This document shows, in pieces, positions 1-46,136 of a DNA stretch of 46,136 nucleotides. A program made the translations under genes and the position numbers. This stretch comes from a virus: positions 1 through 46,136 of the IMG/VR virus record IMGVR_UViG_3300029435_000010; one strand, given 5' to 3'. Position 1 is the first letter of the stretch. The number at the start of each line of letters is the position of its first letter. The notes under the pieces are model-generated. The model saw nothing but the letters and a program-made list of their open reading frames with translations. It had not been told where the DNA came from and made no database searches.

Positions 1-123
1 TCGACGGCCATGCCGTCGCAGACGGTACTTAAGGGAATCCTCGGCGAGATCCGAAACGTCGAAGGTGTGACGCGAGCAAAGATCTACGACAACGACACGA
101 GCGAGCCTGACAAGAACGGGATC
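1..123. repeat. Terminal overlap copy 1 (identical to 46014..46136)
   Basis: Base-by-base comparison by eye shows 123/123 identity. The overlap lies inside the baseplate-J coding frame. Confidence 0.95.
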
Positions 124-600
124 CCCGGTCATACGATCTCAGCAGTCGTCGAAGGCGGAGATGCGGCAAAGATTGCCGAGGTTATCCGCCGTCGCAAGTC
201 GACCGGCACAGGGACGTATGGCACGACCGAGATCGTCGTAGTCGATCCTCAGAGTATGCCGATCACGATTCGATTCTTCAGACCATTCATCGCTCACGTC
301 TACGTGCGTGTCACGGTGCGCCCGCTCACGGGCTTCTCGTCAACCTACGTCGAAGAGATCAAGTCCGAAATCGTCTCGCACATCAACGATCTCGGCATTG
401 GGTCGACCGTCTACCTGTCGAAGCTGTACGTCCCGGCGAACCTCGCCGCGAACGACCACGACAACACCTACGACATCGACACGATCGAGATCGGTACGGA
501 TAAGGGCGCTCTCGCCGCGAAGAACATCGTGACGGCCTTCAACGCCGTTCCGTTCAGCCAGGCGAGCTACATCGAGGTCGTGACCAATGACGACGATTAA
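1..600 (+). CDS. Baseplate J-like protein, C-terminal part (continuation of 45423..46136 across the circular junction)
   Basis: The frame is continuous with the open frame from ATG 45423. The gene sits between the gp25/W-like and gpI-like genes. Confidence 0.8.
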   Translation, partial: STAMPSQTVLKGILGEIRNVEGVTRAKIYDNDTSEPDKNGIPGHTISAVVEGGDAAKIAEVIRRRKSTGTGTYGTTEIVVVDPQSMPITIRFFRPFIAHVYVRVTVRPLTGFSSTYVEEIKSEIVSHINDLGIGSTVYLSKLYVPANLAANDHDNTYDIDTIEIGTDKGALAAKNIVTAFNAVPFSQASYIEVVTNDDD

Positions 601-1267
601 TGACTATCTCGAGCGCGTGCCATCGCAACACCGCGATAGACCACGCTTCAGGGAGACGCTAACCGCTTTTCTGAGCCCGATGGTTCGACTGCAGGAGCTC
701 CTTGATGAGACACCACGAAACTATGACGTCGACTTTTCCGTCGGCAAGCAGCTCGATGTCGTGGGCGAGTGGGTAGGCGTGAGCAGATATATCTCAGCGC
801 CGCTCTCTGGCATCTACTTCGAGTGGGATGGGACGCGGTCGACCGGGTGGAACGCTGGGCAGTGGAAGGGACAGTATGACCCGTCCACGGGGCTTGTCGC
901 GCTCGATGACGATACGTACAGATCGCTCATTCGGCTCTATATCGACGCAAATCGGTGGGACGGAACGACTGATGGCGCTTACGATGCGTGGGAATCTATC
1001 TTCGATAGATCCGCAATCGTGATCGAGGACCATCAGGACATGAGCTTCACGATCGGCATCGCCGGGCGGCTCAATTCGAGCGCCCAAAAAGCAATCTTCA
1101 CGACGGGTATGAGTCCCTTCAAGCCCGTGGGCATTCAAATCAAGATCTACTTCATTAGCTCAGACGGAACTTCGCCGCTTTTCGCTTGGGGCGTTCAAAC
1201 AAGCGCCCTAGACGGCTGGGGGAGAGCCGCTTGGGCAGAGAAGTACGACATGACCTTAGACCGCTGA
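587..1267 (+). CDS. Baseplate/tail protein (P2 gpI / Mu gp48-like position)
   Basis: 226-aa ORF overlapping the baseplate-J stop. Assigned by synteny, directly after baseplate J and before the fibre genes. Confidence 0.55.
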   Translation: MTTINDYLERVPSQHRDRPRFRETLTAFLSPMVRLQELLDETPRNYDVDFSVGKQLDVVGEWVGVSRYISAPLSGIYFEWDGTRSTGWNAGQWKGQYDPSTGLVALDDDTYRSLIRLYIDANRWDGTTDGAYDAWESIFDRSAIVIEDHQDMSFTIGIAGRLNSSAQKAIFTTGMSPFKPVGIQIKIYFISSDGTSPLFAWGVQTSALDGWGRAAWAEKYDMTLDR

Positions 1268-1285
1268 AATTCAGCGGTCTTTTTT
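1258..1285 (+). terminator. Rho-independent terminator-like hairpin
   Basis: The arm AGACCGCTG pairs with CAGCGGTCT and is followed by TTTTT. The hairpin overlaps the stop codon of 587..1267. Confidence 0.6.
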
Positions 1286-1297
1286 ATTGGGGGAAAA

Positions 1298-1909
1298 ATG
1301 GCTTCAACAAACTTCGTCCGTTGGGCGTCGTCGCCGGGCGCACAGCTCATGTCGGACGACAAGTACAAAGCTGCCGCCGCGACCGGCCTCGTGCCGGGCA
1401 TCGCTGACCTAGAGCAGGCGAACAAGTCCTGGCTACAGGCGAGCGCGATCGCCGAGGCGTTCGGCCATCTCGTTACGACCAACAAGGCCGCTTACGATGG
1501 CGTCGACTTCCTTGACACGGATACCGCCGAACAACTCGCCGAGAAGGTGTTCGCGGTCTTCGCAAAGCGTCTTCCGGGCGAGATCCCAAACAAAAGCATT
1601 GTCACGTCGAAGCTCGCTGACGAGTCCGTGACGATCGAGAAGCTCGCAAAGAAGCTCGACTTCGGCAGTTCTGAAATCCAGATCCGAGGAATGCCCTTGT
1701 CTCAGCTCAAGCTGGTGACGCTCAAAGACCGCGAGCTCGCTCTTGCGACGGATACCTTCCAGCTCTTCGCCGGCGACGGAAAGAGTCAAGGTGGAATCCT
1801 CATCGGTGGCGATACGGCAGCTCAGATCGTCGAGATCAGAGAGATTCTCGAAGCCCTAACCAACAGCGTTGCCAAGCTTGGCAGCCAGACGCAACCGTTC
1901 ACGGAGTAA
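1298..1909 (+). CDS. Tail fibre protein (proximal part)
   Basis: 203-aa ORF with a GGGGGA RBS, located between the baseplate genes and the tail-collar fibre tip. Confidence 0.5.
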   Translation: MASTNFVRWASSPGAQLMSDDKYKAAAATGLVPGIADLEQANKSWLQASAIAEAFGHLVTTNKAAYDGVDFLDTDTAEQLAEKVFAVFAKRLPGEIPNKSIVTSKLADESVTIEKLAKKLDFGSSEIQIRGMPLSQLKLVTLKDRELALATDTFQLFAGDGKSQGGILIGGDTAAQIVEIREILEALTNSVAKLGSQTQPFTE

Positions 1910-1912
1910 ATC

Positions 1913-2440
1913 ATGGCTATTTCAAATCCTTCTCTCACTCAGATCAAGCAGGCGCTGACGGAGATGCTTCCGAAGCTCAAGCCGTTGTCGGTTCCTACGG
2001 GCATGATCTCGGCTTTTCACACGGTTCCTGAAGGATGGCTTCAGTGCAACGGGGCGGCTGTGAGCCGCACGACGTATGCTGCGCTCTTTGCCGTCATTGG
2101 AACGAAGTACGGCTCGGGTGACGGCTCGACGACGTTCAATCTCCCGAACTTGCACCATAAGTTCATCGAGGGCACGAATACGCAGAGCGAGGTCGGGCAG
2201 TCTGTGTCGGCTGGGTTACCGAACATCACGGGCACACTCAACCCTGTGTGTCAGGAGGGAAAAGCGACCGCGCCGAGCGGCGCATTCAGTCGCACAACGG
2301 GCGGCGGCATGACTGGCTACGAATTCGCGAGAATGAAAACAAACTTTGTCTTCGACGCCTCCGACTCCTCGTCAACCTACGGCTCAGCATCAACCGTACA
2401 GCCTTCCGCACTGCGGTCGCTCCTGTGCATCAAGATTTGA
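1913..2440 (+). CDS. Tail-collar-domain fibre tip protein; constant N-terminus (1913..2218) fused to the currently expressed cassette A (2219..2440)
   Basis: Tail-collar type motifs are present: GWLQCNGAAVSRTTYAALFAVIGTKYG and FNLPNL. The C-terminus is YGSASTVQPSALRSLLCIKI. Crossover core a lies in frame at codon 103. Confidence 0.85.
   Translation: MAISNPSLTQIKQALTEMLPKLKPLSVPTGMISAFHTVPEGWLQCNGAAVSRTTYAALFAVIGTKYGSGDGSTTFNLPNLHHKFIEGTNTQSEVGQSVSAGLPNITGTLNPVCQEGKATAPSGAFSRTTGGGMTGYEFARMKTNFVFDASDSSSTYGSASTVQPSALRSLLCIKI
2219..2232 (+). repeat. Crossover core a (CCGAACATCACGGG), inside the expressed gene
   Basis: Encodes PNITG in the frame of 1913..2440. Confidence 0.85.
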
Positions 2441-2672
2441 TGCACAGCATCGTGCGAATAGTGGAGGGCTGAACCGTTGAAGAGTTGCCGTACAGGTTGC
2501 TTGAGCGGGAGGCGCTGAAGAGGACGCGGGGTCCCTCGGAAGCCCATTCGGCCGCGTTGTTGAACTGGCCCTTCTTAGCAGAACTTCTGTAGAAAGGCCC
2601 TTCTAAGATATCTCCATGCGCACTATCGAATTCCCCCGCCTTCTGAAGCGTGAAAGAACCGCTGATGTTCGG
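2430..2672 (-). other. Silent fibre C-terminal cassette B (80 aa, no start codon of its own at the core)
   Basis: Translation: PNISGSFTLQKAGEFDSAHGDILEGPFYRSSAKKGQFNNAAEWASEGPRVLFSASRSSNLYGNSSTVQPSTIRTMLCIKS-stop. Confidence 0.8.
2659..2672 (-). repeat. Crossover core b (CCGAACATCAGCGG on the minus strand)
   Basis: Encodes PNISG at the head of cassette B. It is separated by 1 nt from core c, and the two cores together create the 17-bp palindrome ATGTTCGGACCGAACAT (2665..2681). Confidence 0.8.
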
Positions 2673-2673
2673 A

Positions 2674-2687
2674 CCGAACATAACGGG
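2674..2687 (+). repeat. Crossover core c (CCGAACATAACGGG)
   Basis: Encodes PNITG at the head of cassette C. Confidence 0.8.
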
Positions 2688-2877
2688 TACAGTCACTGCG
2701 TCATGGGTAAGAGGCACTGGAGCCTTCAAAGATGTCGAAAATGGTAATTGCCCCGACGGAGACCTCAATGGACCCGCCGAAATAGACTTTTCGGCATCTC
2801 GCTCAAGCAACTTGTATGGCTCGTCTTCAACAGTGCAGCCCGCTTCAATCCGGTCGCTCTTGTGCATCAAGATTTAA
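2674..2877 (+). other. Silent fibre C-terminal cassette C (67 aa)
   Basis: Translation: PNITGTVTASWVRGTGAFKDVENGNCPDGDLNGPAEIDFSASRSSNLYGSSSTVQPASIRSLLCIKI-stop. Confidence 0.8.
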
Positions 2878-3088
2878 TGCAGAAAAGCGTGCGAACGGAT
2901 GAGGGCTGGACAGTCGTACTAGATCCGTAAGTGGAGGATGACCCGGAAGCCCGGAACAATCCAGTCTGCCCGGCAGAGCCATTTCCGTCTGAATAGCCAG
3001 AAAGCTTTACAGATCCGATAGAAAATGCGCCTGAATAATACTTTTCATATTCGTTGTCATTGTTTGGGAATTCACCTGTGATGTTCGG
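2867..3088 (-). other. Silent fibre C-terminal cassette D (73 aa; absent from the ORF track because it has no ATG)
   Basis: Hand translation: PNITGEFPNNDNEYEKYYSGAFSIGSVKLSGYSDGNGSAGQTGLFRASGSSSTYGSSTTVQPSSVRTLFCIKS-stop. Confidence 0.8.
3075..3088 (-). repeat. Crossover core d (CCGAACATCACAGG on the minus strand)
   Basis: Encodes PNITG at the head of cassette D. It lies 5 nt from core e. Confidence 0.8.
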
Positions 3089-3093
3089 ACCGT

Positions 3094-3107
3094 CCGAACA
3101 TCAGTGG
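3094..3107 (+). repeat. Crossover core e (CCGAACATCAGTGG)
   Basis: Encodes PNISG at the head of cassette E. Confidence 0.8.
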
Positions 3108-3306
3108 ACGACTCGGCGCATACGACTGTGCCGGTTCCAGTTTTACAGGAGCGTTTCGATATGCAGGCAATGAAGGCGGCCCCTCCACTGCGTGGCGAAG
3201 CGTTGCGTATTCGGATTTTGACGCCTCGCGTTCATCTTCAAAATACGGCTCTTCGTCAACCGTCCAACCAGAGTCCATCCGCCTGATCCCTTGTATCAAA
3301 TCTTGA
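3094..3306 (+). other. Silent fibre C-terminal cassette E (70 aa; no ATG)
   Basis: Hand translation: PNISGRLGAYDCAGSSFTGAFRYAGNEGGPSTAWRSVAYSDFDASRSSSKYGSSSTVQPESIRLIPCIKS-stop. Confidence 0.8.
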
Positions 3307-3514
3307 TGCAAGGGATGAGCCTCAGTGCCGAAGGCTGCACTGTGGAGCTTTTGCCGTAGACCGAGGAAGAGCGAGAGGCCATGAATGACGATTGACCGGA
3401 GCAACTCTCGGAGCCGATTGTGGTTCCGGGGTACAACTTCAAGACATTAAACGCGCCGCCAGTCCAACCGCCGCTACCGTAGTCAAGGCCCGTCACAGTG
3501 CCCGTGATGTTCGG
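3296..3514 (-). other. Silent fibre C-terminal cassette F (72 aa)
   Basis: Translation: PNITGTVTGLDYGSGGWTGGAFNVLKLYPGTTIGSESCSGQSSFMASRSSSVYGKSSTVQPSALRLIPCIKI-stop. Confidence 0.8.
3501..3514 (-). repeat. Crossover core f (CCGAACATCACGGG on the minus strand)
   Basis: Identical to core a. Heads cassette F and lies 5 nt from core g. Confidence 0.85.
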
Positions 3515-3519
3515 ACCTA

Positions 3520-3533
3520 CCGAACATCACAGG
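3520..3533 (+). repeat. Crossover core g (CCGAACATCACAGG)
   Basis: Heads cassette G. Confidence 0.8.
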
Positions 3534-3747
3534 GTATCTTTGTAAGTCAGACTTTAGCAACGACACAAGCTATACAGGCGTTTTTTCACAGACTGAGCGT
3601 GGCAGTGCCTGGGGCGGGGGTACCTCTGGATATGAGAACACTTGGGATAGGCCATATTTTTCCGCTAGAGCATCTAACAGCGCCTATGGTTCGTCATCTG
3701 TCGTTCAACCAGCCTCGATTCGCATGACGCTGTGCATCAAGCTTTGA
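3520..3747 (+). other. Silent fibre C-terminal cassette G (75 aa; no ATG)
   Basis: Hand translation: PNITGYLCKSDFSNDTSYTGVFSQTERGSAWGGGTSGYENTWDRPYFSARASNSAYGSSSVVQPASIRMTLCIKL-stop. Confidence 0.8.
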
Positions 3748-3958
3748 TGCACAAGAGCAGTCGCGTCGAACTCGGCTGAACCACAGAAGACGATCCGTAC
3801 ACAGACGAAGAACGTGAAGAGTTCATCGTTACGCGGCCTCCGTCATGAGCGCCGCCTTGATTAGAATTCAAGCCGATGCGTGCTTCCCCAGTAAATGCTC
3901 CAGTGCAGTTCAGCCCTGAGGTATTCCCGTGCTCAGTAAATGTACCCGTGATGTTCGG
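3737..3958 (-). other. Silent fibre C-terminal cassette H (73 aa)
   Basis: Translation: PNITGTFTEHGNTSGLNCTGAFTGEARIGLNSNQGGAHDGGRVTMNSSRSSSVYGSSSVVQPSSTRLLLCIKA-stop. Confidence 0.8.
3945..3958 (-). repeat. Crossover core h (CCGAACATCACGGG on the minus strand), distal boundary of the shufflon
   Basis: Identical to core a. Heads cassette H and is the last site before the recombinase gene. Confidence 0.85.
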
Positions 3959-4050
3959 GACTCGGATTTGCATGTCATAGAGCGCTCTCTATGTCGTGCC
4001 GGGCACATGAGCGGGCTTCATCTGCAACTCGGCGAAACCCGCGATAGTAG

Positions 4051-5193
4051 CTACTTCCAGGCGATCATGCCGGCACTTTCAGCACAAGCGCGGACGTGCT
4101 CACTCCAACGATCTATGACTGAGCGTCTGGCGTCGAAAAAGTCTGAGCGCTGATAGGCTCGACTCACCTGCGTTCCGATGTCGTGGCTTAGGCACATCTC
4201 GGCGACGTCGAAAGGGACGGCCTCGTCTGCAAGCCACGATCGAGCGATCGAGCGCAGACCGTGCGCGACGAGGTGTCCTCTGAGCGACGTGCTGTGCAGA
4301 TGTTTCGCTAAGGTCTGAGCGCTGATGTGCCTTCCAGTCACGCGGGCTGCGAAGACGAAGGCGCAGCGAGGATGCGGAGAAAGCGCCGCTTCGCGCTCGA
4401 GGAGCTCCCGCATGAAGCCAGTCAGTGGCAAGCGAAAGGGCTTGCGCTTTTTCATGTGCTCGGCGGGGATCTCGATCACGTCGTCGTGGATCCATGACTT
4501 CTCGAGCTTGGCGTTCTCGCCCGGACGGAGCATCGAGCAGAGCGAGAAGAGAAAAAGTATTTGCATCCGCTCGGGCGCGTCCGCCATGACACGCATCACC
4601 TCGGGCAGATCTTTCCACCCGACGGCTGGCATCGGCGTCACGGTGGGCGGGGCGAAGACTCTCGAGACTCTGGCGAGCGGATTGTGCTCGATGTAGCCGG
4701 CGCAGACGGCCAAATCAAGCACTTCTCGCAGGCGCATGAGCACGCGCTTGAGCGTCGCACGCTTCCCTGCCTGCTCGAGCGGCATGACGGCCCTGATGAC
4801 AAGGGGTGCAGTGATCTCGTCGAGCTGACGCCCGCCCAACGGTTTCACGATGTAGCGCTCGAGTCTGCGGCGCTCATCTTGGTAGCTCACGATCTGCGGC
4901 TTCTTGAGCCTGCACCAAAGACGAAAAGCGTCACGCAGGCAGTACCCGCGCGGCGGTTCGAGCCCGACCTCTTTTCGGAGGCGTCGGGCTTTTTGTCGTG
5001 CTTGCGCGAGATTCATGTCTGGGTACTCGCCGAGCTTTTTGTCTGCGACACGGCCTGAGCACGACGTGCGCAGATACCAGATCTTTCGCCCTGACGGCAT
5101 GACTCGCAAAGTCAGTCCGTTGCCGTCGGCGATTGAATACCTTTTTTCACGCGGCTTCAATGCCGCGATTTTTTTAGAGGAGAGAGTAGTCAC
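4051..5193 (-). CDS. Tyrosine site-specific recombinase (P4-integrase-like, arm-type N-terminal domain); candidate shufflon invertase
   Basis: GTG start at 5193 lies 4 nt after GGAGG. N-terminus LKPREKRYSIADGNGLTLRVMPSGRKIWYLR. Catalytic-type motifs LRPGE, HGLRS, LSH and RAYQRSD. The gene abuts the last crossover site. Confidence 0.8.
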   Translation of the reverse strand: MTTLSSKKIAALKPREKRYSIADGNGLTLRVMPSGRKIWYLRTSCSGRVADKKLGEYPDMNLAQARQKARRLRKEVGLEPPRGYCLRDAFRLWCRLKKPQIVSYQDERRRLERYIVKPLGGRQLDEITAPLVIRAVMPLEQAGKRATLKRVLMRLREVLDLAVCAGYIEHNPLARVSRVFAPPTVTPMPAVGWKDLPEVMRVMADAPERMQILFLFSLCSMLRPGENAKLEKSWIHDDVIEIPAEHMKKRKPFRLPLTGFMRELLEREAALSPHPRCAFVFAARVTGRHISAQTLAKHLHSTSLRGHLVAHGLRSIARSWLADEAVPFDVAEMCLSHDIGTQVSRAYQRSDFFDARRSVIDRWSEHVRACAESAGMIAWK

Positions 5194-5781
5194 ATGACCT
5201 CCGATTTCAAGACGGCGTATCGCTTTGATGACGCCGGGTACTTCGAGCACGAGCTTTCCGTCCAAGTGATTGACGGCGAAGCGCTCATGCCGCCGTCCGC
5301 AACCTTGCTGCCTCCCTGGGGCGATGCAAAGCCGGACGACAAGGTTTTCTACCGCTTCGACGGCGAGTCGTGGAAGTCGGAAGCAAAGCCTACGTGCGCA
5401 GCCGATCTTGTCGGTGTGGTGGTTTCTCATCAGTCTCAGACGCCGCGCGACATCGAAATGCGCTCGCTCATCCAGAAGTTCTCTCAGGAAGAGGGTTATC
5501 GCGAAAAGCGCGGCGAGGACCTCTCGTGGTCCCTCGAGAAGATCCCTGAAAAGACTGAGGAAGAAAAACTGACTGAGGCGAAGCAGTCCGTTCGCTCGAA
5601 GCGCGATCGCTTAATCGCCGATACGGACTACCTGCTGACGCCTGACTACCCGATCAGCCCTGACGAGCTTGAGGTCGTCAAGGCATACAGAACTGCGCTG
5701 CGTGACGTACCGCAGCGGGAAGGCTTCCCTTACGACGTTGTCTGGCCTGAGCTTCCTGAAGTGCTTGCAAAGAAGAAGTAA
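5194..5781 (+). CDS. Tail fibre assembly protein (Tfa-type chaperone)
   Basis: C-terminal signature RDRLIADTDYLLTPDYPISPDELEVVKAYRTALRDVPQREGFPYDVVWPELP is typical of Caudovirales tail fibre assembly proteins. Confidence 0.75.
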   Translation: MTSDFKTAYRFDDAGYFEHELSVQVIDGEALMPPSATLLPPWGDAKPDDKVFYRFDGESWKSEAKPTCAADLVGVVVSHQSQTPRDIEMRSLIQKFSQEEGYREKRGEDLSWSLEKIPEKTEEEKLTEAKQSVRSKRDRLIADTDYLLTPDYPISPDELEVVKAYRTALRDVPQREGFPYDVVWPELPEVLAKKK

Positions 5782-5790
5782 GGAGGCGGG

Positions 5791-6147
5791 ATGGCCACTA
5801 CTCTCGACATCCACGTCGATCAGGGCTCGGATGTCCGAGTGCCGATCGCTTTCATCGACGATTTCTCTGAGCTTGATCTGACGGGGTTTAGCGCTCGTAT
5901 GGAGATACGCCCGTCGGCATCAAGCAAAAAGGTGGTTGATCGTCTCACCACGGAGAACTCGCGCATCTCAATCGAGAAGGAGACGCTCACGCTTCTCTGG
6001 CCGCACGAAGTCACTGAAAACCTGCCGGCAGGCAGCTACGTCTATGACCTTGAGCTTGCCTCTGAAGGCGGAGAAGTCACGCGCGCGCTAAGTGGACGAG
6101 TTCAAGTGTGCAAGGAGGTGACGCAATGGCCTACGGCGACTGCGTGA
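5791..6147 (+). CDS. Hypothetical structural protein
   Basis: 118-aa ORF with an AAGGAGG RBS, located in the fibre cluster. Confidence 0.6.
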   Translation: MATTLDIHVDQGSDVRVPIAFIDDFSELDLTGFSARMEIRPSASSKKVVDRLTTENSRISIEKETLTLLWPHEVTENLPAGSYVYDLELASEGGEVTRALSGRVQVCKEVTQWPTATA

Positions 6148-6572
6148 TCCCGCCGATGGGATACCCGGGGTGCTATCCAGCACCCCCGCCCGTCGGTGGG
6201 CGGCGCGTAGTGAGAGTAAGCGTTCCTGGCATTCAAGGCCCGAGGGGCGAGCCGGGATCGCAAGGCTACTCGATCAGAGTCTGTGCTTCGCTCGATGCTT
6301 TCGAGACGACTGCACTTGAAAACCTTAGACCGTCGCTCGGCGCAAAGGCTGGCGATTCGGTCGTCAACTCAAGCGGACAAATCTTCATCATCACGAACAC
6401 TACCGAGTCGACATTCACTGTCGGTGAAGTCGTTGGCTGTCTGGGCGTGCGCATTGATGATGCGGATGTATCCGTTGAGAAAGTCTGGTCCTCTCAAAAG
6501 ATTCAGGAGCGCTTAGGCGAGCCCGTTGACTTTGTGAAGACCTTTGAATCCGAGTTGGACTCGGGAATTTAA
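6126..6572 (+). CDS. Hypothetical fibre-associated protein with a short collagen-like stretch
   Basis: ATG 6126 is preceded by AAGGAGG. Contains GIQGPRGEPGSQG (four G-X-Y triplets plus a closing G). Confidence 0.55.
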   Translation: MAYGDCVIPPMGYPGCYPAPPPVGGRRVVRVSVPGIQGPRGEPGSQGYSIRVCASLDAFETTALENLRPSLGAKAGDSVVNSSGQIFIITNTTESTFTVGEVVGCLGVRIDDADVSVEKVWSSQKIQERLGEPVDFVKTFESELDSGI

Positions 6573-6594
6573 TCGCAACAAGGAGTTTGCAAAA

Positions 6595-7332
6595 ATGGCT
6601 GAACTTAAGGATCTGGAAACTCGCGGCAAAGAGCTTGCCGAGCGCGTTGGCCAGGAGATCAAGAAGGTTCGAGGTGAAATCGCCGCCGGTGGACAGGCCA
6701 CGTCCGCCGATAAGGTGTCCTACAACGGCAAGACTGTCCAGGAAGCTCTCGACGACCTGAACTACATGCCCATTCAGATCACGTCTTTCACGAACACCGT
6801 GAACGTGGTCGAAATGGGCGCAACGGTTGACACGGTCACGCTGAAGTTTGCATTCAACAAGAAGCCGAAATCTCTCACGCTTGATGGCCAGCAGGAAGAC
6901 GTCAACGCAACGACGAAGGAGCTCACTGGCCTCGGTCTCACGGCGAACAAGACCTGGAGCCTCACCGCCAAGGACGATCGCGAAGCTACGTCCACTAAGA
7001 CGACGTCGGTCTCCTTCCTCAACGGTGCTTACTGGGGCATCGGCGCTGTCGAAGCTGACGGCGTTACGGACGAATTCGTCAAGGGTCTTCAGAAGGCCCT
7101 GACCGGCTCCAAGGCTCGAGAATTCACCGTGAACGCAACGGAAGGTCAGTACATCTACTACGCCATCCCGACTCGCTTCGGCACGCCTGCCTTCTTCGTC
7201 GGCGGCTTCGAGGGCGGCTTTGCCAAGCTGAAGACCTTCGACTTCACGAACGCTTCCGGCTACCAGGAAAGCTACGACGTGTATCGCTCTGACAACGTGG
7301 GTCTTGGTTCTACCAAGGTCACGGTCAAGTAA
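6595..7332 (+). CDS. Hypothetical structural protein
   Basis: ATG 6595 (MAELKDLE...) follows an AAGGAG RBS. Located in the fibre cluster. Confidence 0.6.
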   Translation: MAELKDLETRGKELAERVGQEIKKVRGEIAAGGQATSADKVSYNGKTVQEALDDLNYMPIQITSFTNTVNVVEMGATVDTVTLKFAFNKKPKSLTLDGQQEDVNATTKELTGLGLTANKTWSLTAKDDREATSTKTTSVSFLNGAYWGIGAVEADGVTDEFVKGLQKALTGSKAREFTVNATEGQYIYYAIPTRFGTPAFFVGGFEGGFAKLKTFDFTNASGYQESYDVYRSDNVGLGSTKVTVK

Positions 7333-7352
7333 ATCGAAGGAGGCAAAGAAAA

Positions 7353-8381
7353 ATGGCAATCGAACTTATCGGTAAGATCAAGCAAAAGAACAATGGTTCC
7401 TTTGCTCTCGTCGACTCTCAGGACATCGATCATGAGGGTAAGCGACTGAACGTCGTTCTTCAGGAACTCAATGACGTCGGAACGGGTGTAACGGCTCTCA
7501 CTCAGCGCGTTGAAGCCAACGAAGGCAATATCACCGCCCTTCAGGGCGAAGTCGCAAAGAAGGTCGAAATTGACGACGCTCAGGCTTCTGCTACGAAGAC
7601 CTACTCGTCTCAGAAGGTCGACTCCCAGATCACTGCCGCCAAGCAGGCTGTGAAGGACGATCTTCTCGGCGGTGCCGGCGAAGCATACGACACCCTGAAA
7701 GAACTCGCTGACGCTCTCGTCACGAACAAGGACGCGATCACCGCTCTCCAACAGATCGCTCAGGGTCACGTTCAGTTCGACAAAGCTCAGGCTCTGAATG
7801 ACGATCAGAAGAAGCAGGCTCGTGCGAACATCGGCGCTTTGAGTGCCGCAGTTGAAAAGAGCGGCGTTGCTCTTGACACGCTGACTGAAGAAGGCTCTTA
7901 CGTCGTCACGGGTGCTACTGGTCTTCCTGCCGACTTCACGGCTGATCCCGTTTTTGTGACTGTCATGAAGGCCGGCACGGCAACGGTTCAAATGGTCGGT
8001 GGCGTTCAGGGCGCTGAGTACAAGCTCTTTGCTCGTACTGCGGCCGACGGCGCGTATGGCAAGTTTGCTCAGATCGGCGCAAAGACTGATCTGACTGACT
8101 ATGCCAAGAAGAGCGAAGTCACGACTCAGATCAGTGAAGCTGTCAACCCGGTGAAGACGACTGCCGAAGCCGCTCAGGCAAAGGCGACTGAAAACGCTGG
8201 CAAGATCACGACCCTCGAGTCGACCGTCGGTGAGCACACGACGAAGCTTTCTTCGCTTGAAGGTCAGGTGCAGACGAACACCCAGGCGATCCAGAAGAAC
8301 GCCGGCGACATCACGACGATCAACGCAAACATCGGCGCGAAGCAGGACTTCGTCGCCGCCTTTGAAGCCGCTTTGGCCTAA
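7353..8381 (+). CDS. Tail fibre-like protein (coiled-coil rich)
   Basis: 342 aa. Heptad-like repeats and the DTLKELADAL motif are common in phage fibres. Strong RBS. Confidence 0.6.
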   Translation: MAIELIGKIKQKNNGSFALVDSQDIDHEGKRLNVVLQELNDVGTGVTALTQRVEANEGNITALQGEVAKKVEIDDAQASATKTYSSQKVDSQITAAKQAVKDDLLGGAGEAYDTLKELADALVTNKDAITALQQIAQGHVQFDKAQALNDDQKKQARANIGALSAAVEKSGVALDTLTEEGSYVVTGATGLPADFTADPVFVTVMKAGTATVQMVGGVQGAEYKLFARTAADGAYGKFAQIGAKTDLTDYAKKSEVTTQISEAVNPVKTTAEAAQAKATENAGKITTLESTVGEHTTKLSSLEGQVQTNTQAIQKNAGDITTINANIGAKQDFVAAFEAALA

Positions 8382-8391
8382 GAGGTGAACT

Positions 8392-9351
8392 ATGGCAGAC
8401 GCATCTTTTGAAAAAGACAGCGATCTGCTCAACGCTGCGGCCGCCTTCATGGCGGCTGCGGCGCGCCGCACGCCTGGTCCTTTAACTGCTGAGGTCAAGC
8501 TCGCGGTCGAGCGCATCGCAAAAGAAATTAAGGCTATCCGCGCTGAGGTAGGAGGCGATAACTCTTTGCAGGGTCGAGTTGAGGCACTGGAAGAGGCCCT
8601 CGCCGACATCGCCTTTAACGAGAAGCTTTTGGCGAATGGCTTGGCGAAGTCGACGTCTCAGACGCCGCCGTTTTCAGTAACTTTGACGCTCGCAGGGATG
8701 CCTGGTGGTTCAACTGTCACGTGGACAGTTGACGGTAAGTCGGCCACAGGCGCGAGTGTTAGCACCTATATCGGCGCTCAAGTTTCATGGTCTGTGTCGT
8801 GTGCAGGCTATCGCACAAAGACTGGAACAGTCAGCGCGCTCTCGACTCAGACGATCGACGTCACGCACGAGGAGCTGCAAGCTGCGGATATCGTGTTGTC
8901 TGGCTACTTCTATGATCCGCACAAGCAACTTGTGAACTTGGTCGACAACACCAATTTTCAAATTGGCGGTTCAAACATCCAGAACGGGTCTTCGTCGTAC
9001 AACAAGAATTTTGGCGCGTCTTACGGCTACATCAAGCTTACGACGAAGGAGCAGTGCACGCTCAGCGTCACGGGCTACGTCAGCTCTGAAAGCAAATATG
9101 ACTTTGGCGGCGTGTATGTGGGCTCGAAGATTTACAAGCCGACGCAATCTCAAGCGAAAAGCGGGACCACGGACAGCGCCGGATCGTATCTGATCCGCCA
9201 GTCTGGCTCCAACTCCTCTAAGGAGTACACGATGACGCTGAACGCAAACACGACGTACTACCTGAACTTCTTCTATGTGAAGGACGGTTCCAGTAACAGC
9301 AATTCTGACCGATTCTTTGTATCGAAGATTCAGTATCGAGCAGTCGTTTAA
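8392..9351 (+). CDS. Hypothetical fibre/receptor-binding candidate
   Basis: 319 aa with an S/T/N/G-rich, beta-rich C-terminal half. Directly follows the fibre-like gene. Confidence 0.5.
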   Translation: MADASFEKDSDLLNAAAAFMAAAARRTPGPLTAEVKLAVERIAKEIKAIRAEVGGDNSLQGRVEALEEALADIAFNEKLLANGLAKSTSQTPPFSVTLTLAGMPGGSTVTWTVDGKSATGASVSTYIGAQVSWSVSCAGYRTKTGTVSALSTQTIDVTHEELQAADIVLSGYFYDPHKQLVNLVDNTNFQIGGSNIQNGSSSYNKNFGASYGYIKLTTKEQCTLSVTGYVSSESKYDFGGVYVGSKIYKPTQSQAKSGTTDSAGSYLIRQSGSNSSKEYTMTLNANTTYYLNFFYVKDGSSNSNSDRFFVSKIQYRAVV

Positions 9352-9367
9352 GCACGCGGGAGGTTAA

Positions 9368-9682
9368 ATGCCATACAGAGATTTAAGTGACGGGCAGATT
9401 CTGGCCGCCGCAGGTGGTTTTGCGACGATCTGCGGCTGGCTTTCGTACCTGCTGAAGGTACAGGAAGGAAAGGCTTTCACATGGCGAGAGTTTTTGCTTC
9501 ATGGAGCGATCAGTGCTGTATGCGGGCTGATCAGCTACGAGGTGCTTTTTTACGAAGGGTTCCCGCCGCAGCTGTGTGGGGCCCTGAGCGGCATGGCCGG
9601 ATGGGGCGGAACTCGCCTGATCAGATTGCTTGAGATCGTACTCGAGAAGCGCCTCGGCGTGAGTAAGGAGGATTTGAAATGA
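9368..9682 (+). CDS. Holin
   Basis: 104 aa with predicted hydrophobic helices and a charged C-terminus. Immediately upstream of the endolysin and overlapping it. Confidence 0.7.
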   Translation: MPYRDLSDGQILAAAGGFATICGWLSYLLKVQEGKAFTWREFLLHGAISAVCGLISYEVLFYEGFPPQLCGALSGMAGWGGTRLIRLLEIVLEKRLGVSKEDLK

Positions 9683-10131
9683 AAAACTTTTCTGAATATT
9701 CGGTGGATCTAGCCGCCGATTTCATCGAGGCGTGGGAGGGCTGTCGCCTGACTGCGTACAAGTGTCCTGCCGGTATCTGGACGATTGGCGTCGGTCACAC
9801 GAAGGACGTGACGGAGCATGACGAGATCACGTATGAGCAGTCGAGGGAGCTACTTCGAAAGGACATCGAGGAGGTCAAGCGCGGGCTCGCGCCGTTCGTC
9901 AACATTCACGTGACGGAGGGGCAGTTCATTGCGCTGGTGAGCCTCGCTTTCAACGTGGGCGCGTCCTACGTCGTGCACAACTGCCCGAGGCTCATGAGGG
10001 CCCTCAATGCAGGCGACGTCGAGCAGGCCGCGCATCAGTTCCTCGACATCACGAAGGCGGGCGGCAAGGAGCTTCCGGGGCTCGTCCGCCGCCGCAAGTC
10101 CGAAGCGAAGCTTTTCCTTGGGGAGGACTGA
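9679..10131 (+). CDS. Endolysin, GH24 phage lysozyme family
   Basis: Motif IEAWEGCRLTAYKCPAGIWTIGVGHT (catalytic E...D/C...T arrangement of T4/lambda-type lysozymes). Confidence 0.9.
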   Translation: MKNFSEYSVDLAADFIEAWEGCRLTAYKCPAGIWTIGVGHTKDVTEHDEITYEQSRELLRKDIEEVKRGLAPFVNIHVTEGQFIALVSLAFNVGASYVVHNCPRLMRALNAGDVEQAAHQFLDITKAGGKELPGLVRRRKSEAKLFLGED

Positions 10132-10132
10132 G

Positions 10133-10675
10133 ATGGTCTACTTGCGTTGGCTTCTTTCGATGCCTCTGAGCTACTTGATGCTTCTCGTCGGCTTGATCCT
10201 CGCGCCCGTTCTTCCGTTCTTCGTGGACAAGGAAACGCACCGTCTGCCGAAATGGCTCGATTGGTTCGCCACTGACGACAACGACGCAGACGGCGACGAG
10301 GGCCATCGGCAACGATGGCCGGGGACGGATGCCTGGGCGACGTACAAACGTCGAGTCGCGTGGATGTGGCGCAACACATGCTACGGCTTCGACATCAATG
10401 TGCTCGGGGTCGAGGTGCGCTCGAGCGACTCGTGGGAGGTGACTGGCGATGAGAATGCCTCCGACACGAACGGCGTCTCGGGCACGTGCCGCAGGCGTTG
10501 CCGCCGCGACGGGAAACTCATCGCCTTTCAACTCTATTACATCAAGCACTATCGCCTGTTCGGCAGGCCGTGCTGTGTAAGGCTCAACCTCGGCTGGAAA
10601 CTGTGGGGATCCCGCGACAAATGTGCTCAGTACGTCGGCATCTACTTCAACCCTATGAAGGGGTTCGAGTTCTGA
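10133..10675 (+). CDS. Hypothetical membrane protein in the lysis cluster
   Basis: ATG 10133 follows GGGGAGGA. The N-terminal hydrophobic helix is MVYLRWLLSMPLSYLMLLVGLILAPVL. Confidence 0.6.
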   Translation: MVYLRWLLSMPLSYLMLLVGLILAPVLPFFVDKETHRLPKWLDWFATDDNDADGDEGHRQRWPGTDAWATYKRRVAWMWRNTCYGFDINVLGVEVRSSDSWEVTGDENASDTNGVSGTCRRRCRRDGKLIAFQLYYIKHYRLFGRPCCVRLNLGWKLWGSRDKCAQYVGIYFNPMKGFEF

Positions 10676-10687
10676 AGCAAAAAAGGA

Positions 10688-10722
10688 AAAGCCGCTCGGT
10701 TGTGGCGACCGAACGGCTTTTG
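10688..10722 (+). terminator. Terminator-like hairpin
   Basis: AAGCCGCTCGGT pairs with ACCGAACGGCTT (one mismatch) and is followed by TTTT. An A-run upstream suggests bidirectional function. Confidence 0.5.
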
Positions 10723-10747
10723 GGAGACCTTTTGAGACAGAGGTTCT

Positions 10748-10924
10748 ATGGAGAGTATTTTATCAAACTTGATCGTCGCTTTGCGACTCGGAGAATTGAT
10801 GATGGTCGAGAATTTGACGTGGCAGGCGATTGGGACATACGTCGTCTTTTTCGGACTCGGCGGCGTGGCTATTGCCTGGGGGCTTGCCAAAACGGTCAAG
10901 GCTTGGAAGGATGCCTTGAAATGA
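10748..10924 (+). CDS. Small membrane protein (58 aa, below the ORF-track cut-off)
   Basis: Hand translation MESILSNLIVALRLGELMMVENLTWQAIGTYVVFFGLGGVAIAWGLAKTVKAWKDALK. The stop overlaps the Rz start. Confidence 0.45.
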   Translation: MESILSNLIVALRLGELMMVENLTWQAIGTYVVFFGLGGVAIAWGLAKTVKAWKDALK

Positions 10925-11373
10925 GTGTTCAAGTTTTGAAGGGAGTGGCGGTACTTTTAGCGAGTGCCGCCTTTTTTATTGCCGGCTACCAGTATGCCGC
11001 GGCGCTCTATGGCGAGGACATTGCCGCGCTACGTGAGGACTACGCCACGCGTGCGCAGTCTCTTGAGGTTAAGTACAGAGAGAAGGAGAGGGGCTATGCA
11101 CAGAGTCTTGTTGATGCGTGGGAAGCCCGGGACAAGGCGCTTGCTCGCGCCGATGATCTTGGCGCTGATCTTGAGCGGGTGCGCAAGCAAGCAGCCGACG
11201 CTCGCAGTCGATTGTCCGCAACCGGTGCCGGTACCTGCGACGCTGAAAGAGAGCGCCTTGCCAGATGCGCAGACCTTGTCGAGCGAGGCGCAGAGCTGGT
11301 TCGACGAGGTGTCGACCTTTCTGAGCGGACTGCGATAGACAAGGACGCCGTCGTGAAGATCGTCAGTCAGTGA
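10921..11373 (+). CDS. Rz: i-spanin (Rz-like)
   Basis: N-terminal TM helix (AVLLASAAFFIAGY) followed by a charged coiled-coil. Contains the embedded Rz1 frame. Confidence 0.8.
   Translation: MSVQVLKGVAVLLASAAFFIAGYQYAAALYGEDIAALREDYATRAQSLEVKYREKERGYAQSLVDAWEARDKALARADDLGADLERVRKQAADARSRLSATGAGTCDAERERLARCADLVERGAELVRRGVDLSERTAIDKDAVVKIVSQ
11096..11338 (+). CDS. Rz1: o-spanin (Rz1-like lipoprotein) embedded in the +1 frame of Rz
   Basis: Lipobox LILSGC and a proline-rich mature part. GAAGGAG lies upstream of ATG 11096. The gene sits entirely inside 10921..11373. Confidence 0.75.
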   Translation: MHRVLLMRGKPGTRRLLAPMILALILSGCASKQPTLAVDCPQPVPVPATLKESALPDAQTLSSEAQSWFDEVSTFLSGLR

Positions 11374-11504
11374 CGAAGTTGTAGACGAACTCAGCCGAAA
11401 GTTTAGACGAAGGGTGGCGCCTAAAAAAAAGGCTGAAGCGTCTGTAATGGTTCTGCCCCAACGGTTTGAGGATGGCGCCCATAAAAACTTAGTTAGACGA
11501 AAAT

Positions 11505-11541
11505 GCCCCACTTACCTTCGCTGGTAGGTGGGGCGTTTTTT
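11505..11541 (+). terminator. Rho-independent terminator at the lysis/int junction
   Basis: GCCCCACTTACC pairs with GGTAGGTGGGGC and is followed by GTTTTTT. Confidence 0.75.
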
Positions 11542-11557
11542 GTGCCTTCGAAAAACG

Positions 11558-12754
11558 TCACTTCTTCTTCGGCATGATCGTGTCGGCCCACGACTGCATG
11601 ACGGGACGACGTAGTTCACATAGGTCGTCACGCTGATATGTTTGCTCAACGGCGTTGCCGGTTGCGTGCATCAAGCATTTCTCTGCGACGACTCTGTCCA
11701 CACTGTTTCTGGCCGCCCAGTCTCGGAAGGTCGAACGGAATCCGTGCATTGTTACTTTGCCGTCTGTGAGCCTGCTGACCGTGTGATACGGGTTGTCGAT
11801 GCGGATTGGTCTGTGCGCCCAGTAAGGCGATGGAAAGAGCGGTCCCTTTTGGCTCGGGTTAGCGGCAAGCAGCACTTCAATGGCTTGATCGCTCAGAGGG
11901 ACACGGTGCGGGAAAGGCTTGCGGTCCTTTCTGCGAGCAGGCGGGATGTACCAGATGCGCTCTTCGAGATTGATTTCATCCCATAACGCGAGCGTAAATT
12001 CCTTTCGGCGCGTGGCGGTCAAGATGCCGAAGAGTGCGGCAAGACGTGAAGAAGGCTCTCCGACCTCGCCTGCAAGCAATCGACTGGCAATGTTGATCGC
12101 CTCATCAAGCGTAGCGGCAGGGCAATGCCTGGTGGTGTAGATGCGCTGAGGTGATGGCAACCACGCATCCAAATTGCCGCGCCAAGTGGCTGGATTCTCT
12201 TTGGTGTAAAACCCTTCACGCTTTGCATAGGCAAATACGGTCTCCAAGAAACCACGGGCTTTGATGCCTGTCGGAGTCTGATCCTTCCAGAGCGGATTGA
12301 GGATTGAAAGGATGTGAGACGTTTCGACCTCTTTAATCGGCATGTCTCCGATGTGCTGGACGGCGAGGCCGAGGATACACCGACGCCATTCATTGATGCT
12401 GTGCTTGTTCTTGTATTGCTTGACCTCAATGATGATCGGGATGATGCGCTCGGCATATTCCTTGAATGTTGGTTCGTGCTTTGTCTTTCCCGGTGCTTTC
12501 TTTTCTTCTCTGAAAGCCTTCGGGTCGACTCCCTGTGTGAGGAGGGTGTGGCATTTGAGCGCCTCATCCTTCGCCATTTGAATTTTGATGATTGCCGGAT
12601 CCCCTAGCGAGAGATCCTTGCGCTTTCCGTCGAATGTGTATCGGAAGACAAACGATCTGCTGAGTCCGTTTCTTCGGACGACGAGGTACAAATTCGGCGC
12701 GATCTTATATCGTCCATCGCCTACTGTCAGAATGTTTTTGGCCGTTATGTTCAT
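11558..12754 (-). CDS. int: Phage integrase (tyrosine recombinase, P4-like with arm-type N-terminal domain)
   Basis: Start is MNITAKN at 12754. Motifs ATRRKE, HGFRSTFRDW, LMH and QTYQRDD. Adjacent to arm-type repeats and a Xis-like gene. Confidence 0.85.
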   Translation of the reverse strand: MNITAKNILTVGDGRYKIAPNLYLVVRRNGLSRSFVFRYTFDGKRKDLSLGDPAIIKIQMAKDEALKCHTLLTQGVDPKAFREEKKAPGKTKHEPTFKEYAERIIPIIIEVKQYKNKHSINEWRRCILGLAVQHIGDMPIKEVETSHILSILNPLWKDQTPTGIKARGFLETVFAYAKREGFYTKENPATWRGNLDAWLPSPQRIYTTRHCPAATLDEAINIASRLLAGEVGEPSSRLAALFGILTATRRKEFTLALWDEINLEERIWYIPPARRKDRKPFPHRVPLSDQAIEVLLAANPSQKGPLFPSPYWAHRPIRIDNPYHTVSRLTDGKVTMHGFRSTFRDWAARNSVDRVVAEKCLMHATGNAVEQTYQRDDLCELRRPVMQSWADTIMPKKK

Positions 12755-13048
12755 GGTGTGTCCCACAAAATTGAATCCCCGAGGTGCCGAACGGGCCTTT
12801 TGTCCCACAGTTGTCCCACAGGCTGACAGCGTGTAGGCGGTGTGCAGGTGGCGTGACGGTAGCGGGGGTACGGCCATGCTAACACGAAAAACCCCGCTAC
12901 ATAGCGGGTATGTAGCGGGGTAGTGGTTAGCATGTAGCTAGGCTGTAGAGGAGCCGATCACTTAGAAGCGGAAGTCGCTGAGTGTTGTGTCGCAGGGCAT
13001 TTTGTTGTGGTCATTTGTTTTGTCCCACGGATTGTCCCACGCCGAGCA
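12755..13048. promoter_or_regulatory. Candidate attP: five direct TGTCCCAC arm-type repeats flanking a ~60-bp imperfect palindrome
   Basis: TGTCCCAC occurs at 12759, 12801, 12812, 13021 and 13033, all in the same orientation. The palindrome CATGCTAAC...GTTAGCATG spans 12874..12934. Confidence 0.5.
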
Positions 13049-13345
13049 TCATTCAGTAGAAAAGGCGTTCTTTTGAGAGACGCTCATCTTGCTCACGTAG
13101 TTCAGGCGGCGGAGGGCGTCGTCGACAGCCTTTTCACCTTTCAGCATGAACCACTTGCGGATCATGCCGACAGTCCAACGGCCTGCGCCATTGCGTCCGC
13201 CGTAGTCCATCGACGGCGGAATGAATCCAGAGTCGACTGCATTGCGGAGACTGGTCTCGGATTCATAGCCGAGGCTTTCCATGAGGCTCTTCTTGTCGAG
13301 TATAGAGTAGTCCGGCACGGTCGTGTCAAAGATGTCGATCTTCAT
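13049..13345 (-). CDS. Putative excisionase / AlpA-like DNA-binding protein
   Basis: 98 aa positioned next to int and the candidate attP. Loose AlpA-like pattern (LGYESETSLRNAVDSGFIPP...GRWTVGMIRKW). Confidence 0.4.
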   Translation of the reverse strand: MKIDIFDTTVPDYSILDKKSLMESLGYESETSLRNAVDSGFIPPSMDYGGRNGAGRWTVGMIRKWFMLKGEKAVDDALRRLNYVSKMSVSQKNAFSTE

Positions 13346-13920
13346 TTGGCTTCCTCAGCTTGTTCCTTGAATTTTCCAGTCGCTTGAAGCTCGCCAAGGA
13401 AGGCGTCATCTTCAAGCTCCCATTGGCGTACTTGCTCGTAGGCATACTCCATGAGCTCCTGTGCTACGATCAGACCGTGTTTGACTGGCTCAAGATTTGC
13501 TGGCGGGATCGGTTTGCGGTGATTGCGCAGTCGAGCGCAGACGACGGTCATGAAGGCGGCGTGTTGGATGTCTTCGAGCAGATCCTGCTCGGCAACGCCT
13601 AGGCACTTGTGACAGAGCGCGCCGAGCATGAGCGTGCTGCAGATCTGGTTGAAGTCCGAGTAATCGGTCGTCGTCGGCCAACGCTCGAGCGCGAAAAAGC
13701 TGAGCGTGAATGCTTCAAGCAAAGAGTCCTTTTCTTGGAAACCTAGCAGCCAACCAAGCTGTTCACAGCGTCGTCGTTGGCGGGTTTTCTGGTGCTCGAG
13801 ACTTGCGATTGTCCTGCGCGCGTCGTCCGCGTCTTTGAACTTTCCTTGCACAAACTTCTTTCGGACGGCGAGGTCTCGTGCTCGCTGTCCTTTTTTGCGG
13901 GGTTTTTTGCTTACTGGCAT
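13342..13920 (-). CDS. Hypothetical protein
   Basis: 192-aa ORF overlapping the downstream gene by 4 nt. Confidence 0.55.
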   Translation of the reverse strand: MPVSKKPRKKGQRARDLAVRKKFVQGKFKDADDARRTIASLEHQKTRQRRRCEQLGWLLGFQEKDSLLEAFTLSFFALERWPTTTDYSDFNQICSTLMLGALCHKCLGVAEQDLLEDIQHAAFMTVVCARLRNHRKPIPPANLEPVKHGLIVAQELMEYAYEQVRQWELEDDAFLGELQATGKFKEQAEEAK

Positions 13921-13932
13921 GTGTGATCAGAT

Positions 13933-13965
13933 AAAAAAAGCCCCCGGAGCCGAAGCGCCGAGGGC
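13933..13965 (-). terminator. Terminator hairpin (GCCCCCGG...CCGAGGGC family)
   Basis: On the minus strand, a GCCCTCGG...CCGGGGGC stem is followed by TTTTTTT. Confidence 0.6.
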
Positions 13966-13995
13966 GTATTGTTTCTAATTTCGAGTTCGTTTGGA

Positions 13996-14244
13996 TTATG
14001 TTGACGGGGACAGGTGGTATTGGTTATTGGCGGAACTGTTCTGCTTGACCCGTGCGATTGCGAGTGCACACCCTTTCATCTGTAGCTTCATGGCCTGCAT
14101 CATGTTGCGTTCGAAGCATACGAATTCAACGGCGCGAGCCGACGTTTCCTCTCCGTCCAATAGACAATCTGCGAGATATTCAATGATCTCTTCATCTGTC
14201 ATACCCTCCACAGGATTGAAGGGCTTGATCTTGAGTTTTTCCAT
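13996..14244 (-). CDS. Putative antitoxin (addiction-module antidote-like)
   Basis: 82 aa immediately downstream of the killer gene. N-terminus resembles antidote proteins (EEIIEYLADCLLDGE). The C-terminal HTH is not clearly recognisable. Confidence 0.45.
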   Translation of the reverse strand: MEKLKIKPFNPVEGMTDEEIIEYLADCLLDGEETSARAVEFVCFERNMMQAMKLQMKGCALAIARVKQNSSANNQYHLSPST

Positions 14245-14254
14245 GGTTGTGTCC

Positions 14255-14563
14255 TCACAGTTCTACATCCATTCGAGCCAAATCCTGAGCTAGTTTGATG
14301 TCCTTGGCTTGGGTGCTTTTATCTCCGCCAGCTAGTAGCAAAAGAATCTGTCGTCCCTTAATCGTAAAGTAGATTCGATATCCAGGGCCAACATTTACTC
14401 TTGCTTCAGAGATGTTCCCTATCTTCTTGCAGTCTCCAAAATGGCCGGATGCCATGCGCGTTAATCGTGTACGAATGGCACTTTTTGCAACGTGATCCTT
14501 TAGATTGTTGAACCATTTGTTGAACTGCTCTGTTCTGTACAAGTCAGGGCGCTTGATGTTCAT
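14255..14563 (-). CDS. RelE/ParE-superfamily addiction-module killer protein (HigB-like)
   Basis: 102 aa. FNKWFNNLKD...RLTRMASGHFGDCKKIGNISEARVNVGPGYRIYF...ILLLLAGGDKSTQAKDI matches the killer-protein pattern. Confidence 0.7.
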   Translation of the reverse strand: MNIKRPDLYRTEQFNKWFNNLKDHVAKSAIRTRLTRMASGHFGDCKKIGNISEARVNVGPGYRIYFTIKGRQILLLLAGGDKSTQAKDIKLAQDLARMDVEL

Positions 14564-14662
14564 TTTGCTTCCTTGATGAGGAGCTTTGTTGTGACCAGTA
14601 TAAAACGTTACGGGTTGCCTGTTCGCCCAGATTATGGGTATATCTCTTCGTAAAGGTTAACC

Positions 14663-14695
14663 AAGCCCCCGGAGCATTGCACAGCACGGGGGCTT
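14663..14695. terminator. Hairpin AAGCCCCCG...CGGGGGCTT
   Basis: 9-bp GC-rich stem with TTTCTTATT on the plus side. Separates the membrane-protein gene from the TA pair. Confidence 0.45.
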
Positions 14696-14714
14696 TCTTA
14701 TTGTACGATGTCGT

Positions 14715-15080
14715 CTAGTAGATCCCGCGCCACAAGCGATGACGCGTCTCTTCGTCCTTTGGGAAGTCGGGCGGCACTGTGATCATGAAGTCTTTCCTGC
14801 CACGATGGCTCGTGACCGTGAGCCGGATCCTGTACCAACTGTGTGCGTCCCACCATTTGATGGCCCTTTGGGCCCATGAATGACAAGCCTGAATGACCAG
14901 GATGCTCCATGCTCCAAAGGCGATTCCTTCGGCGAAGGTTTCCGCTTCCCACAAAAGGACAAAGTAGAAGATGATGTAGCCTACGACGGCTTGCCCGAGC
15001 GTGGTCTTCGGCCAGTTGATCGTGTGCCACAAAGCGGAGAGGTAGAGTCGAACGCTCTCGAGTGTTGACATGGCTTTCAT
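14715..15080 (-). CDS. Hypothetical membrane protein
   Basis: 121 aa with two or three hydrophobic segments (VVGYIIFYFVLLW, IAFGAWSILVIQA). Confidence 0.55.
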   Translation of the reverse strand: MKAMSTLESVRLYLSALWHTINWPKTTLGQAVVGYIIFYFVLLWEAETFAEGIAFGAWSILVIQACHSWAQRAIKWWDAHSWYRIRLTVTSHRGRKDFMITVPPDFPKDEETRHRLWRGIY

Positions 15081-15163
15081 CGCGCCGCCTCCCAGTCGCG
15101 CAGTGCGTTTGTGAGCATGTATGCAGAGAGCTTCACGCGGTCACGGGCGGCAGGGTTTGCGCT

Positions 15164-15340
15164 CTACCTCGCGGCGGAGAGCACTGTCGTGTACTTCCTC
15201 ACCGCGTCTGCGATGCTGGCTGTGTCCTTGTTGTCGAGGAGTCGCTTTGCGAGGCCGAGGAGGTTGGCGACCGATTGATCGCGGAAAGACCATCTGAGCT
15301 CGCGACGGATGTCCTGGACGACGATTTCTGTTTCTGTCAT
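15164..15340 (-). CDS. Hypothetical small protein
   Basis: The MTETEIVV start forms an ATGA overlap with the stop of 15337..15741. Confidence 0.5.
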   Translation of the reverse strand: MTETEIVVQDIRRELRWSFRDQSVANLLGLAKRLLDNKDTASIADAVRKYTTVLSAAR

Positions 15341-15741
15341 TCCTCGTCCTCCGGGTTGTCCCACGGGCGGAATCGGTGAACTACGACTTGTTTCGACAGG
15401 GAGTCACGCCACTCACGCCCATCAAACTTCGCAACGCGTCGAATCTTGTGCTGTATTGCATTTACGTCGGTCTCGCACCGCATCCATACGCCTTCCGGCG
15501 GCGTCACCTCCGGGTACTCGTTCCACTTGTGCGGGTCGTACTCGCGCACTTCTTCGAGCATGTCTTGAGTTGCTTGAAGAGAGAATTGGTATTTGTCGCC
15601 GAAATAAATGCGTGTAGTAATACTTTCTCTGAATAAATTTGGAATTGAACCACTTACGTCCGCCAGCCTCGACGAGAAGCTTCCGTCACTGATCTCATCG
15701 AGCTTCCGCTGAAGCTCATGGTCTTTTAGTCTGTATCTCAT
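15337..15741 (-). CDS. Hypothetical protein, N-terminal module shared with 15738..15965
   Basis: N-terminus MRYRLKDHELQRKLDEISDGSFSSRLA parallels the neighbouring gene. Confidence 0.6.
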   Translation of the reverse strand: MRYRLKDHELQRKLDEISDGSFSSRLADVSGSIPNLFRESITTRIYFGDKYQFSLQATQDMLEEVREYDPHKWNEYPEVTPPEGVWMRCETDVNAIQHKIRRVAKFDGREWRDSLSKQVVVHRFRPWDNPEDEE

Positions 15742-15965
15742 TGCTCCTCCTCAACCTTTTCGACCATGTCGGGCGTTATCACTAACGCATGGAACGGGCC
15801 TTCGCTTTTGCGGAACCAAAGGGTCATCTGCTTCAAAAAATTTAGCTCGGCGAAGATGCGCTTCTTGTTAGATGCAAGCTGTCGGGAGAAGTCTCCGTTG
15901 CTAAGCGCATCGAGCTTGCGTTGCAGCTCGCGGTCTTTCAGTCTGTATTTCATTCTGTATTTCAT
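15738..15965 (-). CDS. Hypothetical protein, N-terminal module shared with 15337..15741
   Basis: N-terminus MKYRMKYRLKDRELQRKLDALSNGDFSRQLA. A 12-nt tandem duplication ATGAAATACAGA lies at the start. Confidence 0.55.
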   Translation of the reverse strand: MKYRMKYRLKDRELQRKLDALSNGDFSRQLASNKKRIFAELNFLKQMTLWFRKSEGPFHALVITPDMVEKVEEEQ

Positions 15966-15974
15966 TCGTCCTCC

Positions 15975-16145
15975 TTACCAGATCACGACGGCCTTGCCGT
16001 AGGGGGTAATCCGAACTTCGACGCCCCCGGCATATTCTTCGCCCATCATGGGGTAGCCGCCGTCGTTGTACGTGTACGCGACTTCGATGTCGCCTTCCTT
16101 TTCCATAATCTCCTGAAGGAGTTCGATTAGTTCACTGATCGTCAT
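15975..16145 (-). CDS. Hypothetical small protein (56 aa, below the ORF-track cut-off)
   Basis: Hand translation MTISELIELLQEIMEKEGDIEVAYTYNDGGYPMMGEEYAGGVEVRITPYGKAVVIW. AGGAG/AAGGA lies upstream. Confidence 0.5.
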   Translation of the reverse strand: MTISELIELLQEIMEKEGDIEVAYTYNDGGYPMMGEEYAGGVEVRITPYGKAVVIW

Positions 16146-16148
16146 TCC

Positions 16149-16310
16149 TTAATCTCCTGTAGATCCATATCCGCTCGCACCGCGCGCGCTCTCGCTCAGC
16201 TCGTCAGCCCACTCGAGCTCGAGCTCGGGGAGCGGGATGATGTAGAGCTTCGCGACGCGATCGCCTACGTTGACGTTGAAGTGATCCGAGTCGCCACTTG
16301 GATTTCGGCA
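16149..16310 (-). pseudogene. dUTPase C-terminal remnant (no start codon; begins right after the stop of the upstream gene)
   Basis: Translation ...SGDSDHFNVNVGDRVAKLYIIPLPELELEWADELSESARGASGYGSTGD-stop parallels the C-terminus of the intact dut. An 18-nt identity, GCTCGTCAGCCCACTCGA, occurs at 16199 and 16600. Confidence 0.7.
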
Positions 16311-16553
16311 TTACATCTCCTTGAGTTCCTGTGCCGCCTCGAGCGCGCCATTGAGCGCGGCCAGGATGGCCTGCGCCTGCGACGGGCTGAGGTTGTCGAT
16401 GTAGAAGGTTCGAGCCCAGTTGTGCCACCAGACGACAAAGCTGACATTCCCGTTGGACAACGGCTTGAACGCGCAGGTGACATTGGAGCAGACGGCTAGC
16501 TTGCCCTTCTTGAGTTCGAGCTTTTTGTCGTGGATAGCTTTGGTCGGCGTCAT
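16311..16553 (-). CDS. Hypothetical protein
   Basis: 80-aa ORF lying between the intact dut and the dut remnant. Shares a 4-nt overlap with dut. Confidence 0.6.
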   Translation of the reverse strand: MTPTKAIHDKKLELKKGKLAVCSNVTCAFKPLSNGNVSFVVWWHNWARTFYIDNLSPSQAQAILAALNGALEAAQELKEM

Positions 16554-16975
16554 CGTCCAGTGCTCCCGTAACCGCCCGCGCCTCGGGCAGTCTCAGAAAG
16601 CTCGTCAGCCCACTCGAACTCAGTGTCAACGAGCTTTTCGATGCGCATCTGGGCAATGCGGTCGCCGTTATGAACGATGTACGGCCTGCCCGATGCATTC
16701 TTCACCGTGATGTAGACGGGCCCGCGGTAGTCGGCATCCACAAGCAAAGGCGTGATGATGAGGCCCTTGAGGGCAGTGCTGGAGCGGCTGTACACCACGC
16801 CAACGTATCCTTCAGGGATTTCAAAGGCGAGGCCCGTCTGAATGCGAACGGTCTGCTCTTCGAAGATCGGCGCATCGAACTCTTCGGCGGCGTACAGGTC
16901 AAACCCCGCAGCGTACTTCGTGCCGCGCTTGGGCATCTTCGCGTCCGGGTGCAGACGCTTGATCTTGATGTTCAT
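16550..16975 (-). CDS. dut: dUTP pyrophosphatase (trimeric dUTPase)
   Basis: Motifs AAGFDLYA, VVYSRSS, DADYRGP, GDRIAQ and RGAGGYGSTG. Confidence 0.9.
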   Translation of the reverse strand: MNIKIKRLHPDAKMPKRGTKYAAGFDLYAAEEFDAPIFEEQTVRIQTGLAFEIPEGYVGVVYSRSSTALKGLIITPLLVDADYRGPVYITVKNASGRPYIVHNGDRIAQMRIEKLVDTEFEWADELSETARGAGGYGSTGR

Positions 16976-17027
16976 GCTGTTGCTCCTTGTGTGGCCATTG
17001 CGGCCGTGATGAGTGAGAGGGGAGTCC

Positions 17028-17303
17028 TCATAGCAGCGCTCCTTCAGGCACGGGGTCGGCTTCTCGGGCGGCTGTGATCTCGAGGCGGTAGATGTCGAGC
17101 ACCTTCGCGGAAAAATGAAAACCGGGCCAATTGAGTTCGTGCCCGGTTTCGTTGAATCGCCTGACGACCTTGCTCAGCTGTTGCGCCGTCATGCTGAAAG
17201 CGAGCTGAGTGTCGTCGATGATGAAGTGCCGTTCGCCGCGTTGCATGCGCGGCCAGAGGTAGCGCAGAAGCAGTTTTGCGGGGTTCGTTTTTGTGGTTTT
17301 CAT
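17028..17303 (-). CDS. Hypothetical protein
   Basis: 91-aa ORF in the early-left operon. Confidence 0.55.
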   Translation of the reverse strand: MKTTKTNPAKLLLRYLWPRMQRGERHFIIDDTQLAFSMTAQQLSKVVRRFNETGHELNWPGFHFSAKVLDIYRLEITAAREADPVPEGALL

Positions 17304-17324
17304 TGCTACCTCCGTGAGTAGGTT

Positions 17325-17807
17325 CTAGCGAATCTGGACGCTTTCGCGTTCTTCGATGTGGCAGCCGGGGACTTCGACGCCGTCGAGCAGAGCCTGCTTG
17401 ATGGCGACCTTGTTCGGGCTTACGGTCGTCTTGACGGTCGTGTAGGCCTCGGGGAGGTCGGCACCTTCGGCGATCTCTACGGCCTTCGTCGTGCGGATGC
17501 TCACAGTCACGCGGACAGTCTTGACCTTGCCGGTCGCGTGTAGCGCATCGAGGAGCATGGCCTTGAGGTAGTCGGAGCGCTTCTGCATTGACTTGACGCG
17601 GGCGAGCATGCGGTCGGCCTCTTCCTTGGCGGCCTTGGCCTCGGCATCGAGCTCGCGAAGGTAGAGCGCCGTGGCCTCGATCTTCTCGGCGGCCTCGGCT
17701 TCGACGGCGTGGAGCGCGTCGGCCTGAAGGATTTCGCCAGTCTCTTCATCGACGACGATGTCATCCAGCGCAAAGCGCAGCGCCGGTGCGATTTCGTAGA
17801 GTTTCAT
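17325..17807 (-). CDS. Gp157-like coiled-coil protein (siphovirus Gp157 family, tentative)
   Basis: 160 aa. N-terminus MKLYEI..., central acidic coiled-coil and length fit the family. Not verified by search. Confidence 0.45.
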   Translation of the reverse strand: MKLYEIAPALRFALDDIVVDEETGEILQADALHAVEAEAAEKIEATALYLRELDAEAKAAKEEADRMLARVKSMQKRSDYLKAMLLDALHATGKVKTVRVTVSIRTTKAVEIAEGADLPEAYTTVKTTVSPNKVAIKQALLDGVEVPGCHIEERESVQIR

Positions 17808-17821
17808 TTTGCGTACCTATG

Positions 17822-17848
17822 AAAAAGCCCTGCCGGTTAGGGCAGGGC
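17822..17848 (-). terminator. Rho-independent terminator
   Basis: On the minus strand, GCCCTGCC pairs with GGCAGGGC and is followed by TTTTTC. Confidence 0.65.
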
Positions 17849-17873
17849 CGATTGAGAAAATTGGGTGTGGCTG

Positions 17874-18710
17874 TTACTGAGCAGTCAGGGCGCGGTAGCA
17901 GGACAGTTGCCTCACGCTGTAGCCGTTACGCTCGAGCATGTCCTCGATGGAACCGAGGTTCATGCTCGTTACGGCTTCGTAGAAGCGAGGCGCAAAAGGC
18001 GACTGGAGGAGACGCATCAGCTTGAGAACGGTCTCGAGGTCTTCGCGGAAGAGGTACCTCCAGTAGTAGACGAAAGTCCGCAGGTTCTCGGCCTCATGCG
18101 CGGAGAGAACGATCGACCCCGCGGGAATGGGGTGCAGGCCACAGTGGGGGCAGCCGCCGTCGGGGCGCGTGGCGTGCGGCACCTCGGGAACGTCGAGCTC
18201 CACCTCTTTGATGAAATCGAGGCAGTCTTCGAGTTGGGTGCGAGGCAGTTGGTCGTATCGTGCGATCTGGTAGCGTGCCTTGATGGCGCGGTAGATCGTC
18301 CGATAGTTCGATGCGGTCTTATGCGCACGGATGGCGACTTCGCGCTGAATGGCGCGCTGCTCGGCGGGCGTGATTGTTTCCTGTGCTTCGTAGCGTCCAG
18401 TCTTGCGAATAGCAGGAAGAACTTCGGACGTGACCCAGCGCTTGAAGCGCTTTGCGGATTCGAGCTTGGAGCCGAAGATCAGAGCGTAGAGGCCGGACTC
18501 GTTGACGCAGTTGACGACCTGGCGACCGCCAGCGGTTTCGATCTCGGACTTGATGAGGTCTTCGGGGTCGACGTGCTGTTTGATCGCGTTTGTCTTGTCT
18601 TTGTATCCGAGAGCACCAGCGGCATCAACGGCGACAAAGAGCGGGAGGTCAGGCGTGCCGAGCGCACGGACTTGAGCGTTCTCGAATGAGAAAACGGAAG
18701 GGATAGACAT
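17874..18710 (-). CDS. BRO-N domain antirepressor-like protein
   Basis: Start is MSIPSVFSFENAQVRALGT at 18710. Motifs FVAVDAAGALGYKD, ESGLYALIFGSKLESAKRFKRWVTSEVLPAIRKTGRY. Confidence 0.8.
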   Translation of the reverse strand: MSIPSVFSFENAQVRALGTPDLPLFVAVDAAGALGYKDKTNAIKQHVDPEDLIKSEIETAGGRQVVNCVNESGLYALIFGSKLESAKRFKRWVTSEVLPAIRKTGRYEAQETITPAEQRAIQREVAIRAHKTASNYRTIYRAIKARYQIARYDQLPRTQLEDCLDFIKEVELDVPEVPHATRPDGGCPHCGLHPIPAGSIVLSAHEAENLRTFVYYWRYLFREDLETVLKLMRLLQSPFAPRFYEAVTSMNLGSIEDMLERNGYSVRQLSCYRALTAQ

Positions 18711-18854
18711 AGCTTGTCTCCATTCTGAGGTTGTTGACCTCGTTCCATCCGCCAAGATGGAGGGCGAGGGCTTGCGGGTTGGCGGACCGGCAGAATGGAC
18801 CCGGCGCACCTTTCGGTGCCCCGCAAGCCCTACCCATAAAAAGGAGACTTGCAG

Positions 18855-18883
18855 GGGGGTGGTGAAACGCCACCCCCTTTTTT
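18855..18883 (+). terminator. Plus-strand terminator opposing the antirepressor leader
   Basis: GGGGGTGG pairs with CCACCCCC and is followed by TTTTTT. No plus-strand CDS ends here. Confidence 0.55.
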
Positions 18884-18923
18884 GGGTGAGGTGGTGAAAC
18901 GCAACCCCGTCACGCATAGCCAA

Positions 18924-18956
18924 CAAAAAAGCCGCTCGATGAACGGTCGGCGGCTA
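18924..18956 (-). terminator. Terminator-like hairpin after 19048..19425
   Basis: On the minus strand, an AGCCGCCGA...TCGAGCGGCT stem is followed by TTTTTTG. Confidence 0.5.
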
Positions 18957-19047
18957 TGCGCCACTCTGTTCGGGCCGCCAAGCCCGCGTCGCACCATTGC
19001 GGTGTCGACACAGGAAGCATACCCGAAACAGAGGCGCGTTGTCAAAG

Positions 19048-19425
19048 CTAGTCCTTCCTTGTCCTTAATACATGCATTTCTTTCACGACCGCCCATCCTT
19101 TGTACTGCCGTTTTTTGATGTCGTTCAGTTCGAACTTTGTGCCGTCTGGAAGGTGCGGCTTGCAGTAGAAGATCTTGTCTCCCCTGGTGTGATCGAAGAC
19201 CTTCACCCACTTTCCGTAGCATTCGTGATACGTAATTGAGTGATACCGGCTTGTGTCGCCTTCAAAGTAGCACCATCCTTTCCCTTCCGGATCGCCCTCG
19301 GTGCAGCAGTAGGCGCGAGGCAGAATCGCGTAGATACATCTGTTGTCGATATGTGTCATGAGACAGACGCAGACGGGGTCGTGCATATCTCCGACCTTTT
19401 CGCCTTTCCATTCAATCCAATTCAT
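19048..19425 (-). CDS. Hypothetical Cys/His-rich protein (moron candidate)
   Basis: Start MNWIEWKGEK at 19425 follows AAGGA. 125 aa with many Cys/His (CVCLMTH, YCC, CYFEG, HECYGKW, YCKPH). Terminators lie on both sides. Confidence 0.55.
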   Translation of the reverse strand: MNWIEWKGEKVGDMHDPVCVCLMTHIDNRCIYAILPRAYCCTEGDPEGKGWCYFEGDTSRYHSITYHECYGKWVKVFDHTRGDKIFYCKPHLPDGTKFELNDIKKRQYKGWAVVKEMHVLRTRKD

Positions 19426-19437
19426 TGCTGATCCTTG

Positions 19438-19468
19438 AAAAAAAAGCCCCCGGCAGTGCCGAGGGCTT
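19438..19468 (-). terminator. Terminator hairpin (GCCCCCGG...CCGAGGGC family)
   Basis: On the minus strand, a GCCCTCGGCACTGCCGGGGGC stem is followed by TTTTTTTT. Confidence 0.7.
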
Positions 19469-19522
19469 GAGTTATTCGAAAAAATCGAATGACTGATCAA
19501 TTTGACAGCGTTGTCAAGATGG

Positions 19523-19933
19523 TCAGAAGGGTACGTCGGAGTCGTATGTCGACTCGGGAGCGCGTCGCTGTGCAGCAGGCTTGGCCTGCGCCGGATTCTC
19601 GTCGTTGTCCTTCTTTGAACGCAGGAGCTGGATCTGCTCAGCGATGATCTCCGTCACGTAGCGTTCTGCGCCGTCTTTCTCGTACTTGCGCGTGCGCAGA
19701 CGACCTTCGACATAGAGCGGGTCGCCCTTTGCCGTGTAGTCGCGTATGATCTCCGCTAGTCGACCGAATGCGCAGATGCGGTGCCACTCGGTCTCCTGCT
19801 GGACGTTGCCGTCCTTGTCGCGCCACTTGCGTGACGTGCCGAGGGAGAGATTCGCGATGACGTGATCGCCTACGCGGATCTGGGGATCGTTGCCGAGATT
19901 CCCGATGAGGATGATCTTATTCACTGATGCCAT
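19523..19933 (-). CDS. ssb: Single-stranded DNA-binding protein
   Basis: N-terminus MASVNKIILIGNLGNDP, OB-fold motifs, and an acidic C-terminal tip DSDVPF. Confidence 0.9.
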   Translation of the reverse strand: MASVNKIILIGNLGNDPQIRVGDHVIANLSLGTSRKWRDKDGNVQQETEWHRICAFGRLAEIIRDYTAKGDPLYVEGRLRTRKYEKDGAERYVTEIIAEQIQLLRSKKDNDENPAQAKPAAQRRAPESTYDSDVPF

Positions 19934-20840
19934 TGTTAGCTTCCTCCTGTGTAGCCTGTTCGGTCATTGCTTGTTCAAGTTCGTGACGACGAGCTCTGAA
20001 TGCTTGCGCGATCTTTTCGCGGTCTTCGTAGCAGAGACCCTTGGAGGCAATCTCCTTACCCATTGCCATTAGCTCGTCGGGTGTTTCGGCGCTGATTGTG
20101 CGGGACATAAGGTCGGCGAATTCGTCTGGCGTGACGCCAGCGCTATCGAGCCACTTCTTGATCTCTGCGCCGACCTCCGGTGTGAGAATTAGCGGATCAG
20201 TGCGAGAGGAGAAAAGTCCGGTACGGTCTTTCGACGCGTTCGCAAAGTGCCCGTCGTGGACGAGATCAAACATGATCGTGAACTCATAATCGACTCCGTC
20301 GCGCTGCTCGACCTTCATGCCGAGCTTCTTGATGACCTTCTTACCGTTGACGTCCTCTTGCGCCATCTCTGTCTTACTCCGCATCGTCGCGATGATGTGG
20401 AGTTTACTGGTGAGCATTGCGTCGACAAACTGTCGATGGCGAGGTGTCATCTCGTTCCAGGCAGACCACGAGTTCCCGCGATAGCGTGCCTTCGCAATGC
20501 GTTCGACTTCCTCAAGACAGCCGCCCTTGCCGTTCCATTCATGCGTCATCGAGTCGATGATGAGAATGTCGTAGCCTGCGTCCTCGGCCGCCTTGATGGC
20601 TTCCGTGTATCGCTCTGGTGTGAAGGGCGCGTCCAGATCGAGAACGTCGAACTCAGGCATGCCGGACATGTCAGCGTAGAGAGATGCTGAACCGCGCTCC
20701 GTGTCGATGACGGCGATCTTGCCGCCGATCCCCTTGGCGAGCAGAAGAGCGCCGTAGGTTTTGCCGGAGCCAGATGTTCCTGACAGAGCGAGGCGAAGTT
20801 TTGAGGCGCTGCGAACGGCCTTTTTGAAAGTGAATGTCAT
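19917..20840 (-). CDS. RecA-fold ATPase, Sak4-like (AAA_24 type) recombination protein
   Basis: Walker A GTSGSGKT and Walker B ILIIDS. The position next to ssb is typical of Sak4-type annealases. Confidence 0.65.
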   Translation of the reverse strand: MTFTFKKAVRSASKLRLALSGTSGSGKTYGALLLAKGIGGKIAVIDTERGSASLYADMSGMPEFDVLDLDAPFTPERYTEAIKAAEDAGYDILIIDSMTHEWNGKGGCLEEVERIAKARYRGNSWSAWNEMTPRHRQFVDAMLTSKLHIIATMRSKTEMAQEDVNGKKVIKKLGMKVEQRDGVDYEFTIMFDLVHDGHFANASKDRTGLFSSRTDPLILTPEVGAEIKKWLDSAGVTPDEFADLMSRTISAETPDELMAMGKEIASKGLCYEDREKIAQAFRARRHELEQAMTEQATQEEANNGISE

Positions 20841-20852
20841 GATGTGTCGTCC

Positions 20853-21071
20853 TCAGAAAGGTATTTCGTCGTCGTTGATCGCGTAGAAGTCTTCGAGAGT
20901 CTTGTCGTAGATCGGCTCGGGACGCTTTGCACGTTCGCCGAACCACTGGGCGCGCTCGAAGTGGTCGCGGTTGTCGTACTCGGGATACGGGTCGAAGTCG
21001 TCCTTGTCCTCGTCCTCTGGCTCGGGCATCGGAAGCTCGAGCGGCTCAAGCGCTGTTGTGGTGATCGTCAT
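20853..21071 (-). CDS. Small acidic protein with SSB-like C-terminal tip (DDEIPF)
   Basis: ATG 21071 is preceded by AAGGAG. 72 aa with the acidic tract EPEDEDKDDFDPYPEYD. Ends in INDDEIPF. Confidence 0.6.
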   Translation of the reverse strand: MTITTTALEPLELPMPEPEDEDKDDFDPYPEYDNRDHFERAQWFGERAKRPEPIYDKTLEDFYAINDDEIPF

Positions 21072-21073
21072 GC

Positions 21074-21403
21074 TTACTCCTTTGGGCATTCAAAGCCGGC
21101 TTCGGGATGGAGAAGGCAGTCGACGCGATACAAAATCATTTCTGTCGCCTCGAAGAGCGCAACTTCGAGCTCGTCGTTGATGGCGTCGATGATCTTGGTG
21201 ACCTCTCTTGCCGAGCTTGCGTCCTTAAGGCTCGTGATCGCTGCAATGAGATCGGTAGAGGAATTGGGATTTGCGAGATACGCAACAAGCACTTCTTCTT
21301 GCCAGTTTGTGACATAGCTCTCGCAGAGCTCGTCGATGTCGGCGTTCGGCGTCTGCTCCGCCTGGTGCGCGATGCCGCGCGCGATGTCAGTCAAAGTCTT
21401 CAT
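21074..21403 (-). CDS. Hypothetical protein
   Basis: 109-aa ORF tightly packed with its neighbours. Confidence 0.55.
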   Translation of the reverse strand: MKTLTDIARGIAHQAEQTPNADIDELCESYVTNWQEEVLVAYLANPNSSTDLIAAITSLKDASSAREVTKIIDAINDELEVALFEATEMILYRVDCLLHPEAGFECPKE

Positions 21404-21633
21404 TCGTTACTCCATGATCCAGTGATGAGCGCTCCGGCGACGATTGCCAGTGCGCCGAAGAAGGCGATGAGCGTCCAGACGCGTCCAGGGCGCTCGCATG
21501 AAAAAGGCTCGACGTTCTGCCGAGCCTGCTTTGCTGCGCGCCGCTGCTCGAGCGGTCGCTTTCGAGTAATTCGTTTCATGTCGAAGTCCCTTGGAATGTG
21601 GTCAATGATGTGGGCCGGGTCGGAGAAGCTCAT
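21400..21633 (-). CDS. Hypothetical membrane protein
   Basis: 77 aa with a C-terminal TM segment WTLIAFFGALAIVAGALITG. Shares 4-nt overlaps with both neighbours. Confidence 0.5.
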   Translation of the reverse strand: MSFSDPAHIIDHIPRDFDMKRITRKRPLEQRRAAKQARQNVEPFSCERPGRVWTLIAFFGALAIVAGALITGSWSNE

Positions 21634-21881
21634 GCTGCTTCCTCCTCCTCGCGCTCCTGCCAGAGCACGCGAAGCTCCTCGAGGCAGTCCTCCATGATGT
21701 CCTTGTCGAGCCCCGCGTCGTTGGCTGCTTCGGTGAACTCTTCGATTGTGACGAGCTCGCCTCCGGCTGTAAGCGTGTCGAGATCGAGCACGTACCCGTC
21801 GACAAGGATCGGCTGTTCGTCCGGATACTCGTCGTACACTGACGGGACGCCGCCCATGCCGAAGTAAAAACCGTTGCTCAT
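21630..21881 (-). CDS. Hypothetical acidic protein
   Basis: The MSNGFYFG start at 21881 forms an ATGA overlap with the stop of the upstream gene. Confidence 0.5.
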   Translation of the reverse strand: MSNGFYFGMGGVPSVYDEYPDEQPILVDGYVLDLDTLTAGGELVTIEEFTEAANDAGLDKDIMEDCLEELRVLWQEREEEEAA

Positions 21882-22036
21882 GCGAAGTACCTCAATGCGA
21901 TGACCGTGAGACCGATTGCGACGATGCCGCCGATCGTAAAAAGGCGATGGCCGAACGCGATGGTGTCTTCGGACGTAGGCTCGTACTGGACGAGCTCGTC
22001 GGCGCTGCGCCCGGTGAAGAAATCGAGAAGAGACAT
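21878..22036 (-). CDS. Hypothetical small membrane protein
   Basis: ATG 22036 is preceded by GGAGAGGAAG. TM segment LFTIGGIVAIGLTVIAL. Confidence 0.45.
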   Translation of the reverse strand: MSLLDFFTGRSADELVQYEPTSEDTIAFGHRLFTIGGIVAIGLTVIALRYFA

Positions 22037-22257
22037 AACTTCCTCTCCGTGTGGAATGAGAAAAGGCATTCAGATGCCGCCGAATGAGAACGCCACGTGA
22101 TGTGGCCGGCGGCACGTGAATGCCTTCTGTTGAAAGGGTCGAGGGAGCCGGGGTGAACGCAAGAGCCTCTCGTCTGCAGATGCCCCGGCTTTGGGATCTG
22201 GCCTAGTGAGCCGCCAGATCGGCACATATCTGCGTCATGCCGTTGCCCTCGAAGTCG

Positions 22258-22491
22258 TTACGGAAGTGCCTCTATGAAGCACTGGATGTTCTTCGCGACC
22301 GCCTCGTACTTGTCAGGCGTGCGCACTTTCGACAGTACATAGGGGTCTGTGAACATGTAGAAGCTGAGCGCAGCGGCGAACGCTCTGCAATCAACGCTGA
22401 GCCGGCAAATGTCTTCGGCGGTCGGCTTCTTGATGCCGAGGCCGAGGAAGTACCCAGCGGCGAAGGTCTCAAAGTCTTTGATTTTTTGCAT
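22258..22491 (-). CDS. Hypothetical protein
   Basis: Start MQKIKDFETF at 22491, just downstream of a terminator hairpin. Weak RBS. Confidence 0.4.
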   Translation of the reverse strand: MQKIKDFETFAAGYFLGLGIKKPTAEDICRLSVDCRAFAAALSFYMFTDPYVLSKVRTPDKYEAVAKNIQCFIEALP

Positions 22492-22504
22492 GATGTTCAG
22501 ACAA

Positions 22505-22533
22505 CAAAAAAGCCCCCGGCGCGAGCCGAGGGC
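22505..22533 (-). terminator. Terminator hairpin (GCCCCCGG...CCGAGGGC family)
   Basis: On the minus strand, a GCCCTCGGCTCGCGCCGGGGGC stem is followed by TTTTTTG. Confidence 0.65.
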
Positions 22534-22677
22534 TAGAAAAAGCAAAGCCCCGAAGGTTTTCACCGACGGGGCTGAAATGTCGCTACGGTCGATTGCAATC
22601 TCGGTTCCGTAGAGGCCTTCCCTAGGAAAGGACTTTAAACGAGTCTGGCGAACCAGACTGTGCCACTTCAGAAGCTA

Positions 22678-23145
22678 TCACAGAATGTCCCTGAAGTCAA
22701 ATACTTGGAAGGTGCCGTTTTCAACCTTTACTGAGCCTGTGACGCCGTATCCTGCGAGAATTCCCGTGAAGATTTCGCACATGGTACCGGCGGGCAAAGT
22801 CAGATAGTTGTATTCGCGCTTCCCATCCTCGCCATCTTTGCATAGAAGCGGAAGTGAAAGGCGCTTGTAGCTCAGCGTGTAAAGCATGTCACACTTGGCC
22901 CAGCACTTTAAGTCTTGGTACGCTGGAGAAATCGGCGTACAAAGATTGATCTCAACGCTGTACGGTCGTTTTACCATGGGTTCTGTTGTGCTCAATGGAA
23001 CTACCGTGGTGTATCCGAAGCGATTCCTGTCCTTGGGTGAAATGCACACCACGGGGCGTCGCTTGACCATTTCGGGCTTTTCCAAATCCTTCGGGAAATC
23101 GCAGATCAAGATTTGACCGACTGCCGGCTGAAAACGGATAGGCAT
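22678..23145 (-). CDS. PemK/MazF-fold (YifN-like) protein, toxin-like moron candidate
   Basis: N-terminus GQILICDFPKDLEKPEMVKRRPVVCISP...TVVPLST resembles the PemK/MazF-superfamily pattern. Confidence 0.5.
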   Translation of the reverse strand: MPIRFQPAVGQILICDFPKDLEKPEMVKRRPVVCISPKDRNRFGYTTVVPLSTTEPMVKRPYSVEINLCTPISPAYQDLKCWAKCDMLYTLSYKRLSLPLLCKDGEDGKREYNYLTLPAGTMCEIFTGILAGYGVTGSVKVENGTFQVFDFRDIL

Positions 23146-23235
23146 GCAAATTTGTCCTTGGCAAAGTGAGATGCAATCAATTGTACGTGAAAGCCCATTC
23201 AGGTGCCCTCGATTTGGTGGCCATTTGTCGTTCCG

Positions 23236-23436
23236 TCACTTCTCGTGATCTTGACCGCGTTGAGGCAACTCTGATTCAGCGGTACCGTCCTCGTTGCAAC
23301 GAAGTGGTTCCCCGCTAACGGGACAAATTACTGCATCGAACGCCGTCCACGCTGCGGCGATTGCGTAAATCAAACGCACGTCGTCGTACGTGGTTGGCGT
23401 TACCACCAGGCGCTTGTCGATTATTTCAACATCCAT
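23236..23436 (-). CDS. Hypothetical small protein (possible partner of the PemK-like protein)
   Basis: ATG 23436 (MDVEIIDKR) is preceded by AAGGAG. 66 aa, upstream of the PemK-like gene. Confidence 0.45.
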   Translation of the reverse strand: MDVEIIDKRLVVTPTTYDDVRLIYAIAAAWTAFDAVICPVSGEPLRCNEDGTAESELPQRGQDHEK

Positions 23437-23903
23437 TGTTATCTCCTTTCGAAAACCCATCTAAGCTCTCTCTGCGGAAAGGGCTTAGATCGGCTTTCGA
23501 TCAGGTCGCGGCTGCGCATCGTCTGCGCTCAGGCCGCTCGGGGCTAACATGCCCTCTGTCCGAAGACTGATCCTGATCTAGCTCGTGGGGCGAGCTTGCG
23601 TCGTTTTCAGGTGGTCCCCAACCCAACCGCACTGGAAGATACCCTCCAGCCGTCCTGCGTACTTTTCATACACGACCTTTGCGACTACCGTTCCGTCGCG
23701 TGATGCGCTCCCGACAGACCCTTCTGTCCAGGATCGCACCCGTTTGGCGGGCGGTCCCCGACGCGCTACGTGAGCGCACCGAGATTCGAAGAAAGGGCCG
23801 ATAAACGGTTCGTTGTCTTCGTATACGTGAAGTATATACGATGAGTGTACGCGTTGCACATGGTTCGTTTATAGGGATAACCCTTGGTTGTGTACGGGAG
23901 GTA

Positions 23904-23928
23904 CAAAAAAAGCCCCGAGGTGGGGCTT
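23904..23928 (-). terminator. Rho-independent terminator after the repressor gene
   Basis: On the minus strand, AGCCCCACCTCGGGGCT is followed by TTTTTTT. Confidence 0.7.
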
Positions 23929-23954
23929 TGTGAGTTTGTATGTGGGGGAGCTTG

Positions 23955-24623
23955 TTATGCCTTGCGGATGTTGCAAGTCGTCACAACGCGACCTCGGACT
24001 GCGAACCCATGCTCGAGATCTTCGGGTTCAAGTGTGTAGGCTTTGTACATCGGGTTGTCGCTGATGATGTGGAACTTGCGACCAATACGCTGGACGCGCT
24101 TCACATAGAGGCTGTCATCAAGCGAGAAGGCGAACATCGAGTCCGTGTAGAAGCTTTCTACGCTTCTGTCGATGATGACGAAGTCGCCGTCCTGCAGCGT
24201 TGGCTCCATGCTATCGCCGTTGACGATGATGAGGTTCAGGCAATTTGGGTTTACGTCCCCGCAATTCCTTGTGATCCAGGACCTATTGACCTGCATGACC
24301 TCTACGACCGCCGCATTCGGGTTAAGCGATTCATTGATGCCGCAGGAGGCTCGCACATTTAGTAGCGGAATGCACACGGTGTTCTCGCAGACAATCGACT
24401 GGTGCATCGTAGAGTCTTCAGAGCCAGTAATAAGCCATGACGGGGAGACTCGAAGTACTTGGCACATTCGGGCGACTTCTTCAACTCCGGGGCGGTTTCG
24501 TCCACTGAACCACGCAGACACCGCCTGCGGACTTACTTCGATCTGCCTTGCAAAGGCTGCCTGTGAGATGTCCCGCTCTTGCAAGATCAAGCGGACTCGA
24601 TCCATAAGTGAGGTGATTGACAT
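23955..24623 (-). CDS. CI-type repressor (XRE HTH plus S24 LexA-like peptidase domain)
   Basis: Start MSITSLMDRV at 24623 follows AAGGAG. HTH ISQAAFARQIEVSPQAVSAW. S24 motifs GDSMEPT and YVKRV. Confidence 0.9.
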   Translation of the reverse strand: MSITSLMDRVRLILQERDISQAAFARQIEVSPQAVSAWFSGRNRPGVEEVARMCQVLRVSPSWLITGSEDSTMHQSIVCENTVCIPLLNVRASCGINESLNPNAAVVEVMQVNRSWITRNCGDVNPNCLNLIIVNGDSMEPTLQDGDFVIIDRSVESFYTDSMFAFSLDDSLYVKRVQRIGRKFHIISDNPMYKAYTLEPEDLEHGFAVRGRVVTTCNIRKA

Positions 24624-24729
24624 ATTGAGCTCCTTTGTGTTTCGCACAGTGTACGCGACATTCACGTATCGTACATTGGTTCTTGGAGATGCGCTATACT
24701 CCACGTATACAAACATAATGGAGAGTGTA
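24624..24729. promoter_or_regulatory. Divergent immunity promoter/operator region
   Basis: Lies between divergent repressor and cro-like genes. TATACT at 24695. GTGTACGCG, CACGTATCGTAC and CACGTATAC motifs also recur at 23821..23853. Confidence 0.55.
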
Positions 24730-24993
24730 ATGGATACGTTTACGGTTGCCGTGGATCGTGCAGGGTCGCTTGCGGAGCTGTGCCGTCGATTGAGCGACGT
24801 GCCAGGATTCCCGAAGGTGACGCCTCAGATCTTCTCTGGATGGCGTCGACGCAACCAGATCCCTGAAGGGCGCGTCTGGCAGGTGTCGTTCGCCACTGGC
24901 ATCCCGCCTTGGGAGATCCGCCCCGACCTGTACGACCGACCTGAAGACTATCTGGCCAAGGTTTCAAAGGCCGCCGGCAAGTCGATCGAGTGA
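24730..24993 (+). CDS. Cro-like / YdaS-family HTH regulator
   Basis: ATG 24730 follows GGAGAG (alternative ATG at 24718). ...GSLAELCRRL...QIFSGWRRRNQIPEGRVWQVSFATGIPPWEIRPDLY resembles the YdaS/Cro pattern. Confidence 0.7.
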   Translation: MDTFTVAVDRAGSLAELCRRLSDVPGFPKVTPQIFSGWRRRNQIPEGRVWQVSFATGIPPWEIRPDLYDRPEDYLAKVSKAAGKSIE

Positions 24994-25000
24994 GGCCGTC

Positions 25001-25870
25001 ATGAGCTATGACGCGGAAAGGTGGGCGCGTAGCCAGAAGGTTGGCAATGCTTCTGCGAAGTTTGTGCTGATTGAGTTGGCGAGCGCGCTCAACCGGAACG
25101 ACTCTGAGTGCTATCCGAGCATCGATACCTTGGAAGAAGTCACTGAGTTGAACCGCAAGACTGTTATCGCTTCGACCAAGCTTCTCGAAGAAAAGGGCTT
25201 CATCAAGAAGCGCCGCACCTTCGAGAACGGGAAGCAACGCATCTACTACTCGTTCCCCATGTTCAATCCTTCGGAATGGGCGTTGAAGCAAAGTTCCAAA
25301 AACGGGACTTTAGAAAGTACCGAAAACGGTACTTTGCTGGACCAAAGTACCAAATCTGGGACTTTCCAAAGTACCGAAAACGGTACTACCGAAAGTTCCA
25401 AAAACGGGACTTTAGAAAGTACCGTTTTTGGGCCTGTAACAAGGAATAAGAACAAGGAAAAGGAACAAGGAATAGGAACAAGGAGTGTCGCTCCGTCACC
25501 CGATCATTTTCCCGACGCCACGAAAAAGATCGAGGAGCCGAAGCCGAAGCGCACGACAACAGACAGGGGATCGCGACTAACGATCACTGAACTACCAGAC
25601 GACTGGAAGGCTTTCGCCGAACAGGAAGAACCTGACCTTGATCCTAAGCGTCTCTTTGAAAACTTCAAGGATTACTGGAACGGACTCTCTGGAGCTAAGG
25701 CAATCAAAAAGGACTGGAAGGGCACTTGGAGAAACTTCGTCCGCAGCTTCCATAACGCCGAAGACTGGAAACGTCGACCGATGCTCAAACGTGCACCTAC
25801 TCACTCACCTTCTCGACCCGGTCAGTTCGTCGAGAAAAAACAATCCGAACGTGACTACTTTGACTGGTAA
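25001..25870 (+). CDS. Replication initiator (winged-HTH, O-like) containing the origin iterons
   Basis: N-terminal HTH FVLIELASALNRNDSECYPSIDTLEEVTELNRKTVIASTKLLEEKGFI. Internal nucleotide repeats. Followed by the helicase loader. Confidence 0.75.
   Translation: MSYDAERWARSQKVGNASAKFVLIELASALNRNDSECYPSIDTLEEVTELNRKTVIASTKLLEEKGFIKKRRTFENGKQRIYYSFPMFNPSEWALKQSSKNGTLESTENGTLLDQSTKSGTFQSTENGTTESSKNGTLESTVFGPVTRNKNKEKEQGIGTRSVAPSPDHFPDATKKIEEPKPKRTTTDRGSRLTITELPDDWKAFAEQEEPDLDPKRLFENFKDYWNGLSGAKAIKKDWKGTWRNFVRSFHNAEDWKRRPMLKRAPTHSPSRPGQFVEKKQSERDYFDW
25290..25487. repeat. Candidate replication origin: iterons plus a purine-rich AACAAGGA repeat tract
   Basis: A 33-bp direct repeat lies at 25290..25322 and 25392..25424. 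The palindrome AGTACCGAAAACGGTACT lies at 25316 and 25370. Four [A/G]AACAAGGA units occupy 25437..25485. Confidence 0.65.
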
Positions 25871-25873
25871 ACA

Positions 25874-26734
25874 ATGACTACTGACATCACCACAAAACTC
25901 AAGACGGCCTTTGCCGCCCCCGCTTCGAAGGAGGTTACGTTCGAATGCCAGATTCACGGCGTCCAGACGTACACCACCTATCAGCGTCGCGACGGCTCTT
26001 GGGCTGAGCCGTACTGTCCGGAATGTCGACGAATTGAGAAGGAGCGCAACACGCTGCTTGCAGAGATGCAGGCGGACGCGAAAGAGCGCGCCGTTGGATT
26101 GACTCGTGCGCTTCACTGCGAAAGGCCGCTGGACTTCGACGTGCCTTGCTTCGCCAACTATCAACCTGAGACGCAGGAAGAAGAGCGCAACCTGTCCATC
26201 TGCCGCCGCTTTGCCGAGCGGTTCACGGAACGTGAGCTTGAGCGAGAGAGGGCGCATAACGCACAGGAACCGGATTGGCGCTCTAAAAACTCCATGGGTC
26301 TTCTGCTCTTCGGCAACTATGGCACGGGCAAGACGCACCTCGCCTACTCGATCCTGAAAGAGCTCGATCGTCAGGGGCTGCCTGGGTACTACATCACCAT
26401 TCCAAATCTTTTTTATCGCATCTCAGATCGCGTCAATCGCATTGACGTTGCTGACGTTCTTGGAAAGCTCTGCATGGTGTCCTGCCTCGTACTTGACGAA
26501 ATTGGCGTGCAGTCCGGTGATGCAGACGAGAAGAAGTGTCTCTACCAGATCATTGATGGTCGCATTAAAAACGGTCGCCCAACCATTCTCGTCACGAACC
26601 TCGACCGCTCCGAATTGGAAAACCTTTTGACTGAACGCGTAATTTCTCGCGTCATCCAGTCGTCTTACAGGCTTTTCTTTACCGGCCGTTGCCGACGTGA
26701 ACAGCCCCACCTTCCTGCAGAGGAGGTGTTCTGA
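25874..26734 (+). CDS. DnaC/IstB-like helicase loader ATPase
   Basis: Walker A GNYGTGKTHL and Walker B LVLDEIG. N-terminal Cys pairs CQIHG...CPEC. Confidence 0.8.
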   Translation: MTTDITTKLKTAFAAPASKEVTFECQIHGVQTYTTYQRRDGSWAEPYCPECRRIEKERNTLLAEMQADAKERAVGLTRALHCERPLDFDVPCFANYQPETQEEERNLSICRRFAERFTERELERERAHNAQEPDWRSKNSMGLLLFGNYGTGKTHLAYSILKELDRQGLPGYYITIPNLFYRISDRVNRIDVADVLGKLCMVSCLVLDEIGVQSGDADEKKCLYQIIDGRIKNGRPTILVTNLDRSELENLLTERVISRVIQSSYRLFFTGRCRREQPHLPAEEVF

Positions 26735-26985
26735 TGGATCAGACAGTTTTGACGGTTGAATATATGAACGAAAGAAACAGAGCCTTGACCAAGGCAGGTG
26801 AGGGCATTGTCGCCGCTCGCAAGAGCCTCGATCAACTCGAAGAAGCCCTGAGAGGAACCGTCTCGGGCAAGTTTCCCGATATCGGCCATGTGGCAGACAC
26901 GACGCACAGGCTTCGTGAAGAGATCGACCAGATTCTGATCGGCCTGGTTGAGTCGAGCATGGTTAAGCCAGAAAGGAGGCTTTGA
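26734..26985 (+). CDS. Hypothetical protein
   Basis: 83-aa ORF with a GGAGG RBS. Confidence 0.6.
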   Translation: MDQTVLTVEYMNERNRALTKAGEGIVAARKSLDQLEEALRGTVSGKFPDIGHVADTTHRLREEIDQILIGLVESSMVKPERRL

Positions 26986-27257
26986 TGATCCTCGATGAGT
27001 TCACCGGACGCAACTGCAAGCGCACCGAATACATCGACGCCCGCGGACGGCACTGGATCGTGCGCACGGACCCAGTGTTCGTAGAACGCCGACTCACTGG
27101 CTACGAGACGACACTGCTGCTCCAGCTCGAGCACCGCAACTCGCCGTGCCGACGCGCCGCCAGCGCTACAAAAGAGCGCGCGCTCATGAAGCACGACGGC
27201 TTCATCGCACGGCTACGGCGCGAAGACGCTAAGTCTATTCAACAGGAGGAAATCTGA
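26982..27257 (+). CDS. Hypothetical protein
   Basis: 91-aa ORF with an AAGGAGG RBS and a 4-nt overlap. Confidence 0.6.
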   Translation: MMILDEFTGRNCKRTEYIDARGRHWIVRTDPVFVERRLTGYETTLLLQLEHRNSPCRRAASATKERALMKHDGFIARLRREDAKSIQQEEI

Positions 27258-27538
27258 TGGACTGGACCGTGATCCTTTTGTCGGTCGGCTGTATCGGCAA
27301 CAGCGTGGGCGTCGTTTGTTTGGCCGTGACCATCTGGATGCTCAATCGAAATCAGAGGGCTATGTGGGAAGAGATTCTGCGCTTGAAGAATCGCCATCTC
27401 CAACCGAGCGTCAACTCTACTGACGGTGGCGTATCGGAGTCAGGCAGGAGAGAAAAGGACATGGAGCAAGGCGCGCACGACGGCGGCAACAGAACGTCAA
27501 TGTCTGCGGACTTTGAAAATCTTTCGAAAGGTATCTGA
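27257..27538 (+). CDS. Hypothetical membrane protein
   Basis: 93 aa with an AGGAGG RBS. N-terminal TM segment VILLSVGCIGNSVGVVCLAVTIW. Confidence 0.55.
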   Translation: MDWTVILLSVGCIGNSVGVVCLAVTIWMLNRNQRAMWEEILRLKNRHLQPSVNSTDGGVSESGRREKDMEQGAHDGGNRTSMSADFENLSKGI

Positions 27539-27792
27539 CCTTTCCATAGGAGAACGTCCATGTGTGAACTGATTTTCAAAAGCCGCATCCCTTTGACGCG
27601 AACGGTCGTCACGTGGCAGTTCGGGAGGTTGCTAGAAACGAAAAGGGTCAAACACAGAACCTTTCCATGTTTACTGACAGAAGCGTTTTGTATGAATGGG
27701 GGTTGAAGTGTCATTAAAACCAATACGCCTGTAATGGCGGCAACTGAGCCGGCTATTGCGCCGACTAAGGACAAGAAAAGACCTAAATCCAT
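27352..27792 (-). CDS. Hypothetical membrane-anchored protein on the opposite strand (moron candidate)
   Basis: GGAGGG RBS before ATG 27792. N-terminal TM segment LFLSLVGAIAGSVAAITGVLVLM. The 3' end overlaps 27257..27538 by 187 nt. Confidence 0.45.
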   Translation of the reverse strand: MDLGLFLSLVGAIAGSVAAITGVLVLMTLQPPFIQNASVSKHGKVLCLTLFVSSNLPNCHVTTVRVKGMRLLKISSHMDVLLWKGQIPFERFSKSADIDVLLPPSCAPCSMSFSLLPDSDTPPSVELTLGWRWRFFKRRISSHIAL

Positions 27793-27901
27793 GATTCCCT
27801 CCGTGAGGTGGTTGATGGTTTGTCTGGGGAGACAACCTCAATCTTCTCACGGGGGATCCGGAGAGGTAACGAGAATGACAGCGCGATAAAAGGAGAAAAG
27901 G

Positions 27902-28141
27902 ATGAGATGGGATATCAAGGGCTTCGACCAGTACGAAGTCGACGAGGCAGGGCAAGTCTGGGCCAAGCCGCAAAAGCGCCGATTCGGCAACAGCTGTCGC
28001 CTGATCCCCGAAAAGCCACTCAAGCTCGAAAGGGCGGGCACGTGGCAGATGCGGAAGGCGGGCCTGCCACAGCGCCTGCGCCCCGACGAAATTGAACAAC
28101 TCAAAATCGCAAAAGGAGAAACCGATGCAACCCACTCGTAG
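27902..28141 (+). CDS. Small protein with a NUMOD4-like N-terminal motif
   Basis: WDIKGFDQYEVDEAGQVW resembles the NUMOD4 motif of homing-endonuclease-associated proteins. No nuclease domain is present. Confidence 0.45.
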   Translation: MRWDIKGFDQYEVDEAGQVWAKPQKRRFGNSCRLIPEKPLKLERAGTWQMRKAGLPQRLRPDEIEQLKIAKGETDATHS

Positions 28142-28415
28142 CACTCGCATGTCTGAAATCAAGGACGAGGACTTTGAGCCGATCGAGAAGGACGGGAAGC
28201 TCAATGCCCCCAAAATCGGCGAGCGATGCCTTTTCCTGCTCAGAGCCTGGCACGGGCGTCCGGTCAAGAGCTTCAGGGTCTTCGGATATCGGGAGGACGA
28301 TGCGCTCATCTACGTACCTCTCTACAAGCAAAGCCTGTCGCTCCTGAACGTCAAGGGCTGGATCAGCGCAGGCGGTGAGCCGTTCTACAACGGACGCTTT
28401 GGAGGCGCGAAATGA
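28125..28415 (+). CDS. Hypothetical protein
   Basis: ATG 28125 follows AAAGGAG. 96 aa. Confidence 0.5.
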   Translation: MQPTRSTRMSEIKDEDFEPIEKDGKLNAPKIGERCLFLLRAWHGRPVKSFRVFGYREDDALIYVPLYKQSLSLLNVKGWISAGGEPFYNGRFGGAK

Positions 28416-28651
28416 CCAGTCTCTTCACGCCTGACGAACTACCGCGCGTGGCTAAAACGCTCAAGACGCTCGAGACGACCATCGACGCGATCGTTTGTGC
28501 AGATGAAAGCCAGCACGTGAGAAATCACTCATGGGATCGCTTGGACAACCGCAAGCGCGTCAAGCAGGCTCTTCGCGCCGCAAAGCATCAGGCCGACTCC
28601 ATGCTCCGACTGATGGAGCGCACAGACCTCGAGAGGCTCGCACATGAATAA
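28412..28651 (+). CDS. Hypothetical protein
   Basis: 79-aa ORF with a GGAGG RBS. Confidence 0.55.
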   Translation: MTSLFTPDELPRVAKTLKTLETTIDAIVCADESQHVRNHSWDRLDNRKRVKQALRAAKHQADSMLRLMERTDLERLAHE

Positions 28652-28988
28652 ACGCGTACTCGCACTCGGGCGCATGAAGGCCGGCGCTATGAACAAGACA
28701 GAGGCGGCCTACGCACAGAAGCTTGAGCTTCACAAGCGGGCGGGTGAAGTCCTGTGGTACGCCTTCGAGGGTGTCACGCTCAAGTTGGCCGACGGCTGCC
28801 GATACACGCCAGACTTCGCTGTCATGCTTGCGGACGGCGTTATTGAGATGCACGAGGTCAAGGGCTACTGGACTGAAGATGCACGGGCAAAGATCAAGGT
28901 CGCAGCGAACAAGTTCCCGTTCCGTTTCGTCGCGGTCTACAAGCAAGCGAAAAAGGACGGTGGCGGTTGGAGGATTGAGGAGTTCTGA
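28644..28988 (+). CDS. DUF1064-like PD-(D/E)XK nuclease (resolvase-like)
   Basis: NKTEAAYAQKLEL...YTPDFAV...EVKGYWTEDARAKIKVAA fits the DUF1064 pattern (D...E-x-K). Confidence 0.6.
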   Translation: MNKRVLALGRMKAGAMNKTEAAYAQKLELHKRAGEVLWYAFEGVTLKLADGCRYTPDFAVMLADGVIEMHEVKGYWTEDARAKIKVAANKFPFRFVAVYKQAKKDGGGWRIEEF

Positions 28989-29392
28989 TGATCACGAAAG
29001 AGCAAGAACAGCGTTTGCGAAACTGGGCGCGAGCAAACCGCGAATGCCCTCTGGCAAAGAAAGGCGCAACACTGGTTTTCTGCGAGTCACTTCGGTACTA
29101 CTACGATCGCCAGCCGGAAGAGGACGAGCAACCCCCAATCAAACGATCCATTCCCACTGCAAAAGGCATAGACCTGGCAGATGCCGATCTACTGGATGAG
29201 GCTTACCGAGACAGGCAACTGACTAATGTCTACCGAAACCTCCTAAGGCTCTACTACTGCTGTTTCACTTCTCCAAGCGTGATCGAACAGAAACTTTCAC
29301 TTGGACAGAAAACCTTCCTAATGCACAAGGAAAGAGCGGTGGCAAAGTTTTTCGAGATTGTCGATTCTCTTGAGGAAAACGTGCTAAAATAG
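28988..29392 (+). CDS. Hypothetical protein; late-gene regulator (Q-like) candidate by position only
   Basis: 134 aa. Last gene of the early-right operon, followed by a 300-nt untranslated region with a terminator and then the late genes. Confidence 0.35.
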   Translation: MITKEQEQRLRNWARANRECPLAKKGATLVFCESLRYYYDRQPEEDEQPPIKRSIPTAKGIDLADADLLDEAYRDRQLTNVYRNLLRLYYCCFTSPSVIEQKLSLGQKTFLMHKERAVAKFFEIVDSLEENVLK

Positions 29393-29533
29393 CGAGGTAT
29401 TGATAGAGCAGTTGGCTCTCGGTTTGACTCCGCAGCTCCCGAAATGGGAGCTTTGTCATGTCCGAAAGAAACGAACCCGCAAGCGAAAGCAAGCGTTTCA
29501 GAGCTGACGCTAGCTTGAGTTAAGATGTAATTG

Positions 29534-29563
29534 AGCCCGTGGTGAAGAACTGCGGGCTTTTTT
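29534..29563 (+). terminator. Terminator in the pre-late untranslated region
   Basis: AGCCCG pairs with CGGGCT and is followed by TTTTT. Confidence 0.5.
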
Positions 29564-29693
29564 CGTTTACAACACCGCGCACGCCTCTCAACGATGCGCA
29601 ACCCGCGCGGTTTCCATTCGCTACCTTAGGTCAGTTTGCTCTAAGGCCTGGGTGGGGAGAAATCCTCGCCCTCTCTAATTCCTTGGGTTACCT

Positions 29694-30086
29694 ATGAAGA
29701 AAGCTATTGTGGCGGCCATTGCGGTCGCCTTTTTCGTTTCTACAGCAGCTGAAGCACGAGGTGGTCGAGGCTTTAGCGGCGGTCGATCTTTCTCCCGTCC
29801 TGCTCCCACGAAGAGCTATGCACCGAAGCGCACGACCGTTGTGAAGAAGAACACGACCGTCATCAACCAGACGGTTAACAGCTCCGCCACGTCAAGCGGC
29901 GGCGGGTTCTGGTCTAGCGTCATGGGTTCGGCTGTCGGCTCGACGGCGGGTTCTATGGCGGGCAATGCCATTTACGACTCCATGACGAAGGACGACGAAC
30001 CGAAGCAACCGGCACAGCCTCAGCAGCCACAGGTCATTTATGTTCCTGTCGGCTCTGACGGCAAGCCAGTACAGCAGGCTCAATAA
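29694..30086 (+). CDS. Secreted Gly/Ser-rich small protein
   Basis: Signal-peptide-like N-terminus MKKAIVAAIAVAFFVSTAAEA. Gly-zipper-like GSAVGSTAGSMAGNA. Q/P-rich tail. Confidence 0.6.
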   Translation: MKKAIVAAIAVAFFVSTAAEARGGRGFSGGRSFSRPAPTKSYAPKRTTVVKKNTTVINQTVNSSATSSGGGFWSSVMGSAVGSTAGSMAGNAIYDSMTKDDEPKQPAQPQQPQVIYVPVGSDGKPVQQAQ

Positions 30087-30113
30087 AACAAACCCTTTTA
30101 ATTTGGAGGTGCT

Positions 30114-30596
30114 ATGACTGAAAAAAAGAAAAGCCTTGGTGCTTCCAAAAAGGCGCAGGGTCGACCTACCGATTACACGCTTGATAAAGCCGATCAGATC
30201 TGTGAGTGGTATTCCAACGGACAGACTTTGACCGCTTGCTGTCGAGAACTGGGAATCGGAAGGACAACGCTCTATCGATGGATGGTCGCACATCCTGAAT
30301 TTTCGGAACGTCTCGCGCGCGCGCGGGAATTGTTTGCGGACTCTCTCGCTGATGAATGCCTGGCTATTGCAGACAACACTGAAGAAGGTCAGATCATCGA
30401 AGAGGGCACGAACGAAAACGGAGCCTTCAGCAAGATCAAGCGAGTGGACATGATCGATCATCGCAAGCTGAAGGTCGACACCCGGCTCAAGCTACTGGCT
30501 AAGTGGGCACCGGCTCGATACGGCGATAAGAAACAGGTTGACGTGAACAACGTCACGCCCGTGCAGGTTGTCTTTAAGGACGACTTGGAGGACTGA
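30114..30596 (+). CDS. terS: Terminase small subunit
   Basis: HTH GRPTDYTLDKADQICEWYSNGQTLTACCRELGIGRTTLYRWM. Immediately upstream of terL. Confidence 0.8.
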   Translation: MTEKKKSLGASKKAQGRPTDYTLDKADQICEWYSNGQTLTACCRELGIGRTTLYRWMVAHPEFSERLARARELFADSLADECLAIADNTEEGQIIEEGTNENGAFSKIKRVDMIDHRKLKVDTRLKLLAKWAPARYGDKKQVDVNNVTPVQVVFKDDLED

Positions 30597-31837
30597 TGAA
30601 GGCTACGTCTCTGAAATCAATCGTCGGACAAGGGTACGGCGGCTTTTGGAGATGCAAGCAGCGCTATCGAATCGTGAAGGGCAGTCGAGGCTCGAAGAAG
30701 TCAAAGACGACTGCGCTTTGGTACATCCTCAAGCTCATGGAGCACCCTGACGCAAATTTGCTTGTGGTCAGACGCTATGAGCGAACGCTACGCGACTCGT
30801 GCTTTGCCGACTTGAAGTGGGCGATCGGTCGCCTCGGGTTCGACGCGCTATGGAAGTCGACGGTTAGCCCAATGGAGATTACGTATCTTCCGACTGGGCA
30901 AAAGATTCTCTTTAGAGGTCTGGACGACGGTCAAAAGATCACGTCCATCACCGTCGAGAAAGGCGTTCTCTGTTGGGTATGGTGCGAAGAAGCGTACCAG
31001 CTCGAGAAAGAGGACGACTTCAACAAGCTCGATATGTCCATTCGTGGCGCGGTTCCGCCTGGCCTCTTCAAACAGATCACGTTGACCTTCAATCCGTGGT
31101 CTGAACAAACATGGATCAAGCGCCGGTTCTTCGACGCGCCTTTGCCGGACGTCTTCGCATTGACGACGACATACAAGTGCAATGAGTGGCTTGATGAGCG
31201 CGACATTGCCCTCTTTGAGGACATGAGACTGCGCAATCCTCGCCGCTATCGCGTTGAAGGTCTGGGTGAGTGGGGCATCTCCACTGGCCTGATCTATGAC
31301 AACGTCGAGCAGCGGCCGCTCGACCTGCGGACGCTTCTGCAGGATCGTGCGCTTCGGCCTTTCCACGGTGTCGACTTCGGCTTCACCGATCCGACGGCAT
31401 ACGTTGGCGGCCTTATCGACGAGCAGGCGAAGACGATCTACATCACTCAGGAGCTCTACCGACGCGGGATCACGAACCAGCAGCTCATTGAAGAGCTGAG
31501 GCGGCTCGGTATCCGGCGCGAGGAGATTTACTGCGACTCCGCAGAGCCTAAGTCGATTGAGGAGCTCCGTGCCGGCGGCATCAATGCACGCCCGGCGCTC
31601 AAGGGACCCGACTCGGTCCTCTACGGCATCCAGAAGCTACAGAACTTTCGAATCGTCGTGGACGACTCCTGCAAAGAGACGTGGCGCGAGTTTTGCTCTT
31701 ACGCGTGGCTCGAGGACCGTCAGGGCAAGCAGACCGACAAACCAAATCACGACTTCTCGCACTGCATGGACGCTTTGCGCTACGGCGCGACGCCATATAT
31801 CAACGCTAAAGGATTCTCATGGAGCAAGGTGTTCTGA
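30596..31837 (+). CDS. terL: Terminase large subunit (PBSX-type)
   Basis: Walker-A-like KGSRGSKKSKT, ATPase and nuclease halves, 413 aa, followed by the portal gene. Confidence 0.85.
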   Translation: MKATSLKSIVGQGYGGFWRCKQRYRIVKGSRGSKKSKTTALWYILKLMEHPDANLLVVRRYERTLRDSCFADLKWAIGRLGFDALWKSTVSPMEITYLPTGQKILFRGLDDGQKITSITVEKGVLCWVWCEEAYQLEKEDDFNKLDMSIRGAVPPGLFKQITLTFNPWSEQTWIKRRFFDAPLPDVFALTTTYKCNEWLDERDIALFEDMRLRNPRRYRVEGLGEWGISTGLIYDNVEQRPLDLRTLLQDRALRPFHGVDFGFTDPTAYVGGLIDEQAKTIYITQELYRRGITNQQLIEELRRLGIRREEIYCDSAEPKSIEELRAGGINARPALKGPDSVLYGIQKLQNFRIVVDDSCKETWREFCSYAWLEDRQGKQTDKPNHDFSHCMDALRYGATPYINAKGFSWSKVF

Positions 31838-33144
31838 CCATGCGCAAAGACAGCGCGGACGACTGCCTCGCGGCCGCAAAGGGCCGTACAGAGGGCAGCG
31901 ACGTCCCTGTCGAGATGTCGCAGGATGCAGCGATCAAGCTTTACCGCACGTCATGGCTCGCGCGTAACATCATCGACATGTACGCCGAGGACATGACGGC
32001 GGCTGGCGTCAAGTGGATCTGTGACGCTAAGACGGCACAGCTCATCGAGCGTGAGTTTCGTCGCCTCCACGTGTGGGAGGTGCTTACCGACGCTCTGCGT
32101 TGGTCGAGACTGTTCGGCGGGGCGATTGTCTGTATCGACATGGGCGACAATCAACCCGCCGAGCGGCTCAATCCATCCGCGCGCCTTATCGCCCTTCGCG
32201 CTTTCTCGCGCTATGAGGCGACGCCTAACGTCGTGAAGCTCGATCCTGAACGCCCTGGTGAGCCGGGCGAGTACAAGGTCACGCCGCGCATTTATCAGCA
32301 GACGTTCGACCTCCACTGCTCGCGGGCCATCAGGTTTACGGGAGCCAAGCTTCCGCCCGAAGCGGCTGCACAGCAACAGCTCTGGGGCGACAGTGTACTG
32401 AACGCCCTCAAAACGCCAATCGAGCGCTACAACTCTGCGCTCGAGTCAGTGGATGAACTGCTCAAGCGATGCTATCTGCGCTTCCTCGGCCTGCAGAACT
32501 TCTGGCAGGCAATGCAGGAGACCGACAGCGCTTCGGCAATGGGCAAGGCCGTCGCTTTCATCAACGAGATGCAGAACATCTCCGGGTTGACGATTGCGGA
32601 CAGCGCGGACGTCTTCTCGTCACAGCAGTACAGCTTCGGCGGGCTGAAAGACATCCTGATGTCGATGTCGCAGGATAACGCGGGTGCGGCTGGCGTGCCT
32701 CTTGTGCGCCTCTTCGGTATGTCGCCATCGGGCTTCTCAACTGGCGAGTCAGACCTGCGCAACTACTACGACAACATTCTGAGAGCTCAGGAGAGCAAGC
32801 TTCGAGAGCCGATCCAGCGCATCGTAAAGGTCGTCCTCGAGAGCGAGGGAATCCAGACCGACGTGGACTTCGAGTTCATTCCGGTGCAGCAGCCTACAGA
32901 AGCCGAGAAGCAGGCGGCTACGCAATCCGCCGTGGATACGATCATGCGTGTCTACGAGGGAGGGCTCGTCACGGCCGACAAGGCGCTTGAAGAGATTCGT
33001 CGGCGCTCCGAAGTGTCGGGGCTCTTCGCATCGATCACGGAAGCCGATGTCTCAAGGCTCAAGGATCCTGAGGTTCCCCTGCCTGACCTCTCAGGCGTCG
33101 ACTTTGACGCGATTGTGAGAGGAGAAGGGAATGCCGGCGTTTAA
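31819..33144 (+). CDS. Portal protein (DUF1073-type)
   Basis: 441 aa following terL. WLARNIIDMYAEDM and RLFGGA motifs (alternative start at 31840). Confidence 0.75.
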   Translation: MEQGVLTMRKDSADDCLAAAKGRTEGSDVPVEMSQDAAIKLYRTSWLARNIIDMYAEDMTAAGVKWICDAKTAQLIEREFRRLHVWEVLTDALRWSRLFGGAIVCIDMGDNQPAERLNPSARLIALRAFSRYEATPNVVKLDPERPGEPGEYKVTPRIYQQTFDLHCSRAIRFTGAKLPPEAAAQQQLWGDSVLNALKTPIERYNSALESVDELLKRCYLRFLGLQNFWQAMQETDSASAMGKAVAFINEMQNISGLTIADSADVFSSQQYSFGGLKDILMSMSQDNAGAAGVPLVRLFGMSPSGFSTGESDLRNYYDNILRAQESKLREPIQRIVKVVLESEGIQTDVDFEFIPVQQPTEAEKQAATQSAVDTIMRVYEGGLVTADKALEEIRRRSEVSGLFASITEADVSRLKDPEVPLPDLSGVDFDAIVRGEGNAGV

Positions 33145-33847
33145 TCACGAAAAGACGATCTTCAATCGCGTTCGGCCTCAATACGCACGCATTGCTCAGC
33201 TCGTGCAGGCGATCATCTCATCGCACATCACGCCCGAGGGCAGGATCGATGATGTGGACGCCTTGGAGCGAGACCTGAGACGCTACAGCCTGAACGTGGA
33301 GGCGTGGGCGACCGCCTTCTGGCTTCGTCAGGACGAAAGCCTGAGTCGATCCATAGCACGCGACTTCAAGCGGGTGGGCCTGACGGTTGATCCTCAGTCG
33401 CCTGTCGTTCGAGCCGCAGTCGAGCGGCTTCACAGGGAGCAGGTTGACCTAATCAAGACGTTGCCTATCGACGCAGGCAAGAAGGCACAGGACATGGCAC
33501 GCCGTGCCGCGATGGAGACGGGCAAGCGAGCGGAGATGCTCATCGACCAGCTCCGTGGCATGAAGCCAGGATATCCCGAGTACGCCGCTAGACGCCTTGC
33601 GCGAACCGAGACGGCGAAGGCACAGGCCGCGCTCGTGCAGACGCAGTCATCCGAGCTCGGCATCAAACAGTACGTATGGCGAACCGTGCGCGACGAAGCC
33701 GTGCGCGACAGCCACGCCGCGATGGAAGGCAAGGTCTGCGACTGGGACAACCCGCCAGAGGTCGAACCGGGCATGCGGCATCATCCAGGCGGCATCTACA
33801 ACTGCAGGTGTTATAGCGAACCGCTGTTGCCGAAGGTGAAGAAATGA
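33131..33847 (+). CDS. Head morphogenesis protein (Mu F / SPP1 gp7 family)
   Basis: C-terminal signature WRTVRDEAVRDSHAAMEGKV...HPGGIYNCRCY. Confidence 0.8.
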   Translation: MPAFNHEKTIFNRVRPQYARIAQLVQAIISSHITPEGRIDDVDALERDLRRYSLNVEAWATAFWLRQDESLSRSIARDFKRVGLTVDPQSPVVRAAVERLHREQVDLIKTLPIDAGKKAQDMARRAAMETGKRAEMLIDQLRGMKPGYPEYAARRLARTETAKAQAALVQTQSSELGIKQYVWRTVRDEAVRDSHAAMEGKVCDWDNPPEVEPGMRHHPGGIYNCRCYSEPLLPKVKK

Positions 33848-35055
33848 ATTTTGGAGACGGAATTTCGATCTCCCCGACGAGGAAGGTCACGCCAGAGGGC
33901 TACCTCCTCTGCAAGGGATGTCGCATCGCGCGAGTCGGCGGGCGTGAGTATCTCGCTGAAGAGATCGCGAACGTGCAGCCGGTCGACGGCAAGGTCACGG
34001 TCATGAGGTCTGCGGACTCGCTCTTTGCTCCCGAGACGATTGCATCGCTTGAGGGCAAGCCTGTTTGCCTCGAGCATCCGCCCGGTGCGGAGATGTTCGA
34101 CGCGAACACTTGGAAGAACTTCATCAAGGGCGTGATGCTCCACGTCGCGCCTGGGTCGGGAGCCGATGCAGGCTGCTTGGTTGCCGACCTTCTCATCTAC
34201 GACAAGGACGCCATCAACGCAATCATGTCGGGCGAGGCCACAGAGCTTTCTCTGGGTTACTTCTCCGAAGTGAAGGATGCAGGTGGTGGCATCGGAGTCG
34301 AGAGCCCTCTACAGGGCAACCACGTCGCACTCGTCCCTCGCGGGCGGTGCGGTTCTATCTGCGCAGTCAAAGACAGCGCAACAAACCAAACGGCTACAGG
34401 AGACAAAATGTCTTTTTTCAAGAAAGATGCCGATCCTGCAGGGGAAGCCTCTCCTGCAGCTAACGACGAGAAGCTCAAGGCCTTGCAGGATCAGGTGACT
34501 GCTCTGCAGGATCAGATCGCCGAGCTTCAGAAGTCTGCCCCCACCGCCGATGCCGACCCTGAAGGTCAGCCGGAGCCGAATCCTGAGGAAGGCGCACAGC
34601 CGCCCGCTCAGGGAGGCAGTCCCGACGACAAGAAGGACGACGGCATCGTTACGCCGGCACAGCCTGAACCCGCCAAGTCCCCCGACTTCGTCGCCACGCC
34701 CGAAGCGATCGCCGAGATCGTGAACCGCGTGCTCGAGGCTCGAGAGGCGGCCAACATCGTCGATGAGTGCGTCAAGAAAGACGCGGCTACGGTCGCGCCG
34801 AAGCTCGATGCCGCTACGCCGAACCTCGCTCTTGCCGCTCTTGCCGAGTACGCCAAGACCGAAGCGGGCAAGGCCATTCTCGACGAGTACGGCGGCCTCG
34901 ATGCTATCAAGAAGGACGCCGCTCCGGATGTCCTGAAGTCCTGCGCCATTGCCGAACGCATGCGCGCCAAGAACGGTCTCGCCATGGGTCGCAAGGACTC
35001 CGCAACGGTAGAACGCCCGTCTTTCTTCGAGCAGGCAAAGAAACTCTGGATCTAA
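33844..35055 (+). CDS. Scaffold-like protein (DUF2213-type)
   Basis: N-terminal PEGYLLCKGCRIARVGGREY...LEHP...ELSLGYF pattern, with an acidic, Pro-rich middle region. Lies before the capsid gene. Confidence 0.6.
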   Translation: MNFGDGISISPTRKVTPEGYLLCKGCRIARVGGREYLAEEIANVQPVDGKVTVMRSADSLFAPETIASLEGKPVCLEHPPGAEMFDANTWKNFIKGVMLHVAPGSGADAGCLVADLLIYDKDAINAIMSGEATELSLGYFSEVKDAGGGIGVESPLQGNHVALVPRGRCGSICAVKDSATNQTATGDKMSFFKKDADPAGEASPAANDEKLKALQDQVTALQDQIAELQKSAPTADADPEGQPEPNPEEGAQPPAQGGSPDDKKDDGIVTPAQPEPAKSPDFVATPEAIAEIVNRVLEAREAANIVDECVKKDAATVAPKLDAATPNLALAALAEYAKTEAGKAILDEYGGLDAIKKDAAPDVLKSCAIAERMRAKNGLAMGRKDSATVERPSFFEQAKKLWI

Positions 35056-35065
35056 GGAGATCAAA

Positions 35066-35515
35066 ATGATCGTTAATCCGCAATACCGACAGGTCGCCGG
35101 CTTCGCTGGTTCTGTCACTCAGTCCGGCGCTGTCATCAAGAGCGCTGCGGCCGCTACCCGAATTCCTGCGGGCACTCCGGTCAAGTACAAGGACGGCAAG
35201 GTCGTCGCTCTTGAGGGAACGGAAAAGGCGCAGGATATTTTCGGCATCGTGATGAAGGTCGCGACGCCGTTTGAGCCGTTCTACCCGGGCGATCTTATCG
35301 AGGTCGTTCACGAAGGCTACGTTCAGGTCGCTTTCGACGAAGAGGCCGACGCCGCCCCCGTGCGTGGCGGTCAGGTCTTCTTCGATACCGAGAAGAAGCT
35401 CTTCACGACGGACAACACCAAGGTCGCCGTCCGCGCCATCTGGGCTTCCGATGGTTTCGGTGACGGCATTGCCGAAGTCCAAATCTTCCCGTTCATCCCG
35501 TCTGCTACCGCTTAA
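35066..35515 (+). CDS. Head structural/decoration-like protein (DUF2190-like, tentative)
   Basis: 149 aa between the scaffold and major capsid genes. Strong RBS. Confidence 0.45.
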   Translation: MIVNPQYRQVAGFAGSVTQSGAVIKSAAAATRIPAGTPVKYKDGKVVALEGTEKAQDIFGIVMKVATPFEPFYPGDLIEVVHEGYVQVAFDEEADAAPVRGGQVFFDTEKKLFTTDNTKVAVRAIWASDGFGDGIAEVQIFPFIPSATA

Positions 35516-35528
35516 GGAGGAAAGATAG

Positions 35529-36467
35529 ATGCTTACCAACGAACAGGCTGTGCAGATCCTGAACGCGCAGCTCTCTAAGATCGATCCCGAGATCATCAAG
35601 CCGCTCTCCGTCTATACGTGGACGCGAGATCTTCCGGAAGGTAAAGACCTCGACCGACTCGTTGACTCTCTCGTGCTCACGAAGATCACGGCTGGCTCCG
35701 GTCAGGGTACGTCGAAGGTCGCAGGCAAGTCCTGGATCGCCAAGAACGGCAACGACCTGAAGGATGTTGACATCGGCATGACCGCCGAAGCCGTCCGAGT
35801 CTATGACGCCGGTCGCGAGCTCTCCTGGACGGGAGCCGAGCTCGAGCGCTTCCAGAAGTTCGGCGTTCGCTTTGACTCCGAAAAGCTTGAAGTGCTCAAC
35901 GACATCTTCAACCAGGAAGCTCAGGCCACCGGCTATCTCGGCGACAAGGACTTCGGGTTTGAAGGCTTGCTCAATCAGTCCAAGACCGTCGAAACGGTCA
36001 AGGGTGCAGATCTGCTCGCCGCCGACACGGTTGATATGTCGAAGCTCATCACGGCTATCGATTCGGCCATGCGTCAGGCTGAAGAAGCCTCTGGCGAAAT
36101 CATCATGCCGAACCGTCTGCTCCTGAGCCCCGCCGACTACGTGAAGCTCCACTCGATCAAGATCGACGTGAATAACACGAACACGGTCAGCGCCATCGAG
36201 TACATCGAAAGGTTCTCCTATGCCGCCACTTCCACGGGCGACTTCAAGGTGCTCAAGGTTAAGGAATGCAATGGCATCGGCACGGGCAAGAAGAATCGCT
36301 GGGTCTTCTACACGCCTGACAGCCGCTATCTGAAGTTCAACGTGATGCCGATGTGGCGCGAAAAGGTGTACGACAAGGGCTTGCAGTACTGCGCTGCCTA
36401 TCTGTGGCGCATCGCTGAACTTCAGGTTCGCCATCCCGAAACGATTCTCTACGTCGACGGCATTTAA
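35529..36467 (+). CDS. Major capsid protein
   Basis: 312 aa with a strong AAGGAGG RBS. Positioned after the scaffold and before the head-tail connector genes. Confidence 0.7.
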   Translation: MLTNEQAVQILNAQLSKIDPEIIKPLSVYTWTRDLPEGKDLDRLVDSLVLTKITAGSGQGTSKVAGKSWIAKNGNDLKDVDIGMTAEAVRVYDAGRELSWTGAELERFQKFGVRFDSEKLEVLNDIFNQEAQATGYLGDKDFGFEGLLNQSKTVETVKGADLLAADTVDMSKLITAIDSAMRQAEEASGEIIMPNRLLLSPADYVKLHSIKIDVNNTNTVSAIEYIERFSYAATSTGDFKVLKVKECNGIGTGKKNRWVFYTPDSRYLKFNVMPMWREKVYDKGLQYCAAYLWRIAELQVRHPETILYVDGI

Positions 36468-36485
36468 TCGACATCCGAGGCGACC

Positions 36486-36875
36486 ATGGAACTTTATGAG
36501 AACTTTCGCGAAGCCTTCGTTGAGTTCGACGACTATCCAGAGTCTCGCGTGAGGTACTTCCTCGAGCGGGCGGTGGACGCGATTCCAGAAGGTCGCTTCG
36601 GCAGAGAGACGGACTTCGGTCGCTTCCTCTACGTTGCGCATCACTTGACCGTGCTCGGATCTGGTGAAGCGGGATCGTCTGTAGGGAGCACACCGAAGAC
36701 CGGCATTGCTTCGAAGACGGTCGGCTCTGTATCGATCAGCTACGACACAAGCTCGAGCACCGAGGCCGATGCGGGCTACTGGAACGCAACAGGCTACGGT
36801 CGTCTGTTTTGGGGCCTGCTCAAGCGCTATCGTCGGCTGCCGATCATTGCGATCGGGAGGGCGAGATGGCCATGA
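36486..36875 (+). CDS. Head-tail connector protein (DUF4054-like)
   Basis: 129 aa directly after the capsid gene. Confidence 0.5.
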   Translation: MELYENFREAFVEFDDYPESRVRYFLERAVDAIPEGRFGRETDFGRFLYVAHHLTVLGSGEAGSSVGSTPKTGIASKTVGSVSISYDTSSSTEADAGYWNATGYGRLFWGLLKRYRRLPIIAIGRARWP

Positions 36876-37360
36876 AGCTAAATGCGAGCGTTACAGCGCA
36901 CGGCGATAACTGGCTTGTGCAGTCGGTCAAGGAGCTTGCGGAGGCCAGACGGCACTATGTTAAGGTCGGGTTCGTTCAGAACATGAGGCAGAACCGAACC
37001 GATATGCCTGGCACGAACGCTTTCATTGGCTACGTACAGGAGCACGGGGTCCCGTCGAGGGGCATACCTGCTCGTCCATTCCTGATTCCCGCGTTTTTGG
37101 ACTGCGCTGACGACGCCGAGGCCTACATCAGGCAGGGCTTCGAAGAGGCGTTGACGGACAAAGGAGCCGTCGCGCGAGGGCTCGGGTATGCAGGCTCGTT
37201 AATCCGTAACCGAGCAAAGGATCGCATCGTCGATAGCGAGGGATTTGATCCGCTGAAGCCTGCGACCTTGAAGCATCGCAAAAGAATTGGGTTCAAGGGA
37301 ACGAAGCCACTGATCCATACAGGTCAGCTTCTTTATGCAATCACGTACAAGGTGGAGTAA
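36866..37360 (+). CDS. Head-tail joining / head closure protein
   Basis: ATG 36866 follows GGGAGGG. Assigned by synteny. Confidence 0.5.
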   Translation: MAMKLNASVTAHGDNWLVQSVKELAEARRHYVKVGFVQNMRQNRTDMPGTNAFIGYVQEHGVPSRGIPARPFLIPAFLDCADDAEAYIRQGFEEALTDKGAVARGLGYAGSLIRNRAKDRIVDSEGFDPLKPATLKHRKRIGFKGTKPLIHTGQLLYAITYKVE

Positions 37361-37728
37361 TGGCTTGTCTTGACGTATCCGAGATCCTCGACGATCTCGA
37401 TCTTTGCGATCAGTGCAAGGTGATCCATCGCGTGACCGAAACGGTCAACGGACGCAAGCTCGCTCGAGGAATCGAGCATCAGATCATCGCCGTGATCCAG
37501 CCTGCATCCCCCGTCGACATACAGCAGCTTGCCACCCAGGTGGGCTCCGGATTCGTCGGCGAGACGCTGTCGATCTGGACGCGCGAGCGCTTGTCCGTCG
37601 GTTCCGACGGCAGTCTCGGCGACTTGATCGACTTCAAGGGGCAGCGCTACAGCGTCGCCTCGGTTGAAGACTACTTCGCCAACGGTCGCTACTTCCGCGC
37701 CTTGGCTACGAGGTTTGGAGATGTATAA
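37360..37728 (+). CDS. Head-tail joining / tail completion protein
   Basis: 122 aa, translationally coupled to its neighbours. Confidence 0.5.
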   Translation: MACLDVSEILDDLDLCDQCKVIHRVTETVNGRKLARGIEHQIIAVIQPASPVDIQQLATQVGSGFVGETLSIWTRERLSVGSDGSLGDLIDFKGQRYSVASVEDYFANGRYFRALATRFGDV

Positions 37729-38269
37729 GACCACGACTCAGCGCCCCGGCATCGTCGGGCAGACACCAGGCCGAAGCATCATCGGTTATGAGTTCGAGGA
37801 CGCCTTTGGAGCATGGCTCTCCGATGCGCTCGAGCTCCCGCGCGACTGCGTGATCCCCGGTTGGAAATTCGCGCGTGAGAAAGCGCCCGACTGGGCGGAC
37901 TGCGCGTTCTTCTACCTCGGCACGGTCAAGGCCGACGAGGTTGATCAGGAGCCAACAGAAGACGGTGGCATGGTCATCGACTACTACGGTTGCCTGACTG
38001 TGACGGTCGTGCTCTACGGCATGAACGCTCGCCTCCTGTCGATGCTCCTATGCGACACATTCTCGGTCGATCAGAACGCGGAATATCTACACAAAGTGTG
38101 CGGCCTGGCTTACGTCGACTCTCAGGTGCAGGCTCAGCTCCTCGAGCCTGTGGGTGGCGATTACCGCCAGAGAGCCGACGTGTCGATCACTTTCAACTAC
38201 CACTATCAGCGGACGTGGGCGGTACGACCGATCGCCGAAGCGCCCGACGCAACAATCTTCAAATCGTGA
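37721..38269 (+). CDS. Tail completion / neck protein
   Basis: ATG 37721 (MYKTTTQ) overlaps the upstream stop. Lies before the sheath gene. Confidence 0.5.
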   Translation: MYKTTTQRPGIVGQTPGRSIIGYEFEDAFGAWLSDALELPRDCVIPGWKFAREKAPDWADCAFFYLGTVKADEVDQEPTEDGGMVIDYYGCLTVTVVLYGMNARLLSMLLCDTFSVDQNAEYLHKVCGLAYVDSQVQAQLLEPVGGDYRQRADVSITFNYHYQRTWAVRPIAEAPDATIFKS

Positions 38270-38277
38270 GGTCTGTG

Positions 38278-39780
38278 ATGACTCTTTCCGTATCTCGCGT
38301 CGTGAACGTCTCTGTCAGCCTGAGCCCTCAGGCAGCGCAGAAGCGCGGCTTCGGCACGCTCTGCATTCTTGGTGACAGCGGCGTCCTCAACGACTCTGAA
38401 ACACTCCGCTTCTACAATGGTGCGGATGAGGTGGCAACCGACTTCGGCGTCGATGCCCCCGAATACCTCGCGGCGACCTGCTACTTCTCGCAGTCGCCCA
38501 AGCCGAAGGAGCTGTGTGTCGCTCAGTGGCGCAACGCTCCGACTCCCGCCGCCCTCATGGGGGGCACGCCGTCTCAGATCTCTGAGCTTCATATTTCCGG
38601 TGCGGGCTTCAAGATCACGATCGACAGCGAGGTGATCGACGTGACTGATCTCGACACCAGCAAGGCCGTTTCGGTCGAAAACGTCGCCTCGCTCATCACC
38701 GCAAAGCTCGGCGGCAAGGGCGCTTGCACCGTCGTTGACGGTCGCTTCGTGATCACCTCTGCCAAGTCTGGCTCCGCATCCAAGATCACAGTCGCATCCG
38801 CTCCGAGCAGTGGCACCGACATGTCGTCGCTTCTCGCTCTGACGGAAGAGACTGGCGCTAAGGTTGTTGCCGGAAAGGACGACACGGAGACCGTCACCGA
38901 CGCTCTGTCTCGACTCTTGCTCGAGCGAGGCCGCGACTTCTATGGTCTTGTGCTCGCAACGACTCAGAAGGTTGAAGATAACGCTATCATCGCCATCGCG
39001 CAGCAGATCGAAGCGAGCGACGATGCTCATGTCTTCGGCGTGACGCTTACCGATGAGGCGCTCAAGAACACGGCCTATGGCGAAGAGTCCGAGGATGTGG
39101 CCTCAAAGCTCAAGCGCGGGGAGTTCTCCCGCACGGCGGTCTTCTACGCAGACTTCGCGCAGGGTGACAGCGCTTACCGCGTCAATCCGTATTTCGCCGC
39201 ATCTGCTTTTGGTCGCATGTTCTCCGTCAACTTCGAAGGCTCGAAGACGACGTTGACGCTGAAGTTCAAGAAGGCTCCGACGATCCAACCGAGCAACCTG
39301 AACGCGACCGAAGTCAAGAATCTCGAAGACCGAAACATCAACGTCTACGCGACCTACGCGAATGGCACGACGATCATCGAGCAGGGTGTCATGGCGAGCG
39401 GTCAGTTTGCCGACGAACGTCATGGCCTCGATTGGCTGCAGGATGCCGTGCAGACCGCAGTCTTCAACTGCCTCTATCAGAGCAAGACGAAGATTCCGCA
39501 GACGCGCGACGGCGTAGCGATGATTCAGGCCTCGATCGAAAACATCCTCGCTCAGGGTGTGGCCAACGGCCTGATCGCACCTGGCAAGTGGACGAGTGAC
39601 GCATTCGGCAACCTCGAAACGGGCGACTACCTGCCGTCCGGTTACTACGTCTACGCAAACGATCTTGACGAGCAGGATCAGGCAGACCGCGAAGCCCGCA
39701 AGTGCCCGCCGTTCCAGTGTGCCGTCAAGCTTGCCGGCGCTATCCACAGCGTCGACATTACGCTCAACATCAACCGTTAA
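38278..39780 (+). CDS. Tail sheath protein (DUF3383-type)
   Basis: ATG 38278 (MTLSVSRVVNVSVSLSPQAAQKRGFGTLCILG). 500 aa, followed by the tube, chaperone and tape-measure genes. Confidence 0.75.
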   Translation: MTLSVSRVVNVSVSLSPQAAQKRGFGTLCILGDSGVLNDSETLRFYNGADEVATDFGVDAPEYLAATCYFSQSPKPKELCVAQWRNAPTPAALMGGTPSQISELHISGAGFKITIDSEVIDVTDLDTSKAVSVENVASLITAKLGGKGACTVVDGRFVITSAKSGSASKITVASAPSSGTDMSSLLALTEETGAKVVAGKDDTETVTDALSRLLLERGRDFYGLVLATTQKVEDNAIIAIAQQIEASDDAHVFGVTLTDEALKNTAYGEESEDVASKLKRGEFSRTAVFYADFAQGDSAYRVNPYFAASAFGRMFSVNFEGSKTTLTLKFKKAPTIQPSNLNATEVKNLEDRNINVYATYANGTTIIEQGVMASGQFADERHGLDWLQDAVQTAVFNCLYQSKTKIPQTRDGVAMIQASIENILAQGVANGLIAPGKWTSDAFGNLETGDYLPSGYYVYANDLDEQDQADREARKCPPFQCAVKLAGAIHSVDITLNINR

Positions 39781-39789
39781 GGAGGGAAG

Positions 39790-40227
39790 ATGGCTAAGGA
39801 AAGCTACACGCTGGCTCACGTCAGCATCACCTATGCGCCCTTCGGCGCGGCGTCTTTTGACTGCAAGAACGGCATCGCCGAGAGCGGCTGCACGATCGCC
39901 ATGTCTGAAGACTTTGGCGAGCGCGTCAAGGGTGGAGACGGCTCCTCCATGTGGACGGAGTACTGCTCGCAGGACGGCACGATCACGCTCAACGTGAACC
40001 CGTACAGCCCTGCCTACGCCTTCTTCGTCGCCCTGCAGAACGCTCAGCGTATGAGCGGCACGAAGGGGCGAGACACGATGACGATCCTCAACCGCGATCT
40101 CAATGAGATGATCAGCTGCGCTCAGTGCGCGATCCAGTCGATCAGCGGCGAGACCTACGATAAGAGCGGCGCGACCGTTCGCGTCGTGACGATCAACTCT
40201 GGCACGATCACGAGGATGTCAGCCTGA
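39790..40227 (+). CDS. Tail tube protein (DUF3277-type)
   Basis: 145 aa with a strong RBS, directly after the sheath gene. Confidence 0.7.
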   Translation: MAKESYTLAHVSITYAPFGAASFDCKNGIAESGCTIAMSEDFGERVKGGDGSSMWTEYCSQDGTITLNVNPYSPAYAFFVALQNAQRMSGTKGRDTMTILNRDLNEMISCAQCAIQSISGETYDKSGATVRVVTINSGTITRMSA

Positions 40228-40667
40228 TGAACTACAAAGACATTCAGATTAACGGGGTCACCTTGCGACTCTTTAAGATGTCGCCCTTCGACCAGTACGA
40301 CATAATCAACACCTTGATCCCGAGCCTGTCTGGCGTGCTGCGTGCAGTGGCGAGCATGAGAAAGGGGGCGGGAATCGCGGTCGATAACGCAGAAGGCCTC
40401 GCGCTCGCGGTTGACGAGTTCCTTGCCAAGGTCTCGCCGGAGCAGCGCCGAGATTTGCTCTTTCGTCATCTTCTCTCGCCCGAGTCCGTGAAGATCGTTG
40501 TGAACGGCTCTGAACTGCCGCTCATCAGCGACACTGGCACGGCGAAGACTGTGATGAACGAACAGCTCAACGACATCACGTACCTCCTGCAGATCGGCGC
40601 TGAGGTCTTGAAGTTCAACTTTGAGCGTTTTTTCGCGTTCGGAAAGAGCACCCTTTCCCGAAAGTAA
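40227..40667 (+). CDS. Tail assembly chaperone (zero-frame product)
   Basis: 146 aa between the tube and tape-measure genes. Contains a slippery heptamer near its 3' end. Confidence 0.7.
   Translation: MNYKDIQINGVTLRLFKMSPFDQYDIINTLIPSLSGVLRAVASMRKGAGIAVDNAEGLALAVDEFLAKVSPEQRRDLLFRHLLSPESVKIVVNGSELPLISDTGTAKTVMNEQLNDITYLLQIGAEVLKFNFERFFAFGKSTLSRK
40628..40634 (+). promoter_or_regulatory. Candidate -1 programmed frameshift site T_TTT_TTC
   Basis: X_XXY_YYZ heptamer in the zero frame (cgT TTT TTC). A bulged 9-bp hairpin lies at 40638..40662. The -1 frame stays open to 40879. Confidence 0.6.
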
Positions 40668-40879
40668 GGCGCGATCAGCGAGTGGAGAGCGCGGGGCTTC
40701 TGGAGCTTCCGCGCTCTTTTTGCATGACCCCGGTCATGCGTGGCTTCATCAGCTACGCAGACCTCGTCGAGAAGCGGGTCGACCTTGCTGACCTGTGGCT
40801 CATCAACGTCTCAATCCGGATCACGGACGAGAACCAACGACGACTCATGGAGGTCATGAAGCATGATCGAAACGCTTAA
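40634..40879 (+). CDS. -1 frame extension of the tail assembly chaperone (frameshift product C-terminus)
   Basis: The -1 frame has no stop from the slippery site through the ORF annotated at 40682..40879. It ends inside the tape-measure start region. Confidence 0.55.
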   Translation, partial: RVRKEHPFPKVRRDQRVESAGLLELPRSFCMTPVMRGFISYADLVEKRVDLADLWLINVSIRITDENQRRLMEVMKHDRNA

Positions 40880-42548
40880 GGAGTTCGCGCTCAAGCTGAC
40901 CGCGATGGTCGACAAGCCGGCTCTCAATGAGATGACAGATGCGGTCGACACCACGGCCGCTTCGATCTCGGACTTCGCCCAGAAAGCAATTGGAGTGCTG
41001 ACTGCAGGTGCGTTCGCGATGGCAGTTCAGGACACAGTCAACCGCTTCAACGGTTTGGCGGACGCGGCCGCACGAATGGGCAACATCACGGCGAAAGAGC
41101 TCGATCGTCTGGGGTACATTGCAGACCACACTGGATCGAGCGCGGACGTAGCGTCAGCTTCCTTCGAGAATCTATCGAAGATGATCGGCGAGGCCGCGAA
41201 CGGCGTCGGCGGCGGCGCAGAGCTTTTCACGAAGTACGGGCTCTCCGCGAAGAACGCAGACGGATCGATCAAGAGCGTGACGCAAGTCCTTGACGAACTC
41301 AAGGCCAAGATGTCGAAGCTCTCGCAGTCGCAGAAGGCGGCGATCCTGCAGCAGATGGGTATGGACAAGACGCTCGTCGACATGGTGAGCACTGACACCC
41401 AGGCGCTTGCATACGAGTACGACAAACGCACTCAGCTGCTCGGTGTCAATGCTGACGAGATGGGAGAGCTGTCCGCGGACTTCAACGACAACCTCGGCAA
41501 GATGACGCGGAGTTTCTCCGACGTCATGACGGCCGTTGTCGTGCGCATCCTGCCGCCGCTGACGGACGCGTTCAAGACCGTCACGAGGTGGATTACGGAA
41601 TCGGGCGACAAGATCGTCAAGATCATCGAGCCCTTCACCGCCGTCATCCGCGTGATGGTGCGCCTTATCAACGGCGCGCTCGTCGCAGTTGGTTCCTTCA
41701 TCGACATCGTCGGCGGCCTACCAGGTTACCTCGCCCTTGCGACTGTGGCGTGGAAGGCGCTGAATGTTGTGATGAATGCGTCGCCAATGGTGAAAGCTGC
41801 CTCGCTCATTGCGGGCGTCGTAAGCGCGATAGGGCTTCTGATCGACGACTTCAAGGTGGCAAAAGCGGGCGGCGAGAGCTTCTTCCAGTTCTGGAACGAG
41901 CCGTGGTTCGACAGATTCCTAAAGGGGGCGGAAGGCGTCATCAGCTTCTTCGGAAACCTGGAGAATCTCCTTCTCTCCTTTGGCGGGACGCTCTCCGGGG
42001 TGGTGGTTGGGATTTTCACGGGAGACTTCGCTCTGCTCGAAGAGCAGGGACGGGCATTCTTCGATGCCTTTAAGGGCATGTGGGAGGGCTTCAGAGACTT
42101 CGTCTGGGGCATCTTCGACGGCCTCGCAGGAGCGCTCGAGTACGCCTTCCAGAAGTTCTTCCCTGATGCTCATGAGACAGTCACGGCTTTCGGTGACGCG
42201 ATTTCGAGCGCTGCCAATACCTTGCTCAAGGCGATCTCCGACCTTTTCGACAAAGGGCTCGGAGAGCTTGGTGACAAGGTCTTGGGCTGGGTTGCTGGCA
42301 TAGGCGGAAAGATCTCTGGCGCGATCGGGGGAGTCAAGAGCTTCCTCGGGTTGGGGGACGATGAAAAGGGCGGGGTGCTAACGCCTGACAGTGCCACAGT
42401 TGCCGCGATTGCGCCGACGACATATGCGCAACAGAGCACGATGACCAACATCAACAACACGGTGAACCAGACGTTCAACGTTAAGAGCCGTGAAGAGGCA
42501 GGCTTCCTCGCGACGAAGACACCTCGCCTGATGGGAGGTGCAGCATGA
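40863..42548 (+). CDS. Tail tape measure protein
   Basis: 561 aa, Ala/Gly/Leu-rich with helical and hydrophobic segments. Canonical position after the chaperone. Confidence 0.8.
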   Translation: MIETLKEFALKLTAMVDKPALNEMTDAVDTTAASISDFAQKAIGVLTAGAFAMAVQDTVNRFNGLADAAARMGNITAKELDRLGYIADHTGSSADVASASFENLSKMIGEAANGVGGGAELFTKYGLSAKNADGSIKSVTQVLDELKAKMSKLSQSQKAAILQQMGMDKTLVDMVSTDTQALAYEYDKRTQLLGVNADEMGELSADFNDNLGKMTRSFSDVMTAVVVRILPPLTDAFKTVTRWITESGDKIVKIIEPFTAVIRVMVRLINGALVAVGSFIDIVGGLPGYLALATVAWKALNVVMNASPMVKAASLIAGVVSAIGLLIDDFKVAKAGGESFFQFWNEPWFDRFLKGAEGVISFFGNLENLLLSFGGTLSGVVVGIFTGDFALLEEQGRAFFDAFKGMWEGFRDFVWGIFDGLAGALEYAFQKFFPDAHETVTAFGDAISSAANTLLKAISDLFDKGLGELGDKVLGWVAGIGGKISGAIGGVKSFLGLGDDEKGGVLTPDSATVAAIAPTTYAQQSTMTNINNTVNQTFNVKSREEAGFLATKTPRLMGGAA

Positions 42549-43123
42549 GCTTCTTTGAAAACCAGATTGTCGGTATTGCCGGCACGCTGATCGGGAAGAT
42601 GCTCACGATCAGCCCCTCCCGATCATTTGCTGGCTTCAGCGAGTTCTGCTCCATCACCGAAGTACACAACGCCGCTGTGCAGGCGACGCAGTATCCAATC
42701 GAAGACGGGACGCAAGGGACGGATCACATCGTCCGCCTCCCTGATGTCTTGCAGTGGGAAGTCGTCTTTGAAGAGCGTTCGAATCCGCGTCAGACCTACG
42801 ATCGCCTGCGCAAGCTGATGATCTCTGGCGAGCCGTTCAAGGCTGAGACGGGGCTCAAGTCCTACACGAACTTGATTCTCCTCTCGATCTCCGCCTCGCA
42901 GGACGTGCATACTGGACGTATCCTGCGGTGCACCCTATCACTGCAGGAGATCATCATCACGAGCGCTGTGGCGACCGCCTTGCCGCCTCGAGCGAGGCAG
43001 GCTCTGGCGAACCAGACGGGGTCGACAGCGAAGACGGGCAGCAAGAGCCTCGGAGAAGCAAGCCCGAAGCAAAAGTCCGATTTGGATCACATAGCCGAGG
43101 ACGTAAGAGGATTCTTCCGATGA
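42545..43123 (+). CDS. Tail/baseplate assembly protein
   Basis: 192 aa directly after the tape measure gene. Function assigned by synteny only. Confidence 0.5.
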   Translation: MSFFENQIVGIAGTLIGKMLTISPSRSFAGFSEFCSITEVHNAAVQATQYPIEDGTQGTDHIVRLPDVLQWEVVFEERSNPRQTYDRLRKLMISGEPFKAETGLKSYTNLILLSISASQDVHTGRILRCTLSLQEIIITSAVATALPPRARQALANQTGSTAKTGSKSLGEASPKQKSDLDHIAEDVRGFFR

Positions 43124-43437
43124 GTTCAATTTATCGAGTTCCGCTCAACCCTTTTGCAGAGCAGTTCCAGATCGAGATCAACGGAACTAACTACCTCATC
43201 CGGACCCATTGGAATGAGGCGATCAAGCGATGGACGCTTGATCTTGGCACTAGTGGAGAGCATTGGCTCATCTGCAATATGGCCATGGTCGCGGGCGTTG
43301 ATCTGCTCGCCCAGCACGCGCATCTTGGCCTCGGATTCAAGATGCTCGTGCAAGTCGACGGGGACTCGGCGGCCGACGTCGGAGCCGAGGGCTTTGGCGA
43401 CGGATCTGAGCTCTTCGTCGTCATAGAGGATGCGTGA
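43120..43437 (+). CDS. Tail/baseplate protein
   Basis: ATG 43120 (MSSIYRVPLNPF) forms an ATGA overlap with the upstream stop. Confidence 0.5.
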   Translation: MSSIYRVPLNPFAEQFQIEINGTNYLIRTHWNEAIKRWTLDLGTSGEHWLICNMAMVAGVDLLAQHAHLGLGFKMLVQVDGDSAADVGAEGFGDGSELFVVIEDA

Positions 43438-44282
43438 TGAGAAACTACGGACGAAAGATCGGGCTTCTCATCGCGGGCAGCTCTGGTGATGCGATCGATC
43501 TCTCGGGATTTCGCGTCGTCTTCTCTGTCGAAAAGACGGCTGCCGAGCAGCCGAACAAAGCGAAGATCGAGATCTGGAATCTGTCTGATACGACGGCTTC
43601 TATGCTCCTCACGGGCAAGATGACGCGCATCGTCCTGCAGGCCGGCTACGTCGACAACTCGGCAGTGCTCTTCGACGGGAACATCATCGCCGCCAAGCGC
43701 ATCCGACAGGGGACTGACGTGATCGTCTCGATTGATGCGGGCGACGGCGATAAGTCGTACAGCTTCGCGGTCGTTCAGCAATCGATCGCGTCAGGATACT
43801 CCAGCGCAGACGTCGCCAAGGCCTCGGTCACCGAGCTTCAGGCGAAGGGCGCACGAGGCGCAAGCGTCGACGCCATCAAGGCCGAAACCAAGTTCCCGAG
43901 AGGTCGCGTCATGTTCGGTGCAGCTCGCAAGTTCGCACGCGAAGTTGCGAAGACGACAGAATGCCAGTGGTCGATTCAGGACGGGCAAGTCGTCTTCTGC
44001 AAGGTAAAGTCCGCGACCGAGGGTGCGCAGGCTTTCCTGCTCTCGCCATCGAGTGGCTTGGTCGGAGCGCCAACGGTGGACAAAGACGGCGTCAAAGCTG
44101 CCTGCTGTCTCAATCCTCAGCTCCACATCTACGACCCGATTCAAATTCACAGCGAGTTTGTCGACGGCACCTACAAGATCCTGACAGTCAAGCACTCGGG
44201 CGATACGCACGGGAACACTTGGACGACAGAGATCTCCGGGACGCTGCTCGATGCCTCCACATCGGAGACAACGCAGACATGA
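43437..44282 (+). CDS. Baseplate hub-like protein
   Basis: About 281 aa (GTG 43434 is an alternative start). Lies before the spike gene. Confidence 0.5.
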   Translation: MRNYGRKIGLLIAGSSGDAIDLSGFRVVFSVEKTAAEQPNKAKIEIWNLSDTTASMLLTGKMTRIVLQAGYVDNSAVLFDGNIIAAKRIRQGTDVIVSIDAGDGDKSYSFAVVQQSIASGYSSADVAKASVTELQAKGARGASVDAIKAETKFPRGRVMFGAARKFAREVAKTTECQWSIQDGQVVFCKVKSATEGAQAFLLSPSSGLVGAPTVDKDGVKAACCLNPQLHIYDPIQIHSEFVDGTYKILTVKHSGDTHGNTWTTEISGTLLDASTSETTQT

Positions 44283-45076
44283 GACAGGATGAACGCATCG
44301 CCTCGCAAGAGGAGATCGACGAGAAGCGCGGCGAGGACATCGCTTCGCAGATTCGATGCGCCATGCCGGCGATCGTCACGAAGGTGAACCTCGAGGCGCA
44401 GACTGTCGAGGTCAAGCTGGCGCTGCAGGGCAAGGTCGGAGACGAGGACGGCGGCATCAGCTTCGTCCAGTATCCAATTCTTCCCGATGTGCCGATCGTA
44501 TGGCCGCGTGCCGGAGGCTTCGCTCTGACCTTCCCTGTGAAAGTCGGAGACGAATGCCTCGTCGTATTTGCTGACCGTTGCATCGACGCGTGGTGGCAGT
44601 CCGGCGGCGTGCAGAAGCCTATGGATGAGCGGATGCACGACCTCTCGGATGCCTTTGCCATCTTCGGGACGACGAGTCAACCGAAGCGCCTGCCGTCCGT
44701 CAAGAACAACGCAGTCGAGCTTCGAGACGACGATCGAGCAAACTGGATCAGCCTTCGACAAGGCTCACTCGATATCAACATCGAGGGGGAGACCACGGTT
44801 CACTGCGCCGATGCCACAGTCAATGTCGACGGACAGACGACGCTCAACTGTCCGACAAACACGATCAATGGGGACGTCCTCATTAACGGTCAGTTGAGCG
44901 TCTCGAAGACGATCATCGGTCAGGGCGGCTTCGTCATCTCCGGAGGCTCCGGCGCGACCTGCACGGTCACGGGGTCGATCGAAACGACGGGCGATGTGAC
45001 GGCGGGCGGCATCAGCCTGCAGGGGCACGTCCACACTGAACAGGGCGACGGCAAGGATACGTCCGCCGCCAAATAG
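44279..45076 (+). CDS. Baseplate central spike protein (Mu gp45 / P2 gpV-like)
   Basis: ATG 44279 forms an ATGA overlap. OB-fold-like N-terminus (AIVTKVNLEAQTVEVKL, VGDECLVVFADR) and a beta-helical C-terminus with repeated V/I-x-G motifs. Confidence 0.7.
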   Translation: MRQDERIASQEEIDEKRGEDIASQIRCAMPAIVTKVNLEAQTVEVKLALQGKVGDEDGGISFVQYPILPDVPIVWPRAGGFALTFPVKVGDECLVVFADRCIDAWWQSGGVQKPMDERMHDLSDAFAIFGTTSQPKRLPSVKNNAVELRDDDRANWISLRQGSLDINIEGETTVHCADATVNVDGQTTLNCPTNTINGDVLINGQLSVSKTIIGQGGFVISGGSGATCTVTGSIETTGDVTAGGISLQGHVHTEQGDGKDTSAAK

Positions 45077-45085
45077 GGAGGCGTC

Positions 45086-45430
45086 ATGCGCTACCGAAAA
45101 CTCGATGCGGAAGGCGATATGGTCTTCGGTCACGGTCGGGACGACTACCTGAGCGAGACCGAGGCGGTCGCTCAGTCAGTGCTCACGCGCCTGCGCTTGT
45201 GGAAGTCCGAGTGGTATCTGGACACGGAAGAAGGGACGCCGTACATGACCGACGTGCTCGGCAAGGGTACGGAGTCGTCATCGGTTGCCGCCCTTCAGTC
45301 ACGCGTCCTCGATACGCCTGGAGTGCGCAGCATCCTCGAAATTCATGCAACTCAGGATCCCGAGACGCGACAGGCGAGCTTCTCAATGACGCTCGACACC
45401 ATCTACGGAGAGGTCACAGTCAATGGCTAA
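45086..45430 (+). CDS. Baseplate wedge protein (gp25/W-like position)
   Basis: 114 aa between the spike and baseplate-J genes. Confidence 0.55.
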   Translation: MRYRKLDAEGDMVFGHGRDDYLSETEAVAQSVLTRLRLWKSEWYLDTEEGTPYMTDVLGKGTESSSVAALQSRVLDTPGVRSILEIHATQDPETRQASFSMTLDTIYGEVTVNG

Positions 45431-46136
45431 GAAACTGGAAGAGCTCGCCTACATCGACAAGGCGGGCTTTCATATTGCAGACTTCGAGGACTTCCTCGAG
45501 TACCACAGAGACGCGATGCGACGAATCTACGGATCTGACATCAACCTCGACGCGGACTCTCAGGATGGTCAGTTGGTTGCACACATCGCGCAGAGTCAAT
45601 ATGACATGGGCGTGCTTTGCGCGGCGGTCTTCAACGCCTACAGTCCATCAAGTGCTGTCGGCGAGAGTTTGTCCCGTCAGGTGAAGATCAATGGGATCAA
45701 GCGCCAGGCGTCAACGAACGGAAAGGTAGACTTGAAGATCATCGGCAAGGCCGGCACGGGCATTAAGAACGGTCGCGTTAGAGATGACGCTGACCGCCTG
45801 TGGATCCTCCCCGATCTCGTGACAATCCCGACTGGTGGCGAGATCGTTGTGACTGCCACATCTGAAGAGCCGGGCGACATCCGAGCAGCATCCGGATCTG
45901 TCTCGCGCATTGCGACGCCGACCGAAGGATGGTACTCGGTGACGAACGAGGCCGAGGCTACACCGGGTGTCGACGTCGAATCCGATGCGGCGCTACGTAG
46001 ACGTCAGACCGTATCGACGGCCATGCCGTCGCAGACGGTACTTAAGGGAATCCTCGGCGAGATCCGAAACGTCGAAGGTGTGACGCGAGCAAAGATCTAC
46101 GACAACGACACGAGCGAGCCTGACAAGAACGGGATC
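45423..46136 (+). CDS. Baseplate J-like protein, N-terminal part (open at the window end, continues at 1..600)
   Basis: Hand translation from ATG 45423 (MAKKLEELAYIDKAGFHIADFEDFLEYHRDAMRRIYG...) shows no stop to the window end. It is missing from the ORF track because it lacks a stop in the window. Confidence 0.8.
   Translation, partial: MAKKLEELAYIDKAGFHIADFEDFLEYHRDAMRRIYGSDINLDADSQDGQLVAHIAQSQYDMGVLCAAVFNAYSPSSAVGESLSRQVKINGIKRQASTNGKVDLKIIGKAGTGIKNGRVRDDADRLWILPDLVTIPTGGEIVVTATSEEPGDIRAASGSVSRIATPTEGWYSVTNEAEATPGVDVESDAALRRRQTVSTAMPSQTVLKGILGEIRNVEGVTRAKIYDNDTSEPDKNGI
46014..46136. repeat. Terminal overlap copy 2 (identical to 1..123)
   Basis: Same comparison as for copy 1. Confidence 0.95.

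Follow-up and report, generated by a model that had tools for sequence, protein, structure and literature searches.

Several described inversion systems resemble the phage locus reported here. The Rin shufflon, found in Bifidobacterium and Eggerthella prophages (Mavrich et al. 2018, PMC6109161; PMC8778435), is likewise phage-encoded and places promoterless C-terminal cassettes, lying between short asymmetric repeats, behind the constant N-terminal part of a receptor-binding protein. Its adjacent tyrosine recombinase is distinct from the prophage integrase, and inversions between related genomes break at the repeats. The R64/IncI1 shufflon (Rci, sfx, pilV) resembles the locus in having four segments, a tyrosine recombinase next to them and short head-to-head sites that are separated by small spacers and conserved on only one of their sides; what varies there is likewise the C-terminus of an adhesin-like specificity protein. 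In phiCh1, phiH1 and ChaoS9, the tyrosine recombinase Int1 beside the fibre genes inverts them and changes the expressed fibre, and these viruses encode a second tyrosine integrase, int2, away from those genes (PMC6471424). A preprint on a BV01-like Phocaeicola phage (PMC13596623) also describes a gut temperate phage with tail-fibre cassettes and a flanking recombinase, with three cassettes, six isoforms, a 10-bp directional motif and reads that show all configurations. Inversion further switches the fibre C-terminus in the Gin (Mu), Cin (P1), Pin (e14), Min (p15B) and FRphi gin (PMC13418256) systems, and both Min and FRphi are multi-segment.

We analysed a window of 46,136 nucleotides (the whole of IMG/VR record IMGVR_UViG_3300029435_000010) from a temperate, contractile-tail-type gut phage of Sutterellaceae with a genome of roughly 46 kb. 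Comparison of genomes and proteins, rather than of reads, supports the reading that positions 1913-5193 are very probably a multiple-inversion shufflon by which a small Collar-domain tail fibre changes its receptor-binding tip.

Organization of the fibre locus

The module begins with a DUF2612/Phage_Wedge1 baseplate wedge protein (587..1267, plus strand; Pfam PF11041, E 6.6e-46), and DUF2612 proteins were found to be enriched beside programmed-inversion targets in a published survey (PMC9881135). It is followed by a fibre-associated protein (1298..1909, plus strand) with a marginal Mtd_N match (Pfam PF18454, E 6.5e-06) and a PHROG annotation as tail fibre protein. This product may be the proximal part of the fibre, and an identical copy adjoins differently arranged arrays in related loci. 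The constant part of the fibre gene itself, codons 1-102 (1913..2218, plus strand), carries a Collar domain at residues 32-85 (PF07484, E 6.6e-23). The tail fibre assembly chaperone (5194..5781, plus strand; Pfam PF16778, E 9.5e-20; PHROG tail fibre assembly) lies outside the invertible region, and its ATG directly abuts the start codon of the recombinase. Structure prediction for the fibre reached a pLDDT of only 44, so family annotation is the basis for assigning receptor binding to the tip.

Behind codon 102 are four segments bounded by eight core sites of the form CCGAACATCA(C/G)NGG, which alternate between strands. Motif search located all eight where an earlier note on this sequence had placed them, with 0-2 mismatches each to CCGAACATCACGGG: cores a, c, e and g at 2219-2232, 2674-2687, 3094-3107 and 3520-3533 on the plus strand, and cores b, d, f and h at 2659-2672, 3075-3088, 3501-3514 and 3945-3958 on the minus strand. 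Core a falls in frame at codon 103 of ORF 1913-2440 (1913 + 3x102 = 2219). Head-to-head cores are spaced by 1, 2, 3 or 5 nt and are therefore separate sites. At up to 3 mismatches, CCGAACATCACGGG matches 13 positions in the window, compared with 5.5 on average and at most 10 in shuffled sequence. Five of the 13 lie outside the array, with 2-3 mismatches each, and the sole 2-mismatch one among them (43905-43918) opens no cassette framework.

Each segment is a tail-to-tail pair of cassettes. Invertible segment 1 (2219..2672, cores a and b) consists of cassette A (2219-2440, plus), which is currently expressed, and cassette B (2430-2672, minus); segment 2 (2674..3088, cores c and d) of C (2674-2877, plus) and D (2867-3088, minus); segment 3 (3094..3514, cores e and f) of E (3094-3306, plus) and F (3296-3514, minus); and segment 4 (3520..3958, cores g and h) of G (3520-3747, plus) and H (3737-3958, minus). 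An in-frame cassette opens from every core, with lengths of 73, 80, 67, 73, 70, 72, 75 and 73 aa for A to H, in agreement with the 67-80 codons given earlier, and all eight carry the framework PNI[T/S]G...(G)AF...AS.SS..YG.SS.VQP.S.R...CIK-x-stop. At a random position and frame of this window, the chance of a frame staying open for 67-80 codons and then stopping is 0.047, and that of eight such frames is about 2e-11. For four segments the previously calculated 384 arrangements are correct as a count of signed permutations. The spacer between core h and the recombinase stop codon (3959..4050) is conserved in an alignment of 14 close loci and contains small palindromes (GTGCCGGGCAC; GCGGGCTTC...GAAACCCGC); it could be a terminator or an accessory site.

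The earlier note had also stated that only cassette A is attached to a start codon and that at least D, E and G have no ATG. Most cassettes do lack a start, but the statement is not strictly true for C and H, and G contains an ATG, for a Met close to the end of the cassette. For H, an in-frame ATG of its own lies five codons 5' of the core (ORF 3737-3973), and the neighbouring inverted core supplies C with one (ATG TTC GGA CCG AAC...). These two starts favor the idea that the cassettes are independently expressed small proteins and not alternative C-termini, an idea that we find barely credible: translated from these starts, C and H would yield free pieces of ~70-78 aa that lack the Collar domain, most cassettes have no start codon at all, and every cassette begins exactly at the common core, in frame with the constant region. 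Additionally, full-length fusions with each of six other cassettes exist in other contigs, as public fibre proteins that join the constant N-terminus to cassette C (100% cassette identity), D (95%), E (100%, P0147), F (94%, P0208), G (99%) or H (100%).

Rearrangement among related phages

The 28 loci compared hold 180 cassettes in 73 types, with the same segments at different positions and in both orientations. All evidence for rearrangement comes from comparing different assemblies with one another, and the window's own assembly holds a single arrangement. Between phages of 97-99% nucleotide identity, inversions and permutations are bounded by cores, which bears out the proposed structure of a constant fibre N-terminus, four invertible segments and eight C-termini. 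In L049, whose backbone is 97.7-99.2% identical to that of the window, the sequence departs from the window exactly at core a and continues as positions 3958->3501 in reverse (98.9% identity), with cassette H expressed; an a x h inversion would leave such a left junction. L005 and L013 (about 99% identical) differ by a 910-bp two-segment block, inverted and relocated, with cores at both of its ends. The A/B segment of the window occupies position 4 in L009 (97% nucleotide identity), in inverted orientation and with the breakpoint at 2219. Segment 2 is inverted in L005, where D is expressed, occupies first place in L006 and L010, and is found at 99.5% identity in the Mu-like-baseplate phage L050, while G/H is seen in either orientation, depending on the locus. 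Among the best 120 fibre homologues, the 102-aa N-terminal part is present in 114 and is there 90-100% identical to the window, PNI[T/S]G is found in 118 (starting at residue 103 in 114), and the C-termini comprise 49 types. Judged from these genomes, the fibre-tip switch is real and widespread across metagenomes.

We considered whether the array is instead a static library of fibre-tip pseudogenes, with differences arising through occasional RecA-dependent recombination or horizontal exchange. A conserved 3' framework of about 55 nt recurs among the cassettes in inverted orientation (I1/I2), and near-identical segments are common to different phage backbones. Cassettes are also re-paired between some loci (e.g. 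F with E, t14, t19 or t20), which needs recombination in the 3' framework, and therefore homologous recombination also shapes the array. However, the breakpoints lie at cores of 11-14 bp, too short for efficient homologous recombination, the cassettes are open and framework-conserved at every locus, and a dedicated recombinase adjoins the arrays. The cores themselves also speak against a static library. Among 120 unique sites, CCGAACAT, A9 and GG12-13 are invariant, even at the third codon positions of Pro and Asn, where changes would be synonymous, yet in other lineages the core differs locus-wide: it is CCAAACAT at 12/13 sites of L014, the 13th being CCAAACAG, and CCGAATAT at 6/6 sites of L046. 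We consider a static library very improbable and retain the shufflon reading. The number of segments among relatives ranges from 1 to 7, so deletion or acquisition occurs and strict inversion-only behaviour is not a given. Arrays hold 8 cassettes in the window, up to 12 in its own clade and from 4 to at least 14 beside homologues of the recombinase.

The adjacent tyrosine recombinase

The ORF at 4051..5193 (minus strand, GTG start at 5193) encodes a 380-aa P4-type protein, a putative shufflon invertase. Its assignment as a tyrosine recombinase was upheld by Pfam matches to Arm-DNA-bind_3 (2e-17), Phage_int_M (6.3e-14) and Phage_integrase (3.6e-12); the box I R, HxxR, H and Y motifs are readable in its three-domain translation, and its equivalent in related contigs is called as a 380-aa gene. 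By sequence it is an ordinary-looking P4-family integrase (phrog_1 'integrase'; NCBIfam PRK09692 below cut-off), and its PDB matches are only to the CP4-like integrase arm domains 3jtz/3ju0. A relationship to Rci was rejected (BLASTP E 0.33, different domain architecture). To our knowledge, no invertase of this P4-type integrase subfamily is known. Homologues 58-99.7% identical adjoin arrays in all 13 of the cassette-bearing IMG/VR loci that include such a gene, in Ca. Aphodousia and, on a different phage backbone, in a Mu-like-baseplate prophage of Sutterella wadsworthensis.

The phage encodes a second P4-type tyrosine recombinase, identified by Pfam (11558..12877, minus strand). It is likely the true prophage integrase, and is located where the late genes meet the leftward early operon, the usual lysogeny position. 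As the earlier note had reported, no serine recombinase is visible: none was found by Gin-based tblastn and phmmer in the six-frame translation of the phage or by Pfam in 78 ORFs, where the only match was HTH_7 in the small terminase.

These enzymes bear on whether the locus is a true shufflon with inversions catalysed in trans, by the second integrase or a host invertase, leaving the adjacent recombinase another job such as integrating the module or a satellite. Both recombinases belong to the broad P4-like family, the adjacent one has an integrase-type arm domain, and Mpi is cited as an invertase acting in trans in other bacteria (PMC6109161). Nevertheless, catalysis in trans appears unlikely, as the adjacency of the clade to arrays is kept down to about 58% identity and on two unrelated phage backbones, the two recombinases are only 34% identical and only over 128 C-terminal residues, and the equivalent second integrase of L048 is found at the edge of the phage genes, beside host genes. 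Conservation of this linkage suggests that the shufflon enzyme is most likely the adjacent recombinase (4051-5193), a paralogue of the phage's own integrase with an arm-type DNA-binding domain.

Proposed mechanism

We propose that core a would recombine with any core of opposite orientation in a conservative site-specific reaction, inverting the intervening DNA and joining another cassette in frame at Pro103-Asn-Ile. Exchange between inverted cores inside the array would flip or re-order segments, so that all eight tips could be reached. The tip cassettes would be promoterless and expressed through the constant 102-codon head. Crossover would most likely occur within the invariant CCGAACAT. 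As for the control of directionality, we infer that the sites, asymmetric and half-conserved like R64 sfx, would favor inversion over deletion. The outcome would be a mixed phage population with differing adsorption specificities, and a probable effect on host range.

Comparison with known systems

Inversion of phage fibre genes by tyrosine recombinases is already published, and the novelty implied in the earlier note gives way to the precedence of Rin and of Int1; the window holds a new version of a known mechanism. The Rin enzyme is set apart by its description as XerD-like without an arm-binding domain, whereas that of the window is P4-type with Arm-DNA-bind_3. Rin acts at an 11-bp rix site, TTCCCTAACCC, compared with CCGAACATCAC here, and on the receptor-binding protein of TP901-1/1358-like siphophages with about 5 cassettes, whereas in the window the target is a Collar-domain fibre, the phage is of contractile-tail type with a Gram-negative host, and 8 cassettes (up to 14 in relatives) form tail-to-tail pairs. 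In the haloarchaeal viruses phiCh1, phiH1 and ChaoS9, two full-length convergent fibre genes with repeat clusters flank the recombinase, while here it adjoins a cassette array with discrete cores. The BV01-like phage differs in host phylum, motif (TGGGAGAACT) and fibre family. Gin, Cin, Pin, Min and FRphi use serine invertases with a Fis-dependent enhancer, unlike the window, where none of serine type was found, and in Mu the chaperone gene lies within the invertible segment, whereas here it is outside and constant. The likeness to R64 drawn earlier was borne out when its sfx sites were inspected directly, as they have the same head-to-head arrangement; the R64 site, GTGCCAATCCGGTACNTGG, is unrelated to the window core, and its target is a conjugative pilus adhesin instead of a phage fibre.

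Genome context and host

The window carries a 123-bp terminal direct repeat (1-123 and 46014-46136), so it probably represents a complete circular (or terminally redundant) genome of ~46.0 kb. Its source is a temperate tailed phage, with genes for small and large terminase, portal, capsid, a DUF3383 protein, an E217/Pam3-type baseplate, holin, lysozyme, a CI-like repressor, SSB, dUTPase and a PemK toxin. Its hosts are placed in the Sutterellaceae lineage, which is represented by Sutterella wadsworthensis, uncultured Sutterella sp. and Candidatus Aphodousia. The early region encodes, both on the minus strand, a Bro-N/ORF6C/P22_AR_C antirepressor-type protein (17874-18926) and the PemK/MazF-like toxin (22678-23145), neither of which is related to the shufflon. 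Megablast with positions 1-8000 of the window as query found nothing in 50,697 phage records.

The fibre module comprises a DUF2612 wedge protein (587-1267), a fibre-associated protein (1298-1909) and the Collar-domain fibre (1913-2440; PF07484, E = 6.6e-23), followed after the array by a tyrosine recombinase on the opposite strand to the fibre (4051-5193) and a tail-fibre assembly chaperone (5194-5781). At 5191-5196 the GTG start of the recombinase (5193, minus strand) abuts the chaperone ATG (5194, plus strand); because these divergent genes have no intergenic DNA between them, late transcripts that cross the array would read the recombinase gene in antisense. Scanning 1200-5900 for promoters and terminators yielded no signal beyond that in shuffled sequence, and an AlphaFold2 model of the fibre, built from 64 aligned sequences, had a mean pLDDT of 43.8 and could not be used.

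Organization of the fibre-tip array

The core CCGAACATCACGGG at 2219 on the plus strand starts at codon 103 of ORF 1913-2440, and seven near-copies with at most two mismatches follow at 2659-2672 (-), 2674 (+), 3075-3088 (-), 3094 (+), 3501-3514 (-), 3520 (+) and 3945-3958 (-), which reproduces the coordinates of the earlier note. These eight cores, four per strand, delimit four segments. Allowing up to three mismatches, the window contains 13 matches to the core, whereas 100 shuffles gave 5.5 on average and never more than 10. Five of the 13 lie outside the array with two to three mismatches each, and the only one of these with two, at 43905-43918, opens no cassette framework.

We found that the frames opened by the cores run for 73, 80, 67, 73, 70, 72, 75 and 73 residues, and translation of all eight agreed with the in-frame cassettes of 67-80 codons and the shared framework claimed for them. 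Every cassette begins with PNI[T/S]G and ends with ...AS.SS..YG.SS.VQP.S.R...CIK-x-stop, and all eight are open and in frame with their core as alternative C-termini on one constant N-terminal region. The probability that a frame at a random window position stays open for 67-80 codons before a stop is 0.047, giving a probability of ~2e-11 for all eight. Two further statements, that only cassette A is attached to a start codon and that cassette G has no ATG, proved slightly inaccurate: H has an in-frame ATG (ORF 3737-3973), C can be read from an ATG within the neighbouring inverted core, and a Met codon is present in G.

The eight cassettes are arranged tail to tail as four pairs, A/B, C/D, E/F and G/H, each bounded by inverted cores, with a gap of 1 or 5 nt between the head-to-head cores of neighbouring pairs in the window. 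Paired cassettes overlap by 11 nt across both stop codons (2421-2444, 2858-2881, 3287-3310 and 3728-3751), and this overlap is a conserved near-palindrome, for example TGCATCAAGATTTGATGCA, consisting of two CIK-x-stop ends on opposite strands. The conserved 3′ frameworks of ~55 nt are inverted repeats, which could account for the re-pairing of cassettes observed between loci.

Rearrangement between related loci

Exact-protein look-ups with the neighbouring genes identified many contigs whose flanking genes match those of the window, and in these the Collar gene encodes 169-180 aa and the array varies in size. The backbone of contig L049 is 97.7-99.2% identical to that of the window. At core a its sequence jumps exactly to window 3958-3501 in reverse at 98.9% identity, so that H is the expressed cassette. 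An inversion between cores a and h is expected to produce just such a left junction; the join of constant head to cassette H reads TGTCGGCTGGGTTACCGAACATCACGGGTACATTTACTGAGCACG and is 98.9% identical to the window across it. Between two contigs that are ~99% identical, L005 and L013, a 910-bp block of two segments is inverted and relocated beside the constant region, and the ends of the block coincide with cores. Additionally, a further contig (L009) carries the A/B segment of the window inverted and in fourth position, at 97% identity. L001 (JGI 3300029788) shares the cassette arrangement of the window, and the phage also occurs in ENA ERZ28636208 / SAMN05971447, ERZ28596598 and the Logan runs ERR11478145, SRR28382030 and SRR24164647.

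Searching IMG/VR with the head-to-head core pattern gave 27 loci, 17 of which bear arrays of 2 to 14 cassettes. The other 10 were set aside, as they contain no cassettes, recombinase homologue or fibre constant region and probably match the 18-base pattern by chance. Across 28 loci we counted 180 cassettes of 73 types (80% amino acid clusters), and segments such as G/H, C/D and A/B recur in either orientation and at different positions. PNI[T/S]G is present in 118 of the 120 best fibre homologues in the database and starts at residue 103 in 114, whose 102-residue N-terminus is 90-100% identical to that of the window (median 96%). The C-termini of the 120 fall into 49 types, and the homologues include fusions of the constant head to window cassettes C, D, E, F, G and H with cassette identities of 94-100%. 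The fibre N-terminus of Ralstonia phage Dina resembles that of the window (47.6% identity, residues 1-101), but no recombinase or cassette array is annotated within 5 kb either side of its fibre gene.

These comparisons, which are between assemblies and not among reads from one population, support the proposal in the earlier note that the array shuffles: in relatives at 97-99% identity, segments appear inverted or moved with breakpoints at the cores, and alternative fusions occur in public proteins. The array may still be active. Several contigs (L002/L012, L013, L026, L030 and L049) end in the array or within 50 bp of it, which hints at several arrangements within a population and fits the behaviour of assemblers where DNA is heterogeneous or repeated. 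L002 (1-527) and L012 (8662-8706) are the two ends of ENA ERZ28636208 scaffold_418 and carry the same 45-bp post-array sequence, which follows H at one end and D plus two non-window cassettes at the other. This suggests either two array variants co-existing in one sample or an assembly-graph artefact.

The putative crossover site

In close relatives the core is CCGAACATCAC. Among 120 unique sites from these relatives CCGAACAT, A9 and GG12-13 are invariant, and variation is confined to the third base of the Ile codon and the Thr/Ser codon (positions 9, 11 and 12). The synonymous third positions of the Pro (CCG) and Asn (AAC) codons do not vary in the 120 sites although the scan tolerated such changes, which argues that the core is constrained as DNA and not only as protein. 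In other lineages the core differs from this one and is uniform within a locus. A locus with a recombinase 63% identical to that of the window (L014) has CCAAACAT in 12 of 13 sites, the 13th, beside the recombinase, being CCAAACAG; all six sites of L046, where the enzyme is 65% identical, are CCGAATAT. Core and enzyme do not strictly co-vary with distance, because some recombinases at 58-60% identity still use CCGAACAT.

Conservation is limited to the core and its cassette side, and the head-to-head gap may be 1, 2, 3 or 5 nt. This one-sided conservation and variable spacing make each core a separate asymmetric site, as are the sfx sites of R64. By analogy with Rci/sfx, crossover would take place within CCGAACAT and the asymmetry of the site would limit recombination to inverted pairs. 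The conserved 92-bp spacer at 3959-4050 contains no convincing arm-type repeats, only small palindromes and a weak ACTCGG duplication.

The candidate invertase

The gene at 4051-5193 (-), 92 bp away from core h, encodes the one recombinase in the vicinity of the array. The catalytic Tyr of this enzyme is read as the Y of ...SRAYQRSD..., and its arm domain is placed in residues 1-80. Its Arm-DNA-bind_3 (E = 2e-17), Phage_int_M and Phage_integrase domains all score above Pfam gathering cut-offs in a P4-type architecture, confirming that the neighbouring enzyme is a tyrosine recombinase. The PHROG match is phrog_1 integrase and the sole solved-structure match is the arm domain of CP4-like integrases (3jtz/3ju0), while NCBIfam PRK09692 scored 173 bits, below its curated cut-off of 434. 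Among isolated phages even the nearest integrases do not exceed 34% identity to it, and nearly all of the 120 closest homologues retain the arm domain. The absence of a visible serine recombinase was likewise borne out, as Mu Gin gave a best E of about 2-3 against the window (tblastn, and phmmer on the six-frame translation) and Pfam detected none in 78 ORFs. A Pfam match to HTH_7, a "resolvase HTH", belongs to the small terminase (30114-30596) and was discounted.

A second recombinase with the same three-domain architecture is encoded at 11558-12877 (-), where the late genes adjoin the leftward early operon, and is presumably the true prophage integrase. Identity between the two enzymes is only 34%, over 128 C-terminal residues. 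A role for 4051-5193 in integration or excision at an att site is argued against by its position between the fibre and chaperone genes and by the second integrase at the lysogeny position. Wherever a cassette-bearing IMG/VR locus includes a homologue (13 loci, 58-99.7% identity), that homologue adjoins the array. Ca. Aphodousia has a homologue beside an array of at least 13 cassettes, and prophages whose baseplate is Mu-like and wholly different also carry a homologue beside the array (L046, six cassettes; L048, PAITG-type repeats); a second integrase adjoins host genes in L048 and lies at the contig end in L046. The case for the adjacent recombinase as the putative invertase, made up of its being the sole nearby enzyme, the separate integrase and the conserved linkage, is circumstantial but consistent.

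Array variants and spread between phages

Several loci depart from the layout of the window. L041 (IMGVR_UViG_3300045988_122156) has a 12-cassette array at 3117-6531 with inward-facing constant fibre heads on both sides and no recombinase between them, the second head being a 210-aa ORF (5899-6531, minus strand) with a different N-terminus. It is either a double-ended shufflon serving two fibre genes or a chimeric assembly made through shared cassettes. The 14 cassettes of L028 (112-3506) have irregular strands (+-+-+--++---+-) and are not in strict tail-to-tail pairs, and this array may contain partial or rearranged segments. The array-adjacent recombinase is called as truncated (244 or 279 aa) in L007 (7438-8172) and L005 (8813-9652), and L007 has a single segment, whose cassette is a hybrid of P and D in the 3′ framework. 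In these two contigs the system may be in decay, or the gene calls may be wrong as in L011, where the apparent lack of a recombinase was a gene-calling artefact and an intact gene is present. In L048 (9417-10461), a 71%-identical recombinase and a Collar fibre of 510 aa are accompanied by four occurrences of CCGGCCATCACAGG (PAITG), two per strand; the cassette framework of other arrays is missing, and the motif may be a further diverged core variant.

L050, a locus with a Mu-like baseplate (Gp45/46/Baseplate_J/Gp48), contains at 5306-6161 the C/D and G/H segments of the window (2673-3092 and 3501-3958) at 99.5% and 98.7% identity, and its fibre constant region is only 88% identical. Such near-identical segments beside a diverged constant region indicate that the cassette library moves between phage lineages, and cassette segments appear, from these alignments, to be exchanged horizontally between unrelated backbones. 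On balance we lean towards a reading in which an arm-bearing paralogue of a P4 integrase was domesticated as a dedicated invertase and, with the constant Collar head and the cassette library, forms a portable module across unrelated Sutterellaceae phage backbones (E217/Pam3-like and Mu-like baseplates) that share no fewer than 73 tip types, with as many as 14 cassettes per array. If so, these would be among the largest phage shufflons known to us and the enzyme would be a new recombinase lineage for programmed inversion, in which the arm domain might supply directionality control, a problem posed by armless invertases such as Rin.

The Sutterellaceae have been little studied although they are common in the gut, and a large, horizontally shared fibre-tip library may allow their temperate phages to hedge their host range. 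The array breaks metagenomic assemblies, several contigs ending within it, and one reference sequence under-represents the receptor-binding repertoire of a phage. Because the window enzyme keeps its arm-binding domain, it could help to reveal how tyrosine invertases come to invert DNA in preference to deleting it.

Comparison with known systems

Classical inversion of phage fibre genes depends on the serine invertases Gin, Cin, Pin and Min. These have a resolvase-family serine recombinase beside the invertible DNA, whereas none was found in the window. The premise of the earlier note that all known phage systems use serine invertases is out of date, since fibre inversion by tyrosine recombinases has been published. 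The Rin shufflon of Bifidobacterium prophages was presented as the first phage-encoded tyrosine invertase (PMC6109161) and Rin was later described in Eggerthella prophages (PMC8778435), and Int1 inverts tail-fibre genes in the haloarchaeal viruses phiCh1, phiH1 and ChaoS9 (PMC6471424). A further report describes a shufflon in a BV01-like Phocaeicola phage with read-level evidence (PMC13596623), and a survey of programmed inversion lists tail fibre proteins among the targets and DUF2612 proteins as enriched neighbours (PMC9881135).

The likeness to R64 in layout was upheld on direct inspection of its sfx sites, which are separate and asymmetric. The 19-bp sfx consensus GTGCCAATCCGGTACNTGG is unrelated to CCGAACATCACGGG, and R64 Rci gave nothing significant against the window recombinase and six-frame translation (BLASTP and phmmer, E >= 0.33). 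Rin is described as armless and XerD-like (PMC6109161), which sets it apart from the Arm-DNA-bind_3 enzyme of the window; it acts at the rix site TTCCCTAACCC, compared with CCGAACATCAC here, and its target is a TP901-1/1358-type RBP instead of a Collar-domain fibre. The window enzyme would thereby be a third tyrosine recombinase lineage for programmed multi-inversion after Rci and Rin, distinguished from the latter by description. Within the library searched, we found no paper on a Sutterellaceae-phage shufflon or its family. What seems new is a library of Collar-domain fibre tips in Sutterellaceae phages, a different and larger site and cassette architecture, and a candidate invertase from the arm-bearing P4 integrase family, not of the armless Rin/XerD-like or Rci types.

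Follow-up and report, generated by a model that had tools for sequence, protein, structure and literature searches.

An arm-domain tyrosine recombinase of the P4 type as the probable invertase of a phage tail-fibre shufflon

Tail-fibre shufflons are a form of bet-hedging by which temperate phages cover variants of the host surface. The locus considered here, part of a 46,136-nt stretch of viral DNA (the window), raises the question of what a recombinase with the complete architecture of a phage integrase does inside a tail module, between an array of invertible fibre cassettes and a fibre assembly gene, when the same phage carries a second recombinase of similar build elsewhere. The first-pass annotation had suggested recruitment as an invertase, and that suggestion is borne out by conserved linkage to the shufflon and by core-bounded inversions among related loci. 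Overall, we believe that the product of the gene at 4051-5193 is probably the site-specific invertase of the fibre-tip shufflon, with its catalytic role inferred from comparative genomics.

The fibre-tip shufflon and its natural inversions

Eight copies of a 14-bp core, CCGAACATCACGGG or a close variant, begin within the fibre-tip gene; the core reads P-N-I-T-G in frame and alternates in orientation (+-+-+-+-) to bound four invertible segments. The features, in order, are:

1913..2440, plus strand: fibre-tip gene as assembled, 175 aa, fused at core 1 to cassette c1
1913-2218, plus strand: constant N-terminal part of the fibre-tip gene, with a Collar domain
2219..2232, plus strand: core 1, CCGAACATCACGGG, the constant/expression site within the fibre gene
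2659..2672, minus strand: core 2, CCGAACATCAGCGG
2674..2687, plus strand: core 3, CCGAACATAACGGG
3075..3088, minus strand: core 4, CCGAACATCACAGG
3094..3107, plus strand: core 5, CCGAACATCAGTGG
3501..3514, minus strand: core 6, CCGAACATCACGGG
3520..3533, plus strand: core 7, CCGAACATCACAGG
3945..3958, minus strand: core 8, CCGAACATCACGGG, terminal and recombinase-proximal
2219..2672: invertible segment 1, with convergent cassettes c1 (2219-2440, plus strand, 73 aa) and c2 (2430-2672, minus strand, 80 aa)
2674..3088: invertible segment 2, with c3 (2674-2877, plus strand, 67 aa) and c4 (2867-3088, minus strand, 73 aa)
3094..3514: invertible segment 3, with c5 (3094-3306, plus strand, 70 aa) and c6 (3296-3514, minus strand, 72 aa)
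3520..3958: invertible segment 4, with c7 (3520-3747, plus strand, 75 aa) and c8 (3737-3958, minus strand, 73 aa)

All eight cores, counted within two mismatches, fall in 2219-3958, and none of 100 shuffles reached that count window-wide. Every one of the eight cassettes is open, with 67-80 codons and the shared ending ...SSTVQPxxxRxxxCIKx, and since the core encodes P-N-I-T-G in frame, every inversion would yield an in-frame cassette fusion. Taken together, the alternating repeats, the in-frame cassettes, the recombinase gene 93 bp away and the exact inversions in relatives described below are those by which a shufflon is defined in functional terms. A 10-mer scan of 1900-4060, allowing one mismatch, picked up nothing but the cores and the 3' ends of the cassettes, and thus no arm-type repeats within the shufflon. 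The cassette tails (STVQP, CIK) were considered as DNA-level arm sites and discarded; their synonymous positions vary freely, so that their conservation is at the level of the protein.

Exact core-bounded inversions, seen between samples, distinguish related contigs with identical recombinases. For example, contigs L012 and L013 have flanks (1500 + 3000 nt) that are 100% identical, and the 464-nt interior of one is a 100% reverse complement of the other; further flips separate L008 from L009 (436 nt), L011 from L019 (458 nt) and L001 from L005 (433 nt, 99.8%). Homologues of the window's silent c3, c4, c5 and c8 are expressed in relatives with an identical constant junction, and this phage's own relatives show other cassette orders and orientations, but their cassettes are only 74-97% identical. 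Shufflon loci also break short-read assemblies at cores: short-read contigs stop at or within about 55 bp of the first core, and L014, L015 and L018 stop exactly there.

Most natural variants flip one segment in place, and because of this a model of 'prefix reversals', in which recombination takes place solely at the arm-bearing terminal core, is disfavoured. In-place internal flips are not predicted if only that core can recombine. Segment number differs (1, 2 or 4) among relatives with near-identical recombinases, so deletions or assembly collapses do occur. At the cores themselves, position 9 moves with the inner cassette and the outer flanks stay put, and the first 8 nt are uniform within each locus and variable between loci (CCG/CCC/CCA/CCT and AAC/AAT/GAC). 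Conservation at the cores is confined to the crossover block of 8 bp and, in part, the inner flank, with the outer flank free to vary.

The recombinase, its relatives and the phage's own integrase

The recombinase gene and the other features needed to place it are as follows:

4051..5193, minus strand: shufflon recombinase (probable invertase), 380 aa, GTG start, TAG stop; arm-binding domain at residues 4-76, core-binding domain at 90-177, catalytic domain at 196-351
5194..5781, plus strand: tail-fibre assembly chaperone gene (Phage_tail_APC; tfa), outside the shufflon
11558..12754, minus strand: P4-type integrase of the phage, not in the shufflon, with three Pfam domains as in 4051-5193
12758..13042, plus strand: attP-like region of that integrase, with arm-type repeats flanking a central region of about 200 bp

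As described at first pass, the recombinase lies between the last core and the Phage_tail_APC gene. A gap of 93 bp separates core 8 from its stop codon (4051-4053), and its GTG (5193) abuts the ATG (5194) of the divergent assembly gene with zero intergenic bases; no sigma-70-like promoter was found around the gene, by a scan that is probably uninformative for this host. The protein matches Arm-DNA-bind_3 (PF13356; E=2e-17), Phage_int_M (PF22022; E=6e-14) and Phage_integrase (PF00589; E=4e-12 (3.6e-12)). The catalytic core reported earlier holds up well, with R223, K248, H311, R314, H337 and Y347 invariant in 17 homologues, which places the protein in the tyrosine recombinase superfamily; its C-terminus lies about 30 residues past the catalytic tyrosine. 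The N-terminus matches 3JTZ, a solved structure for the arm-type domain from a CP4/HPI-like integrase, in sequence (E=1.8e-14), and its AlphaFold model superposes on that structure with a TM score of 0.93 and an rmsd of 0.9 A over 75 columns. A second fold match of the arm domain is 3RMP (TM 0.91), and the fold of the recombinase also matches lambda Int, Tn1549 Int and Cre. By PF13356, PF22022, 3JTZ and 3RMP, then, the protein has the domains of a P4-like enzyme. Amino-acid identity is nearly the same in the arm domain as in the catalytic domain (0.60 vs 0.62), and dN/dS is about 0.13; the arm domain is under purifying selection and is not vestigial.

The best family models for the protein, PRK09692 (E=6e-51) and phrog_1, are labelled 'integrase', and an invertase annotated in this way inflates apparent integrase counts in prophages. 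The score against PRK09692, the NCBIfam model of CP4-57-type integrases, is 173 bits against a curated cut-off of 434. Megablast of window positions 1-12000 found no near-identical phage in GenBank, and the best phage protein match is 34% identical.

The two recombinases of this phage had been called P4-type paralogues of one architecture. The shared architecture stands, both proteins matching the same three Pfam domains, while 'paralogous' overstates their kinship: they are about 23% identical overall, BLASTP aligns one segment significantly (128 aa at 34% identity, E=2e-14), and the two fall in separate clades. The literal LKPxxKxY motif, likewise attributed to both, is present in the 4051-5193 protein and absent from the 11558-12754 protein. 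The arm-type repeats reported beside the latter were recovered as five direct copies of TTGTCCCACAG (at 12758, 12800, 12811, 13020 and 13032); the gene at 13049-13345 has no match in PHROG or, with E values up to 10 allowed, in Pfam, so its earlier label as Xis-like is unverified. Homologues of the 11558-12754 integrase sit at prophage-host junctions in relatives. Because the two-sided, attP-like arm array adjoins 11558-12754, and because it is the homologues of this gene that lie at prophage edges, 11558-12754 is the bona fide phage integrase and 4051-5193 is not.

The wider distribution of the 4051-5193 family ties it to shufflons. The order recombinase, spacer, shufflon recurs in about 100 related loci, most of them Sutterellaceae prophages, with recombinase identities of 40-99%; the linkage extends to a 40%-identical relative, and was seen in 10 of 12 species-representative GTDB genomes (all Sutterellaceae; one further contig is cut and one case is ambiguous) and, with few exceptions, in the 71 IMG/VR loci examined, which carry 2-15 cores each. 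Across the family the number of cassettes per locus ranges from 2 to at least 22. In the loci examined the 3' end of the recombinase always faces the shufflon at a conserved distance: the spacer from stop codon to first core usually measures 73-112 bp, the shortest being 51 bp and the longest about 160 bp. The far-side neighbour is not constant and may be a tfa gene, a holin gene or a gene with DUF4376. The nearest relatives outside the clade, 38-39% identical, lie in ordinary integrase contexts with no cores. In a neighbour-joining tree without Rci the invertase clade has 100% bootstrap support and stands separate from the co-resident integrases; with Rci included the support is 0.53, because Rci acts as a rogue taxon, and it returns to 1.0 once Rci is removed. 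The lineage of the co-resident integrase differs among relatives (INT_L010, for example, is 21% identical to the 11558-12754 protein), yet the linked recombinase and the cores stay one family throughout.

These observations also bear on two other accounts of the locus. The inversions might be the work of the 11558-12754 integrase or of a host recombinase, with 4051-5193 a passenger or a decaying second integrase. The protein is tied to the cores by comparison of loci, trans-acting global invertases are known in other bacteria (PMC6109161), and 3 of 75 viral loci (L081, L102 and L118) may hold damaged copies of the recombinase; nonetheless, we consider this account highly improbable, given the turnover of integrase lineages beside constant cores and a constant linked recombinase, the fixed orientation and distance of that recombinase, its invariant catalytic residues and low dN/dS, and the distinct arm repeats of the other integrase. 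It is scarcely credible, too, that 4051-5193 encodes an ordinary integrase, for a second att site or for a hitch-hiking element between the fibre and tfa genes, with its proximity to the shufflon a coincidence. Such an account can draw on the full integrase architecture, on the PRK09692 and phrog_1 matches and on the ordinary integrases among the 38-39%-identical relatives. Against it stand the low NCBIfam score, the location inside a tail module in place of an element edge, with cores always adjacent in about 100 loci, and the constancy of the shufflon linkage beside a changing far-side neighbour. Moreover, the gene has beside it neither a two-sided att-like arm array nor a tRNA or tmRNA, and there is no tRNA anywhere in the window. 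The 4051-5193 protein as likely invertase thus remains our reading of the locus.

Candidate arm-type sites and a proposed mechanism

What the retained arm domain might bind is a further question. The search for arm-type repeats that had been recommended at first pass succeeded in part, yielding a candidate in the recombinase-side spacer and no copy of either motif at the fibre end, so that the candidate array is one-sided:

3996..4006, palindrome GTGCC-N-GGCAC: m2, a candidate accessory (arm-type) site that reads TGTGCCCGGCAC on the strand of the recombinase, 49 bp from core 8
4072..4086, minus strand: candidate accessory site m1, TGTGCT-GAA-AGTGCC, in codons C370 A371 E S A374 at the recombinase 3' coding end, its start 79 bp upstream of m2

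The candidate layout is m1 (TGTGCY), 79 bp, m2 (GTGCC-N-GGCAC), about 50-60 bp, and the terminal core. In 22 of 30 representatives (<90% identity) m1 and m2 are 78-81 bp apart despite a stop codon that floats from -30 to -87, and the cysteine codon within m1 is TGT in 28 of the 30, compared with 55 of 183 at other cysteine codons (Fisher p=3e-11). Since m1 overlaps the conserved codons C370 and A371, its conservation partly reflects that of the protein. A clear m2 is absent in about a quarter of the representatives. The literature search found no usable arm-site consensus for HPI or P4-like integrases, and the annotation of the P4 record was used instead: GGGCACAT is common to m2 and the annotated P4 attP arm repeats, and m2 conforms to TGT(G/C)CC, the pattern seen in arm repeats from other P4-like integrases. 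The arm-site idea is a post hoc one.

Two other identities for m2 were examined and set aside. As an intrinsic terminator it fails, since no terminator-like site is called there and the folding z-score is only -2.2; hairpins are predicted in the m1/m2 region, and GTGCC-N-GGCAC itself can form none because only 1 nt would be left for the loop. As an isolated core half-site it could draw on TGTGCCCG, which also occurs in the inner flank of certain cores of this phage, but this does not serve as a general explanation because L008-type loci without the TGTGCCCG likeness still keep m2.

A general scheme can be sketched. The invertase, presumably descended from P4-type phage integrases and still of their heterobivalent (arm-binding, core-binding and catalytic) architecture, would recombine inverted pairs of 14-bp cores, with strand exchange probably within the first 8 bp (CCGAACAT). 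Each inversion would join the constant N-terminal 102 residues to another open cassette, exchanging the last ~70 residues, and the four segments would in this way give the phage a repertoire of eight fibre tips. In this context, the arm domain would bind the one-sided TGTGCC-type array beside the recombinase-proximal end, building an attP-like nucleoprotein end that might help the enzyme load on otherwise minimal, asymmetric cores; the asymmetry of the sites may itself disfavour deletion between direct cores, as proposed for the R64 sfx sites. That the N-terminal arm domain binds m1 and m2 is an attractive but tentative idea, for which the chances appear somewhat below even. More speculative is the further step, which we would currently doubt, that a one-sided array lying partly in synonymous positions of the gene's own 3' end governs the choice of core and biases the reaction toward inversion. 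If true, it would represent a third solution to shufflon directionality, beside the C-terminal domain and asymmetric sites of Rci and the enhancer/Fis control of serine invertases.

It is also conceivable, if on the unlikely side, that 4051-5193 is the invertase and its arm domain does not bind m1 or m2, the cores alone sufficing as they do for Rci and Rin; the TGTGCC elements would then serve autoregulation as an operator, bind some other factor of host or phage origin, or act as a transcription signal where the gene ends. The one-sidedness of the array, together with the lack of arm-type repeats in the shufflon and at the fibre end, fits such an arrangement, as do the common in-place flips of internal segments, the hairpins predicted around m1 and m2, and the palindromic form of m2, which is typical of dimeric regulators. 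Rci and Rin work without an arm domain, and the catalytic core of 4051-5193 has armless relatives in P0126 and P0127. These relatives were considered as evidence that the arm is dispensable for shuffling and rejected, the sole context examined (L038) having no shufflon. A fixed 79-bp spacing and a codon constraint at the DNA level, meanwhile, are hard to square with a simple operator, and an arm domain conserved as strongly as the catalytic domain, predicted to superpose at 0.9 A on a P4-like arm-binding domain and accompanied by a motif of the class of P4-type arm repeats, argues for a DNA-binding role of the kind proposed above.

Regardless of how m1 and m2 act, an arm-bearing inverter opens the question of what arm binding does where there is no integration or excision to control. 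A second question is how deletion between direct cores is avoided, and the conserved geometry of the accessory sites offers a starting point. The shufflon family is common in prophages of the Sutterellaceae, which are abundant human-gut bacteria.

Comparison with known systems

To our knowledge, an arm-binding domain is absent from every well-studied tyrosine invertase (FimB/E, Rci, Rin and the Tsr type). The domain is regarded as the hallmark that turns tyrosine recombinases into mobile-element integrases (PMC8138268). The recombinases now used for multiplex inversion in synthetic biology are Rci homologues only (PMC11852207), and arm-bearing invertases could widen that toolkit.

The R64/IncI shufflon (Rci, sfx, pilV) resembles the present one in its four-segment multiple inversion, in the in-frame exchange of the C-terminus of a surface-recognition protein and in a tyrosine recombinase gene that adjoins the array. 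Its sfx sites, too, are asymmetric: a short crossover block is invariant and one of the two flanks is conserved (PMC11852207). Rci differs in carrying the catalytic Pfam domain (PF00589) only and, as had been stated at first pass, no arm domain (PMC8138268); it has instead a special C-terminal domain or extension for cooperative binding to asymmetric sites, whereas the extra domain of 4051-5193 is N-terminal. The two proteins have no significant similarity (best BLASTP E=0.15; about 21% identity when alignment is forced), so that neither homology nor the combination of a missing arm domain and a C-terminal extension assigns 4051-5193 to the Rci type. The core CCGAACATCACGGG is unrelated to the sfx site, and the target in R64 is a pilus adhesin, here a phage fibre tip.

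The Rin shufflons of Bifidobacterium prophages, found in Eggerthella lenta too, are close in arrangement: a phage tyrosine invertase lies beside C-terminal cassettes of a receptor-binding protein, a separate tyrosine integrase resides in the same prophage, and the hosts inhabit the human gut (PMC6109161, PMC8778435). A phage with both a tyrosine integrase and a tyrosine invertase is therefore already published, in Bifidobacterium and Eggerthella prophages (PMC6109161, PMC8778435). By its description, however, the Rin of Bifidobacterium is XerD-like and explicitly without an arm-type domain (PMC6109161), which sets 4051-5193 apart from the Rin type; the rix core of Rin is the 11-bp TTCCCTAACCC as opposed to CCGAACATCACGGG, and Rin is found in siphovirus-like phages of Actinobacteria, whereas the enzyme described here is P4-type, arm-bearing and found in prophages of Sutterellaceae (Betaproteobacteria).

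In sequence, the nearest relatives of 4051-5193 are the P4, CP4-57 and HPI integrases (30-39% identity). They share its three domains. Its N-terminal domain and the arm domain of the HPI integrase have 39% identity and can be superposed; the candidate accessory motif also resembles the arm repeats of that family. Unlike these integrases, 4051-5193 does not sit at a prophage edge and lacks both a two-sided attP and a tRNA or tmRNA target; it forms its own clade and would act by inversion, in place of integration, on many in-frame cores within one gene.

Mu Gin, P1 Cin and p15B Min likewise provide alternative fibre C-termini by inversion, multiple inversion in the case of Min (PMC6109161), and a Gin-driven fibre shufflon has been described (PMC13418256). 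These are serine recombinases, however, of an unrelated superfamily and chemistry, which need an enhancer and Fis, and their tfa-like gene usually lies within the invertible segment; here tfa is constant and outside it. A BV01-like phage of Phocaeicola, in the available part of the published account, has an active multi-cassette shufflon over the fibre 3' end, flanked by a recombinase and found in the gut virome, and differs in its 10-bp motif (TGGGAGAACT), its three cassettes and its Bacteroidota host (PMC13596623). Phage shufflons with tyrosine recombinases are thus already known, from Rin and from BV01; what is distinctive in the present system is the retained arm domain.

The fibre shufflon and its neighbouring recombinase

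Eight copies of a 14-bp core lie between the fibre-tip gene and the recombinase gene at 4051-5193, in strictly alternating orientation, and an equal number of matches was found in none of the window shuffles. Every core encodes P-N-I-T/S-G and begins an open frame of 67-80 codons, and a common tail (...SSTVQPxxxRxxxCIKx*) closes all of these cassette frames. The eight cores thus delimit four segments, each carrying two convergent cassettes. All seven silent cassettes are still open, which is evidence for their use.

Shufflon and recombinase features in the window
1913-2440, fibre-tip gene as assembled; 175-aa product with a Phage Tail Collar domain in its constant part and tail-fibre PHROG matches
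2219 (+), 2659 (-), 2674 (+), 3075 (-), 3094 (+), 3501 (-), 3520 (+) and 3945 (-), core starts and strands
4051-5193 (-), recombinase ORF; GTG start, TAG stop, 380 aa
Residues 4-76 of its product, Arm-DNA-bind_3 (Pfam, E=2e-17)
Residues 90-177, Phage_int_M (Pfam)
Residues 196-351, Phage_integrase (Pfam)

The tip gene is preceded by a DUF2612 gene (587-1267) and then, at 1298-1909, by a fibre-like gene matching Mtd_N, the major tropism determinant N-terminal domain.

On a segment flip, core positions 9, 11 and 12, which vary, move with the inner cassette and the outer flanks stay, which places the exchange within core positions 1-8. These positions are uniform inside each locus, even at the Pro codon's synonymous third position, and vary between loci (CCG, CCC, CCA or CCT; AAC, AAT or GAC). 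Read from sequence, this combination is the expected signature of an overlap region needing identity between partners. Information content beyond the core is low on either side, so the sites are minimal and asymmetric, as are the sfx sites of the R64 plasmid shufflon (PMC11852207).

The first-pass annotation had the recombinase wedged between the last shufflon site and the fibre assembly gene, and this holds: its stop codon is 93 bp from the terminal core, and its start codon directly abuts that of a divergent Phage_tail_APC (tail-fibre assembly) gene. The GTG and ATG at 5193/5194 are neighbouring bases on opposite strands with zero intergenic DNA, so that each promoter has to sit within the opposite gene, and transcription of the late tail operon has to cross the entire invertase gene antisense. 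Abutting divergent starts are also kept in one related contig, L010.

An alignment of 17 homologues shows no variation at the catalytic residues R223, K248, H311, R314, H337 and Y347. By sequence, the first 76 residues correspond to the arm-type binding domain solved for a CP4/HPI-like integrase (3JTZ, E=1.8e-14). In an AlphaFold model of the product (mean pLDDT 81), the arm domain superposes on 3JTZ with a TM score of 0.93 and on 3RMP with 0.91, at an rmsd of ~1 A; the best whole-chain structural match is lambda Int.

Inversion and rearrangement among relatives

A search of 5.8 billion proteins returned 556 relatives at E<=1e-20, mostly gut-metagenome proteins, one of them annotated from Sutterella wadsworthensis. 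On the several relatives' contigs that were fetched, the recombinase 3' end always points toward a Collar-domain fibre gene, with similar cores in the poorly annotated gap between; the other neighbour varies (tfa gene, holin or DUF4376 gene). Species-representative genomes gave 12 loci, all in Sutterellaceae (Sutterella, Duodenibacillus, Ca. Aphodousia), and a clear core chain begins 51-151 bp past the stop in 10 of them, the remaining two being a cut contig and an ambiguous case. IMG/VR supplied 75 loci; nearly all of the 71 examined with enough downstream sequence have 2-15 cores. Even beside a recombinase only 40% identical (L039), PNISG and PNITG cores with STVQP-type cassettes start 90 bp past the stop. 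Once identity falls to 38-39%, relatives lie in ordinary integrase contexts, with no cores beside them.

Four pairs of contigs encode identical recombinase proteins and differ by clean inversions.

Contig pairs differing by inversion
L012 and L013, 464-nt interior a 100% reverse complement; flanks (1500 and 3000 nt) 100% identical
L008 and L009, 436-nt inversion
L011 and L019, 458-nt inversion
L001 and L005, 433-nt inversion, 99.8%

Within the window's own lineage (recombinases 80-99% identical), segment pairs reappear in other orders and orientations, and homologues of the window's silent cassettes occupy the expressed position in phages with an identical 24-nt constant junction. Short-read contigs L014, L015, L018, L006, L007 and L020 stop at or within ~55 bp of the first core, the first three exactly there, as expected if the population is heterogeneous at that point.

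Conserved shufflon linkage, a separate clade and clean inversions in relatives bear out the earlier proposal that an integrase-type enzyme was probably recruited as an invertase. We regard 4051-5193 as very probably the shufflon invertase, and the comparative evidence supports a reading in which an independently recruited, arm-bearing, integrase-type invertase would drive this phage fibre shufflon.

The loci are variable in other respects. Short-read metagenome assemblies are systematically broken at these shufflons, and in L015 tail genes are joined to lysis genes facing the other way, probably where the assembly passed through the inverted repeats. Within a segment, the pairing of cassettes differs from relative to relative (L012:2111-2574 versus L011:5198-6130; L047, L055, L060), and in L012 one cassette ends in another's C-terminal tail, a pattern that points to homologous exchange, or to assembly collapse, at the conserved, convergent 3' ends (STVQP...CIK). 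Contigs whose invertases are near-identical have 1, 2 or 4 segments. At L008:6087-6163, between invertase and first functional core, a degenerate core (CCGAATATGGGCGG) is followed by a ~30-nt fibre constant-region remnant (...GCTGGGTTA); missing from L009, whose invertase is identical, it resembles a trace left by an earlier rearrangement. Instead of strict alternation, L028:7456-9058, L107 and L095 have same-orientation core runs (+++--- or +++++---) with tandem ~230-bp cassettes, so directly repeated cores persist adjacent to one another without deletion. An exceptionally large shufflon, with 22 core-initiated open cassettes over ~4.3 kb, lies downstream of a 63%-identical invertase of the same family (L024:7240-11550, Ca. 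Aphodousia gallistercoris MAG DVNT01000064). Three of the 75 IMG/VR relatives have possibly damaged invertase genes beside cores, with an early in-frame stop (L081), a frameshift near residue 327 (L102:6001-7120) or truncation after residue 188 (L118:6001-6564); either sequencing error or genuine decay could account for these.

The phage integrase and candidate arm-type sites

The phage's second recombinase has the same three Pfam domains, in agreement with the shared architecture noted at first pass. To call the two paralogous overstates a distant relationship: they are ~23% identical in the multiple alignment, with one significant BLASTP segment (34% over 128 C-terminal residues, E=2e-14).

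Integrase features in the window
11558-12754 (-), second recombinase
12758-13042, five direct copies of TTGTCCCACAG upstream of it, one single and two tandem pairs

These copies, the arm-type repeats noted at first pass beside this gene, flank a ~200-bp central region with palindromes at 12859-12921, the layout of the annotated attP of phage P4, and the interval is the probable attP of a bona fide integrase. The supposed Xis-like neighbour has no family match. In related prophages the final phage gene before host genes is a recombinase 42-44% identical to the 11558-12754 product; it is this gene, not 4051-5193, that serves as phage integrase.

Across the invertase clade, amino-acid identity is 0.60 in the arm domain versus 0.62 in the catalytic domain, with dN/dS ~0.13 in the few unsaturated pairs; by these measures the arm domain is not decaying. 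The interval 3959-4050 had been singled out as a place to look for arm repeats. A plain repeat scan there found none, while cross-locus comparison revealed TGTGCC-N-R-GC(A/C)C between stop codon and first core in nearly every locus, and a second motif within the gene.

Candidate arm-type sites in the window
3996-4006, m2, palindrome GTGCC-N-GGCAC, a form the cross-locus motif often takes
4072-4086, m1, TGTGCY-NNN-(A/T)GTGCC in the gene's 3' end, codons C370 and A371

Among 30 representatives at <90% identity, m1-m2 spacing is 78-81 bp in 22, despite a stop codon that floats from 30 to 87 nt past m1 and unalignable sequence between, and the palindrome lies mostly 59-60 or 48-49 bp from the core. 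The m1 Cys codon is TGT in 28/30, versus 55/183 for the same genes' other Cys codons (Fisher p=3e-11, the lineages being not fully independent). The m2 motif has GGGCACAT in common with the arm repeats annotated in P4 attP (TTGGGGGCACAT) and fits the TGT(G/C)CC-like pattern of the arm repeats of the phage's own integrase; repeats of this pattern also lie directly upstream of two of the invertase's nearest relatives, both ordinary integrases. It is because of this geometry, codon bias and likeness to P4-type repeats that m1 and m2 are candidates. That they are not arm sites is argued by an array on one side only, by m1 conservation that is partly protein-level, by a quarter of lineages with no clear palindrome, and by the commonest natural rearrangements being in-place flips, for which the terminal core is not needed. 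We therefore put m1 and m2 forward tentatively as functional arm-type sites, a role that is possible but on balance somewhat doubtful.

Descent and relation to known systems

In a neighbour-joining tree with Rci, the R64 recombinase, left out, the invertase clade has 100% bootstrap support, apart from the co-resident integrases and those of P4, CP4-57, Vibrio and Pasteurella phages; with Rci included support was 0.53, because Rci behaved as a rogue outgroup. Two relatives, P0126 (L038:1768-2865) and P0127, are 50-53% identical in the core-binding and catalytic domains, with an unrelated N-terminus and no Arm-DNA-bind_3 match. The sole context examined for them, L038, has T4-like structural genes, an adjoining RVT_1 reverse transcriptase gene and no PNITG shufflon.

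A literature search of limited reach found no description of a Sutterellaceae invertase family or of any arm-bearing invertase; the 4051-5193 enzyme is one of a large and apparently undescribed family, for which concrete candidate arm sites are included here. Large-scale surveys find tail-fibre genes and 'site-specific integrase' and DUF2612 neighbours enriched at predicted programmed inversions (PMC9881135), and the window has a DUF2612 gene of its own, two genes upstream. Similar shufflons occur in Eggerthella prophages (PMC8778435) and in BV01-like phages (PMC13596623).

The R64 shufflon is functionally the same kind of system, yet Rci (from NC_005014) has no significant similarity to the 4051-5193 product. 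Its only Pfam domain is catalytic, whereas the window's enzyme also has arm and core-binding domains; the lack of an arm-binding domain in Rci, as first proposed, agrees with PMC8138268. Rin of Bifidobacterium prophages likewise serves a phage receptor-binding-protein shufflon, and its description presents it as the first tyrosine invertase encoded by a phage, expressly one that lacks an arm domain (PMC6109161). The 4051-5193 product has the architecture of P4-like integrases but not their functional setting, with no attP and a position away from the element edge, and it scores under the NCBIfam cut-off for the CP4-57-type integrase model PRK09692. By descent, as its sequence places it, the enzyme is a P4-like integrase and stands apart from both Rci and Rin.
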